64,000 nucleotides of DNA from Kudoa neothunni (Eukaryota; Animalia; Cnidaria), in NCBI GenBank assembly GCA_964304625.1, contig OZ199838.1, positions 2,479,329 through 2,543,328 of the forward strand. The letters are read 5' to 3'. Of this stretch, positions 1 to 64,000 are shown piece by piece. The notes below the pieces were generated by a model, which saw only the letters and a program-made list of their open reading frames with translations, did not search any database and was not told where the DNA came from. The translations under genes were made by a program, and so were the position numbers. How positions within the stretch are numbered: the first letter of the stretch is position 1; every line of letters starts with the position of its first letter.

Positions 1-42
1 GCCCACCAAAATGATTAAAGAATTCCACGCATTAAAAAATAC

Positions 43-3000
43 AATGTTTCCCTGGAAATAGTGGTGCGCCATTAAACATTTCAACGAATATACACGCCAC
101 ACTCCATATATCAATGGCCAACGTGTAGTTTTTGGAGTTGAGCATGACTTCCGGAGCTCGGTACCATCTGGTTGCCACATATTCGGTCATTGCGTCATCG
201 ATATCTTCTACAGATTGAACTGATTTTGCCAAACCAAAATCACATATCTATTCCAATATAAAAAATTAGATTAATCTAAATATCCAAAAAAACTTCGTAT
301 ATCATTTTTCAACTAAAACTTCTAATAAATTGTTGAAGAATCATATCTGCTTACAACAACTGCTATTTTTTCTCATGTAGCCAATACATTTTTAAAATTA
401 ACGTGAATAATGTGATCGATACCGAATGAGAATTTTTTATTTAATATTTATTATTGATAAATATTTTAGTCGAATACATTCAAAATTCATTACTAATGTT
501 AACTATTGTTTATTTATTATAGAATAACTCTTTAATATTAGTTCTCCAATTTTCCGATCAAATACTAATAAAATCATAAAAAAACATGTATGTAAAGTGT
601 AACTATATAAATTTTTGTAAATTTTAAGAAAATGGAATAAAAAAAATTGTAGGTCGAATTATTTATTTCTCAGAATTTTATAAAATCATCCTTGATATAT
701 AGCAAGTTTTATTAGCTGAATTTAAAAATTACTGATCCGACTATTAAATAAGAATACAAATGCCAATACAAAATTTGACATAAACCATAAACCTATCAAA
801 AAAGGAAAACTATTCAACATTCCAGTTTTATTTTTATTTAACTCTAGTGTGAAGCCCCGATTTCTCCGATTATACAAATACTTTGAATTAAATAATCCCT
901 TTACGTAAAAATTACACTAATACTTTCATTTAATTCATAGGAAGGATTAAATTAAAAAATATTAAAAGTATTTTACTTTCTACAGTTGTGATATATAAAA
1001 TTGAAAATAAGATCGTTTCGTGGAGAACATAAACTAGCAAAACTTATGCAGCTAGAAGATAACTTAAGAAAATTATTTGTTAGCTCAAATTAATAACACT
1101 TTATCCGATATAAGCTTTAATATACTCTTGATTACAAAATGGTTAAGCGGCACAGTATATCAACCTATATAATTAAATAATTAGGTAAAGTAAAAATAAA
1201 ACGTTTTTAATGAATTTAATTGCTGAAAGTTTAATTTAACATGCGGCCTCAATTTAATCTATGGTCCTAAACCTAGAATTAGAAGGCTTTAATCTACCTA
1301 TTTATGATATATATTACTATTCCATAATTGAATGAGAAGATTTAAACCATTAATAAAAATTCTCAAAGTATGCTTGTCAAGTAAAATATATTTATGAGTC
1401 ACATATATAAGGGATGTAATTGTGTACACCTTATGAAATGGACACCGAAGTTCCGTATACAGATAGATGAAAATATTAAGTTAACGTTTGATTATAATAT
1501 GTAAGAAGGACGTTAACTTCAACCATCACCTTCAAATAAGAACTTGTACTCCCGTTGTTTTGATGATAACTTATAATTGAACTTTTTAATCCGGCCAACG
1601 AATTTGAAACCGGTAAATAAGTATTTCCTTTTTACTTTCAGGGCTTTTCATGATGTCGTGACAATTAAAATAATTTTTTCTGAATCTTTAATGATTAGGA
1701 GTTTTCAATATTCATATGATCTAAGTATTTATGTATATACATATAAATTGTTTTGTTTGTCAGTCGGTGTGCATTTAAGTGCCACCTGCTGCAGAATTTT
1801 CTCCGGATAGGACGAAGTTTGTGAAACATTCGAAATTTAAGATACTTAAACAATTATTTTATATATTATGAAAACTTCAAAAGCTTTAAAATTAACTAAG
1901 AATGGCAATTTTATTTTTTTGTAATTCCGTATAATCTTTTAAATTTTATTTATCACATTTTTCACAAACATGAAATTTAAGCAAATTTTTTAGTTAATCC
2001 TTTCTTATAGGGATCAAAATAAATTTTAATAATGAATATTTACAATCATGCATGCTTAAAACTGCGAAGTGTACTTTATTGATTAATGTATATACTTTGA
2101 AATATGACCTTATTTTCGTCAAAATTAAATAAATTTGAATTTATTTATAATACTGTCGCGTGATAATGTATTATTTTAAGTTAATTTCAAATAATAACGA
2201 TAAGAAATATTTTTAACAATAAATAATGAATTAAATATCTGCCCAAATACAAAAAAAGTTGGATCAAATCTGTAGACTTCATCACGGGATTAATTTTTAG
2301 TAAAATAGCTTATTTAAATTAATTTAAAATAGAATAAAATTAGGGATTAAATATTTTTTAACCATAAGCAAACATATGTTTAAAATTTTATTCAACCGCA
2401 TTTTGTTCAGTTGCCATTTACTACATTGATTTTTTGAAATTTTCATAAAATTTCAACACCTAATCTAGAATTCTTGGAAAACTATCGTTAGATTTATCTA
2501 GATTTTTACATAATTCAGATCCAAACCTATTAGAATTAAAATATTCTTTTAGTTAAATTAAATAACTAAAACTAAATTCAATAATTGGGTAACATAGGTA
2601 AAAGTTTCAGCGGGGAAGCAATAATAAAATCTACAGACTATCAGGAAATAATTAGAAAAATTAATATATAAAAATCTCTTCTATAATTATAATTGCATTA
2701 TCATATCTAGCACAAAGGTCAGTTTTAAGGTTACAATTAAATTACTTTACTAAAGTTTACAGAGAAATTAAAACCTAAACGGATTCAACACAAGCGCCCC
2801 TAAGAATTTAGAATCTATATTGAATAGGCGAAATATAAGACTAATAAAAAATCAAAAGTAGAATAAATCATAAAATAGTATTTAGTAGTATTTAACTTTA
2901 CGGATACGTATTTTTAATTAAATTCATTAGATTTCTAATCTCATCGTATCCTAGTGTCATAAGTAATTTCTAAAATATTTAATGCCAGTCAAACGTTACT

Positions 3001-3979
3001 TGTTAGGATATTTGTAATAAAATTATTTTCAAAATTTTAATAACAACCACCAATAAAATAAATTATGCATAATAGATCAAATTTTTTATTATACATTTAG
3101 TTTTTATGTTAACGTTAACAAATTACTCTAAATGAAATTTCCAAATATATATTTACTTGTTTGAAAATACAATCATCAAAAATATTATAATTAATTTAAT
3201 TAATTAATCATTATCACTTGCAATGCAAATTGTAATGAAGAGTCTTTTTAGCTCATCAATTAATATCAATGTAACTACGTCATAAAGTTGTAAAAACGTG
3301 AATAATTAAATTTAGTCAATTATCACATTTACATCATTAAAATATTTTTAGATTATCATATCAATTCGTAATATTCAATATTACTCTTAAATCGCAGTTG
3401 GAGTTGATCAACAGATTGCTTGGTTTCAAATCTCTGTGGATTATGTTCGCAGAATGTATGTATTTCAGACCTCGAAATATTTGATAGGCGAAATAGCTGA
3501 TGTGTTCCAAGGTGAGTTTCTGAAGGGTTAACAATTTTTGGAGATCGGTTTCCATCAAAATTTGAGCAAGATAAACATTTTTCATCTGATCAAACGATTC
3601 GTTGGTGAAAATATTGTACATAAAGATGATCTACATTAGAAATGTCATTAACTAGGCGAGACGAAAATTACATTTTCATGGTTGAACATTTTTAGGAGTT
3701 TGATTTCACGATATGTCCTTTGACAGATAGTTTGATGTTCAAATGGAGAAAGTTTTTTAATGGCCACTCTTTCATTTGTAGTTGTGTCAAGAGCAGAACT
3801 ATTAAAATATTTACGACATTAATATGGAGGTGGCAATAAAATGAAACCAATTACCAAACCATTCCGTAGGATCCCTCTCCAAGAAAGCTGAGATTCGAGT
3901 AACGAGGACCAACATGAAACACGGATCCCCGAACAACTTCTATAGTTTCCCCATTTTCTTTTAACACATAAGAATCCAT
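43..3979 (-). CDS. MAPK1: ERK1/2-type MAP kinase, 5' part (gene continues beyond the window start)
   Basis: Hand-spliced exons 3979-3855, 3798-3672, 3630-3385 and 247-43 with GT-AG introns give [18 protein letters not shown]...[10 protein letters not shown]...[23 protein letters not shown]...[10 protein letters not shown]...DFGLAK...[23 protein letters not shown]...FPGKH. The TEY activation loop and the PFEHQT motif identify the ERK1/2 class. Confidence 0.95.
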
Positions 3980-5719
3980 AGACAGATTTTAAAGATGGTT
4001 GATGTGGGAGTGATGATAGAAAATGAGCAAAAACTCCAGTTATCTGAACGCCACAATAAATAGGAAACTTGAGTGTGGGCGTGTACGATTGATTGAAATT
4101 GACAGACCAATCAATATTCACAATGGAAAAATAACTTTTGTCAATAGAAAATTAGTTATAATCGGGATCAAAGGGATGAAGTCGTCACGTCGGGTGTACG
4201 ATTTTTCAAACCGTTGCGTTAGACAAAAACAACATTACCGATGTAAGCGAAAAACGACGTTCGAATTTCATTATCATCGTTTTAACTATTTAATTCTGTA
4301 AACTATTGTTCTATGGCAGCTCTACCACATTTTTAATAGTTTTAAGATTAAAACGACCTTTTGCCGTCCATTCATATTAAATGCTTTGAATATTCATTCT
4401 CGAAACCTCCTCATTAACCACAAACTTACGAATTCTCATTTTTATTCTCCACAAATTTAGAATAAGTATTATTTATAGTATTGAAAACGTATCTATTTGT
4501 CATTAATAAAATGAGACGACCATATAAGTTTTTTCTACAATTTCTAGAGAATAAATTTTTTTATTTAAAAAAGTTAGATCATACATATTATTATTACTTA
4601 TTTGAGCAGTCACTTTATAAACAAAATATTACATCACGTATAATAATCAATCTTTCAAAGAGTAGATAAATATCACCGTATTATATGCGATTACGAATGT
4701 ACTTTCATTTTGTTATTTGCTCAAATTAACGTTTAATATTATTGAACACATTTGTTTAGTTGATTGGCGAGATTTAAATTTAATTTTCATCCTTATGTTA
4801 TTTATAATCAGGTAATTTTATTTAAATCGAGCAATAATTTTTATGTGCTATATTTATTTGATAATTGAACTGCGTATTGTGTTACATAGTATACCGCCAA
4901 CCGGCTAACTAACATTAGGTAATTGTCTTTAAATTGAGAATAGTTACAAATTTCGTTACTTTAATTAAAACCATTTAATTATTAAATTTTGGCAATTCCA
5001 CACGTATTAGCTGTGAATATATATCTTCTTTAAATCTACTCAATGTCACCATAAATTTAATTTTAAATAATCATTAAAAATTTATTTATTTATTTATTTA
5101 TACGTTCGAAATAATAATTTATAATTTTCCAGTTGAATTAACTAAAGAATGCAAAATATTATTTTGATAAAATAATCGGATTAAAATAATTATACAAATA
5201 TTAGTGAAATAGAAAATGTCATCAAATAGGGAATAAGAGGCGGAAAAAGTTCTTGATGCATTCAGTAATTCTTCATAAGTGATTCATCAAGTTTTTGGAT
5301 CTTTCCGGAACGACAAAATTGTAACCACATTTGACGATGCTCAAATATATAACCAAGTTGACACCATTACAATTTTTTCAAGTATTCGAAATATTAACAA
5401 CCTGTCGATATCAATACCAAGTTTTGCGTTGGTTGGTGAATTTTCCTGTGTAATAATTCAACTAAATATTTATAAAATATTCTATTAATTATTAATCACC
5501 GAACGAATTTGTTATTTGTTATTTAAAACACATTTTTAATTGAATAAGTATAAAATACATCGATTGTATCAACTTATTATTGAATGGGATAATACTCTCC
5601 TGAATAAAATGGTGGAATTTAACGTATTAAATAAACCCATTTTATTATATTAATTAAATTTAATAACAACTAAGTATATTTTATTGGATCAAATAATGAA
5701 CGTTAAAATTTATTTTTAA

Positions 5720-7617
5720 CCCTTAATAAGTTTATTGTTAATGTTGAAAGTTGGACGTATAAGGAGAGAAAAAAAATTATTCTATTAATAGATAAGATTG
5801 AATATTAATTTTTTTAATTTGTTAATTATTATTTAAAAAATAATATTTTGTTCATATCAAATAAACATATATAATTAGGGATCGTAGTTTTCAATTAAAA
5901 TCGATTTTAGTCGTCGAATTTTTAGATGTGTTTCGAAGTCTATTTTCTGGGAAAATTTGAAATCTTTCGAATAACTTGAAATGGGTAGTAACCGGAGGAA
6001 AACTGATAGTTTACTTGTTGAATAGATCGACAGAGAGAAGGTGGAATATGAATTTGTTTGTAAATATTGCAACGTGAAATTATCTCTACAACATAATAGA
6101 ATTTACAAAAAAATAAAATAAAAGAACATTTTTTAAAAATGCTCAAGACATTTCTCTGCCAGTTATTTACGTAGAGATAGAAAAAATAGCAAAATTGGGG
6201 TAAATTTGGCTCCTGCTATTGTTCTCGACGTTCTTCCACTATAGCTTTTAGAAAAAAAAGTTTGTTGTTAGGAGCTTATGTCAAATTTTTTTAATTTGTA
6301 ATATTTAAATGTTCACGCATACGTACTGATAAATCAACCAAAATAAACATCGAAAACTATCATCCCTATAAGTAACTATTAATTTAATATTCGATGCTTT
6401 CTATAAAAAATTATACATTATTTCTGACGCAATAAACTTAAAGATCTTTCCATATTTTACTTTAATATGTGGTTTGTTCAATAATCAACAAAGAATGGTT
6501 TAAGGAGTTTTCAGTATTTACTTGTGAGAACTGCTTAGCATCGCCAGGGCTCGGAAATATTCTGGATTGAAAAATCTTTTAAAAACATTCACAACTAACA
6601 TTAAAAGTTTCATTTAGTACATAAAAAGAATTAAGATAAAAATATTTTAAAGTACGATACTTTAAATATTGAGATTAGTGAAATGAAAATTGACCTTTAG
6701 AATCTATCTTGGGATTCACGAACCCACAACGAACAAAATTTTCTGTAATTATTAAGTTTAGTCTATTTGGTTAAAAATCAATGTAAACTTCAAAATAATC
6801 TTCTCCTGTCGAATAAAACCCATTCCTCATTAATTGGTTTTTATAAACATTTTACATTGGTGTCATGATTCCTAAGTGTTGGTCCGTAATATTAATCGCA
6901 TCATAAAATCACACTGCGAATGCATGTCTAATAAAAAAAAAACAGAATATGGTTTTTGATTATAACAAAAAATTCGGTGTTGATACTATGGATGAATGTG
7001 TTTCTAAGCAAATTTTGAAAGCAAAATGTAACCGCTGTTCATATGAAATATTTTCGTAATTAACGATTTTACTGAGTTAAATGTCTTCATAAGTTTCAAA
7101 GAAGTCCAAAGAATCTGTGAAGTGATAAATCATTGTTGACGCGATATTGTTAATGTATTTGCCGATGTAGTTACTTAAACCACTCAAAGGTAGAAGGATC
7201 AGCCTACTAATAATATATCGAAAAAATACCAATAAACGACCCCTACAAGTAATTGAATATAAGTTGTACAATAGTTGTAACTCAAAACGTGTGAATAACC
7301 AACAAATGAAGTGTAAACATTGTACGTATTGTCCTCGGATTTTAAAAAGAAGGAATGAACAATACTACAGAATATGCAAGAGATACATTTGCAACAATCA
7401 CTGTGATGACGAATTAGAAGGTTTAACTGTGATTTTATAATCTTACCAATATTGTTTTATCCTAAATCTTGTTATCCTTTTCAAAAAAGCTTCCGACTTC
7501 CCTATGCATAAATAGGATTGATTATTATAATCCAGTTGTTGTTGAAATTTAAACCACTGGAACCTTGAACCCCAAGGTTAGTCTCTATATGAGTGCTCGA
7601 ATCGTAGCTATTAAGGG
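5720..7617 (+). mobile_element. Heavily decayed piggyBac transposon
   Basis: Fragments read ...MVFDYNKKFGVDTMDEC (about 6945-7000; compare YNxTKGGVD) and a C-terminal Cys-rich tail KCKHCTYCPRIL...ICKRYICNNHC (about 7305-7410). The left end is TTAA|CCCTTAATAAG at 5716 and the right end is GCTATTAAGGG at 7607-7617. Many stops and frameshifts. Confidence 0.65.
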
Positions 7618-8360
7618 AATAACTAAAAATGCCTTATTTTTGTATTATTATTATTGAGGGTATTAGATTTTTAACATCTTATGTGATCATTGTAAAACTA
7701 AATATCAAACAGCATTATTAAACAAAATAAACAGTTGTATGAGGTCATTATTTTAATGATTATGCATATGCATCTTTTAGTTTAATAATCTAAGATTATA
7801 ACTTAATTATTTTCTATAGACAACTTTTCGAAATAATTTTAATGGACATCATAAAGTAAAGTCCGATTGACAAATGATTAAAAACCTAACACCATTAATA
7901 TTTTTCTTGCATTTTAACTATGATCACGATCATACCTCATTGTAGCTTAAAAAATTAATATTTTCATTACTTATTTGTTGCTATTACATCATTCTATGGT
8001 ATGATAAACATCTTTGATTAATAGATAAAAATTATCTGACTATCCGATTATTAGCTTATATACTTAAAAAACAGAAACAAATAATCATTGTTTACGCGTT
8101 TATAAATATTTTCATGATTCAACATTTAAGTTAACAATCATTTTGGTAGAATAATATATTAAATTTTTTGACTATATAGCCGTATATTAAAAAAATACAA
8201 TTAGCTGCATCAATAAGATGTTTAATAAATTTTCCAATAACTTATCCATAAATATTACTTAAAAGTATATTTGAAGTTCACTTAAATATTAAACTAATTG
8301 AATTAGCTTAATATAAGTGGATTTTATGGATTAAGCGTACTTCGTTAAAAGTTGACATCA

Positions 8361-11263
8361 ATGAGTCACGACAAAAATCAAGTAGGACTACAGGCTCTGT
8401 TTTTTGAATGTCGGACATTTTTCAATAATTTAATGTTTATTCTTATTCTAAAATTTATAAAATCTTACTACTTTTGCCATTTATAACGAAAGTTAGTTCA
8501 ACCAGTAATTTTTGATCATTCACTTGTCGTTCCACTCAATAAATTGATACAATTATTGATGCTGTCCCTTAAAATAATAAAATAAATCAACTGATCATAT
8601 TTTTAGTTTTACCCTGACCTTTCGAAAGGTCGGCCTAAATCAAAAAACCCCGAGGTATCAGGTTATCCTACAGCTCCTGGAATTGCACAACCAAATTATG
8701 CACCTTATTCTCCTGGTGCAGCTCATCCTCCCCCAGCCAATTGGGGAGCATATCCACCGCATTCTCCAGGAGGGGCATATCCTCCACATTCTACAGGAGG
8801 TGCATATCCACCACAACCAGCCGGAGGAGCATATCCTCCACATTCAACTGGAGGAGCATATCCACCACATTCTCCAGGAGGGGCATATCCACCACATTCT
8901 CCAGGAGGGGCATATCCACCACATTCTCCAGGAGGGGCATATCCTCCACATTCTACAGGAGGTGCATATCCACCTCAACCAGCCGGAGGAGCATATCCAC
9001 CACATTCAACTGGAGGAGCATATCCACAACATTCAACTGGAGGAGCATATCCACCTCAACCAGCCGGAGGAGCATATCCACCACATTCAACTGGAGGAGC
9101 CTATCCATCACATTCGCCAGGAGGAGCATATCCACAACATTCAACTGGAGGAGCCTATCCATCACATTCGCCAGGAGGAGCATATCCACCACATTCAACT
9201 GGAGGAGCCTATCCATCACATTCGCCAGGAGGGGCGTATCCACCCCAACCAGCCGGAGGAGCCTATCCACCTCAAACAACTGGAGGAACTTACCCTTCTG
9301 CTCCTTATCCCACATCGGCTCCAGCGGGTCATACGACATATCCAGCAGGTAAATAATTTGTTCATTCACACAAGGTTCCTAATGGCGCTAAATTTCGCGC
9401 AAGAAAGTTTGCGAGAATTATTATTGTTTGAAGTTCGAGAATAACTCAATAATTATTTATTAACCACACCTAAGAATACTTTTTTTGTAAAATGATCGCA
9501 TAAAACAAATACTTTGTTATTATTTAATTCTAAAGTAACTTGATCGTGATGGTTCACAATTATAGCATTTTTTAATGTAAAATTAGTTAATATATTAAGT
9601 AATAACCAATGTAACTTAAATAATTTCGAGAGTGTTTTTTTCTTCCATTTAACTATATCTATTATGCCGAACTAATGATTTTCTATTTTGATGATTTAAA
9701 CGGAGATTTTTGTTGATATGGCATAAAATTCTCCAAAAATCATGAATTTGCATTTAGGACATACGCAAAAATTGGGCGCCGTTGCACCCTTGGTATCTAA
9801 CGACAAAAACTTTTACACGAACTATAATAATTGTAGAAACCAACCTTGAAAGCTGTTGGATCATTCGATCCAGCTTCCGATTGCAGAATTTTATACAAAG
9901 CATTCAAAGGCATAGGTAATTAGAACTTAATTTTCTTGGCATTGAACTCACATATAGGATGCGATGATGGAGCCGTAAGAGATTTGTTGACACACCGTAG
10001 TCTTCAGCAACGTTTGATGATCAAAGATCAATATGAAAAACTTTATGGAACAGTAAAAGGCGCTATTATAATTAAATGAACTAATAAAAGCATAGCCTTT
10101 AATGAAAAAAATGAAAAGCGAGCTAATGGGCGAAAGAGAAAAAATGTTAAAAGCGTTGATAATGGATCATGTAGAGAGGGATGCATATTACGTTCGGGTG
10201 GCAGTGAAAGTACATTGAATCATAACAGTGTTGTTGCCAAGGGCTTGATAAAACCAAATTTAGCACCTCGGAACAGACGAAAATTGTCTCAACACTATTT
10301 TGGGTACCAGCTCAAACAAGGTGAGTATTAATATACGAATATAACATAATATTTTTCGTGTAGGACCTACACGCGATAAAAGCATCCTATTCCAAACGTA
10401 TTTATGCTATTTCAGAAGAAACTTGCACATATAAACTTTAAGAATTCTCTCGAGATATTGTGAAAGATGTCAAGGACGATACATCCGGAAATTATATGAA
10501 TGCTCTCGTTGAGATTTTGAATGTAATTACCCATTTTAAATAATTTATGAGACTTCATCTTGAAAATATTTTATATAGGCAAATCGAAGAGAAAACGTAG
10601 TACCTCATCCGGATGAAGCACGTAGATATGCTAACGAATTACACAACGTAATTAGAACAATATTTTTGCACAAGACTGATATAGTATTTAGAGCTGTAAG
10701 GGATTGGTAAACAAGAAACATGATGTTCACATTAAAATATTGTGCAATGAAAGTTTTCAAATGATCCATCTAATTGATCTTGAAACTAACAAGGTAGATC
10801 TATATAAAGTAGTAACCAGTTGTTAATTTCCAATGAAGCTCTACGGTTATTCTCTTCTCAAACATGTTGAGAAACATTTCATGGGCAATATAAAAAACTT
10901 GCTCTACGATATCTGTAATAATTGAATCTACTTAAATAATAAATAGATCCGATTTTAACTACAAATTTCAACAGGTGAATTTTCAAGCTCATCCTACGAT
11001 TATTATGCTGGTAGGCTTTTAACCGCGATAATTGCACACGATGTCCGATCGGTCGTAAGACTCATGATCAGCAGATGTGATGTAAGTCTCCAAAGTACTA
11101 ACTGAAAAATTCAATTTTTTTTAATGTTTAGATTGATCTTGGAAATATTTTGGATGTTGTCCAAAAGTTTAAAGGGAAGAAAATCATGGAAATTGTCGAT
11201 CAAAGCATTCCTGAATTGGATAGTTTTATGAGGAAGGCGTTGTTGGCACTGGCGGCTTGTTAG
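8361..11263 (+). CDS. Annexin with long Gly/Tyr/Pro/His-rich N-terminus (annexin A7/A11-like architecture)
   Basis: Exon 1 is probably MSHDKNQ (8361-8381, phase 0) and joins the repeat exon 8607-9348. About 11 short exons follow, encoding KPTLKAVGSFDPASDCRILYKAFKGIGCDD...HRSLQQRLMIKDQY...HLGTDENCL...DVKDDTSGNY...RLMISRCDIDLGNI...KALLALAAC*, i.e. four annexin repeats. Stop at 11261-11263. Confidence 0.92.
8741..9290 (+). repeat. Coding tandem repeat, 27-nt unit, about 20 copies (GGAYPPHS[T/P], GGAYPPQPA)
   Basis: Unit ggaggagcatatccaccacattcaact and variants, lying inside annexin exon 2. Confidence 0.95.
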
Positions 11264-13003
11264 TAAATCGTCGTTTGAATCGATTTATCATATCCATTTC
11301 CGGATTTCACTTATTTTTGACAGATTTATTGGTTTAAAATTTCAAATTTTCGGCATAAATATTTTTTTTTCAAAATGAGTATGTAATTTAAATATCCATC
11401 AAATTATTGTCATACCGCAAATATCGTTAATTCTAGAAATCAATAAATATTCGACTAGAATAAATAAATTGACTAGGGTTGATATTGGTAATTTTTTATT
11501 TTTACAACGTATATTCTAAATAAATTAATGTGATTCGTTTGTTTTTTTGTAATTTCACATCTATTCATACTCATATAATAAGACTTTAAAATTAATTATT
11601 CATGAATAATTGTATTTATACAGTCTAAATAAAATGTTTGTCAACGTAGTTCAATCTTTTTGAGCCGGACGTCAAATTTCGGGCATTGGAAAATCCAAGA
11701 AACATCAAAAATCATTTATAGGTCAGATTTTTCAATAAATTTAAAAATCCTGAAACGGTAAAATATGTATATATATATATCAAAATTTTAACATAATGTT
11801 CGTCCAGTGCCACAAAGTAACTACAATGACTCAGAATTTGGCATAACAATTTTAATTTCTCTTTCGATTGTGTAAAATGCATAACTCACTTTATTTGGGG
11901 GCTAGAGTTTGTGCTTGATATATTTTGAACGTTAAACTGAATTATGGATACAGATACAAAGTTTACGTGAGAAATAAGAAATGGCTTAAAACGCGTTTGT
12001 TCTAAGAAATATTTCTTTATATAATTCGAATAATTATAAGAATGATAATAAGTTATTATATTTTTTGCAAAAAATTTTAATAACCCCATATGACATGTGA
12101 TCCAGTAAATTTCGGGTAAATCACCGCTTCCCATGCAAATAAAAAAATTCGAAAATAAATTTTTTCTGTAACAAATTATTCAGTAAAGGAAATCATTAAT
12201 AAATTTGAAAAAGGTGATAAATTTAGTAAATGGTTATACATTTTATTATTATAATATTTTATGTCTGAGATATTGATTCTTTGTTGATTAATTTTGAATT
12301 AAATAGTTATTCTAATAATAATAATATTATCATCAAACGTTTTAATTAATTATTCAATAAAAAATATTTTTCTTTAAATGTTTAATATAAATTAAATCAT
12401 GTTATAGCTCTCGTGTTTAAATTTATAATTATAAATATAAAAAACACAAATAATCCAAAAAAATTCAAGAAATTGTATATAGTTTTAATCAATTAAATAA
12501 AGCCAGATTAAATAACATTTAAAAATATTTACATCTAAGTTTATTCATAAATTCACAAAATGCTAAAAAGCCAGATTAATCCTTAAATTAAAAAAATTTG
12601 AAATTAAGGTAGATTTTTGAGTGACTAACTAGAATTATGAAGCGATAGTATGACGAACATTTTCCCAAGATAATCATATTCCCGCACATCATAACAAAGA
12701 ATGACGATTATGTTAATACTAATGTTACTATTCTTAAGAAAATAGAAACAAAATATTAATTCATTACGAAGACTACATATACACCGACGATTATCTAAAT
12801 AAATTTTGCCGATATTATATTGAAGGTGACAGACTCAAATATATAAAGGAGGGTTATAAATAGATCGAAAAACGCGGATTTAGAGATTCTCAATTATTGT
12901 ATTCGCTTAGTGTTACCCTTGAAAAAAACAACAACCAAGAACACTACGACACGCGAGTATTCGTTAATACACACGTTAAACCAAGGAATTAAGACAAAGA
13001 AGC

Positions 13004-14710
13004 GTGGGTGCGGGAAGAAAGCGCAGAGAAATTGGTAACTATTTGCATGAATGGAGCAATTTGGAAGCGGCTGGAGACTCCCTATGTTGTAAATACCGCA
13101 AGATAATCTTACCATTCCAACAAAATAGAATTCAGGAACACATTGGTTTGCGAAAGCACGTATCCATGAAAACAAGTTTAAATAATACGATTTCCATCAA
13201 AAATATTTTGCGTTATGACAAATCAAACTTGACTGGAATTGAAATGGATTTAGTTAAAATCATCATTTTTGACGGTATTCCATTTAATTCAATCAATAAA
13301 GGTAGTTGTTTCAGATCTTTTATTTGCAAATATTGCCCTGCATCGAGGTCATTATCTGATGGAAGATCTCTTATCGATAGATACCTACCTGCTATATTCC
13401 ATGATTGTGTAAGTGTTATTAAAGCAACGTTGATGGACCTTAGATTTAGCCTGATTATTGATGAATAACCCGGGATAAAGAACAGACCTGTTTTTAATAC
13501 ACTAAGATGCTACTACGATCTTGATTCAAATACGCCAAAAACAATTACGCTCGACTCTTCAAGACTTTTACAGTTTAATTCTGTCGTCGTCACAAATCAG
13601 TTATCAACGATAATAAGACGTTACAACTTATCATGGGATAGCTGCATTGCGATTTTTTCGGATTCGGCATCATATATGAAACAAGTCTTTAAGGAATTCA
13701 AGACAATGTATCCACACATCATATTTATTCCATGCTACTCCCATTTAATTCATCTCGCTGTTCGCAAAGCGATTAATATTCATTTAATGAATATTAAAAA
13801 GTTTCGCATGAATTTTTCAGCTCTTTTAGAAAAAAATATGTTTTTGATTCACCTCAAAAATAATAACTTTGAATGTTTCGACGAAATACCCCCTGTAACC
13901 GATATCCGTTGGTACAACCTCTTTAATTGCTTAAAGCAGATGAAAGAATATTTTACATTTGCTGTCAACTGCCTAGGCCAGATTAAAGATGAAAAATTCG
14001 GCAAGAAATTATAGAATTATTCAAAATAAATCCTAAAAATTTTAATGTTTTGTTTGTTTGGATATGTTGATTGAACTATTTTTGCCTTTTATTGAATATT
14101 CCATGTTTATTGAAACTGGATAAAATTTATGTTTCTGGGGTATATTTGATTGGATAACCGAAGATTTTGGTATTAAAAAAATAATTGTTTTGAAACTCGC
14201 AAAGAAACCCTTGGAATTATTTCCTTTGGTGTTCGAAGTGACATGATAAGAAGAACTGAATGCTTCCGTGATACGATTGTACGAGACCTTCACCAATACA
14301 TATCAAATAGTATCAGCGGATGTTTCCCATCAGTCACCATTCTAGAAACAGTAAAACACTGAAATCCAAACAATAATATATCAATTACAAACATCAATAT
14401 TGAAGACCTTTGTTGTTTAGTTCAGACAACAGATAAACGAAAATTAGAAATAAATATAATTTTCATTGTCAAATTCTCCAAACCTCCACCCAACTTGCTG
14501 ATACTGATTTTTGGACGAAAAGATCAAATGTTTGTCCCCTACTGTCAAAAATTGTTCAAGACTTACTGGCGGTATCCGTATCTTCCATAAGTGAGGAGAG
14601 AGGTTTTTCAAAGATGAATCATATCTTTGGAAAAGACCGGATGAGCTTATCTGATGAGCGCTTAATCATGTTGTCTATTTTAAACTTCAATGAACCATCA
14701 ATACTTTAAC
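13004..14710 (+). mobile_element. Decayed hAT-superfamily transposase (BED/CGGBP1-like zinc finger)
   Basis: Motifs in order: LCCKY...EHIGLRKH zinc finger, LIIDE(stop), FSDSASYM, CYSHLIH (CxxH), TDIRWYN (RW), and the C-terminal dimerisation segment SSISEERGFSKMNHIFGKDRMSLSDERL. Interrupted by stops and frameshifts. TIRs were not identified. Confidence 0.85.
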
Positions 14711-14879
14711 CATTATTGTTGACATTATAGTATTTCGCCGTTTTTTGTGTTTGCAAAATAAACGTCGAAAATTGCATGGTTTACTTATAAACATCTCCAG
14801 TGGAGTATATAAAAAGCGTGAATATGATGAAGAAAGCATAGATCCGATAAAATAAACTTTTTGCGTAATGAGGAGAGCG

Positions 14880-15290
14880 CGAGCGAGATGGGGTTCGACA
14901 TGCGGAGTTACTAAAATACTAAACGTGATATTTGTTACATCAAAAACGGATTGATTAAGGCAAAAATGTGGAAACTGCGGTCTTCAGAGCTTCGTTTCAA
15001 AAACCTTAATTCGATATACTCTCAAGCAAAATAATTAACGTAATTACTCCATAATTTTCTTACATTAAATTTGAATAAGTTAAAGTCCTTAGTGCATTTA
15101 AAGATGAAGAAAAGATTTTAATTGTATTATTTTTCGTAAAAACGTCTATTTTTTAAATACAGAGTGGTCGTTTATTAGTCTAATTCTAATACTTTAGCTT
15201 TCATAGTTTCCAATAAAGAGTTAACGTGATGCATTTCATGCTCATCAAGCAATATCACGCGCGTTACGTCACATGCGTAAAAATATTGAA
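14880..15290. repeat. Dispersed ~400-bp repeat, copy 1 (copy 2 at about 46370-46760)
   Basis: Colinear shared blocks such as ttactaaaatRctaaacgtgatatt, tatactctcaa, taattactccataatt, tagtgcatttaaagRtgaagaaa and cgtctatttt, in the same orientation in both copies. Confidence 0.85.
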
Positions 15291-15510
15291 AAAATTGTGT
15301 ATTACAACCACATGATAACCGATTCAGAGAAAACCAGAAAGGGTTTAGTTCAAAAATAAAAGATATATCCAAAAATATAACGTATCCAATAAATAATGTT
15401 TTTGGCAATGCGATAAGGCCGAAAATATCAATGTTCTGTCTATTCTGCGGAAGATAAATATATATAAACATGTCAAACACATAAAAAACGAGAATATATT
15501 TCAATTGGTA

Positions 15511-15960
15511 ATGAATCAGACTTTAACAAATAGAGGAAAACCTTCAGAAATTATGGATTTTGCATTTGTTATTCGGGAAACAAAGACACCAATGGAATTA
15601 TGCTGTCCTCCACTGAAAAAAGTTAGACGCATTTATAAAATTCAAAAAATTGGATCGCCAAATAATCTCTTAAAGCTGCCCAGTGATTTTTTAATAAGTT
15701 ACGTGCATGGAGTTATTTTTAATAAAGGATTCCTCCAATGTAGCTATTAATGGCAGATAAAACATGAAATACACATAATAAAATGTTCCCAATTTTACGT
15801 TATAAAGGCAATCCAACGTTTATAACTATATCCTGATCGATCTTGAGAATGCAGCTTTTGTTTCTTATAAAAAAATGACAAAAAGAAAAATATATTTTTG
15901 GTCCATTTCATTTTAGGAAATGTATCCTCAGAAACATTTAGAAACTTATTTTTATATTCT
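15511..15960 (+). mobile_element. Decayed Mutator-like (MULE) transposase fragment
   Basis: TNRGKP start, ILIDLENAAFVS (compare DFExAA) and GPFHFRKCILRNI (compare GCxFHFxQxxxRxI). Broken by stops and deletions. Confidence 0.6.
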
Positions 15961-17149
15961 CAAGAATATAGAAATAACTCGGATCTACATATACCAGCCT
16001 TATCAATTATGCCTGATTTTTCCACTCTTGTTCAATGAAAGATTGAATAAGCGCGAAACAGTTTTTTTGTAAAAAATAAAAAGTTCTCTCAAATTCACAG
16101 AAAATGGAATTATCATCGATGTTTTTATTACGAGAATTATTCAAATAGATGATTTTATACCTGGCGCAATGCTTTATTTCAAAGTAAAATATCTGCAATA
16201 GAAATTCACCACCAATGGCAATATATAATTATACATTTTAATAATTATCAAAGCCTACAGAATACAGAAATTGAGGCTAAATAGAAATTGCCAAAAATTT
16301 ATGAAAATAAGCATATTTTTAAATGTTATGTATGCTGCAGTTGAGACTAACATTTTCGATTTTTTCATCATTAATAGCAATGATGTACCCTTTATCATGA
16401 ACAAAAACCTTTTTTAGAATTATGGCGAGGCTTGTTGGAATTCTGAATGTTTGAATTTTAGGAGACTCTGATATTCGTTATGTCCAATGCTAGGTTATCA
16501 TTAAAAGTGTTTTTCCACAATTCTCAAGATTATAATATTAGTTAACACCTGAATAAATTAAAATTTAATTAAATATTATATATTTGATTAATTTTTCTTA
16601 ATTTTAATCGATGAATCATCGCATATATAAATAAAAGCTCATCGCGCTACAGTTTTTTATTCAAACGTCGAGCAGTAATACAGTCATTTGAAAGTAAAGG
16701 AATTGAACTGACTCAAAAACAAAGTTTGATGAATTCATCTATCAATAATTGCATCTTCGAGTGATGTTCATCAGCAAAATAATTTTCATTTCATCGGAAA
16801 ATATTTCACACCTCTATTCTACTTTAACTAATTTTGACTAATGCTTTTAAGGAAAGATTATTTTCTTTCACTAGATCTATCAAAACTATCGGAAGAAATA
16901 AAACATTTTTCTCATCACTAGACACTAGATGGTCTTAATACAATTCGATAATTTTTCAACAAATCCACCAAATGATTAAAAACTTGAAGTTTCAGATTCA
17001 ATTATAAATTTACATACTACTCAAATGTATAATTAAAAAAATATTTCTTCTTTACAAAAAATTCCGATTGGTCCTATTAAGGTTGGTGGAGTTGATTAGA
17101 AATGGCCCTCATCATTATCATTATCATTATATTATGGTGCTCATGAAAT

Positions 17150-17167
17150 CGCATGCGCGGCTATAAG
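17150..17167 (+). promoter_or_regulatory. NRF1-like motif (CGCATGCGC) followed by TATA-like tataag, upstream of NDUFS8
   Basis: cgcatgcgcggctataag lies 13-30 nt before the ATG at 17180. It is a GC-rich motif in very AT-rich DNA, and similar motifs precede two other genes. Confidence 0.4.
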
Positions 17168-17179
17168 ATTTAAACATCG

Positions 17180-18072
<893 letters not shown>

Positions 18073-18245
18073 TTAAAGGTGTACTCAAAAAAACAAATTT
18101 TCAAAAAAAATTATTTTATATTATACAAAAATTTCCAAACTATTTTCATTTGTCATCCAACTTGAATTTTTTCATCAAATCTAAGTTTTGTGATTACTGA
18201 GGGGAAACGGACAAAAATGGGGAGTACCATCAGAAAATAATTGAT

Positions 18246-18670
18246 CTAAGGAGATGCAAGAGACCTTTGATTGGGATTTATTTCTAGTATACAATGTATA
18301 GATAATTTTTCAGGGCGATAATACCTTTTTGTTGGTCGTTTTTTATCAGAATTGACGAGAAGGCGGTCTTTTAGTAGAATAGTGTCGTAATCTAAAGTGA
18401 GACCATGTGAAATTGCTAGAGGATGTTTTTTAAGTCGACGAAGCTTTTTTCGTGCTGAGGAACATATGCTACGGTTTTCAATGGTTTCATCGGAAAAATT
18501 GTAGACTCTATACACAATGAACCAAATCCTCCTTAATAATCTATGTACAATTCTAGATATTGAAACAATCTTTGGTATAGAAAATCTTGTATCGCTTCAA
18601 ACTCCCTACAAAATTTAGTTCATTAAATAGTATCAAAATTTTCGCACTTTTCGTCCTCGTCTTGGCTCAT
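18246..18670 (-). CDS. Small 3-exon hypothetical protein (~115 aa)
   Basis: MSQDEDEK|EFEAIQDFLYQRLFQYLEL|VYNFSDETIENRSICSSARKKLRRLKKH...SLASP*. Two ~41-nt GT-AG introns join the exons in frame. Convergent with NDUFS8. Confidence 0.7.
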
Positions 18671-18991
18671 ATAAAACTTGCTGCGCACGCTTTCCAATGT
18701 TGATTTTTTCTTTCTAACTCTAATATTTCAAGGATTAACTTTTAATATTTTTTTTCGAAATTATTCTGAAAAATAATTATATTAAATTAAATGTTAGTTG
18801 ATGATTCTATCTATTGCCATTATTTTCTTTTTTATGATTATTAGAAAATTAACGAAAGTAAAAATAATATCATTGGAACCAATTCATATAAAATTTATTT
18901 TTTTAATTAGAAAATTTAATAATATATTGTCGAAAGCATCAAAATTTTTACAACTATCAAGAATTATCAAAACAAACTGTTTTATTTATAT

Positions 18992-19998
18992 CTAGCGCGA
19001 GTTGCCCAGCTTCGTACGGGATTGAGAAAATTTCATCATAGAAGAAAACAGTCAAAAAATAAAGAAATATACGACACTTTTGGTTAGCCCTGAGGAGAGA
19101 TTAAATAATTTTTATTAATATCACACTTTTTATGACTGTGATGGGCACAGTAAAAAATTGAGATCATTTTTGAGAGATTATAAAGGTAGAAAAATCTGGA
19201 TAACCCGACAATAATATACCATGACTAATTTTTATTGCTCAAATTAATATTTTTATCCAACACATTTTTATACATTCTTTCCTCAAAACCATTGTATAGC
19301 CTCTTAATATAAACAAAAATTTAAGTAATTAGACAGAGTAAGGTTTCATTCTATGCATTGAATCTTATCATTAAAAATTAAGTTTAATATTCGCAATAAC
19401 GAAATTTGAGGACCTAGTCTCAGTTTGTAGGGATTGAATCCATCTGATTACAACATACGCTTCTAATTATTCATTAATTTAGAAAATTTGCATATTTTTG
19501 CTATATTAAATGTCACCTATAGAACTTTTAAAATGCACTTATCAAGCCAAATATATGAAAAGTTCCAATAATAAGGAGTGTATTTAAACACACATCCAAA
19601 TGGACACGTCTACTTTAAATGTACAGATAGACAAACGATATAAGATGTATCTGGAAATCATGGATATATAGCTTAAGATTGAATCACTAAAAACGTTCAA
19701 AACAATTTGCAGAAGTTCAGTATAGATAAATGTCGCCATGAATAAACAAATATAATCCTATTATCGTAAGAGCGCAAGAGCGTAATCCGCTTACCATAAT
19801 TGACATCGAGGACAGCACAATTTCCTACATTAATTTTGAACTTTACTCAATGCAATATCAAATGAGAGAATTTCTAAATTATCTTAAACTATTAAAAGTT
19901 ACATAAATATCTATCTATAAGAAAAATTTTATGTCGCACCCACGTCTACATACTTAGGGGGACACACATACCGACAGTCCTTCTTTTTATATAAATGA
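18992..19998 (-). mobile_element. Non-autonomous Helitron
   Basis: On the minus strand it starts A|TCATTTATATAAAAAGAAGGACTGTCGGTATGTGTGTC and ends with a GC-rich hairpin-like CCCGTACGAAGCTGGG followed by ...CGCGCTAG, matching the TC...hairpin...CTRR signature. Confidence 0.65.
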
Positions 19999-22495
19999 TT
20001 TATTTAATTGATTTTAAAAAGGATTTTGTAGAAGGATTTTGCAGAAGGAAATAGGGTCAATGTGAATTGACTTTAAACATAATATGGTGGAATTTAAAAA
20101 CTAAAATTTGAACGCTATCAATATAGATGAATAATTTTGTAATTTGATTAATTTAAAAAAATATGATTTATAAATTATATGATTAAGTATTAACAGATAT
20201 TTTCATTGATTTAGTATCATATTTTTTATTCCAGCAATATTATTCATGAGAAAATGTTTTGATATTTTTAATGTAATTTTAACTGAGAAACACCAAAAAT
20301 CTAATTTCAGATAACGCAAAATTCCTATTTATATTACTGATATTGACTTCATAATTAGATTTCTAAAATTAACCTGATATTGGACAAAAGAATAAATATC
20401 GTAGTTTTAACCTAAAATTTTTAAAAGCGTGGCATATAATGAATCTTGAGCCAGATATTCGTGGAACGTATATTTGTGGTAAAACTCTTCCTAAAATATA
20501 ATTAAAAGAAAATATTAAATTGAGAAATGAGTGCTCAATAACTAATTGTCCTAATAATGATTTACTAAGTTATACAAAAATAAATGATTCTTTCTTTTGA
20601 TAAGCAATCTCGCAGTCAATTAACATCCACGGCATATAATATTATTCTTACTCTATTTATTTCACTTTGTGTATAATAAAGAAGTATTTTTTGGTATATT
20701 AATCGGTATCTTATAAAAATTACTTAAATATTTGTGTAAGCCACTTTTTTACCATATATAAAAATAGACAAAAAGTTTTTATCATTAAAATTACAAAAAG
20801 TAAATATATAATGCAATTAAAATATAAAATATTACATTTATTTAATACAATTTAATAAATTAAAATTATGAATTATGTAAAAACATATTTTTTTGATTGA
20901 TTTATAACGTTTAGAAAACTTGTGGAAAAATTGTCTATAAAAAATGCAATTTTTGCAGAAAAATGCGTGATAGTCATTCAAATACATCGGATTAATTGAT
21001 AAAATAAATATATGAACTAGATAAATATTTACTTTTTAATATTAAAAATAAAATTTACTAAAATAAGCAAAAATCATAGGAAGATTTTGCTATAATAATC
21101 TTGAAAAAATTAATAAGATTAATCAAAACAAGTAAAATCAGTAAATGATTCATAAATTTATATACGACGCATAATATTATAGCAAAATTAAAAACTTTTG
21201 GTTAAAATTCGTTATAAATCTCCACATAACAAAAATGCTATTAAGTTTTAAAATTGTATATTTCCTAATGAGTTTTTTGATTTTATAAGTATAAAAGTAA
21301 TAGAATATAATTTATTTATTTGAATTATTTCCTTAATGATAGTTTCTATATCAAATTTCTTTTCCACTGTGAAGATATAATTATAATTTGGTCTAACTCG
21401 CGACTGACTCAGACTTCAAATTTCTCTCTCAATTTAGATTATACCACTTGCTTAACCAGTATATTTCATTTTGTTCAACTTAAACCCAAAAGTTAATATT
21501 TGAGTATTCGAGTCGATTTTTAGGGTCGGTTCACTCACCCGTGATATGTCGTGGAACAAATCACGCGGATATCAAATTTTAATATATTCCAAAATCATTA
21601 TCCAATAACTGTTGTAATTTAATGAAAACTAAGTATATTGATAAGAAAATAACAAAACTATTATATTTTTATTTTACGAACGTTAGTACTTTGTAGGTGA
21701 TACAAAAAGTATTGTTCAAAATAATTAAGGATTTGGCTATATCTAATGTCAAAACTATTAAAATCGTTCCGTTTAGTTTAGAATCTGATCAAAGAAATCG
21801 GCAAATTAGATATTACAGCTAATTCAAATATTTGTTCTAGATTCCACAATTTTTTTATTCTTAGAAGGTAAGACTATTCTCATGCGCAAGCGCCAACAAA
21901 TACATGACTAAATAATTATTATGAAGTTTATAGTCAATTTTGAAATTATGTATTAAGATGAAAAATTAGAATAATCTGATATTTAATTATTCTAAATAGA
22001 ATATTTCCTTCATTAAAATTAACAGCTTGAAATGAAATAATAAAACTAAATAATTATACATTATAATGTTATATCATTTATAATTAATTTGAATAATACA
22101 AAATAGTAATTCTACTACAAAAGATTATATATCAATGAAATATTACACCTAATTTAATATTTACATTTCCATTAACATTTTAAAGTTAGTCATTACAAAA
22201 AATCACTCAATATATTTATTTATTGGCGTATCCAATTTAAAAATTTTATATAATTCATTATTCTTGATAATATATCATCAAACTCTAATTTGCGCAGGCG
22301 CTATTTTAATACATCACAGACTAATTCTATATTACCAAGAGATAATAAATAGTTTGGTATCTCGTTTATGTTTGTTTTATTTAATAAAACTATTATATTA
22401 TTAATGTAAGCAATAATGATACATTCAAGGGTGAATATTTGTTACACTATTCCTCCGGCGCGAGCAGCACATGCCGCCTCCTCTAATTTCCACAT

Positions 22496-25400
22496 ATGAG
22501 CGACCGATGGAATGAATTGGAAAAATTGCTTATCGAAACGAGTATTTATTATAGTATAATATTTGCAAACAATATAATAAATAGGTCAAAAACTTCCCAA
22601 TCCAATCCGATCGAAATGTGTTGGTGATCTCTTTACGCTGGAAGAATTGTCCGCCTATCCAATAGAATTATACGGTACCAATTACCTTGATTTGAACGTG
22701 GCAACCCAAATTTTACACACATTTAATGTGGAAAGTCAAAATAAAAACCGATTAACTTTGGAACCCTTGAATTTGTAATTTTCAATTATATTAAATCTTT
22801 TAAAGTTAGTTTAGGGAGCAATCTGAAGAACAAGGTATCAACAATTGGTTATAATAATCGTTCCTATTATTTTCTATTAGAGATTAAAACATTGTTGGAC
22901 GAGATAAAAGGAATTAATGATAATTCGGGTTTTTCTAAAATATTTCGATTTCAACTATAATAACTAAAATGCGCCTATTTAATATTTAGTTGATTTGTAT
23001 CAAAATATAAAAAAAGCTTTCGAAAGAATTAGAAACTACATTTTTACGAATAAAGATAGCGATAAAGTTCACTTTAATAAATTATTTTAATGATTAAATT
23101 ATTCTAGAATTTTTCCAATGAAATCCTTCCACAAATTATTGTATTCAACGATAAAATTAATGATTATCCTCTTCTTTTTGAGTATTATGATCAGGTGTAT
23201 ATCAGCATAAATTCGAATGAGGCCAACCGCGATCAAATTGCATGGTATTTATTAGTGAAAATAGAGCTTGTTTCCTTCGTACTAAGTTTTTCACACGAAA
23301 ATTCCTGTGAATCTATCGATATTATGCCCATAGTGTCGGTCGGTTGTCAACTGATACAATCTGTGGTGTATTTATTGAATAAGCAGCTAGATTATTGTAA
23401 AAATTTTCTCATCGAAAGCGACGTATCTCTCGAACAGTTGCTAACCAGTTACTATAAACAGCTGGCGTTCTACATCACAGAATTTTGTTCACGCAATATA
23501 CTTTCAGAGAGTACAATATACAGTTGTTTGTTAATGGCTCAACTCGTCATAATTTGTCAGCATCAACTTGGCCAAAATTATTGCTGGTTGACTCAGCTAT
23601 TTGTAATTATGCTGAGCAGGTATCCACAACACTTGGATTTCGTATGGCAGGAGATTATTGGCATGTTGAATAATGACGAATTTCCTCGCCACTTCACCAT
23701 ACAATTGCCTTACGATTTTCTCATCACTCAACCAATTAGATTTCACGATTTTTTTATTTTATCCTCGATCCAGGCATCCATTACACCAACAAGTTACAAC
23801 ACCAACAAACACCTTAACATGAACCCTGTCTCCACTATTCACACTGTTGTGGATTGGTTGTTGGAGAGATATTTTTTTAGACTAATCAGCGCCTCTACAA
23901 TCGAGGATAATAACTCTCAACCGCACACATTTGTTATCTCCTCACTAAAAACTTCGGCTGGTAAAAGAAAATCCAATTCACTCAACAACAGTCCATTTGG
24001 GGGGAAACCTAAAAAAATGGTTTCATTCAGTACGCCCCAAAATAAACAATCAAATAAAGCTCGCAAAATATTATTCCCCAGGTGCGGTAATATTTCGTCA
24101 ACCGGTCTAACAGATGCGACCAACTCAGACACATCCGTCATTGATAGTGTAGAATCGGATTTTGATAATAATTTTAACAACGCGGGATCAATTAATGCTC
24201 TTCAGAATTTCATCGAGACTGTTGTGCTGTTGTCTGATTATCCACAGTTTCCTGGCTGTGTGCCGATTGTGTATTTGTTTGGGCGTGTGTTGTTGGAAAA
24301 GATCCGTGCCAATAATTATACAAATTTGATTGAGAAGACTGTGCTCAACTGCATTCAGTTGATTTTTAAACATATGAATAATTGGGTTGTGTTGAATGAG
24401 TATGCTATTATCTCTCATTCTTCCAACTTTGACAACCACCAACTCAATACTCTTGCGCTTATTTACTATCTCTACGGAAGATGTTACCAAACTTCACCTA
24501 TTAAATTTGATGATAGCTTGTCAAAGTTCATAATGAATAAAGTTTTATTTGATTGTGCAGTTGATGTCTATTTATTCAAATATTATTTCAACACACTGGT
24601 TTCTTCAACCGACAATAACAGTGATTTTAATGCCAAGTTATTTTCAAGTTCAAACGATAGTTTTTTTGATTATTTACAACGCTATGTTAAAAATGACCCA
24701 TCGATTTTGTCAATGTAATTAAGAGTTATTAAAATCTAATTAGATAATTCTCATAATATTTAAATAGGTTGTTTCAAAGTTTGCCTGTAACTAAAGAGAA
24801 AATTCAACAGTTAGTCGGTCATTCAAACGCACATTTGGTTTCTACTTTAAGGTTGGAAGTGTTGATACAAAATGTACGTAGTTTAAATGAGTGAACTTTT
24901 TTGATCAAATAATGAGATTCATATGATCGATATTCGATTTAGTTTGTGCATCTGTTGGAACACAATAATTCGTTAATTCGTTGGAAAACCCTTCAAATGC
25001 TTGATCAACCTCAACTGTTTCACAAAATTTTAATTGAAGACGTATAATTGAATGATGACTTGGTGTGTTGATGTGACTAAATTTATAGATAAAACTAAAA
25101 GAGACTATTCATTCGAGAATATTTGACTCTTGTTGGATGGTGCGATTTCATTGTGTTCAGCTGATTGGTAGCGTCTGCATGGAGCAGAAGGTTGCCGATG
25201 GTTGGATTTCGCAGCTTTTCAATCGAACGTGTGATGTGAAGGTGAAGGTTCGCGCTAAAGCTATCTCTCTGCTTCAAAATATACTAATTTTGAATTTATT
25301 TCCGTCTTTAAATTTTCAGTTGTTTGACCATATTTTACGTCGATTCAATGATGAGTTTTCCATAAAAGTAAGGTGGCTTAAATTATTGAACTAACTTGCA

Positions 25401-27526
25401 TATAGGTTATTGTTTTGAGAATGTTTCAACAATTGCTGACTCCCTGCAACTTTGCTTTATTTTCAAGCTTGTTGGAAATTTACACTACTTTTAATGATAA
25501 TAATAATACTTATATTATTAATAATGATATTACTACCACTAATAATAATAAGTTTGAAAAATCAAACAAAAAATGGATTTACTTTAAGCTGAGAAATATT
25601 TTTGAACAAATGTTACAACCCATTCAAAGATCTAAACAATCCACGGTCGATGTGGATATGGGTCGTAAACTGGATAACACTATTCCTAGTAGTAGACTAG
25701 TTGAGTTTATCGAGTTTTTACTACATTCCATTTCGAAAAATGTTGATGAAAATAGTAGTTTGAGATTGATTTTTATCACTCACATCATTTCTCATGTTTT
25801 GTATAACTGTAAAACTCTTACAGTTAGTTCGAGAATTTTGAATCATATTTTAAATATTCTTAAGTTTTCGGTAAATAATTATTCTGTCCCAATCGAGAAC
25901 AACGTGAGTGATAAAAATTGCTTTGAAAATGAATCTGTCACTACAGTGATTGAAGAGAATTATGAGGACAATAGGGTCACTGATGATACCTATTTTTTTA
26001 ATGACACTCTCTATGCACTGCTCGATTTGTTGTTCATTTACGTCGATCGGGCTGAAACCACTCTACACTCGAATATTTTCGACAAAATTGAAGATTTGCT
26101 GTTGAAATTCATTACCGATAGGAATTTTTCACAAGATTTGGTTGTTTTAAATAAAACTATTCGTGTTTACGCGCTATTATTTCGTTTGAACTGTTATGGA
26201 ATTTCAGCCAAGAAAGCTGGTCGTAATATGCCCAATAGTCTGGTTACTTTCTTCAAACGACATTACAAATCTGTAAAGATGAAACCAAACAACTCTCATC
26301 GTCAATGTGATTCTTCTTCATTGCAACAGCAATCACTTTTTGTGTTTGCGTATTTCTGCCGACATTTTCATGTAGAGCAATTGTCAATTATATTATCGAA
26401 AGTTGAACGTTCGTTAAAATATGACGCGAAATCCATTGTTGAACATATTTTACAACTTTTTATAAAACTTTTGCGAGATAATTCAAATGCAGATAAGAAT
26501 ATAAAAGCCAGTGCTGTTGAATGTGTGTGTTTGGTATTTGATCGGTGGTTCAAATTGGTGACTCACAACCTGGAAATCAAATCCATTTTTGGTGAATACC
26601 TCCAATGGACCAGTCATCCCAAAGTTATTTCAACTATATTAAAATCACTACTGGCGCTGACGAAAAATTACCCTCAGGACGCCTGGTCGAATTATTTGAA
26701 TGTCTACTTGGATGTACTTACCGAGAAAACCATTTCCGACCCAAACCTCACTGTTCGATATTACTCCGTTCAATTGCTGATTGATGCACACCGCAATGAA
26801 CAAATTTCTCTCACTACTTCTATTACAATATTTGTTGCTATCACCATTGCCGATCCAAACATCACTGTCACATTGGAAATGCTGAAAGAACTTTATAAGA
26901 TGGATTCGATTTTTATGTCACTAATGAAAGTGTCAATTGAACGCTCCTTTCAACTGTGGTGTCAAATCAACCCCAGTCATAAGTCTCTTCGGACTTTGTG
27001 TGATGGCGACTATTCGAGAACTAATGGTAATGGAGTCGTAGGTTGCGATGGAAAAAAATCGACTGTGTCGCTCTTTCAACCTATTTTTGATGTCATCTCA
27101 AACAGCGTTGTTTATGACACACAGCACAAATCCAAAGCTACCGCAACAAACAATAATCGAAACCTACTGTTCAAAGTCCTATTATCCTTAATTGAGTCCT
27201 GCGGATGCTTTCAAATGAAACTGTTTATTGTGGAAAATTTGAATACTATCAATCCATTTACCAAAAACGAATTGAGTATGATATATAGATTCTTCGATGT
27301 GCTAACCAACACCACCAACTCCAACAAAGACAGACTCTTGTCATTGCATTGCCAATTGTTTTTCCACAGAAAAATATCCGGCGTCGATAAACCCCAATTC
27401 ACATTGAAATCCAGTTGTATATACGAATCATATGAATCGCAGGCGTCAGAATCAAAAGTAATCAAAGAAATCAAAAATATGGAACTGACCTGTTCAAAAT
27501 TGTTTGACGTGGATTTTCATCTGTGA
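22496..27526 (+). CDS. NIPBL: Cohesin loader NIPBL/Scc2 orthologue, highly divergent (~1500 aa)
   Basis: The HEAT-repeat core IHSRIFDSCWMVRFHCVQLIGSV...FNRTCDVKVKVRAKAISLL...ILRRFNDEFSIK parallels NIPBL VHGRLMDNSTSVREAAVELLGRF...ERILDTGISVRKRVIKIL...MIRRVNDEEGIK. The long exons correspond to ORFs 23195-24718 and 25415-27526. The start codon is tentative. Confidence 0.8.
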
Positions 27527-28440
27527 TCCTCCTCTATAACCAACTACACTTTTTAAAACTTCGTCTGCTTCACCGCAGTTATTTTTATGCTTTTCTTTTT
27601 GTTATCTCTTCAAATATTTTCTATATACGAATTTTAGTTCGAGTTAGAATATAATTATAAAGGTATGAGGCTATTCCTATTTTGTAGCCCGTTTGATTGC
27701 GTATTTAAATGTGCCACACCAAATTCACTAATCTTATGTAGGAATTTTTGTTGAGACAATATTTTGTAAGTTAGAATGACTACAGTAGTAGGTAACAGAT
27801 TTTTCGCATTTTTAATACACGCGCCATAGGGGGAAAATTTAGTTTGAGCTTACAAATTTATACAACTCTATTAATCTACTCTCATTTTATTTAAATTATA
27901 TCATTAGGCAGCATATTGCATTCATTTTACAATATAATTATGGGCCCTTATGAACCCGTCTAAATTACAGGATGTGCAACAAGCACCCTAAGACTAAAAG
28001 AATTCTTGTCAATACGTATACACTAATTATTATTAATACGGCTAAATCTAGTAAAATTAGAATTATTATAATTCTCGTGTTTCTCTTGACATAGAATACC
28101 TTCAGCAAATACAGGAGATAACAATAAAATAACCAGTAAATGGGATTTGTATTCATGCTTAAGTTTGAATTTTCATAAAGCAATATGTACGTTTATCAAA
28201 GATACCAAAATTTGATTATTAAAAAATAGTTTTAAGGAGAATACGACCGAAAATAAACATGAATCATACAAATTTTCCATCCAACTAAAGGAAAATTATT
28301 TTTATCGCGTTCTCATCAGAGCAAAAATAGGATTAAAGGAGGAAAAATATACGTAAAATCGGTTAATTACTGTAATATTATTTAATGTACGTAACGCGGT
28401 GAATACTATTATTTACGATAATTTAGTTTTATTTATATTA

Positions 28441-29544
28441 CAGTCAAACCTCGATTATCCAGAAAAGTTGAGACCAGTGATTTTCTTTCCGGATAGCTTT
28501 TTTTTGGTTTACATGATAAAACCCCCAGCGCAACTTATTAGGTTGTGGAATTCTGGGTTGTCAGACCCCTTCCATTAATACTTTAGACACCGCAGGACGT
28601 AACATGAAACCCCGCCCCTTATCTCTATGCGGTAGTATGTGACTCTAACCCACTAAACATCCTCGTCTCAGGGCGACCACCACCCCAAACCCTATCACTT
28701 TAAGGACGTTGGCTCTGCAAATTATTTGCCTTTCAATTGGATGGGTCCCAGAAATTCAAACTCCTATTCACGCTCATCCCACTTCACAGGGAGCGTACAC
28801 TTTAATCACAGCTCCCAAATATGGGATAGCCACCCACCCACCCACCCACCCACTGACACGGAAGTGGTAGTCTGACCACCAGCGGATTTGAACCCATTAC
28901 CTTAAGGTTCTGAGGTCGGAGTGTCACACCGATGTGATATCTGTTCTCGGCACACTCTTTCCGGATGGCGAGGTTCCGGTTAATCGAACATAAACCATGT
29001 CGTGCGCATTTATTTGAAATTTTTGCTCGTTTTTAGTGTTTACTTGATTTATAAACAATTTTTACCGTTTATTTAGTAAAATATTTTAACTAATACCACT
29101 GAAATTAAAAATGTTGACATACCTATTAACTAAGAATATGAAGACTTAAAGGAAAAACAAAATATAAATATGGGAGTTTTTACACGTCTACAGAGGAATA
29201 ACCTATTTTTTTAAATAATAGATAATTAATATTTGATTAATATGCATACAGTCATGTGTTCAGATATAGTACAAAATTATCTACGAATTGAATGCTTAAT
29301 ATAAGTTTAAAAGAAAAATTTATTAATAAATAACCTAGAAATATTTTTGTTATAAATATTGCATTGGTATATATGCTATATTGTGTATGTGGTACGGTCA
29401 TGGGTGCTACTTTTATCCGGAAATATAATTAAATCGGAAGAACCATTTAATTATATTTCCGGACAATTTAACATATATCGACATGTAATGTCAACAAAAA
29501 CTAAAAAAATTAAAAATTTCTTCTGGATAACCGAGATTCGACTG
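28441..29544. mobile_element. pogo/Tigger-type MITE
   Basis: 24-bp imperfect TIRs cagtcaaacctcgattatccagaa / ttctggataaccgagattcgactg, flanked by TA on both sides. No transposase ORF. Confidence 0.88.
28498..28955 (-). mobile_element. tRNA-derived SINE nested in the Tigger MITE
   Basis: On the minus strand: tRNA-like head with A-box-like TATCACATCGG and B-box GGTTCAAATCC (28884-28894), GC-rich body, and A8 tail (28498-28505). A 14-bp target-site duplication tctttccggatRgc lies at 28484-28497 and 28956-28969. Confidence 0.85.
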
Positions 29545-29852
29545 TATAAGAAAAATGTCGTATAAATATATTCTAAGATTAAATTTTCAATAATCCGATC
29601 ATAAAGGACACTGGTATATTTAACGCCAGAGCGTTAATAAGAAAATTTTTAAATTTCTACCTTTTTTTGCAAATTCAGTTTGACCTCATTAACTGTCTTT
29701 GCGTATAAAATTATCAAGGAAAGCAGGTAAATTTTACGAGTAAATACAAAATTCTCAAAATTTAAACAATAAAATCGGTTCTGATGATTTCTTTAATTTT
29801 TTAACTTTGATATTATATTACTAAGATGGATTTAGAACTTAATTTGGATACA

Positions 29853-30911
29853 CAGTCAAACCCCGATTATCCGAAAATCGTGCTATCCGAATGATTTTTT
29901 AAATCTATTCGAAAATGATGTAGATTCTAAATAGAAAAATTTCGTTTAACCGAAATTTCAGCAACCGCAATCCGAAACAATTTTTTTCTGGAATTTTCGA
30001 ATAAAAATGTCTTCAAATTTGGATTAGTGCCTGGTTAAAATGGCACTTACATTTATTTTTTTGATACATATGTTCGTTATTTATTCAATTTAAATTTATG
30101 TTTGATTAATCGAAATAGTGTAACGTAGATAATATAGTATTTTATGTTCAAAATGCAACCATGTTCATGAGGAACGAATAAATGTTAGGTAAAGACAAAC
30201 TCCATTATATCTTATCTTTTCATGAGTAATAAAATATAAAAATGGTATTTATTGGATTGCTTAATCACAAACTAGCAGTGACTTCTTAAGACCAATTTAT
30301 CCACGGAATTGACTCAATTCAACAATGTCCACACATCAGTTTTTCCCATAACACCTCAACTTTTAAGTCTTATTGAGTATTGACAATCATTAATAAATAT
30401 TAAATTGTTGGAATATGACATATTTTAATGAATGAGGAAATTCTAAATATAGTTATGGAGAATTCTGGGAAAATACTCCTGATAGTTACTTTATTATTCT
30501 TACCGTCATTATTAGTACAGCTCGCAATATACAAATAGGGAAGAAATTATAAAAAATTGGTAATAATAATAGTCCATTTTTTAAAATTTCTAATGTATCA
30601 TTCTAATATGGCGCAGCTGCGTTAAGGTCGCATATATCGGCAGCATGCGTGGGTCGACTACATTGGATCTAGAACTACTGTGTCTTAAAATAATTTTTTC
30701 ACGTTGAATTAATTAGTACAACTTGTATATAGTAGAGGTTTCTTTAAAAATATAAAACAAACAATGAATAATGAGAAATAAACTATATAACCACCAACCT
30801 ACAATTTTTCCCACTGCACATGCGCATTCACCTGATTACGTTTAACCGATATTTCAGTATCCGAAAGGAAAATGCCAGGTCCAACATTTTCGAATAAACG
30901 GGGTTCGACTT
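29853..30911. mobile_element. Second pogo/Tigger-type MITE
   Basis: TIRs cagtcaaaccccgattatccgaaaa / ttttcgaataaacggggttcgactt, with internal subterminal tatccgaa repeats. Confidence 0.75.
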
Positions 30912-32856
30912 TATAATAAATTCAGCATTAATTAAAATGTTCTCTGGTCTCTTCAAATTTCAAATTTCCCCTTACCATTAGAAATTATATGGTATAACTT
31001 ATGCAGTATAACTTTACAGTTGAGTCTCGGTATTGTACCACTCGATGTACAGAGGGTAATCGGTAGTATGTAATTTAATTAATGCGATTCAACCTTAGTT
31101 TGTCTAAAACGATAATTTTTACAATATTTTTATAATCATACTCCTGTAAAATTTTCAAAAATTTTCCTGAGTTAAATCAGTAAAGGTAGGTGCTACTTGA
31201 ACGTTAAATTTTAATCCTTAACGACATGTACGTTTGCGTAAGGAAAATTTTTAACGCTAACAACGTTTATCACAAGCCAAAAGCTGTATGATGATTTACT
31301 TTTTTAACATCGATATTTATTTTTTCCTTGACCCTTTCGCTCTTATGGACCGGAAATAATTATAGTCAAAACTAGAGGCTTTTGAATATTATTTTTTGTA
31401 CCAATAGCCACTTTCTTTAACACCCATTAATATCTGAGTAATTTTACTTTATATTTTTATTTGGATATCATCGATATTAATATATGAATTTTATAATATA
31501 AATCCTCGATAATCTTAGCTCGTTGTAACAGAACCAACTTTTAATCTTTTAAAATAAGGATAATCTAGTGTTATCTAATTATAAAGTTAACCTTGTTAGG
31601 TATATTTCAAAGTCCTAGATATAATTTACAAAATTATTGATTTTTCGAAAATTTTAAACATATCATAAGATATTTTGAGCCCTCCCGTGACCCCATTTTT
31701 GGTAAATGTTTGTTTTTACCTACTTAAACTTTTCATTTTAATTTTTGGGATCATGTAATCTTAGAATAATGTGTATCGTTTATAAATACAAAATTTCAGA
31801 TAGATTATAATATTCTACGGTTTAAAAATTTTGTTGAATATAACGTAGCACTGATATATATTATTTGAAATTATTTTATACGGTTGTATCGCGTGTATTA
31901 AATTTATATGATAAGAAAAATGATCGTTTCAATATATAATGCCACGACCAAACTGAGGAGCATTGTAATTTGTAAACATTCTTGTTATTTGTTATAACTT
32001 ATAAGATTCTGAAGATGAACTCGGATTAAAGAGATTAATCCCACTATTTACTGTCGTGCAGGTTATTGAGCGTTGAAAACCGATCAGGTTAGGTTGCCTG
32101 ATGTGTTTTCAAAATATTTTATAATAATTATTTTCACATTAATTAAATTTAAATGGTAGTTAATTAAAAGGTGGTCATATTTTACTAAAATTAATAGTCT
32201 AGTCACATAATTAAAAGATTAAAATTCGTCACATTATTTCTATCATGATATCGCCAAATTTCAAGGTTTTCCTATTCCATAAAACTAAAATGTAAACATT
32301 TATGTTAATCGTTTAATTTTATTAATTTATAATGAAATTAAGCTAGGCCATTTCCTTATAACTATTGAAACGATTAAAAATATGTTGAAAGAAATAAACT
32401 TTAAATCATATTTATATTCTGATTAAAAATATTTTCACTCATAATTCAAATATATTCATCCTTATTTATTTAGATTCAATATTATTCTTTATTTCTCAAG
32501 ATGTGTTGTAAACATATCTTGAGTAAATCAATGTTGGATTACCCAACTTCCCTGGAGTTATCTCCTTTTAGTGCCGTGGCCGAGCAGTCTAATATTGATA
32601 TTAAAAGTGGTGTAGAAGTTTCTATTTTGATACATTCAGTTAAAATCTAAACCGAAATAGTTATATCTATTACATACACCATTTTAAGTTTTGTTTGGAT
32701 AAGTTTAATTGGTAATGTCTCCCTATATGGTTACGATATTTTTAACAAATTCTTTCGTCGCGTTGATATTATAAACATGTATTTTAATGGTCAAAAAATT
32801 AATTAGTCTATATTCCAATGTTTGGAATCATTTTCAATCATTATAGTAGAAAACCA

Positions 32857-32920
32857 ATGGGTCGCTGACCGACCCCAATGGGAACACACGTAAATCTTTT
32901 GAGCATGGTCCTTCGAGCGT
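32857..32920 (+). mobile_element. Orphan piggyBac-type terminal segment
   Basis: tgggtc-N-gaccccaa palindrome plus a spacer plus cttcgagcgt|TTAA, the same layout as the piggyBac ends at 39328-39391 and 40270-40333. Confidence 0.45.
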
Positions 32921-33847
32921 TTAATAATACAATTGAAATTATTTTTCAAGACTTTGATTAGATAATACAGAATTAACTCCAATGTATACTGTATCCAATC
33001 GCTAAATTTGCAGCGATTTACCTTGAAATTATATTAGCTAAAATTAATAAAATGGGAGGTTCCTTTCTGCACATATTGTTTTATGCGAAATATCATGTTG
33101 AAACGAATTATTTAAGATATATCCTCAATAATTAAATATAATAATCATCACTTTTTATGATAGAAAGATTTACATAAATCAATAATAAAATTATCTGATT
33201 TAAATTGATATTTCATAGCTGAGGAATTAAAAAAATTAATGATACGTTCCAACAAATTTAATCTTTGATGTAAATATATTGCAGTATATAATTAGGTTAT
33301 CAGGTAATTTTATCTATCAATTTTTAATGGATTCTCTTAAATTTATCCATTGTTGATCATCCGAGCAAAACATGTATAAATTGAAAATAGGTGAGGCGGA
33401 ATAAGCGCTGATTTTGTTTCATACCGTACCATTATAATTCTGTTTAGGAGGATTAAATAAAACAATTAAATTATGAAATTTATTTAAATTTATTAAATAA
33501 AAATAACTAACAGATTTTAAAGATCAATTTAAATTCTGATAATTTTGAAAAATTACCTAACTTATTTATCTAGGTTAAGCTCCCCAATTTGATTATTAAT
33601 GTCACTTGATAGATAAATCGATTTTATCTTGAATTTTTTATCGCACACTTATTTAATCGTCAAAGGATTATGTGACAACAACAAAAATTACATACAATAT
33701 ATACTTACAGAGAATTATTAAGGATTAACCAATATAAAAATAAGGAAAATAAAATGATAAAAATAAAAAACTTCGAGAATCTGATAAATATATTTCATAA
33801 TAACAGAGTGATTATATTATAATCTTTTTTGAAGATAGAGATTGAGA

Positions 33848-36809
33848 ATGGGTTCAGAGAGAAATTACGTCTTGTTTCTTCCTTTATTCCTAACAATATT
33901 CCGATTGGTCCGACCCCGAGAAATAGATTCAACTTCACTTCGTAACGATTATGAGGCATGTGTATCATGTTTAAGTTCAAACACAAAGATATGGTGTGTG
34001 GCAGAGGTTGATTTGTTGATTAACAGTTTCGATTAAATTTTATAGAATTATATATTGGATGAGAGATGCGAATTAAAGACGAAAGGGCACTGTCCCAGCT
34101 ATATAGAAAATAAAGTTCCAGTTAAACTTTAAAAACGTTTTTAAATGTGATTATTTGAAAAAAGGATTTGGATGTTATTCCAAATGATACATCGTTATTA
34201 ATTCATCCAATTCATCTCTCCGAAATGGAAAAAAGTCATTGCTGTTTGTAACGCCTATCAATATTGTAACGCAATTTTAATAGGCTCTGACACTGTCTTC
34301 ACAAAACAGCTCAGGATAAGACCAACACAAAAACGATCTCTTCAAATGTATCTAATAGTGGACATAGCTATCTATGGGACAGACATGTGGAAAATCTTGC
34401 TAGAAGACATAAAAAATAATAGTAACTAGACTGATGGTTTATTGTTCATTTATTTCTATTATATGATAGTGACTTCGTACGATTTCCCTTCAGACAGCAT
34501 GATCGGAATGGGATTATTTTACAGCAATAGAACATGGGAACAGAACAAGTAAATTTAGTACGAGTTGAAAAAGATTGATTATTTCTTTATGCACATTCAA
34601 AGGTTCTCCTACAGTTTTATAAACGTCGCAAAACTCACGAATAATTACCAAGAATTGGTCTGTACATATTTTATGTGTAAGGAGTGATTTTTGTTAGGAA
34701 TCTAAAATTACAGTCAAACCAGCTGACCAGCCTCCTTCTAATTCCTATGGGAAAAATTCTATCTGGCAACCAATTATGCAAGCGATTATATGCAAGGATG
34801 ACGTGACTTAATAAGAATGAATAATTTTGTTGTTAATTATATTGACTAAATTAGATCGGATGGAAGCAAGACATATCAGCTAGCAAACTTATTTATTTGG
34901 TCACCAACGTTTTGCCTAAAAATAAGGAAACTACTGTAAGAACTTTGCTTTAAGTAGGATAATTTATGTTTCTTCAAAGTTACCCATATTTCCCTTGAAA
35001 CAAAAACTTGAATGTCGCCTTGTGGACTCCAAATATATAGAAATTCAAGCAATTAATCTATTTTATAATAATTTAAAATCGATGTGATGATCTTTACATT
35101 CTTTATTTGTAAATAGGAACAAGAAGACTTTGAATTTTATCAGTCTGTATTCGCGGAAAATTCTGTTAGTTTCATTGTTATATCTTCGGTGGAAAATGTT
35201 AAAAGATATTACAAAGTAACAAAAAATATTAAATTATACTGAAATATTGTTATGTGATATAGGAATTTCGTTACAAAAATAAATACATCAAAATGAAGAT
35301 CAACGACTATCTTTGTCAACATCCTTCTACTGGCCCATGCTACTATTTTATGGCTAATCAACAAGTTTATTGGATTTTAATATTATTTAAAAGCTATATA
35401 TTTCCCGAAAGTTGTTGAGCTATTACAAAATTTTCCTCAAAAAGGAGGATTCTTATGTCAATATTTCCTTGGAGCCGAGTAGCAAAAGGTAGCATAAGTT
35501 GAATTATTTTGTATGTTGTTTATTGGCCCAACAAGACATGATCATGTCTACTACGGATATTTGACGGACCAAGTTTTGGATCTCAACTTAAAGGTTACTA
35601 TAAAAAAATTTCTCCCTGCTAATCAACGACAAATGTACTCGTTGTTAGGCTATTCTATATGACTATGTTTAGCTATTATTTTCAAGTTACTGATAATTAT
35701 CCCATTGCTGTTGTCGTCTACTTTAATGATAAGGAATTTTTGTGTGGATGCGAATCACAAAACCATCCTACATATGTGAATATTTTTTCTAAGCTTTTGT
35801 CGGATGAATAAATGATCCTATAATTAGTCGTTGGAATGTGAAAACTGTTCATTCCATGGAGATAAAGTGTGTGGTCATTGTCGATGCTACAAACATTAGT
35901 GAGATTGTTGTATATTCTACTTATGAATAATTAATATGATTCTTGAGTTCTGGGATCTCATGTGCAAACACCGTAAATATGAAACTACCTACAAAAATCA
36001 TCCCACCTCCAAAATGCGATGAATTAAACTGTGAAAGCGAAACTATAGATTATTGTGCGGAAGTGTTATTAAATGTGGCTGGATCTTGCTCTTGTGTGAG
36101 GAACTCTCATCGCAAGAAAGGTTTGTGTGGCAGGGGCAGTTGTATTGTTGAATTCATGAAGAATCGATGTAATTGTTCATCTTATGAAGAGGTAAACGGT
36201 TTTATGAAGTATTAATTGATTGTTTTTAAATTAAGAGTTGCGATAACATGGGGTTGTGTAGATGTGGGGAATGTGAGTGCACATTCAGCAAACCCACCGA
36301 TTTTTACTTAATAAAAGTATTTTATAAGTGCAAATATAATTATTTTATATTTTCATTTAAGAACGACGTTATCCCCTACGAAATATTTGAGGTATGTATC
36401 CAAAAACATATGAGAAATACTTCGCTGGACCCTCTCTATAATAATTCAATGGTCAATGATATTTGTAGTCAGATTTCTGTTTATTTGAACCATTATAATA
36501 ATGAGTTCGGCTTTAAATATCTATTTATATTTAACGACTATACGTATTATGAGTATAACATCACTAATGATGGAACCAGCTATGTGATTTACGTCAGTCC
36601 ACCAAAATATTATTGTAACAATGATACTTCAATATTTTTATGTTAATGAAATTTTAGCTAAAAGTCTACTTTACTCCAAATATCGTTTGTTTCTCATCCT
36701 CATATTTGCCTCTTTAATTATTTTTCTGCTAGCCATCATAATTTTTACTAAAGCGTTTTACAAATCATCAAATAGTACTCGGAATGAAGACCTAAAATTA
36801 CAAAGATAA
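33848..36809 (+). CDS. Integrin beta-like subunit A (divergent, multi-exon)
   Basis: Signal peptide, PSI domain (CVSCLSSNTKIWC), beta-I landmarks (MYLIVDIAIY; FSYSFINVAKLT; IMQAIICKDD|IGWKQD; VFAENSVSFIVIS), Cys-rich EGF repeats (CGCES...CSFHGDKVCGHCRC; CDNMGLCRCGECEC), beta-tail, TM LFLILIFASLIIFLLAIIIF, and a short cytoplasmic tail. Confidence 0.85.
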
Positions 36810-36952
36810 TCTTCACGCTGTGATATTCATTAAAAATAGATTGCAACAAACTTTGGCTTATATATATTATTCATTTACCTTATTTTTGTTTGGATCGAAA
36901 TTATTGTTTATTGTTTTCTTATAAAATATTTAATGATATTTAAAACGTTTAA

Positions 36953-39387
36953 CCCTCTAACGAACTTGGGGTCTAAAACACCCCAAGTTTTTTTTGTTTC
37001 GTTATTATTAAAAAAAAATATAAAAATAAGTAATATGAAAATGCAGAAATTTCTATCGACGAAACTTTGAGAAAAATGACAATTTAATGTGTATATTAAT
37101 ACTCTTTAATCCCCTCGGGAAACCGCCAGTACTTTTTTATACAATTGTTAACAAAATTCAACATAAATATGCTGTTTGGTGTACGTTTTTGATTGTTCAT
37201 GACTTTCAAAATCATAAAATTCTTACCAACTGCTGACTTACACTTCTTAAATCATTTTATAACACTAAATTATATTTCGAAAGTGTTTATTATTTTCTTA
37301 ATATCGATAAAGTTTTAGGAAATACATTTTTAATACACATGAACCCTACATTACTGGTAGGTTTAAAACTAAATGATATTTTTATATTGAGATGATGTTC
37401 TAAATTAACTTTTACTTCCTTCAGCACTGATGATTTTTAACCAAAAAAATGATATCACTCCATATGGTTATTTCGATGCACGAGTGAGTTATATTTTTTG
37501 AAGCGTGATGAGTAGTTCGGAGGAATATATAGATGAGATCGAATCGTCTGTTAGTGAATTAGATGATTTTTTGTGTGAGGTATCCGACAATACGAAAGGA
37601 ATGTCAGATGACGAGTGTCCTGCCGATGCTACGATAGACAAAAATGGAACGGTGCGGACTTTGAAAAAGCCCCTTTCATCGACAGTTTGACTTGAAAATA
37701 CACTTTCTTCTCGACCCAGGTCCAACGGCATATTCAATTCAAAGAATCAAAAATACTGAAGATTGTCTCACAATATTTTTTACAAATAATATTTGTGGTG
37801 AAATAACAAAATATACAAATGAATTTGGAAGAAGTCGCTTCAGAGATTCTTGGACTGATCTAGATGATGTTGAGTTTAAAGCATATTTGGGAACGCTTGC
37901 TTTGATGGCTGTTCATAAAGATCGAGAGGAGCCTTTAATCGAGCTGTTTAGTCTTTCCGAAGGAAAAGAATTATATCGTCAACTTTTTTCATATAACCGC
38001 CTCAGACAAATAACGAGATCTCTGCATTTTGATGATGCAAATACTAGCGTTCAAAGAAAGGCGACTGATAAATTCTGTGCCATCCGTAGTGTATGGAATA
38101 TGTGGGTTGACATTTTGCCGTTGTTTCCCTCCTAATGAGGATATAACTGTAGATGAGCAGTTAGTGCCATTTAAGGGAAGGTGCCCGTTTAGGCAATATA
38201 TGCCATTAAAACCAACCAAATATGGTTTAAAATTCTTTCTGCTGGCGGACCCAAAGGATAAATATGTTCTTAACGTCCCTCCATGTCTTGGAAAAAACGG
38301 AAGTGAAGCTGGTCGAACCTTAAACGTGGGTGAAAACATTGTACTTTCTCTGACAACCCCATTTCATTATTCTGGAAGAACGGTTGTTGCAGATAATTTT
38401 TTCACTTCTCTGGGGTTAGCAACAAAATTACTGGCGGAATAGTTAACATATTTGGGGACCATTCGTCACAACAAACGAGATCTGCCATCTTGTGTTCTTC
38501 CAAACAGATGCAGAGAATTGTACAGTATCACGTTTGCGTTCTTCAAAAAAAATATGTTGACATCATACGTAAACGAAAAAGGCAAGGCTGTTATTATATT
38601 ATCAACTGGCACCAACAATACAGAAACAGACAAGGAAATGGGCAAAAATAAGCCAGTAACTATCTTACACTACAACAGAACAAAGGGTGGCGTAGATACC
38701 ATTGATAGAATGTTGTCGTCTGTTTCAGTTAGAAGATTTACTCGACGATGGCCATTGATTGTATTTTTTAATATGGTAGACTTATCTTTAACCAATGCTT
38801 TTGTGCTATTTAAATATATTTTTGTTGAACAAAAAAAATGCGACGTTAATTTATGAAAGAGATGGCCCAAGTCCTTTACCGACCATTCCTTGCTAAAAAT
38901 ACACTTGACAAGAAAATTATCAAAAGGAGTCATTCAGCTCTCTCCGCCAAACCAGTGATTGCAGATTCTAATTTGAAAAAGAGTCGATGCGAATTTTGTC
39001 CTCGACAGACTGATAAAAAAACTAACACCCGCTGTGTTAGCTTTTTCTGTCGAGACCATTCATCATAAAAATGTAAGTTTTGTTAAAAATAATACCAGTT
39101 TTATAAAAAAATATAATATGTATTGTTTTTATTATTTCGCGTTATTAGACTTGTTTTATTTTACCGCCGAATATTTACGAAACGCTATTTAAGCCAACCG
39201 AGCCAGATTAGATAAGATTAATGGTTTTATGAAATGTAGTTTCTCTGAGAATTCATTCGATAAAAATTCATTATAATTTTTTGATCGCTTAATAATATTT
39301 TTTTGGTTATGTTTATGCAATAAAAACTTGGGGCCCCAAAGACCTCAAGTTCGTTGGAGGGTAGTCATTTTTACATAACTTAGAGGT
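36953..39387 (+). mobile_element. Full-length piggyBac transposon, recently inactivated (PGBD4-like transposase)
   Basis: TTAA at 36949-36952 and 39388-39391. The left end ccctctaacgaacttggggtc matches the inverted copy at 39328-39361. The transposase carries the DDD triad (VDEQL, ADNFF, GGVDTID) and a C-terminal Cys domain, and is broken by a few stops (37688, 38440) and frameshifts. Confidence 0.95.
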
Positions 39388-39391
39388 TTAA

Positions 39392-40329
39392 AAGATACAC
39401 CAGAAGATGGCCTATGGTGGTTTTTTATAATATGATCGATATAAGTTTACTCAATTCGTTTTATCTATTTAAAACGATATCTAATAATTCTAATATTTGT
39501 AGAAGCAATTATTTAGAACAACTTGCAGACTCATTAGTGGAGCCCACCAACAACCCAACTGTACTGATTTCGACTGATGGAACCGTGAAGTCTATGGCGA
39601 AGTAAAGATGTAGCTTATGCGCTCGTCTGTCCAATACAAAAACAAATAATCAATGTTACAGCTGCTCCCAATTCTGTTGCAACAAACATTCGAGAACTAT
39701 TTGTTGCGAGTGTATAACAAAAAATGATTGGTAAACTATAGTTGGTTCTTTATTATATACTTCATCATTTGTTTTGAGACGTTTTTCACTTAGTTAAGGG
39801 TCACTAATTATTTGATAAATAATTACTAATCCGTATTTTATCATCAATGATTGCCTATGTATGCCAGCAACCGTAGATTTGCCTAACTCATTCATATATA
39901 GAAAAATACCAGTTAAGCAATATTTTATATTTATTCGAAAAATTTTATTAAATAACTACTAGAATCGGTAAAATGGCAATCATGTTTCCGAAAGAAAATA
40001 TGTGTAATTTAAATTAGTAATGCAATTTAGTAAGTTCTATTATCTCTTAAATATCTAGAAAACACTGTAAAAAATCGTAGGATGTACCTAAAAAGTCTTA
40101 TATTAATATTTAAATACTTAAAATTAATTAATAAATGGTCGGCGAGCTTCGGCTGTTATCGGCACGCACATAAATTATGATTATTTCGTTATCGCGCCGA
40201 TAAAAAACTTTTTTAAAGAATGAAATTGTATATCACAATATTATGTATCAAAATAATAAATAAAAATCTGTGGTCTTCCTGGACCCCAAAACTGCTTGGT
40301 GTATATTCGTTTTTGACATGCTTCGAAGG
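39392..40329 (+). mobile_element. 3' half of an older piggyBac
   Basis: Reads KRYTRRWPMVVFYNMIDISLLNSF...RCSLCARLSNTKTNNQCYSCSQFCCNKH. Ends with gtc-N-gaccccaa, a spacer and cttcgaagg|TTAA (40330-40333). Confidence 0.85.
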
Positions 40330-40735
40330 TTAATTCGAAGAACAAATTATTTAGACAGCGTGTTGATAATACTAATGATTTCTGTCACCAATAAATAAAA
40401 AAAAATTCAATTAACACATCCAATTTTATAACACTCGAAATTATTTTTTTATTTTCATCATAATTTTTGAACAATTATAAATAAAAACATGCGTAAAACT
40501 TTCTTAATGAATGCTTACATCTTGAGAAAGTGTTGCAAAACAAATAAAATGTTTACTGTATTCAAAAGAAGTAGGAGGAAGGATTAGTAATCAATACAAA
40601 TTTAATATATTTTGGTATGCATAGATTTCATAAAATTAATTAATCTACTGATTAAATTATGACTAAAAGTTTGTATCGTACATATTAGTTGGATTTTGTT
40701 TTGAAAAAGTCATAAATATTTTATTGGTACAGCTC

Positions 40736-42268
40736 TTACTTTCTTATATCGTAAATCGCCGTTTCTAGATCAATGACCATAGATAACATTTGGTAATTTC
40801 GTTTACCAAAAATTTTGTACGTTTTACTCGGATAAATTAGAGCATCATTCATAGAAATAGTAGATATTTTAAATGTTTGGCGTTTATTTGTAGTTCTCAT
40901 TTCACCATGACCCTTCATAATGGATCATTTATTACCCAAAATCTATTTTAAAGAGGACAGAGATTTTATGTTAAAATAATTGAGGAGATTAGTTTTTCTA
41001 TTTTTTCATTCGATATGCTTTCATAATATTGCATTATATCCACTTTATCTTCAAAAGAATGAAACTGCTCTGTTGTCTTCAAATGCCCGCGAGTCGTAAA
41101 TTTGAGCTAATTCTTATTTACTGCAAATTAAAACAAAAACTAAGGTTTTAATAATTTCGTATAATTTTTATGCTATTATTTGATTTACTTTAATTAGTAA
41201 CAGAATTGTGTAAGTCATAACATCATGTAGGGTGCCCATGAGTGGTAGTGCGCACGAGCCGTCGCCTACTGTATTTCCTAAATGTAGAATTCTCTGGAAG
41301 TTTTATCGAAATTTTTTTGAGACCATTTAAAGTCGGTTTGATAACTTCATTCTCTGAGTCATCAGATCAAACCATATATAAATCTTCATAAACGAGCATT
41401 TTTTATGGCAAAATTTCATCATTACGCGTTGTCTTAGACTCGAGAATATCAGCGTCAGGATTGACCATCATTTTCTGGTTAAGAAGTTTTAATATAAACT
41501 TCCTATTACTGAAGTCGAGGTCTATTACATTTAAAAAATTGATGCATTTGTGCCAAATGTTCACATGTTTACTGTAGTGAACACTTCTTTATATGCTTTG
41601 TATCCATACATGCTGTGAGTAACCAATTATTAAATAACTAAATGATAAATGACCACTCATAGGGACGTTAAATCGTATTTTCTATTACTGCCACACGGAA
41701 TTTTTGAATATATAAAATATACAACAAAATATCGCAGGATTTTGTATAAAACCAAGGTGTTACGAACGACGGATCGATGACACGAATATGTGGCCAAATG
41801 ATTGAGAATCATAAGATCGAACTTAGGTTCAAGCCAATGCGCTTGCCCTTCGAGTATCTACCCATATTGGAAGTTGTGGTAGGATAGACAGTCACGATTA
41901 TACGAAATACACTAGAAGTTATAATTCAGTCTAATAGAGAGGATAGAATTAAACGTTTGTGTCGTCGGATTTGTATTAGGCTGATGAATTCTTGTAGATC
42001 TCACAAATCCGACGTTCTCATAACTTTCACAGCCAAGATATAGGATATTTACCGCCTTGACATAAGGATGTGGCTTAATAAAAATTCAAAATTATAGAGA
42101 AAATGTAAGACGAGGATTAAATTTGACTCTTCGAAGCCTAAAGTTTTCGTATTTTCTGCTTGTGCCATCGAGTATGAAAACCATAATAAACTATGCCAAG
42201 TGCTACATTTTGTGGTTGATAAACTTGAAATTGTAAAACATACTTTATTGTATGCTAAGTTTTTTCAT
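40736..42268 (-). other. Unresolved spliced gene or pseudogene, possibly ephrin-like
   Basis: 38-nt (42111-42074) and 43-nt (41954-41912) GT-AG introns join STWHSLLWFSYS...TKTLGFEESNLIL|PHPYVKAVNILYLGCESYEN...T|VFRIIVTVYP, whose spacing recalls the ephrin RHxVxWN, CPHY, YILYLV and FxxKF motifs. The start and the 3' exons are ambiguous. Confidence 0.3.
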
Positions 42269-42639
42269 TAATTAGTATTTTAATTAAATCCAATATTTTC
42301 CGTGATAATTAAAAAAAGGCTAAAATACAACGATACAAATTTAATTTGATAACCCTAGTTAATAAAAATACGCCATGAGAAAATTTAAAAATACATTAAA
42401 AGAAACAAACATTAACATTACTAATAAAATAAATTTTAGGTTAATTTGTGTAGAAATTTTATTTAATCTTAAATAAATTATCTGGGTATCAAAACTGTGA
42501 TTGAATTACCATTAGATATAAATTATTTTACAGGTATATTAGTGCTATAGATGAAAGATCGGTAGATAATTGCGACGAATAGTATAAAATCGTGTAATAT
42601 TAAGATAAATACATATTTATTAATAGTTAACTCTTCTTT

Positions 42640-45600
42640 ATGATGATCGTAGAAGTTTTTTTATATGTGACCTTAATTGTTTTCCAAAGTAATTATTTTG
42701 AATGAATTCACTCTATCGCTAAATTCGAAGAGCAATCAACACCAACAAATAATGAAGAACAATGCTTCTCTTGTATATGGAAGAAAAACAGAAATTGGTG
42801 CATAGATGGGGTAAATTACAAAGAAGAACATTATTTATATAGCTGACGATTAAAGCGAATCTCAGTAAGTAATAAATGTGTATTGGCGGAAGGTAGTGAC
42901 TGCAAGTCTTTTGTCGAAAATAAAACATTAGTGGAAAATAGTGTAAAAATTATACAAATATTAATTGATTTAATATGTTCCTGATTGTAGTCATTTAGGT
43001 ACACGACGGACCTGTAACTGATATAGATATCAAAAACAGTCAACCACTCAAATTTTTCCGATTATCTCCAAGTAGAATGATTCATTTTTTCGTAGATTAT
43101 AAATTTCATAGAACGCCGCAAAAGAATTAAATCCCGAAATACAGTTTTATTGTTTCATCGAGACAAAGTTCAACTTTATTTTATACTGGATATGTCATTA
43201 AAAGGGTCAGTTTTTTGGGAACATATAAAAACGATAAGTTACTTTTTCTATTATCCATTAACTCAAATTCATCTTATAGTTTCGGAACTAAAACCTTATA
43301 TCTCTATGAAGAAGGGTATCGGAATTTTACACACAAAATTATACTCATCGAATAAGTATGTTTTCTAAACAAAGCCTCGTCATTACCTAAATGGTCTTTA
43401 GAAATATATATGATTTTAAGAATTTGATTGGATTGACCGAAGATGAAAATATAATTGTTACTTTACAAAAAGAACAAATTATTTTAATATGTTTTATAGA
43501 ATACAGCCTTAGATGACCTTGATCGACAACCTCTACATCACACGCATTCCACCAGTTTTCATACGCACAAAAATGCCGCAATAGATTCAATTATTCAAAC
43601 GGTTATATGCGATAAGCAGGTTTATAAAATATTCTGAAGATCACTTAACTATTAGATAATAGATCAATTGGGACCCTGACATAACGAGAGCAAAGTTTAT
43701 TATTCTAGTTACAGACAAATTACCAATCAAATACTCTCCTACGCAAGTAAAATTAATAAAACTCTCATTATTTAAAAGATTTATGCTCTCATTATATTAA
43801 ATAGATGCCTATATCATATATAACCAACAAAATCAAATGTGAAATTTCGAGCTCAGGAATATACAGAAATAAAGTAAAATAAACCCATTAATACGTATAT
43901 AAATCATATAGAAAAAAATTGCGGACGATAATATATTCCATTCTACTCTTATTAAAAATAAGGTTGAATTATTTATAGTTACATCCAAACAGAAAGTTCA
44001 ATCATTCTACAAAGTAGTAAGTAGCTCGAATGTTACTGCAACTGAATTCATAATTCGAAGAAATTTCTTATGTATAATAATTATACTCATGGGGAAGTTT
44101 TCAAATATAGTCCATCAGCTTCGCTTATTCATTCATTGGTCGAATTCATCAATGTAAGTAAACTTTTATAAAAGTAATTCTAAGTAACATTTCTTATTCA
44201 CATAGTCTCGAATGAGAGAATTTAGACTGTTAGCTCCCAAGAATGATAGCTATTTTTCTATCTCTGTTCAACAGACCTATGTGTACAATTATTATATTTT
44301 TACAATATCCTATTTATGATGGATATTGTTAATTAGTCATACTTTAGATCAAAATTACGGTCCCCGCTGTTTTCTAAAATAACCATATCAATTGAAGTTA
44401 ATAAATGTCTACCAGAAAATAAAATTAAAATGTATTATTACATGTTATTCTAACTAGCTTGATTCTTTGCTGTATGATACAGCTATGAAATCACATTTAC
44501 TGGCCTGGGAGTTGTAGAAATGTGGTTGAATACATTTGATTGCTCTTGTGCCTGCGAAAATCCTATGCACCCAACATATGTAAAATAACTTTTCAGCTAT
44601 AGAATTATGATATTAGATAAACTAATCGTTATCATAATTATAATCATAGGAAATTAATAGTGTTATGTGCTCACTAAATGGTGATTTGGTTTGTGGACGT
44701 TGTAGATGTAATGAACACAGGTAATAAATTGTTTATTCAAATGGTGATTTGTTAATTAATTTACAGTTTAGGCGAGCAGTGTGATACATTAATAACTTAC
44801 GCGGATAAAAAATCTGAGAAAAATCCGGCTAAGGGATGTCAATTGATTAATAGTTTTAGTGAAACAAGTACATTAATATAAAAACTAATAATCATGTAAT
44901 AAACTCATTATACTCATAAACAGACAATATTTGTGATTATGAAAAGTTCAAATTTTCTCTGTTATCGCAAAACTGTCTGGATTCCTCAAGCAATAAAGTT
45001 GATAATAACATAAATATATTTTAAATCTCTTTAGATGTGTAATAACAGGGGTGAATGTTTGGTTGGAAGATGCATGTGTGTGATAGGCTATAAAGGAAAA
45101 TATTGTGAAATTCCTGTTAGAATCTCTATCATAATAAAATAGTTTTAATAATAAAAAATAATAATATTTAGGAAATATATGGAATTTGCATCATTTCAAC
45201 GGTTTGTCTAACTGAAAAATTTAGATTAAAAAATATGACCCAAATTTTTTGGAGCATGAATTATCATGAAGAATTTTGTTCAAAGTTAACGCTAGGAAAC
45301 AAAGACATATCTTACGACAAAAAGTTCACTTGCTACTTTGATATTCTTCCTTGTGTCTATAAATACAATATATTGATCAAAAACAGTCTTATTTTCGTGA
45401 AACTTGATGAAAAATATTGGAAACGTACATTCAAACTTAATTATTAATTATAAATTGATTAAAAACTAGTTTGTCGTACCATTCGGCATAGAGATATGAT
45501 GATATTAGGATACGTTGGGGCAACAACTGGAGTTATGTTCACATTGATTGTGGTGTATGTATTGGCCAGAAATGGAACACATACGACGTATTTATTTTCT

Positions 45601-45725
45601 TTATTTTTCTGTATTATTACATATTGATTTTATTTAGTTCGTCATATAGGGATTGGTTTAGACTTTGTCAAAATGTCGCACATTACACCGTAAATTTCAT
45701 GTCAAGTTTTTTATATAAACTTTAA
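42640..45725 (+). CDS. Integrin beta-like subunit B (paralogue of A)
   Basis: MMIVEVFLYVTLIVFQ signal, PSI (CFSCIWKKNRNWC), LYFILDMSLK, INWDPDITRAKFIILVTD, CSCACE...CSLNGDLVCGRCRC, CNNRGECLVGRCMCVIGYKGKYCE, TM ILGYVGATTGVMFTLIVVYVLA. Several exon boundaries in the beta-I domain match paralogue A. The last exon is tentative. Confidence 0.85.
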
Positions 45726-46369
45726 TGTAACAACTGAATTAGAAAATACAAAAATGTGAATTTTCTATATTCATTAGATTCAAATTTATTATTGCTATAC
45801 AATGCTCAAATAATTATCAATGCGATTTTTAAATAATTTATTAAAAAATGAAAATTTTACTCATGTAAAAAATATTCAGTTAAATTCGGTTGTAAATTAA
45901 TTCAAAAAGGTGCAATCGAACTCGAATATATTGTAATTCAATACTCCTTAATATTGCTATTTTTAAGATATATATAAAACTGCGCGTAAATATTTTCCCT
46001 TAAAATAATTATTAACCTGATTAAAAAAAGTCGTACTCCATAAAAATTTAAAAAGTATAAAATATTTGAATAATCTAAATCTCGATGTCGCTATATGGCC
46101 GAATATAATTAAATATAGAAAACTCTAAATAAATTAAAACCCTATACATAAAGTATAATTAGGAGTTATCTGGATTAAAAATGGATATTGCGAAAGCGTA
46201 GATGTCACATTGAATTAAAAATGCTCATGTCAAAAGCCAATACTTTAAAAAAATATATGTAATTTTATGAAATCTCAGAATAATCCGATAAAGAGCAATC
46301 AATCATAACCAGTTAATTAAGTCTTCATTCTATCTGACTAGTAAATCGAATTTCTAAAAAACGAGATGC

Positions 46370-46760
46370 GTGATAACGAGAGTGTGAGCGTGTTATGGCA
46401 AGACAAGCAAAATTACTAAAATGCTAAACGTGATATTCGTTGCGTCAAAAATGGATTAACTAAGGAAAATTGAGAGACCTGTGATCTTTATAACTTCAAC
46501 AAAGAAACCACACTTCGGTATACTCTCAAACCCAATATTTAACATAATTACTCCATAATTGTCTTAAATTCAATTTAAGTAAGATTAAGTTTATAGTGCA
46601 TTTAAAGGTGAAGAAAGCATTTAATTTGTATCATGCTTCATAAAACCGTCTATTTTTATTTGCAATGCGGTCGCTTATTAGCCGAATTCTAAAACCCTAG
46701 CTTTTATAATTTCCGAAAGGGTGAACGAGATGAAAGGCGCGATGTGACACGCGTAGAAAC
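46370..46760. repeat. Dispersed ~400-bp repeat, copy 2 (copy 1 at about 14880-15290)
   Basis: Colinear similarity to 14880-15290, as described for copy 1. Confidence 0.85.
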
Positions 46761-48530
46761 CCTATTTCTTGTATTTTTTGCTGATCTCACGCTCCCTGAA
46801 AATTTTTGAATAATAGAAAGACTAAGGGGTTATAAAGTGACTGTAATTAGGAAGTATTTGATTAAGAAACGAAAAATTGAAAAATTAAATTATTTATTCA
46901 TGAATTATAATGAAATTTATTCGTGATATGTTAATCATTCTTGCATAATTTCCTGTATTCATAATAAAATTTTAAGATACTTGCAGTTAAATCAGTGATT
47001 ATATGATCCTTATTAATTACTTTCGAGTTCGATTAGTATTTAAGATGTCCACCAGTTATTTTTGCGACCTTTTAAATTAATAATTTTATCAACCAATATT
47101 TAATAATAATATAAACCTTTACACCAAGTGTGAAAAATGCGCCGTTATATGCTGCATAAGCTGGAAATTAGGTGAATGAATTTTCATGTAAAACTTAGAA
47201 ATTTTGTAGTAGAAATGTTCTTGTTACAAACATGTAAACAGAAACATATAATATTTTGTGCGTATGGAGAAATGCGTTTTCGTGGCAATAGACAGCCCCG
47301 GTATGGGATTATACGTTGACGTGGTAAGAGTCACGGTCTATTTTTTATGGATTCGTGTTTTTATTCTCAATGACCGATCAAATTTGGTCAAATAAATATA
47401 CAATGATTAATATAAAGTTATTAAATAATAAAATAACATATCTTTGTGAGGGGCGAATATTATTACTATATAGCAATTTAAAATGGTGTCGATTAACATA
47501 TGTAATGGAATTTTAAAATATAATGAAAAATTATTTAACAAATTTAACTATAAGGAATCTGATTTTTAGATTAACGCATTTATAACCAGATTTGATTTTA
47601 TGAAAATGATTCATGACAATAAAATATTGCGTATATATTAATAAGATATAAAATATCAAAAGAAATTATATATCAACATTCAACTAATGTTTGGATTCTT
47701 TACATAAAAAAGTATATTATATAAGGGAAATAAATTTTTATGACGAGACTATCTCTAATGATATAATTACCACTCTTAATTGGAATGTTGAAAAAACAAC
47801 GAAAAGAATATTCTACTGATTATATTTATCAAATAAATGGCTTTGTCTTTTAAACCAGAAACCACCTGGCGTAAAATTTACATTTCCAGTACCTTATGTA
47901 ATTAGCGGAAAAATTATTTAAAAACAGATAACAACAATATAAATGTTCTAATTTTTAAAAACGTGTTACTATATTGAAAAATGATAAAAATATATTTGTT
48001 TTCTAAGAATTATTATTTAAAAGTATTGTTTATGGCTTAAATTACACCCAAAGAAAGATACAAACAAATCCATATATGCATGCGCGACCAAAAACTACGT
48101 AAAACTGGTTAAATGACTAATTCAACGCTATCGTATCTTTGTATTGAATTGAATTTGCGCTAACACACAATTTTAAATCTCGACAAATAAATAACGAATG
48201 TTTTCGGTTCAATCTTGTTGATTAGCTGTCAACAACAGACGCGCTTTTTTTCTCGCCCCTGAAGGGATCAGGTAAAAGTGGTTACCTACTGTACATCTAA
48301 AATTTGTAATTGATTGAATTTACGTTATTATATACAATTACCACACGGAGACAAGTGAAAAAAATAGAAACCTACAACCAAACTTTGTATTCCAACTGTT
48401 TATATCGAAAAAATTATGGACTATTTCGAATTCCAAAAATGTCTAATCACTAATAGAAATAGATCGAAATAAATAAGACAAACTAATTTAACAGTTTAGT
48501 TAAATAACTATAATAGCGAATTAAAAGGAA

Positions 48531-51500
48531 CTAATGTTTAATAAGATTTGAGGTTTGGGTCGTGTTTTTAGATTTCGATTGCATCATATAAGATGGTTTT
48601 GAGGCCGATCTACTCATCAATCCGACTGATGAAAGAGCGTGAGTTCTCATTGTAGAATTTGACAATACAATAATCAAGAAAAAGAATATTCCCTGGGAAG
48701 CATTGGTTATAACGAAAACCAATTCTCCTTTCCCACCATCGTCAATGAAGATTAAATATTGGAATATCAATGGCAGACCCAAAAGAATCGCTAAGAAGAA
48801 TATCTGTTTGGCCTTGGATAGGGTTGATCCACTTTTACCCCTTTTCTTTTCCGCTCGTCTCAAATTGCAGATTACATATATACAAACGAACACACTAAAC
48901 AAAACAACAACACCGCTAGGTATTGTTGTTGTGTAAAAACTCGTAGCGCCAGTTACTACACAGCTAAGGAAATCAATGAATAAATAGAGTTCAATGACAA
49001 GACGTTACTTTGAATTCTTTGCGTAATTGTTCCTCATAAACACAACACACAGCGATGTAATCACTCCTGGAATAGCTATAAAAAATTCTTAAATGAAAAA
49101 TCAAGGTATATCTATATTACCCCAAGATAGTGCTAAACATAATTTGAAGACAATTCCAGGAATTTTCTTCATGGTAAAAATAAGCGTATGGAATAATAAA
49201 TAGGTGTTGAGCAAGAAGGAATAATAAACCGTTTGCAACATTACATGAAGACTGATCGCCAAAGCGAAACAGACCTTTGGTTTATTTTTAAAGATATTAA
49301 TAGAAACAAAGAATGCTTGTAGGAAAAACAAAGAAATGCATAATCCAATTTGTGCTTTAACACGCATAGTTCTTCTTGTTCTAAAATCAAAATATGAGTT
49401 GAGACTGCTGAACATGATAGGTAATCATGATTACTCTGAGGTGATTAGACAAATCAATGTTAGAAATAAACAGACCAACGATATTACTGCTAAACAAAGA
49501 GAAACTTCGGTTTGACGATATTTGTTAGCATCAGACGAAGTAGCATCGTCCCTCTCCCTGAAATCAAACACCACAGCATAGCTTGTAGTATGATTACATG
49601 AGCAAGTGACATTTATTCGATTTTGGGGCAGTTCGGTCCTACTGAGGGGATAACAATGTACTTGTTCCCATTTGAGTGTACTTCCTAAACAGTGAATTAT
49701 ATTTTGTTAACTAGGAGCGTAATTTCTCGTAAAATAATGTAGTAATTTAAATATACTGTTTAATGTACAACATTTGGTGTATAGGACATCGGCAGCATTA
49801 TTAATAATCTGGCTGAATGTAAAATTAATCTTTTTATTCTCTTGGTTTTTAATTTTCAAAACGATAATATCACCAGCTACCATCACATTATCCTTGGACT
49901 GAGTTACCACAGGTTGGGCTTTAGTGATAGCCAAGGCAACCTGATTTTCAGCAGTTGGGGTATTGGGAGTGTTACTATCCAGTGTGTCTATTTGAATGGA
50001 CATGGTAGTTTCAGAATCACTTGTTGTGGTACTATTTTCGCTCCTATTTTTAGCAGTTAATGGTGTACACATTATTGTATAAATACTTGGTTGAATATTG
50101 AATCACATTAGAATCTTCAGCTACATCAAATGCTTTAAACTTAAAATGATCATTAGAAATTTCCTCAGTTTTTTCCATATTTAATATGATGTCATCGAGA
50201 ATGTTAACAGCCTGGAAAAATTTCCTAAAATATCATAATTATGGTGTACCAAATAGCAGAAAAATACTCTTCTTTGTTTTCGACTATCGCAGGAGTAGTA
50301 GTTTCTTGGGTATTACCAGTTTCTGGTTCAGGAGTTGTTTCCTCCTTTGCATCACCACTTCTATCTAGATTCAAATATATATTTTATCGATCACAATATA
50401 TAAATTATTTACCGTTCAAAATGTCAATCCATGCAGTGCTAATTTCGGTCACAGACTAAAATTATTCATTGGAAATAATTTTCAATGGGATAATATTACT
50501 ATTTTTTTATCTTCATCCAATAATTTTAATTTGTTTTTATTGAAAATGCTTACATTATTAAATATTTCGGTCCATCTTAATTCTACCATCATATAAATAT
50601 AAATGTATATATTATTATTGCAAACTTATATCAAAATCCAATTTTTGTCGTTGTTCAAGGTAGGCAGAATCATAAAAGAATGTGTAGAATATTTTAGTGT
50701 TGCGTTGACCAAATGAAATTTTGCATAGCTTATTTGGGCACAAAACCGTTTTAAACCCGTTGGATTTCTCCTCAGGTTGTAGATTTCCGTCGGCTAATGT
50801 CCAATTCAAACTAATTTGGCTATAATCCTCTACTAATGTGATTTCCAAATATAGTTCGCCATCCAGAAAATAATTTTCAAATTTGAACTGTGATCTCACT
50901 ATAAAGTTAATTTATATCTACCGATTGTTAGCACAAATTCACCTTTATCAATATCTAATGATTTTTCCTCCGAAAATATTACAGACTTAACTTTTACGAC
51001 ACAATCTTTCTTGATATCGTAAACAAATTTGGCGTCGCATTTACTTTCCACACATGAAACTAATTTATTAACACTTTGTTCCCCAGTGATACCTTTAACA
51101 TTTTTATCATCACTGCACGCAATTGTTAGATTCAATGGAAATTTCTGGTAAGGTTCATCGAGAACAAACTTTAAATTTAACGATCCCGAATCAAGGTTGT
51201 GGTCGACTTTATACGCAACTTTTGCTACAAATAAAAAATAGTTCGATGTTTAATTATTAATCTATTATTTTACGTGGGGTATAATCATAGGTGTAGGTCT
51301 CAGCAAATTTTTCAGATGTTACGGATATCGTTACTGGATTATAATAATCATTCATTGATAACTCAGTTGTGCATACACCCTTATCGCAGATAACGTTCTT
51401 ATCAGACTCAACGAGGTTAGAATCGTCTTTGGCATTATTTACTAGGTATTTGATATCTAATTTTATTGATGGAACGTACTTTCGTAATTTCCAACTAAGC

Positions 51501-54500
51501 GTAACAACTAATCCATCGGTTTTTCTAGAAAAAGAGATAACTTCTAATTCATTTGATGCTAAATTAATTTATGAATTAAAATAATTTTGATGAAACAAAT
51601 ATATATACATCCAGATATTTTGAATGTTTTTGGAATGAGCATATCTGAGTTGAACGTAAGATATGTGTCATCATTAGTAATACCATTTTCTATCGTAAAA
51701 TCGCAAACATTTTTATTGCAGTTAATATCTTGAGTAGATTTATTTGGAGACAAATCGGTTGAATTATTATTATTCATCAATTTGTAATGATTTATTTTAA
51801 TTTTATCAAATTCTCTATCCATTATGAACATAACTTTTAGGTCATTCCTATCTTCACTATATGCAATATCATAAGGATATATTCCTAAATAGATTAACAT
51901 ATATTATTATTGTTAAATTATTATTAAACGATTTTAATGATTTTAATTTCAAAAAAAATATACCTTTACCAATTTCGATAGATTTTTCTTCGGAAAATAT
52001 TGCTGAGTTCACTCTAACTTTACAATCTTTGGTGTAATCGTAATCAAACGTATGTACGCATCTTTTGTTTGTGCATGGAATCTTTTCTACTGAAATATTC
52101 TCATTGCTAAATTTGTAATAACGTTTATCGTCACTGCAAGATATTTCCACGTTAGCCGAAAACGCATTATAAAGTTTATCAATCGTAAAAGTGAGAGTTA
52201 AATTTTTCCCCTCAATATTATGTTGAATTTCACATTTTGTCTTTGCTAAATGTTTAAATATGAAAACAAAATATACACAGTTATTTTGATCTACGTGGGG
52301 AAAGAATATGTGAGTAAGATTGAACGAGTTTATTCGATGATAATTCCAATGTACCAGGATAATAATAATCGTTAAATTCAATTTTTATACTGCACACTCC
52401 ATTTTTACAAGAAATTTCCTCATTTTTTGTAACTTCGTTAATTCCGCCATCTTTTGATGTATACTTAGTTTCTATTGAAATCTCGGGAAGATGTTTTCTC
52501 AGTTTCAAACTGTAGCTAACAGCAAAATCTTCAACAGTTTTGGTGAAATTCATAACATTGAGCAAACTAGAAGCTAACATAATTTAATTTAAATGTAAGA
52601 ATATTTCTCCAAATAATTCTTACGTCCTTTGAGTAATAAATCTCGTGGCATAAGCATTTCCGATGAAATAGTTATATAACCATCTTGTTGAAGGGTGACA
52701 CCTTCGATTTTCAGTTCACATATATTTTGTAGGCATTGAATATCTTGGGTGATTTCGCTCGACTTTATATTTGCTTTACTTAAGCCAAATATTTTATAAC
52801 CATTAATAATAACTGATTCAACGTTTTCTTTCAATTTGATCATTATTTTCATTTCCCCATTTTCATTAGAATATTCATAATCGTAGGAGTAAGTTTCTAT
52901 CGTAGAAAAATAACAAATATTTAGTAATTCGTATATTACTTATCATTATATAATATCCATATTCATATGGTGATTCATATTTGCGCCTAATCGCCAACTC
53001 CCTTTTGGGATCTATGTTGGTCAATGTGAAGGTACAAACTCCTTCTTCACAATCAACCGGGGTTAATGGTTCTTGTTGTAGTTCACTTTCACCACCTTGT
53101 TTAACAATGAATGTATTTGGTGCATAAGAGGCAGTTATCTTTAATAGTCTAAATTTAATTTTTAAATTTCCATCGCTTGGCCAATAATCCACCAATGTTT
53201 CCTTTCTTCGCCCTAAATATACATAAAAAGGTTTATCTTGTGATTAAAAATAAAAGTACTAATTGTAAAGTTTTAATTGATAAAAGTATTATTAGTTTCT
53301 AATCAAGGGTTATAAAACTAAATTATGTAGCTTTTTGACATAAAGAATACTATTCTTTTTTCCTGATTATATAATACAATAATATATTTATTAATCGCAA
53401 TTAAACATTTAGAATCCCAAAAGACATATTATTAATAATGATTTATTCTGTTTTATTAAATTATTCTAAAAATATTCCACATGATCCAAAATTACGGTAA
53501 AGGAATCCGTAACGGTCTTTACCTAAATCAATGTTCCCTAACCTAGGGTCCTCGTACTAATTTCAGAGGATCCGTGAGAAGACTATCACTCATAAAAATA
53601 TCACCCATCAAACTTTGTCTTTGGAAAATTCCTTATTATAAGAATAGTAAGTTTTAAACACATAATTTGGGAACAGTAAGTTCATAAATATGAATATGTG
53701 ATACAATATGCTCATGGGTTCGGATTTATTTAGCATTGCTAATCGGAGGCCGTGAACAAATAAGATTGGAAAACACGTTTCTAAAATAACTAAACTTGAA
53801 TTTTCACAATAAACAATATTTCGACTAGAATCATGAATTCAAATCAATCATACAAGTACATTGTTTTAAACATTGAATTTAATGTTCGATTTATATTGTC
53901 TTTCTCATATTAAACGTCAAAACTGTAAAACTTGGTGTCATTAGATTTAGTAGACAACAAAATGTACGCCATAATTAGACCATTATACCAAACTTTGTCA
54001 GATGAGTGACCTCCCTTACACGAAATTTATTTATTTCCGATGAACACTTTTCCATGTGGACGAAAACGATGATGGAGTATGCCATTTCAATGATTACACA
54101 GATTTTGTATAGGATGCGTTGAGATTTTTATTAAACTTTCTCAATCCGTGACGTCTTGTCATGATATTTTTAAAGGGCGAGTAATCCGTCTAAATATATA
54201 ACAATTTCTAACTTATGCGAATTCTTTGATTCTGAATAATTGCAAACAACTCGGATATTAGTTCTCAGTCAACCTTACAGAGTTCCAACGTATAATTGGT
54301 CCATCTAATTATTTTAAACTTAAGGATAGTTAGTTAATAATGAAATTACTCCTAAAATGTTCTGCAAGCTTAAGGATAACCTTATACGTTGTCTGGATGA
54401 AAATTAATATAAATGTATTGATCATTCTGCCATAACTGAGAATTTATTAAGTAAATGTGCCAGATTGGCTGTTTGTAATATTCTGAGAACTCATCTCAGA

Positions 54501-57500
54501 GGATTCGTGATTATTTAAATTGAAAAACTTTCGTTTTAATTATGCTGGAATTCATCTAATACAATTGTACCTTCAATTAGACAGAAACAAGGAATATTTG
54601 AATAATAGGAATATTTGTTATGGAATATATTAAACGAAAGTTTTTATAAGGCAGAATTGATATGTATCACTAACGAATGCATATATTCCATTCATGTATT
54701 TTATATGCTTGTTAATAAAAAACCTATTTGATACAATTTAATATTAATATTTATATTAATTTAGTAGAAAAACTAGTGCTAGATTTACTTGATTATTATT
54801 GGAAGAGGAATTTACAATCAAATTTGTTGTACTTGAAAAATAATATGAGTTTATTTTATTCGTTATGAAATATAACGTTTTATAATGATGATAGAAATTA
54901 TCCAAATAGCTTATAATATTAAAGCCCATATATAGATAAATAATTTACCTGTAGAAATTCGGCGCGGAATTTCAAAATTATTCACGTATATATTTGCATA
55001 GTTAAATTGATCACACTTTTCCGGAATCGGCTCTTTAAATTCGCAAATTCCCTGGTTGCAGTTTAACTCTGTAATTGTACTGACAGGACACTCGGTGAAA
55101 CTGTTTGTGATATAAGATATTTTGATTTTGATTTTTTTTACATCGACGTCAAGAATAAAAGTATAAGATATGGAATTATCTTCCAAAAATATTCGTACAT
55201 CGTATTTAAATTCACCTATTTAATTCATATATTTAATGAGAAACAAAATATAATCACAAATTTCGGTTTTTGTTGTAATTAATTTGTTTTCAAAGGAAAC
55301 TTGTATTTCATTTTTTTGATACATATCAATGTCGCTGAGTACCCCAACGCAAAAAATGTCGACACATTTTATGTCGATTACAGCACTTATTTCAATAGGA
55401 TTGTTTTCACTGTTTGGAGCTGTTATTAAAACCGTCTTAGTGAATTGATCTGGAGTGCTACTTATCCGAGTTCCAGTTAAATATAACGTATGATCTAAAT
55501 AAATAGTTCTAGTGTAAAGTAGATTAGATTCGACTGCATTTGTTGTGAAAATCGCTACAAATAATAATTATTGAATAAATTTGCATATAATATAGTTACA
55601 GTCTCTAAATATTGCAGTATTGGTTGGTGTCTCATCGATAGAAACTATATTACCGTCTTGAGAAATATTGACTGAAATATTATCACAACTAGAATCATTG
55701 GAACAACTTGTTCCATTAGTTTCAAAACATTTATTTTTCGTAAAATTTGTAGTTTCATTTTCTAAATTTCTGTTTAAATAACAATATTTTTTATCATTTT
55801 TTAAAACTAACGATTTATCATCATTACTAACAGTGAGGTAATCAATTTTTTTCTTTATAGCTAAAAATAATCAATATAAAAAATTTTATAATGAATAAAT
55901 ATTGACTAACCTAATTTTTTACTAAATGGGAGTCTTGATGGACCTATTACCTCTTCTTTGTTATAGATTTCAGCATAGAAATAATTGTTATCTTGTGAAT
56001 TGGATATAACCACATTATAAGTGGAACAATTGATATTGACATTTGACTGGTTTTCACAACGACATGCCACATTTTCGTATATTTTATTTTTGAGTTGGAA
56101 CATGTAAATGCATTTCAGTGGATCAGACGGACCCATTGATACTTCTATCATTATTTCCTCAATCGTATATGATAATAATTTCATTTTGTTGAATTGAAGT
56201 TCTAAACATAATTAATTTTACTACAATAAATGACTAACTTTATGTGTATATATACAATCACTTTATTTAAAAAAATCGAGTAACTTGGTTTAAAATGTTT
56301 TGCATTTGAACATAAACGAATTATTAATTAATAATGATATGGTTTTTTATTTTTAAATGTAATGCATTATAATTGAATATTTATGATAAAAATTTTCGAT
56401 TAACCCTTTCATGCCCAAATTTTTTTTCGCTTGGAAAAAATATATTCACTTAATTATACGTTATTTATTAATTTTATAAAATTGCAAAAGTTTACAACAC
56501 GTTTATTCGTATTCTTTAAGATTAAATAAAAATGTTCACTAGGGTGAACATTGTTCGCATGAACGAACAAAAACAATTTATTTTCTCAGAAATAATGCTT
56601 TTCGATTCTTTTCAATGATTATGATATAAATAAAAATAATTTCAGTATTTCACTATACAGCATGGAACGTTACATTTTTTACACAAAAATTGTGTATTCC
56701 GTTGACATAGTCGACATCTACTTTTCGAAGAATCTATTTCAGTGTAGTGCCCAACATTGTTAAACTTTATAGATTTTGACAAAGTAGAATTTTTATTCTT
56801 TGGGGTGTAATTTGGATGCAATTTATTCGAGTTGTCAATAGAAGGACGGTTATGCTTCGTTGCTGTAACGGATTTTTTAAGATATATCAAATCTTCGGTC
56901 AACAATTCAATAAAAGAGAGAAAATCTAATATAGCTCTATCAGGGATGCAACTTTCCGTTGAATTTAAACGATAAATGAGCCAATCGTTGACTATAGCTG
57001 TATTCAATCCCCAGAAGAATATCCACATATAATATTTACGGCTTTTATGATATAATTAATACAATGCCATCAACATATCGGATAGGTCAACTCCACCCAT
57101 ATTTTTGTCGTATTCGGTTACAACATCCGGACAAAGAATTGACAATAATTTCTTCAATTTTCGATCAAATCTCTTCACTAGTCCGATAGGTTCTGGCGAC
57201 GAATGCGTCGAAGATAAAGTAACGATGAAGCCATCACACCATTGGGTGATGGCAATACCTTTGTTGACATCGTGATAACTTTCATAGGATTCACGCTCTT
57301 TTTTAATTCCTTTTGCGGAGTAAGAGTTCAATTTTTGATCCTATTTCTCCGAAAGGTCCCAACGGAATATTTGTTTCCTTTTTCAAATATAGCTCCATAG
57401 ATGTAAAGAAGTTTTCAAAGTACATTAAGAAAGTTTCACAAGTTGGAAGGGTCTCCGATAATTTGATGACAAAATCGCCTGAAACTAAATCACAGCTATT

Positions 57501-60500
57501 TTTAACGACAGGAGGTTTCCTATCGCAAAAATGGAAATCTTACACTATACCACTAACGTCACATCTGGAAAACACTTTAAATCCCCATTTTTTAGCTTCT
57601 TTGGAAGATATTGTTTAGATTTGCATTTTCCCTTAAAGGGATCATCTGTTCGTCAATAGAGTGACATCTTTCTGGGTTTAACTTCAATCAGGCAGGTCGA
57701 ATATGTTCTAGGAATGATCTAATTTTGACAAATCTATCATATCCTGGCAAGTTGGCATTGACTACAATGTTTTGGTTGTTGTAAAATGGAGATATCGTAA
57801 TAGTTGTTCAAAACGATTCCTTAAAAAACAGTCAGATACTTTTGGATAGTTCGAAGATTTGCTCTAATAAGAGCGATAACGAGATAGTTTAACAACACCC
57901 ATCAGAATTATCACTCCAAGAAACGTTTCCATTTCAGTAGAGTCCGTTACAAAATTGTCGCCACATTGGGTTACATATAGGTTTGATTCATTACATATTA
58001 ATTCAATCAGTTGTTGACTAAAGAACAGCTTGAAATAATCATACGGACGATATAATCCAACATTGATTTCAAAATCTTGTTTTTATATAACTTTATTCGG
58101 TAATTTTAACCAGATTCCTTTTTTAAACCATTTGAAAGTTGAATCCATAACACCAGCTTCAGAATTATCTGACGAATCTTCGTCAACAACCGATGTTTAT
58201 GATATATAGTCATCTTCAAAAGATATATTAGGCTCTGAAACATCAACATCTTGTATTACAACTACTTCAATGATGATCTGACCGTTTGGTTGCTTTGAAA
58301 TATTCAAATCGTGATCCACTCCCACTCAACATGATTTTTGGACATGTGCCCAATGTTCACCCTAATGAACACGTGTTTTTGTGCTTATAACTGTTTATAT
58401 TTTTATAATTAGAATGTTTACATATAATATACATTGTCTTTAAGCTTGCACATACAACATATATTTGTTCTGGTTCTATTGCCTTAAAATTGTGCTGTTT
58501 TTTAGGGTAAAAATAATACAATTTTAAAAATGCAAAATAACGAAAAGTTTCACTCTACACAAAATTACATATTGCATTATCTGTTAAAAAATATATTAAA
58601 AAATAATTATATATGTATAAACTTTAAAATATTTTAACTGAATAAAATATAATAATTTTTAAATACATATATAGTTAAAATAAGTCGTTGTTTATCCTAG
58701 TGAACATTGGATACAAAAGGGTTAAAATATATCCAATCCAATCCAACACATAAATATTGAATTTTGGAATTCATAAAATACCTGATCTGAATATTTTGCA
58801 ATATAAAGCATTGCCATCGTGAACAAAACAAATTTTCACCACTTCATCTGCCTTTATAATATATTCTACTGCTTCCCAGGATTCATCACCATTACATTTT
58901 TCATGATTACAAGTAGTAGTGATTGGCTCTTCGTCCTTGGGAATAAATGTATAATTCTGATAAGTAGAAATTTTAAGATTTTCTTTTAATAAATCGCCTT
59001 TCTTATAATAAAGTTTGACTTTTGAATTCATACCATCACTAACTTGCATGTGAAAAACATTCTCCTATATTTTATTATATTTATTTATTAATTGTATATG
59101 TTGTTAATTACATTCTCTTTTTCAGGATAATAGAATTTCATGTAATGTGGATATGTAGCAGAATCTGTGATGAACGAAATGTGGACCAAATAATTTTCAT
59201 TATATAGTATGGTTTGCTCATTGCGCTGATCCTGAGCGTCATATTTCGTTGCGTCAAATTTCCATTCAAGGTTTCCCTCATTAATCTGGCTGGAATACCA
59301 TGCATCCATTATTTCGTTGGGACCATATGAATTTTTAAACAGATTTTTTATTCTATCACTAGCATAGGTACCTTCTACAAATTGAAAATTGTTGGTATCA
59401 CCACGTCCTATGCAAAATATATCATTAATAAGAATTACGAACAGCTAAATTTTAAAAATTCATAAAAATGTATACTTATTACGTAGGTGTCAGTGTTTTC
59501 ATTTTCAACAATTTTTACCTTCAGTATTATTTCTTTAATTTCGTTTATATTCAAAATTTTGGAGGTGTCAAATGAAATATTATCACAATCTATAGGATCT
59601 GTACTTGTTGCAATTTCTTCTTGTTTGTTGTCATAATTGAGTTTAAACAGTTGGTAGGTACACATGATATTTGATGAACCATGTTCTCCAAATGAGCTGC
59701 GAAAGATCAAATTGTCATCAACCCACGTATAACTCCAAACAGACGCTATTGGAACTAGAAAAAGTTTCAGAGTATTTGATTGCATATTAAAATATATTAC
59801 TAGGGCCGTATTCCACACTATCCATATATTTACCACACGTCAAATCATATTTGTAATATTTGTTTCTTTTGATTTCAAATGATAGTCCATTATTCTTTAA
59901 AGTTGATGCACAAGTTAAATCGCTTTCATCGCAACTAGTTGAAGGAATAAACTCTTCGCTATCAGAACTTTTGGATAAAAGAGAATATCTACAATTATTT
60001 CCATTAATTGTACTCAAATTGTGTATAATTTTAATCCTTCCTGATTCGTAATGTATTCTTTCGATTAGATTTCTACCAACATAAAAAGACCCGCTGTATA
60101 ACGTTTGGCCTTCATGTGTAACAATTATATCGTTGTTTTTGTCCAGATCATGAAACTGAATAATATTAGAACAATCGCCGTAATATACTTTTGAATTGGA
60201 AGCATTATCAACATTTTTAGTATTAACGCTGAATCTACAAATTTTTCCTGTTATATATTTTCTTTCTGGTATAATCGAGACAGTATTTAATTCATATGAA
60301 AACTTGTAGGACTGTTTAGGGAAACCTATTTATCAGTATAAAATAATATTATAGTAATAAAATGCAAATTACCAATATTTATTATTTGGGAAATCACGCT
60401 ACCATTAGATTTTGTTATTTTTATAAAAAGCTGAGGTTCAAATACATGTGGTATGGAGAGGATATTCGAACCTGATGTTAAAGTTACTGTGTTATCGGAT

Positions 60501-61273
60501 CTATTTTTGTCATAAACAAAAATGTTATCACCAATTTTTTGTCCTACAATATTCTTTATTTCAATTTTTGATATTCCATTTTGTTCGATTGTTTTTGGAA
60601 TAGTTAACTGTATCATTTCATGATTAGTATCAGCAGTAATGTTTTCATCAGATTGTTCTATAAACATTATTTTATTCTAACAAAATTCAATAACGTAGTT
60701 ACCATGTATTACATTCTTTACCAAATTTATTTCCGAATCTACGATATGAATATTAACTGTCCAACTGTCACTTTTTTGAGGAATTAGAATTTCTTTTTCC
60801 TCACATTTTCCTGATTCAATAGGTCCCTGATCATCAACTTTAAAATTACACATCTTATTAACCAGAAATCCATCTTTTGATTTTAAACTAAATTTATCCG
60901 ATTCAATTTTGACATTGATTTTTGTTTCTTCATACACTATAAAATTTATTATTCATTTTTTAAATATGGATGTTCTAAAATGATAATTACAATTCCTAAT
61001 TTGGTCGAGATAGTTCAATTCAGGAATCCAAATGAATAATGTGTGTGGAGCGAAATTTGTTATTGGTATAGAATGCTTTGAACATGATTTGAGATTATTT
61101 TTGTTTGTTCCATCGTAAGAGTTGTATGTAGCCGCGTTATTATATTCTTCGATGGCCTCATTCATTCTGATTATATAATAATCACACAACAGTCCCCATT
61201 CATCTTTTATATTTGACCAAATATGTAAAATACCAGAATCAACGTAATGATTGAATTTTATGTCGTGTGGATC
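48531..61273 (-). CDS. Very large adhesion GPCR (family B2): modular ectodomain, GAIN/GPS and 7TM; 5' end unresolved
   Basis: GPS motif KWEQVHC...VTCSCNHTTSYAVVF (about 49570-49680) is followed by a family-B-type 7TM (AQIGLCISLFFLQ; VCFALAISLH; LALSWG; NASQGIFFFLI) ending at 48531. Upstream lie about 20 exons of 250-330 nt joined mostly by phase-1 mini-introns. Estimated length is over 2,300 aa if this is one transcript. Confidence 0.85.
53480..54500 (-). mobile_element. Probable heavily decayed LTR-retrotransposon (gypsy-like) pol relic inside a GPCR intron
   Basis: Broken minus-strand fragments are weakly reminiscent of RNaseH, linker (NGILHHRF) and integrase in the expected order, inside an unusually long intron. 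No intact motif. Confidence 0.3.
56404..58721 (-). mobile_element. Full-length decayed piggyBac (PGBD2/3-like) in a GPCR intron
   Basis: TTAA|CCCTTT at 56400 and AAAGGG|TTAA at 58716-58725, with subterminal aatgttcactagg repeats. Transposase fragments include SIDEQM, KWGFKVF, EYDKNMGGVDLSDMLMALY and SRCRLC...CKKCNVPCC. Confidence 0.92.
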
Positions 61274-62850
61274 TAAAATTTAGTTATAAATAATATATTT
61301 TTAAATTACAACAAATTTAATATCAAAAAGTAAAAAATTTCTTCAAAACAGAGGCAGATCTTATATATGATACTAATAAACGGTGCAAAGTAGCAATCAT
61401 GCTAATCTCTGTCAGTAGAAAGTGTCCAATTTATTTTCATTAAAATTTTTAATATTTTAAAAATTGTGGTCTTTTAATCATATATATATATATATATTTT
61501 AGGTAAAACTTTGTTTAATCTTTCAATAACCAAAATGTATAGAATCCAAATTTAGATTATCATTTAAGGTTTAAATTAAAAAAATTAACCAACGACAAAA
61601 CTAATGAAATAATTATAGTATACTTATATTTTGTTATAAAAAGTTTCAATTCAACTATATTTAAATAAATCAAACATAATAATTTCAAGATCCCATTTTA
61701 TCAACTTAATTCGTATAAAATTTCACCCTGTAAGGTGATTTAAGCACTGTCTAAATCCATTTTTAAAGCAATGCTTTAAATTTTCCTGTACTAACTTCCA
61801 AAAAAAAAACGGTTGTGCCTGACTGGGGTACTTCTTGACCCCAGACGAAATGTGCTTTAATCTTATTCATTTTATCTCAATTTTATATATTGTAAACAAT
61901 AGACCCAGCTTAACAATTCCATAGAAAGTATACAGTGGATTGATGTTTCTGGAGTTATATACATGAATTTATTTATCAGCAACATTATTGGTATAATGTT
62001 AAACTAAAAGCACTATGGTATATTATACACTCCTCAAACAATCAATAATGTTTATTTTCATCATCGAATAGGATGAAAACCTAGGATGAATGAACATTTA
62101 CGCAGTAAACTCCAGATATATCCATTATGTGTAGACATTTCCCCGGTAATAGTCAGTGATATAATCAAATTTAGGATTAGTGTAATTATCAAGTGGATCG
62201 AAATTCTATAAAACAAAATAGCGTATAATATTTCATTATGGTATTTATTTTCGGATGGATAATATGAATGGTCGCAGACGGGGTCCAAACTTGGGAGCCA
62301 TAGCTTAAAAGGCGGTGGCGCCATACCGCTGTGTTGTTGATCGAGCATTAGTCGACTTTGGTTACAACTCTTATACCAGCAATCAAATAGTTTCTAAATC
62401 TTTAAATTGTTGTACGGACTCATATTAAACCAAAAGTAAATAAAGAAATTTTGTTACTCCAAAATGCGAAAGCGAAAACAAGTAGAATAATTCATTGGAT
62501 TAATTATCGTTAATCAATGTGGATTATATTAAAAAATAAATATTGCTTTTCATGGTTCGCGTTTTTGTTTGGATCAAAAATTTTCATTTTGATGAGAAAA
62601 TCATATTTACAATAAATATATGAAGTTTAGAAGATAATACAACAAATAATAAATGAAATTTGTAAAACTATGTCTTATTTTATGCATAAATCTTTAGCTG
62701 ATAAATTATAAATTTTACTTTCGTATAGAAAAGCACTTAATATAGGAAATTGAGAATTTTCAAATAATTAACAAAAAATACATCAATGTAGGAACAGAGT
62801 TGTAAATTTTGTGTCTTGAAATACCTCAGTCATTACCGGCAAGGTTAAAG

Positions 62851-63666
62851 CAGGGGTTTTTATATTTTTTATTATGAGGGTCACATTTGGGTGTCGTTAT
62901 TACTTCGCAGGCCACATGAAAGCTGAATCTCGTCGCAGTTACATTTTCATGTAAAATTGTATGAAGATTAAACACCAAAACAAGTCTCATTTTAGCTTTT
63001 TATATTTCTCATTACGAATAATTCTTGACGATTTTGAATATTCGGATTAATATTTTGTTTTATAATGTTTACACCATTTATTTCATTTAGAACTGCGATG
63101 GCACTGTTGCATATAACACATTGTTCTGTTGTCACATTAAATAACAAAATAATCTAGGCACCAGCCTTTAATTAAAGTTAATTCATTAAATATTGATTTT
63201 TGGTTTATTCCGTCGTTCGACATGTTTTCTCTGATGTCTCAAAACGTAAAACGCTAACAAACAAATTCGGCTACTTGAAAAAAAGAACAGCGAAATTTAT
63301 CAAAAAAATGTTACGTATGTAGCGATGTAATGATTAATTGGTTTAATAAAATCCAAATATTAATAACTTTTAGGAAAAAATTAAAATTCTTATACTGCTA
63401 GATCTTTAAATATTATCATATATTTATCACATTAAAATTGTAGTATTTTCTTTGAAATTACGAGAATGCGAGTTGTTCGCGATTTATTGTTAATTATAAA
63501 TATTATTTTTATTAGGGACGAATTAAAGTTATTCACGTAAAACGCCATTTTTGGCAGAATTTCTAACATGAAATCTTAAAATAATCAATTAAAATAGTTT
63601 TATATTTTGTTAACAGAAAAGCAGGAGGACCAGATCCGACCCGAGGGCATAGTTTGGAGACCCCTG
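62851..63666. mobile_element. hAT (Charlie-type) MITE
   Basis: Ends CAGGGGTT... and ...gagggcatagtttggagaCCCCTG, with Charlie-like subterminal ggccacat and ggatctggtcc. The 8-bp TSD is not preserved. Confidence 0.55.
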
Positions 63667-64000
63667 CGTTGACCTTCTATAGTCGTTAAAATAGCCATCC
63701 TCGGAGGTCTCTTGGGGTCATTTGATCCCAGATTATTACTTGAGAAATTAGTCCCATGGATTTTTTCCAATTCAATTTTCTTGAATTATCCGTTTCTATC
63801 AACATAGTTTTCGGTAAAACAATATGAATATAACAATTAATCTTGTTAAATCTAGTACTCATTTATAAATGTGGTATTAGCAAATGATCCCAAGTTATAA
63901 ATCAATAAAAGTAACTAATTTACCGTTTAAATAATAATGTTGGTTCTTTCTCCTCGGCAAATCTTTTTATTTTAATTTTTTGTTAATACTTCAATACATA

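Follow-up and report, generated by a model that had tools for sequence, protein, structure and literature searches.

The window analysed here, a stretch of 64,000 nucleotides from Kudoa neothunni, was found to carry a long series of exons on the minus strand. Judged from their sequence, these exons very probably make up a single gene that encodes a giant adhesion GPCR of roughly 2,800 amino acids. Nineteen exons, E01-E19 (61272 to 50626), encoded 20 modules of approximately 77-100 amino acids, with two modules in E04. Downstream of the modules came a linker rich in Thr and Pro, then a GAIN/GPS region, and finally a secretin-type 7TM. The gene was compared with three tandem paralogues on another contig (C2), in which 23 exon frames were colinear with 53-87% amino-acid identity. 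The features are listed below from the 5′ side of the gene.

L031:6461-6518, minus strand: signal-peptide exon of 19 residues, with a conserved ATG (Met-Asp-Lys), a hydrophobic stretch and a phase-1 donor, present in all four genes
60991..61272, minus strand: E01, module exon with a phase-1 acceptor and no start codon; 78-85% identity to the paralogues, dN/dS 0.24
60703..60936, minus strand: E02, module exon, phase 1-1
60373..60657, minus strand: E03, module exon, phase 1-1, no cysteine
59801..60325, minus strand: E04, double exon of 174 aa with modules E04a and E04b; E04b modelled as an Ig/FN3-like sandwich with moderate confidence
59476..59754, minus strand: E05, module exon, phase 1-1; weak relation to the C-x4-C family by hhalign (80%, E 1.3e-5, 68 columns)
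59112..59374, minus strand: E06, module exon; 3′ junction in phase 0, conserved in four genes; no cysteine
58782..59064, minus strand: E07, module exon with CNHEKC; no detectable membership of the C-x4-C sequence family
56645..58082, minus strand: decayed piggyBac-type transposase remnant within the E07/E08 intron (PF13843, E 4e-13 and 1.2e-3)
55923..56201, minus strand: E08, module exon, phase 1-1; dN/dS 0.29
55600..55860, minus strand: E09, module exon, phase 1-1; C-x6-C replaces C-x4-C
55258..55554, minus strand: E10, module exon with CVDIFC, phase 1-1
54949..55215, minus strand: E11, C-x4-C family module, CNQGIC; the 1.74-kb intron comes next
52940..53212, minus strand: E12, C-x4-C family module, CEEGVC; the only outside relative, P0002, is E12-like
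52624..52896, minus strand: E13, C-x4-C family module, CLQNIC; pairs with E16 (hhalign 99%) and opens the duplicated three-exon unit
52295..52573, minus strand: E14, C-x4-C family module, CKNGVC; pairs with E17 (hhalign 99%)
51964..52245, minus strand: E15, CTNKRC, second C-x4-C subtype with five Cys; hhalign partner E18 (100%)
51609..51884, minus strand: E16, C-x4-C family module, CNKNVC; pairs with E13
51274..51558, minus strand: E17, C-x4-C family module, CDKGVC; predicted fold with seven strands, pLDDT 86.7, FN3-like
50946..51224, minus strand: E18, CVESKC, second C-x4-C subtype; donor set by homology, phase 1
50626..50898, minus strand: E19, membrane-nearest module, CPNKLC; strongest conservation of all modules (86% identity, dN/dS 0.15)
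50268..50364, minus strand: E20, Thr/Pro/Glu-rich linker exon; 5′ boundary approximate
50087..50224, minus strand: E21, presumed start of the GAIN region, without a Pfam match
49757..50043, minus strand: E22, presumed GAIN region, 37-40% conserved in distant paralogues
49435..49684, minus strand: E23, GPS motif (C-x-C-N-H-T|T-S-Y-A) and TM1; PF01825, 26.2 bits, aligned to the ADGRL3 GPS
49121..49380, minus strand: E24, TM2, TM3 and the start of TM4
49009..49075, minus strand: E24b, short exon completing TM4 (W-A-I-P), read from sequence
48531..48963, minus strand: E25, TM5-TM7, short cytoplasmic tail and stop codon; PF00002, 21.0 bits

The 5′ end of the gene was located outside the window. The signal-peptide exon and four module exons, U1-U4, lay 2.5-6.5 kb past the window end and were also colinear in the three C2 paralogues. 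This brought the total to about 24 modules (U1-U4 outside the window, E01-E19 inside), nearly all of them single symmetric phase-1 exons. The span of 50620-61273 given by an earlier sequence-only reading was too short, as the gene begins approximately 9.2 kb upstream of 61273, beyond the window. A conserved ATG just upstream of U1 was rejected as the start codon, because its frame closed before U1 with no usable donor; the true first exon lay approximately 80 nt further upstream. In a distant paralogue, a single open frame of 291 aa held both a U4-like and an E01-like segment. The open frames and the splice sites were intact in all 29 or more exons.

The membrane part was examined with profiles. 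GPS (PF01825) was matched directly before TM1 with 26.2 bits (cut-off 22.5), and 7tm_2 (PF00002) was matched with 21.0 bits (cut-off 20.6) from the last exon, E25, alone. Seven hydrophobic segments were legible across E23-E25. A five-sequence profile of TM5-7 matched only adhesion GPCRs in PDB, with ADGRF1 as the best match (E 1e-5). The GPS profile aligned to the GPS of ADGRL3 (E 1.5e-3) over T-C-S-C-N-H-x-T-x-[FY]-A-V, and the motif was invariant in distant paralogues. Since the GPS and a complete secretin-type 7TM were located downstream of the Thr/Pro linker, the gene was assigned to the adhesion GPCRs, and it showed a secretin-family 7TM, a GPS before TM1, and a signal peptide with a large modular ectodomain. 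This was consistent with the earlier proposal of one adhesion GPCR gene, which was borne out by GPS and 7tm_2 scores above the Pfam cut-offs and by the colinear paralogues. In the case of the GAIN region, E20-E22 gave no Pfam GAIN match and E22 gave no PDB sequence match. The GPS site read H-T|T against the consensus H-[LI]|[ST]; His at −2 and Thr at +1 were present, and −1 was Thr in all family members examined. Because Thr and not the usual Leu precedes the cleavage point, self-cleavage is uncertain.

The C-x4-C motif was observed in 11 exons, at 0.55-0.64 of the exon length, against a chance expectation of 1.18 exons on average and 6 at most when each exon was shuffled 20,000 times. All ten motifs named in the sequence-only reading were present, and CVDIFC in E10 was an eleventh that its list did not hold. 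Comparison with hhalign in local mode paired E13 with E16, E14 with E17 and E15 with E18 at 99-100%. These pairings indicated that E16-E18 are a second copy of the three-exon unit E13-E15 and that the array arose by exon duplication. An iterated HMM gathered 114 domains in the examined loci, 95 of them with C-x4-C, and the other loci with the module likewise ended in homologous GAIN/GPS/7TM exons. As for the conserved core Trp (strand B) and Tyr (strand F) of fn3, the consensus of the 114 domains showed Trp weakly around column 23 (30-50%) and Tyr in 43% at column 63, which is suggestive although neither residue was invariant. The C-x4-C pair is the sole invariant feature of the family modules. 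These results showed that E11-E19 (the nine modules nearest the membrane), U1 and probably E05 form one orphan sequence family. The earlier view of about 20 modules of one kind was too wide, since the sequence supported only E11-E19, E05 and U1.

Database searches were performed to place the modules. None of the exons E01-E19 reached any Pfam cut-off, and no family recurred even at E up to 10. The fn3 family (PF00041) was matched by none of the 19 exons (threshold E 1) and by none of 24 family members (threshold E 10). Calx-beta, cadherin, EGF, LRR, CUB and PKD gave no Pfam match in any exon. This agreed with the earlier statement that no EGF, cadherin, Calx-beta, LRR, CUB or canonical Ig/FN3 signatures were visible, and the strong Pfam match that was to count against a new module was found neither in E01-E19 nor in the 24 family members. 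When the module profile was compared with PDB sequences, only chance Di-Ras matches came back (E 0.3 or worse). The family profile was then run against 1.84 billion proteins and gave five matches at E up to 1e-3, of which one was a real relative. This relative, P0002, was an 89-aa fragment on a 942-bp contig with 29% GC, and the other matches were bacterial Ig/FN3-type repeats that shared the C-x2-G-x-C hairpin motif. The profile search that had been proposed as a check thus gave no real relatives beyond this lineage. The E12 frame and the last 7TM exon were also used as queries in word-indexed protein searches and returned nothing; these blanks are weak owing to the length window of the tool. 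A literature search for this receptor architecture found nothing specific. Together with the fold model below, these results pointed to an orphan, Pfam-invisible family of FN3-like cassettes on a known receptor type.

The distal modules behaved differently. Thirteen of the 24 modules (U2-U4, E01-E04b and E06-E10) showed no sequence relation to the C-x4-C family: their hhalign probability against the 114-domain family profile was at most 17%, and iterated searches started from each of them never arrived at the family. This would fit a heterogeneous ectodomain, in which the FN3-like cassette is restricted to E11-E19, U1 and perhaps E05, and the other distal exons encode other kinds of domain, one or several, perhaps with the true ligand-binding domain among them. 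E01 and E08 were clearly more conserved than their neighbouring exons (dN/dS 0.24 and 0.29), E03 and E06 lacked any cysteine, and a feature-based protein atlas lookup of E01 gave no usable match, all of which would fit such a mixture. However, the distal modules were conserved, with orthologues at C1 15.95-16.01 Mb and C2 11.68-11.82 Mb, and shared both their size (77-98 aa) and the phase-1 structure, and E04 was predicted to be all-beta. Several of them carried C-x5-7-C at the same relative position. The double module E04 was modelled with a pLDDT of 56.6 and the first half was below 50; E04b reached 65-85 and matched the myomesin Ig, B7-H6 and the NCAM FN3 with Z of about 7. A mixed ectodomain is therefore a plausible reading that we do not favour. 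We consider that the remaining distal modules, all-beta by prediction, are probably further diverged sandwiches.

Splice sites were picked by frame continuity and then checked at homologous positions in the three paralogues. The fit to phase 1 at these positions was 65/75 for acceptors and 68/75 for donors. The misfits were the E06/E07 junction, the E01 acceptor and the E18 donor, the last being counted before it was redefined. Redefinition of the E18 donor by homology gave phase 1 in all four genes, and therefore 17 of the 18 internal junctions of E01-E19 were in phase 1. The sole exception was E06/E07, where phase 0 was kept in all four genes. This meant that the modules were mostly encoded one per exon and flanked by phase-1 introns, as had been noted from the sequence, with E04 as a double exon. 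An alternative genetic code was considered for the single stops between several exon frames and was rejected, as short GT..AG introns of 45-66 nt in multiples of 3 were found there. The intron lengths were 43-82 nt, except for 2.58 kb at E07/E08 and 1.74 kb at E11/E12.

These two long introns were relevant to whether the locus holds one gene. Each could house a promoter and a first exon, and the E11/E12 intron measured 2.4-4 kb in the paralogues. The locus would then hold a secreted or anchored repeat protein, extending to E11 or E07, and a shorter adhesion GPCR starting in the E07/E08 or E11/E12 intron. An unspliced E11 would run into a short hydrophobic tail and then a stop. Three RNA runs over 53100-59099, which spans both long introns, gave zero reads, which counts as no test. 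However, the E11 donor and the E12 acceptor were conserved, phase-matched GT/AG sites in all four genes. E08 and E12 had neither a start codon nor a signal peptide and began in phase 1, and the internal exons in general had no start codons and had conserved phase-1 GT/AG sites. The E07/E08 intron was only about 230 bp in the paralogues, and it is long in the window only because of the piggyBac remnant. In addition, the only conserved signal-peptide exon was located upstream of U1. Two genes are quite unlikely on this evidence. The colinear paralogues and the conserved, phase-matched splice sites argued for a single gene, so the upstream exons belong with the receptor, as the sequence-only reading had taken them to.

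The fold of the C-x4-C module was predicted from E17, using an alignment of 24 sequences from one genome. The AlphaFold model had a pLDDT of 86.7, a pTM of 0.77 and seven strands, and the five models spanned a pLDDT of 71-87. The best structural match (VIA) was IL-4R D1, with Z 9.1-9.2 and an rmsd of 2.4 over 85 residues, followed by DUF3244, CBM56 and many FN3 domains at Z 7-8; values of Z 7-9 are little above the typical level for unmatched models. Foldseek returned monobodies, FN3 and CBM56 with E of about 1e-3. In the model, C57 ended the strand 49-58 and C62 lay at the start of the adjacent strand 61-67. The two cysteines flank a two-residue turn in a tight hairpin between the fourth and fifth strands; therefore, they most likely form a disulfide that staples the predicted hairpin. 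The strand pattern agreed with the alternating hydrophobic columns of the 114-domain alignment. E17 was thus predicted to be a seven-strand FN3-type sandwich and was the only module modelled with confidence. The Ig-like superfold (E-set), a two-sheet Greek-key sandwich of approximately 90 aa, would hold for E17 and, with moderate confidence, for E04b.

A truly new fold, for which AlphaFold had defaulted to a common sandwich, would be consistent with the narrow alignment of 24 sequences, with Z values near the background of unmatched models and with the fact that no sequence method tied the module to fn3. We regard it as very improbable, because all five models had a pLDDT of 71-87, the strands fit the hydrophobic alternation, and the independent weak profile matches were bacterial fn3, Big_13 and DUF11 repeats with C-x2-G-x-C at the matching place. 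The FN3-like sandwich was therefore retained for E17. Of the undescribed beta-sandwich repeat proposed earlier, the sandwich was predicted and the lack of a Pfam match stood, but the predicted fold of E17 was an ordinary FN3/Ig-like one. The suggested check by AlphaFold and Foldseek likewise gave a confident sandwich with FN3-like matches for E17, but a poor model in the first half of E04.

Selection was estimated against the paralogues. The dN/dS values were 0.10-0.67 for every exon, with similar dS throughout, and 0.10-0.14 for the 7TM. The locus is alone on another contig than the C2 array, has a transposon remnant in one intron and gave the same zero RNA reads that count as no test, but a decaying, unexpressed copy of the C2 genes is highly improbable, as all 29 or more exons are open, the splice sites are intact and no exon reaches a dN/dS of 0.7, with the low 7TM values given above. 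The receptor family had at least seven members in this genome. It is doubtful, though conceivable, that they form a lineage-restricted, fast-evolving receptor repertoire. Its members would then recognise varied targets, whether partner cells, tissue of the host or the difference between self and non-self, in place of the housekeeping role of one adhesion receptor. Such a repertoire would join a constant GAIN-7TM part (dN/dS 0.10-0.15) to a variable array of orphan, disulfide-stapled FN3-like cassettes (0.3-0.67), and its arrays would be built and reshuffled through phase-1 exon duplication.

The working of the receptor can be proposed on the model of other adhesion GPCRs. The modules would make up an extended stalk, glycosylated and stabilised by disulfides, whose binding partner would sit on another cell or in the matrix. 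Pulling or shedding of the ectodomain at the GAIN domain might then expose a tethered T-S-Y-A-V-V-F peptide. As in other adhesion GPCRs, this peptide could activate the 7TM and G-protein signalling.

The locus had been put forward as the best candidate for a novel system in the window. The GPS, the 7TM and the FN3-like fold suggested instead an unusual member of a familiar receptor class, and no new kind of system was revealed by this gene. It is of value in three other respects. The modules are a new domain family that current libraries do not see, and would be a new entry in the Ig-like/FN3 clan. The gene is a clean case of a large extracellular array made from symmetric phase-1 exons, with the three-exon duplication still visible. 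In addition, a very divergent adhesion GPCR with a family-conserved H-T|T GPS is a natural test of the −1 position in GAIN self-cleavage.

The gene was compared with four known systems. The polycystin-1/REJ family combines PKD repeats and a GAIN/GPS with an 11-TM polycystin. The Kudoa gene was similar in its long run of Ig-like repeats leading into a GPS, but it had no PKD or REJ match in Pfam and its membrane part was a secretin-type 7TM, not 11-TM. The bacterial surface repeats P0001, P0003 and P0004, which Pfam assigns to fn3, Big_13, Ig_Rha78A_N and DUF11, had the C-x2-G-x-C hairpin (for example C-K-N-G-V-C) at the matching place in a repeat of approximately 90 aa. However, the matches spanned only 18-45 profile positions (E 2.6e-7 to 1.7e-4) and the architecture was unrelated. 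The likeness most likely reflects either convergent evolution of a stapled hairpin or a fold shared at great distance, and not family membership.

In the case of FN3 (PF00041) and the IL-4R alpha D1 domain, the model of E17 was a seven-strand sandwich of approximately 90 aa, and its matches included LIFR/OSMR, CD148, tenascin, integrin beta-4 and the 10Fn3 monobodies. The Kudoa modules are phase-1 one-exon units, as FN3 and Ig modules of animals usually are. However, there was no fn3 HMM match at E up to 10, and the identity in structural alignments was 12-16%. A disulfide that joins the strands around the C′-E connection is a further point of likeness, known from the D1 domains of cytokine receptors, and is a lead and not a test. 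The two Kudoa cysteines, at a distance of five residues on either side of a tight turn, differ in not being a longer-range pair.

Long beta-sandwich ectodomains are found among adhesion GPCRs, with about 35 Calx-beta repeats in ADGRV1/VLGR1 and Ig domains in ADGRF5 and ADGRA. The Kudoa repeats differed in matching no Calx-beta, Ig, cadherin, EGF or fn3 in Pfam, and the gene showed neither an HRM nor any other named adhesion domain. Thr replaced Leu before the cleavage point, and the 7TM was very divergent, with a best PDB match of E 1e-5 by profile only. In its overall plan, the gene resembled the ADGRV1 type, with a signal peptide, a long chain of sandwich repeats of approximately 90 aa, a GAIN/GPS and a secretin-type 7TM, and it shared the GPS core C-x-C-x-H-x-T and the tethered-peptide-like T-x-[FY]-A-V with these receptors.

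The window was AT-rich (G+C of approximately 29%) and eukaryotic, and a chain of stop-free frames of 50–180 codons each ran on its minus strand from 61279 to 48534. The frames inside the span of the sequence-only reading were numbered E01–E19 (module exons), and the remaining frames E20–E25. Splice sites were picked by frame continuity and GT..AG and were then compared with three paralogous genes of the same genome. Phase 1 fitted the acceptor AG and the donor GT of E02–E05, E08–E17, and E19 at homologous positions in the four genes, and the E18 donor was G|GT following I-D-K in all four. The E01 acceptor was in phase 1 at 61273/61272, the exact end coordinate of the sequence-only reading. Its proposal that module exons are flanked by phase-1 introns held for 17 of the 18 internal junctions; the sole phase-0 junction, E06/E07, was also conserved in phase. 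The introns were 43–82 nt long, except for E07/E08 (2.58 kb) and E11/E12 (1.74 kb).

Each of the ten listed C-x4-C motifs was found, and an eleventh was located in E10. The motif lay at 0.55–0.64 of exon length in each carrier exon. It occurred in 11 exons vs a mean of 1.18 and a maximum of 6 in shuffled exons. The original observation was correct and well above chance.

Whether the upstream exons belong with the receptor was answered by the paralogues. A second contig of this genome (C2) holds three tandem copies at 10.465–10.535 Mb, each with all of the exon frames colinear at 53–87% identity; this conserved order bore out the assignment of the upstream exons to the receptor gene. The E07/E08 intron is approximately 230 bp in these copies, and it is long in the window because of a decayed piggyBac-type transposase inside it (PF13843; 56645–58082, minus strand, several frames). 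A second such transposase was observed at 37692–38856 on the plus strand, in three frames whose pieces jointly span PF13843 5–349, so that this copy is frameshifted. No start codon or signal peptide was present in any internal exon. RNA reads across both long introns numbered 0 in three runs, which was uninformative on this question. The dN/dS was 0.10–0.67, below 1 in every exon, and therefore all exons are coding. Since dS was similar throughout, the better preservation of the 7TM reflected constraint and not gene conversion. These comparisons indicated that the exon chain is one gene. When 48531–50898 was compared with 50946–60936, the dN/dS among the paralogues was also uneven: 0.10–0.14 in the 7TM exons, 0.15 in E19, 0.24 in E01, and 0.3–0.67 in the much less conserved intervening modules. 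At similar dS, this pointed to constrained ectodomain ends and a fast-evolving middle.

The first span was too small. In the 20 kb past the window end, further exons were located (U1–U4 in window numbering continued past 64,000; L031 is a stretch beyond the end):

70071–70397, minus strand, U1, conserved exon
69685–70089, minus strand, U2, conserved exon
66799–67107, minus strand, U3, conserved exon
66451–66795, minus strand, U4, conserved exon
L031:6461–6518, minus strand, first exon, with ATG, Met-Asp-Lys, a hydrophobic stretch, and a phase-1 GTAA donor

Each of the three C2 paralogues has U1–U4 in colinear order ahead of E01, and the first exon, approximately 80 nt upstream of U1, was common to all four genes. 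In a distant paralogue on contig C1 (15.995 Mb), a single 291-aa open frame joined U4-like and E01-like segments, which tied the out-of-window exons to E01. The predicted gene spans approximately 22 kb with at least 29 coding exons, and the summed exon lengths give a protein of roughly 2,800 aa.

Other features were noted nearby. At L031:6400–7630 (minus strand), approximately 500 nt of sequence preceding the first exon, and two more patches, matched DNA upstream of the C2 paralogues at 72–79% identity. The match is probably a common promoter and 5' UTR. Upstream of the signal-peptide exon, 12–18 kb past the window end (L032:2037–8339, minus strand), a second chain of approximately 17 exon-sized open frames was seen. 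Its first frame is hydrophobic and its cassette signature differs (C-x5-C-x3-C, more Gly/Ser/Thr). It is probably a separate neighbouring gene, and not a further part of the receptor, because no counterpart was present upstream of the C2 paralogues. Within the window, a tandem repeat rich in His/Glu/Leu/Ile (8683–9444, several frames open on both strands) had no Pfam match and coincided with the G+C peak (36.6%). Two long open frames on the plus strand, at 23195–24718 (507 aa) and 25415–27526 (703 aa), gave zero Pfam matches at a limit of E 1e-3 and are probably exons of a single large unannotated gene.

The receptor type was identified from the last exons. Pfam matched GPS in the exon at 49435–49684 (26.2 bits, cut-off 22.5) and 7tm_2 in the last exon (21.0 bits, cut-off 20.6). 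All seven helices were present because one small exon completes TM4:

49009–49075, minus strand, 67-nt exon completing TM4

Receptor profiles built from the window gene and more distant paralogues were searched against solved structures and matched adhesion GPCRs only, with ADGRF1 at the top (E 1e-5), followed by ADGRE5, ADGRL2, ADGRD1, and ADGRG2. The GPS aligned with that of ADGRL3. Its cleavage-site sequence, H-T|T-S-Y-A-V-V-F, was invariant throughout the receptor family. The catalytic His and nucleophile Thr were present; given the unusual -1 residue, the site is only a candidate for self-cleavage. Judged from these profiles, the window gene is an adhesion GPCR.

The modules had been called unrecognised, and this was upheld: Pfam gave zero matches for any module exon, and no recurrent family up to E 10 among 24 module-family members. 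The pairs E13/E16, E14/E17, and E15/E18 had hhalign probabilities of 99–100%; E13–E15 and E16–E18 are copies of a three-exon unit, and its duplication preceded the paralogue split. E11 and E12 were linked to the E13–E18 group. An iterated HMM over the fetched loci collected 114 domains, including all of E11–E19 and U1, and 95 of them carried C-x4-C. Hydrophobic positions alternated along the consensus, which also had a weak Trp and the Cys pair, followed by D-x2-K-x-Y-x-I and S-x2-L. E05 probably belongs to the family as an outlier (80%, E 1.3e-5), and the distal modules other than E05 and U1 had no detectable relation to this family.

AlphaFold2 was run on E17 with an alignment of 24 sequences, and the model had seven strands (pLDDT 86.7, pTM 0.77). 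The structure search placed IL-4 receptor D1 at the top (Z 9.1–9.2, rmsd 2.4, 85 residues), followed at Z 7–8 by DUF3244, CBM56, LIFR/OSMR, CD148, tenascin, integrin beta-4, and monobodies. Foldseek was consistent with FN3-type sandwiches (approximately E 1e-3), and the protein atlas returned generic bacterial sandwiches only. The model assigns E17 a common Ig/FN3-like fold and not membership of any family, because the Z values only modestly exceed background. One cysteine closes the fourth strand and the other opens the fifth, with a two-residue turn between, a geometry compatible with a putative hairpin-stapling disulfide. The E04 double-exon model was poor (pLDDT 56.6); its second half (pLDDT 65–85) resembled Ig and FN3 domains at Z of approximately 7.

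The module profile was searched against 1.84 billion representative proteins, giving five matches at E <=1e-3 and zero at E 1e-10. One was an 89-aa fragment with 42% identity to E12 from a 942-bp contig (29% G+C) of a sequencing run, presumably a relative or an additional paralogue. Three were bacterial surface proteins with repeats that Pfam names fn3, Big_13, or DUF11, in which C-x2-G-x-C is placed as in the window modules. The fifth, P0005, is a repetitive 351-aa protein carrying C-x4-C (C-K-Q-G-P-C) with no above-cut-off Pfam match. Within this genome, the profile matched 37 places. Loci at C1 15.95–16.01 Mb and C2 11.76 Mb likewise terminated in homologous GAIN/GPS/7TM exons, and therefore at least seven receptors use the FN3-like cassette.

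The architecture, coding constraint, modelled fold of one module, and family expansion were established by these results. By analogy with other adhesion GPCRs, the sandwich domains would form a long and stiffened stalk, probably glycosylated, that holds a binding surface at a great distance from the membrane. If the stalk were pulled, or removed at the GAIN domain, a tethered peptide might be uncovered, which would turn on the 7TM. The description of a novel system was overstated; this is a known receptor type, with an ectodomain built on an orphan, lineage-restricted FN3-like cassette.
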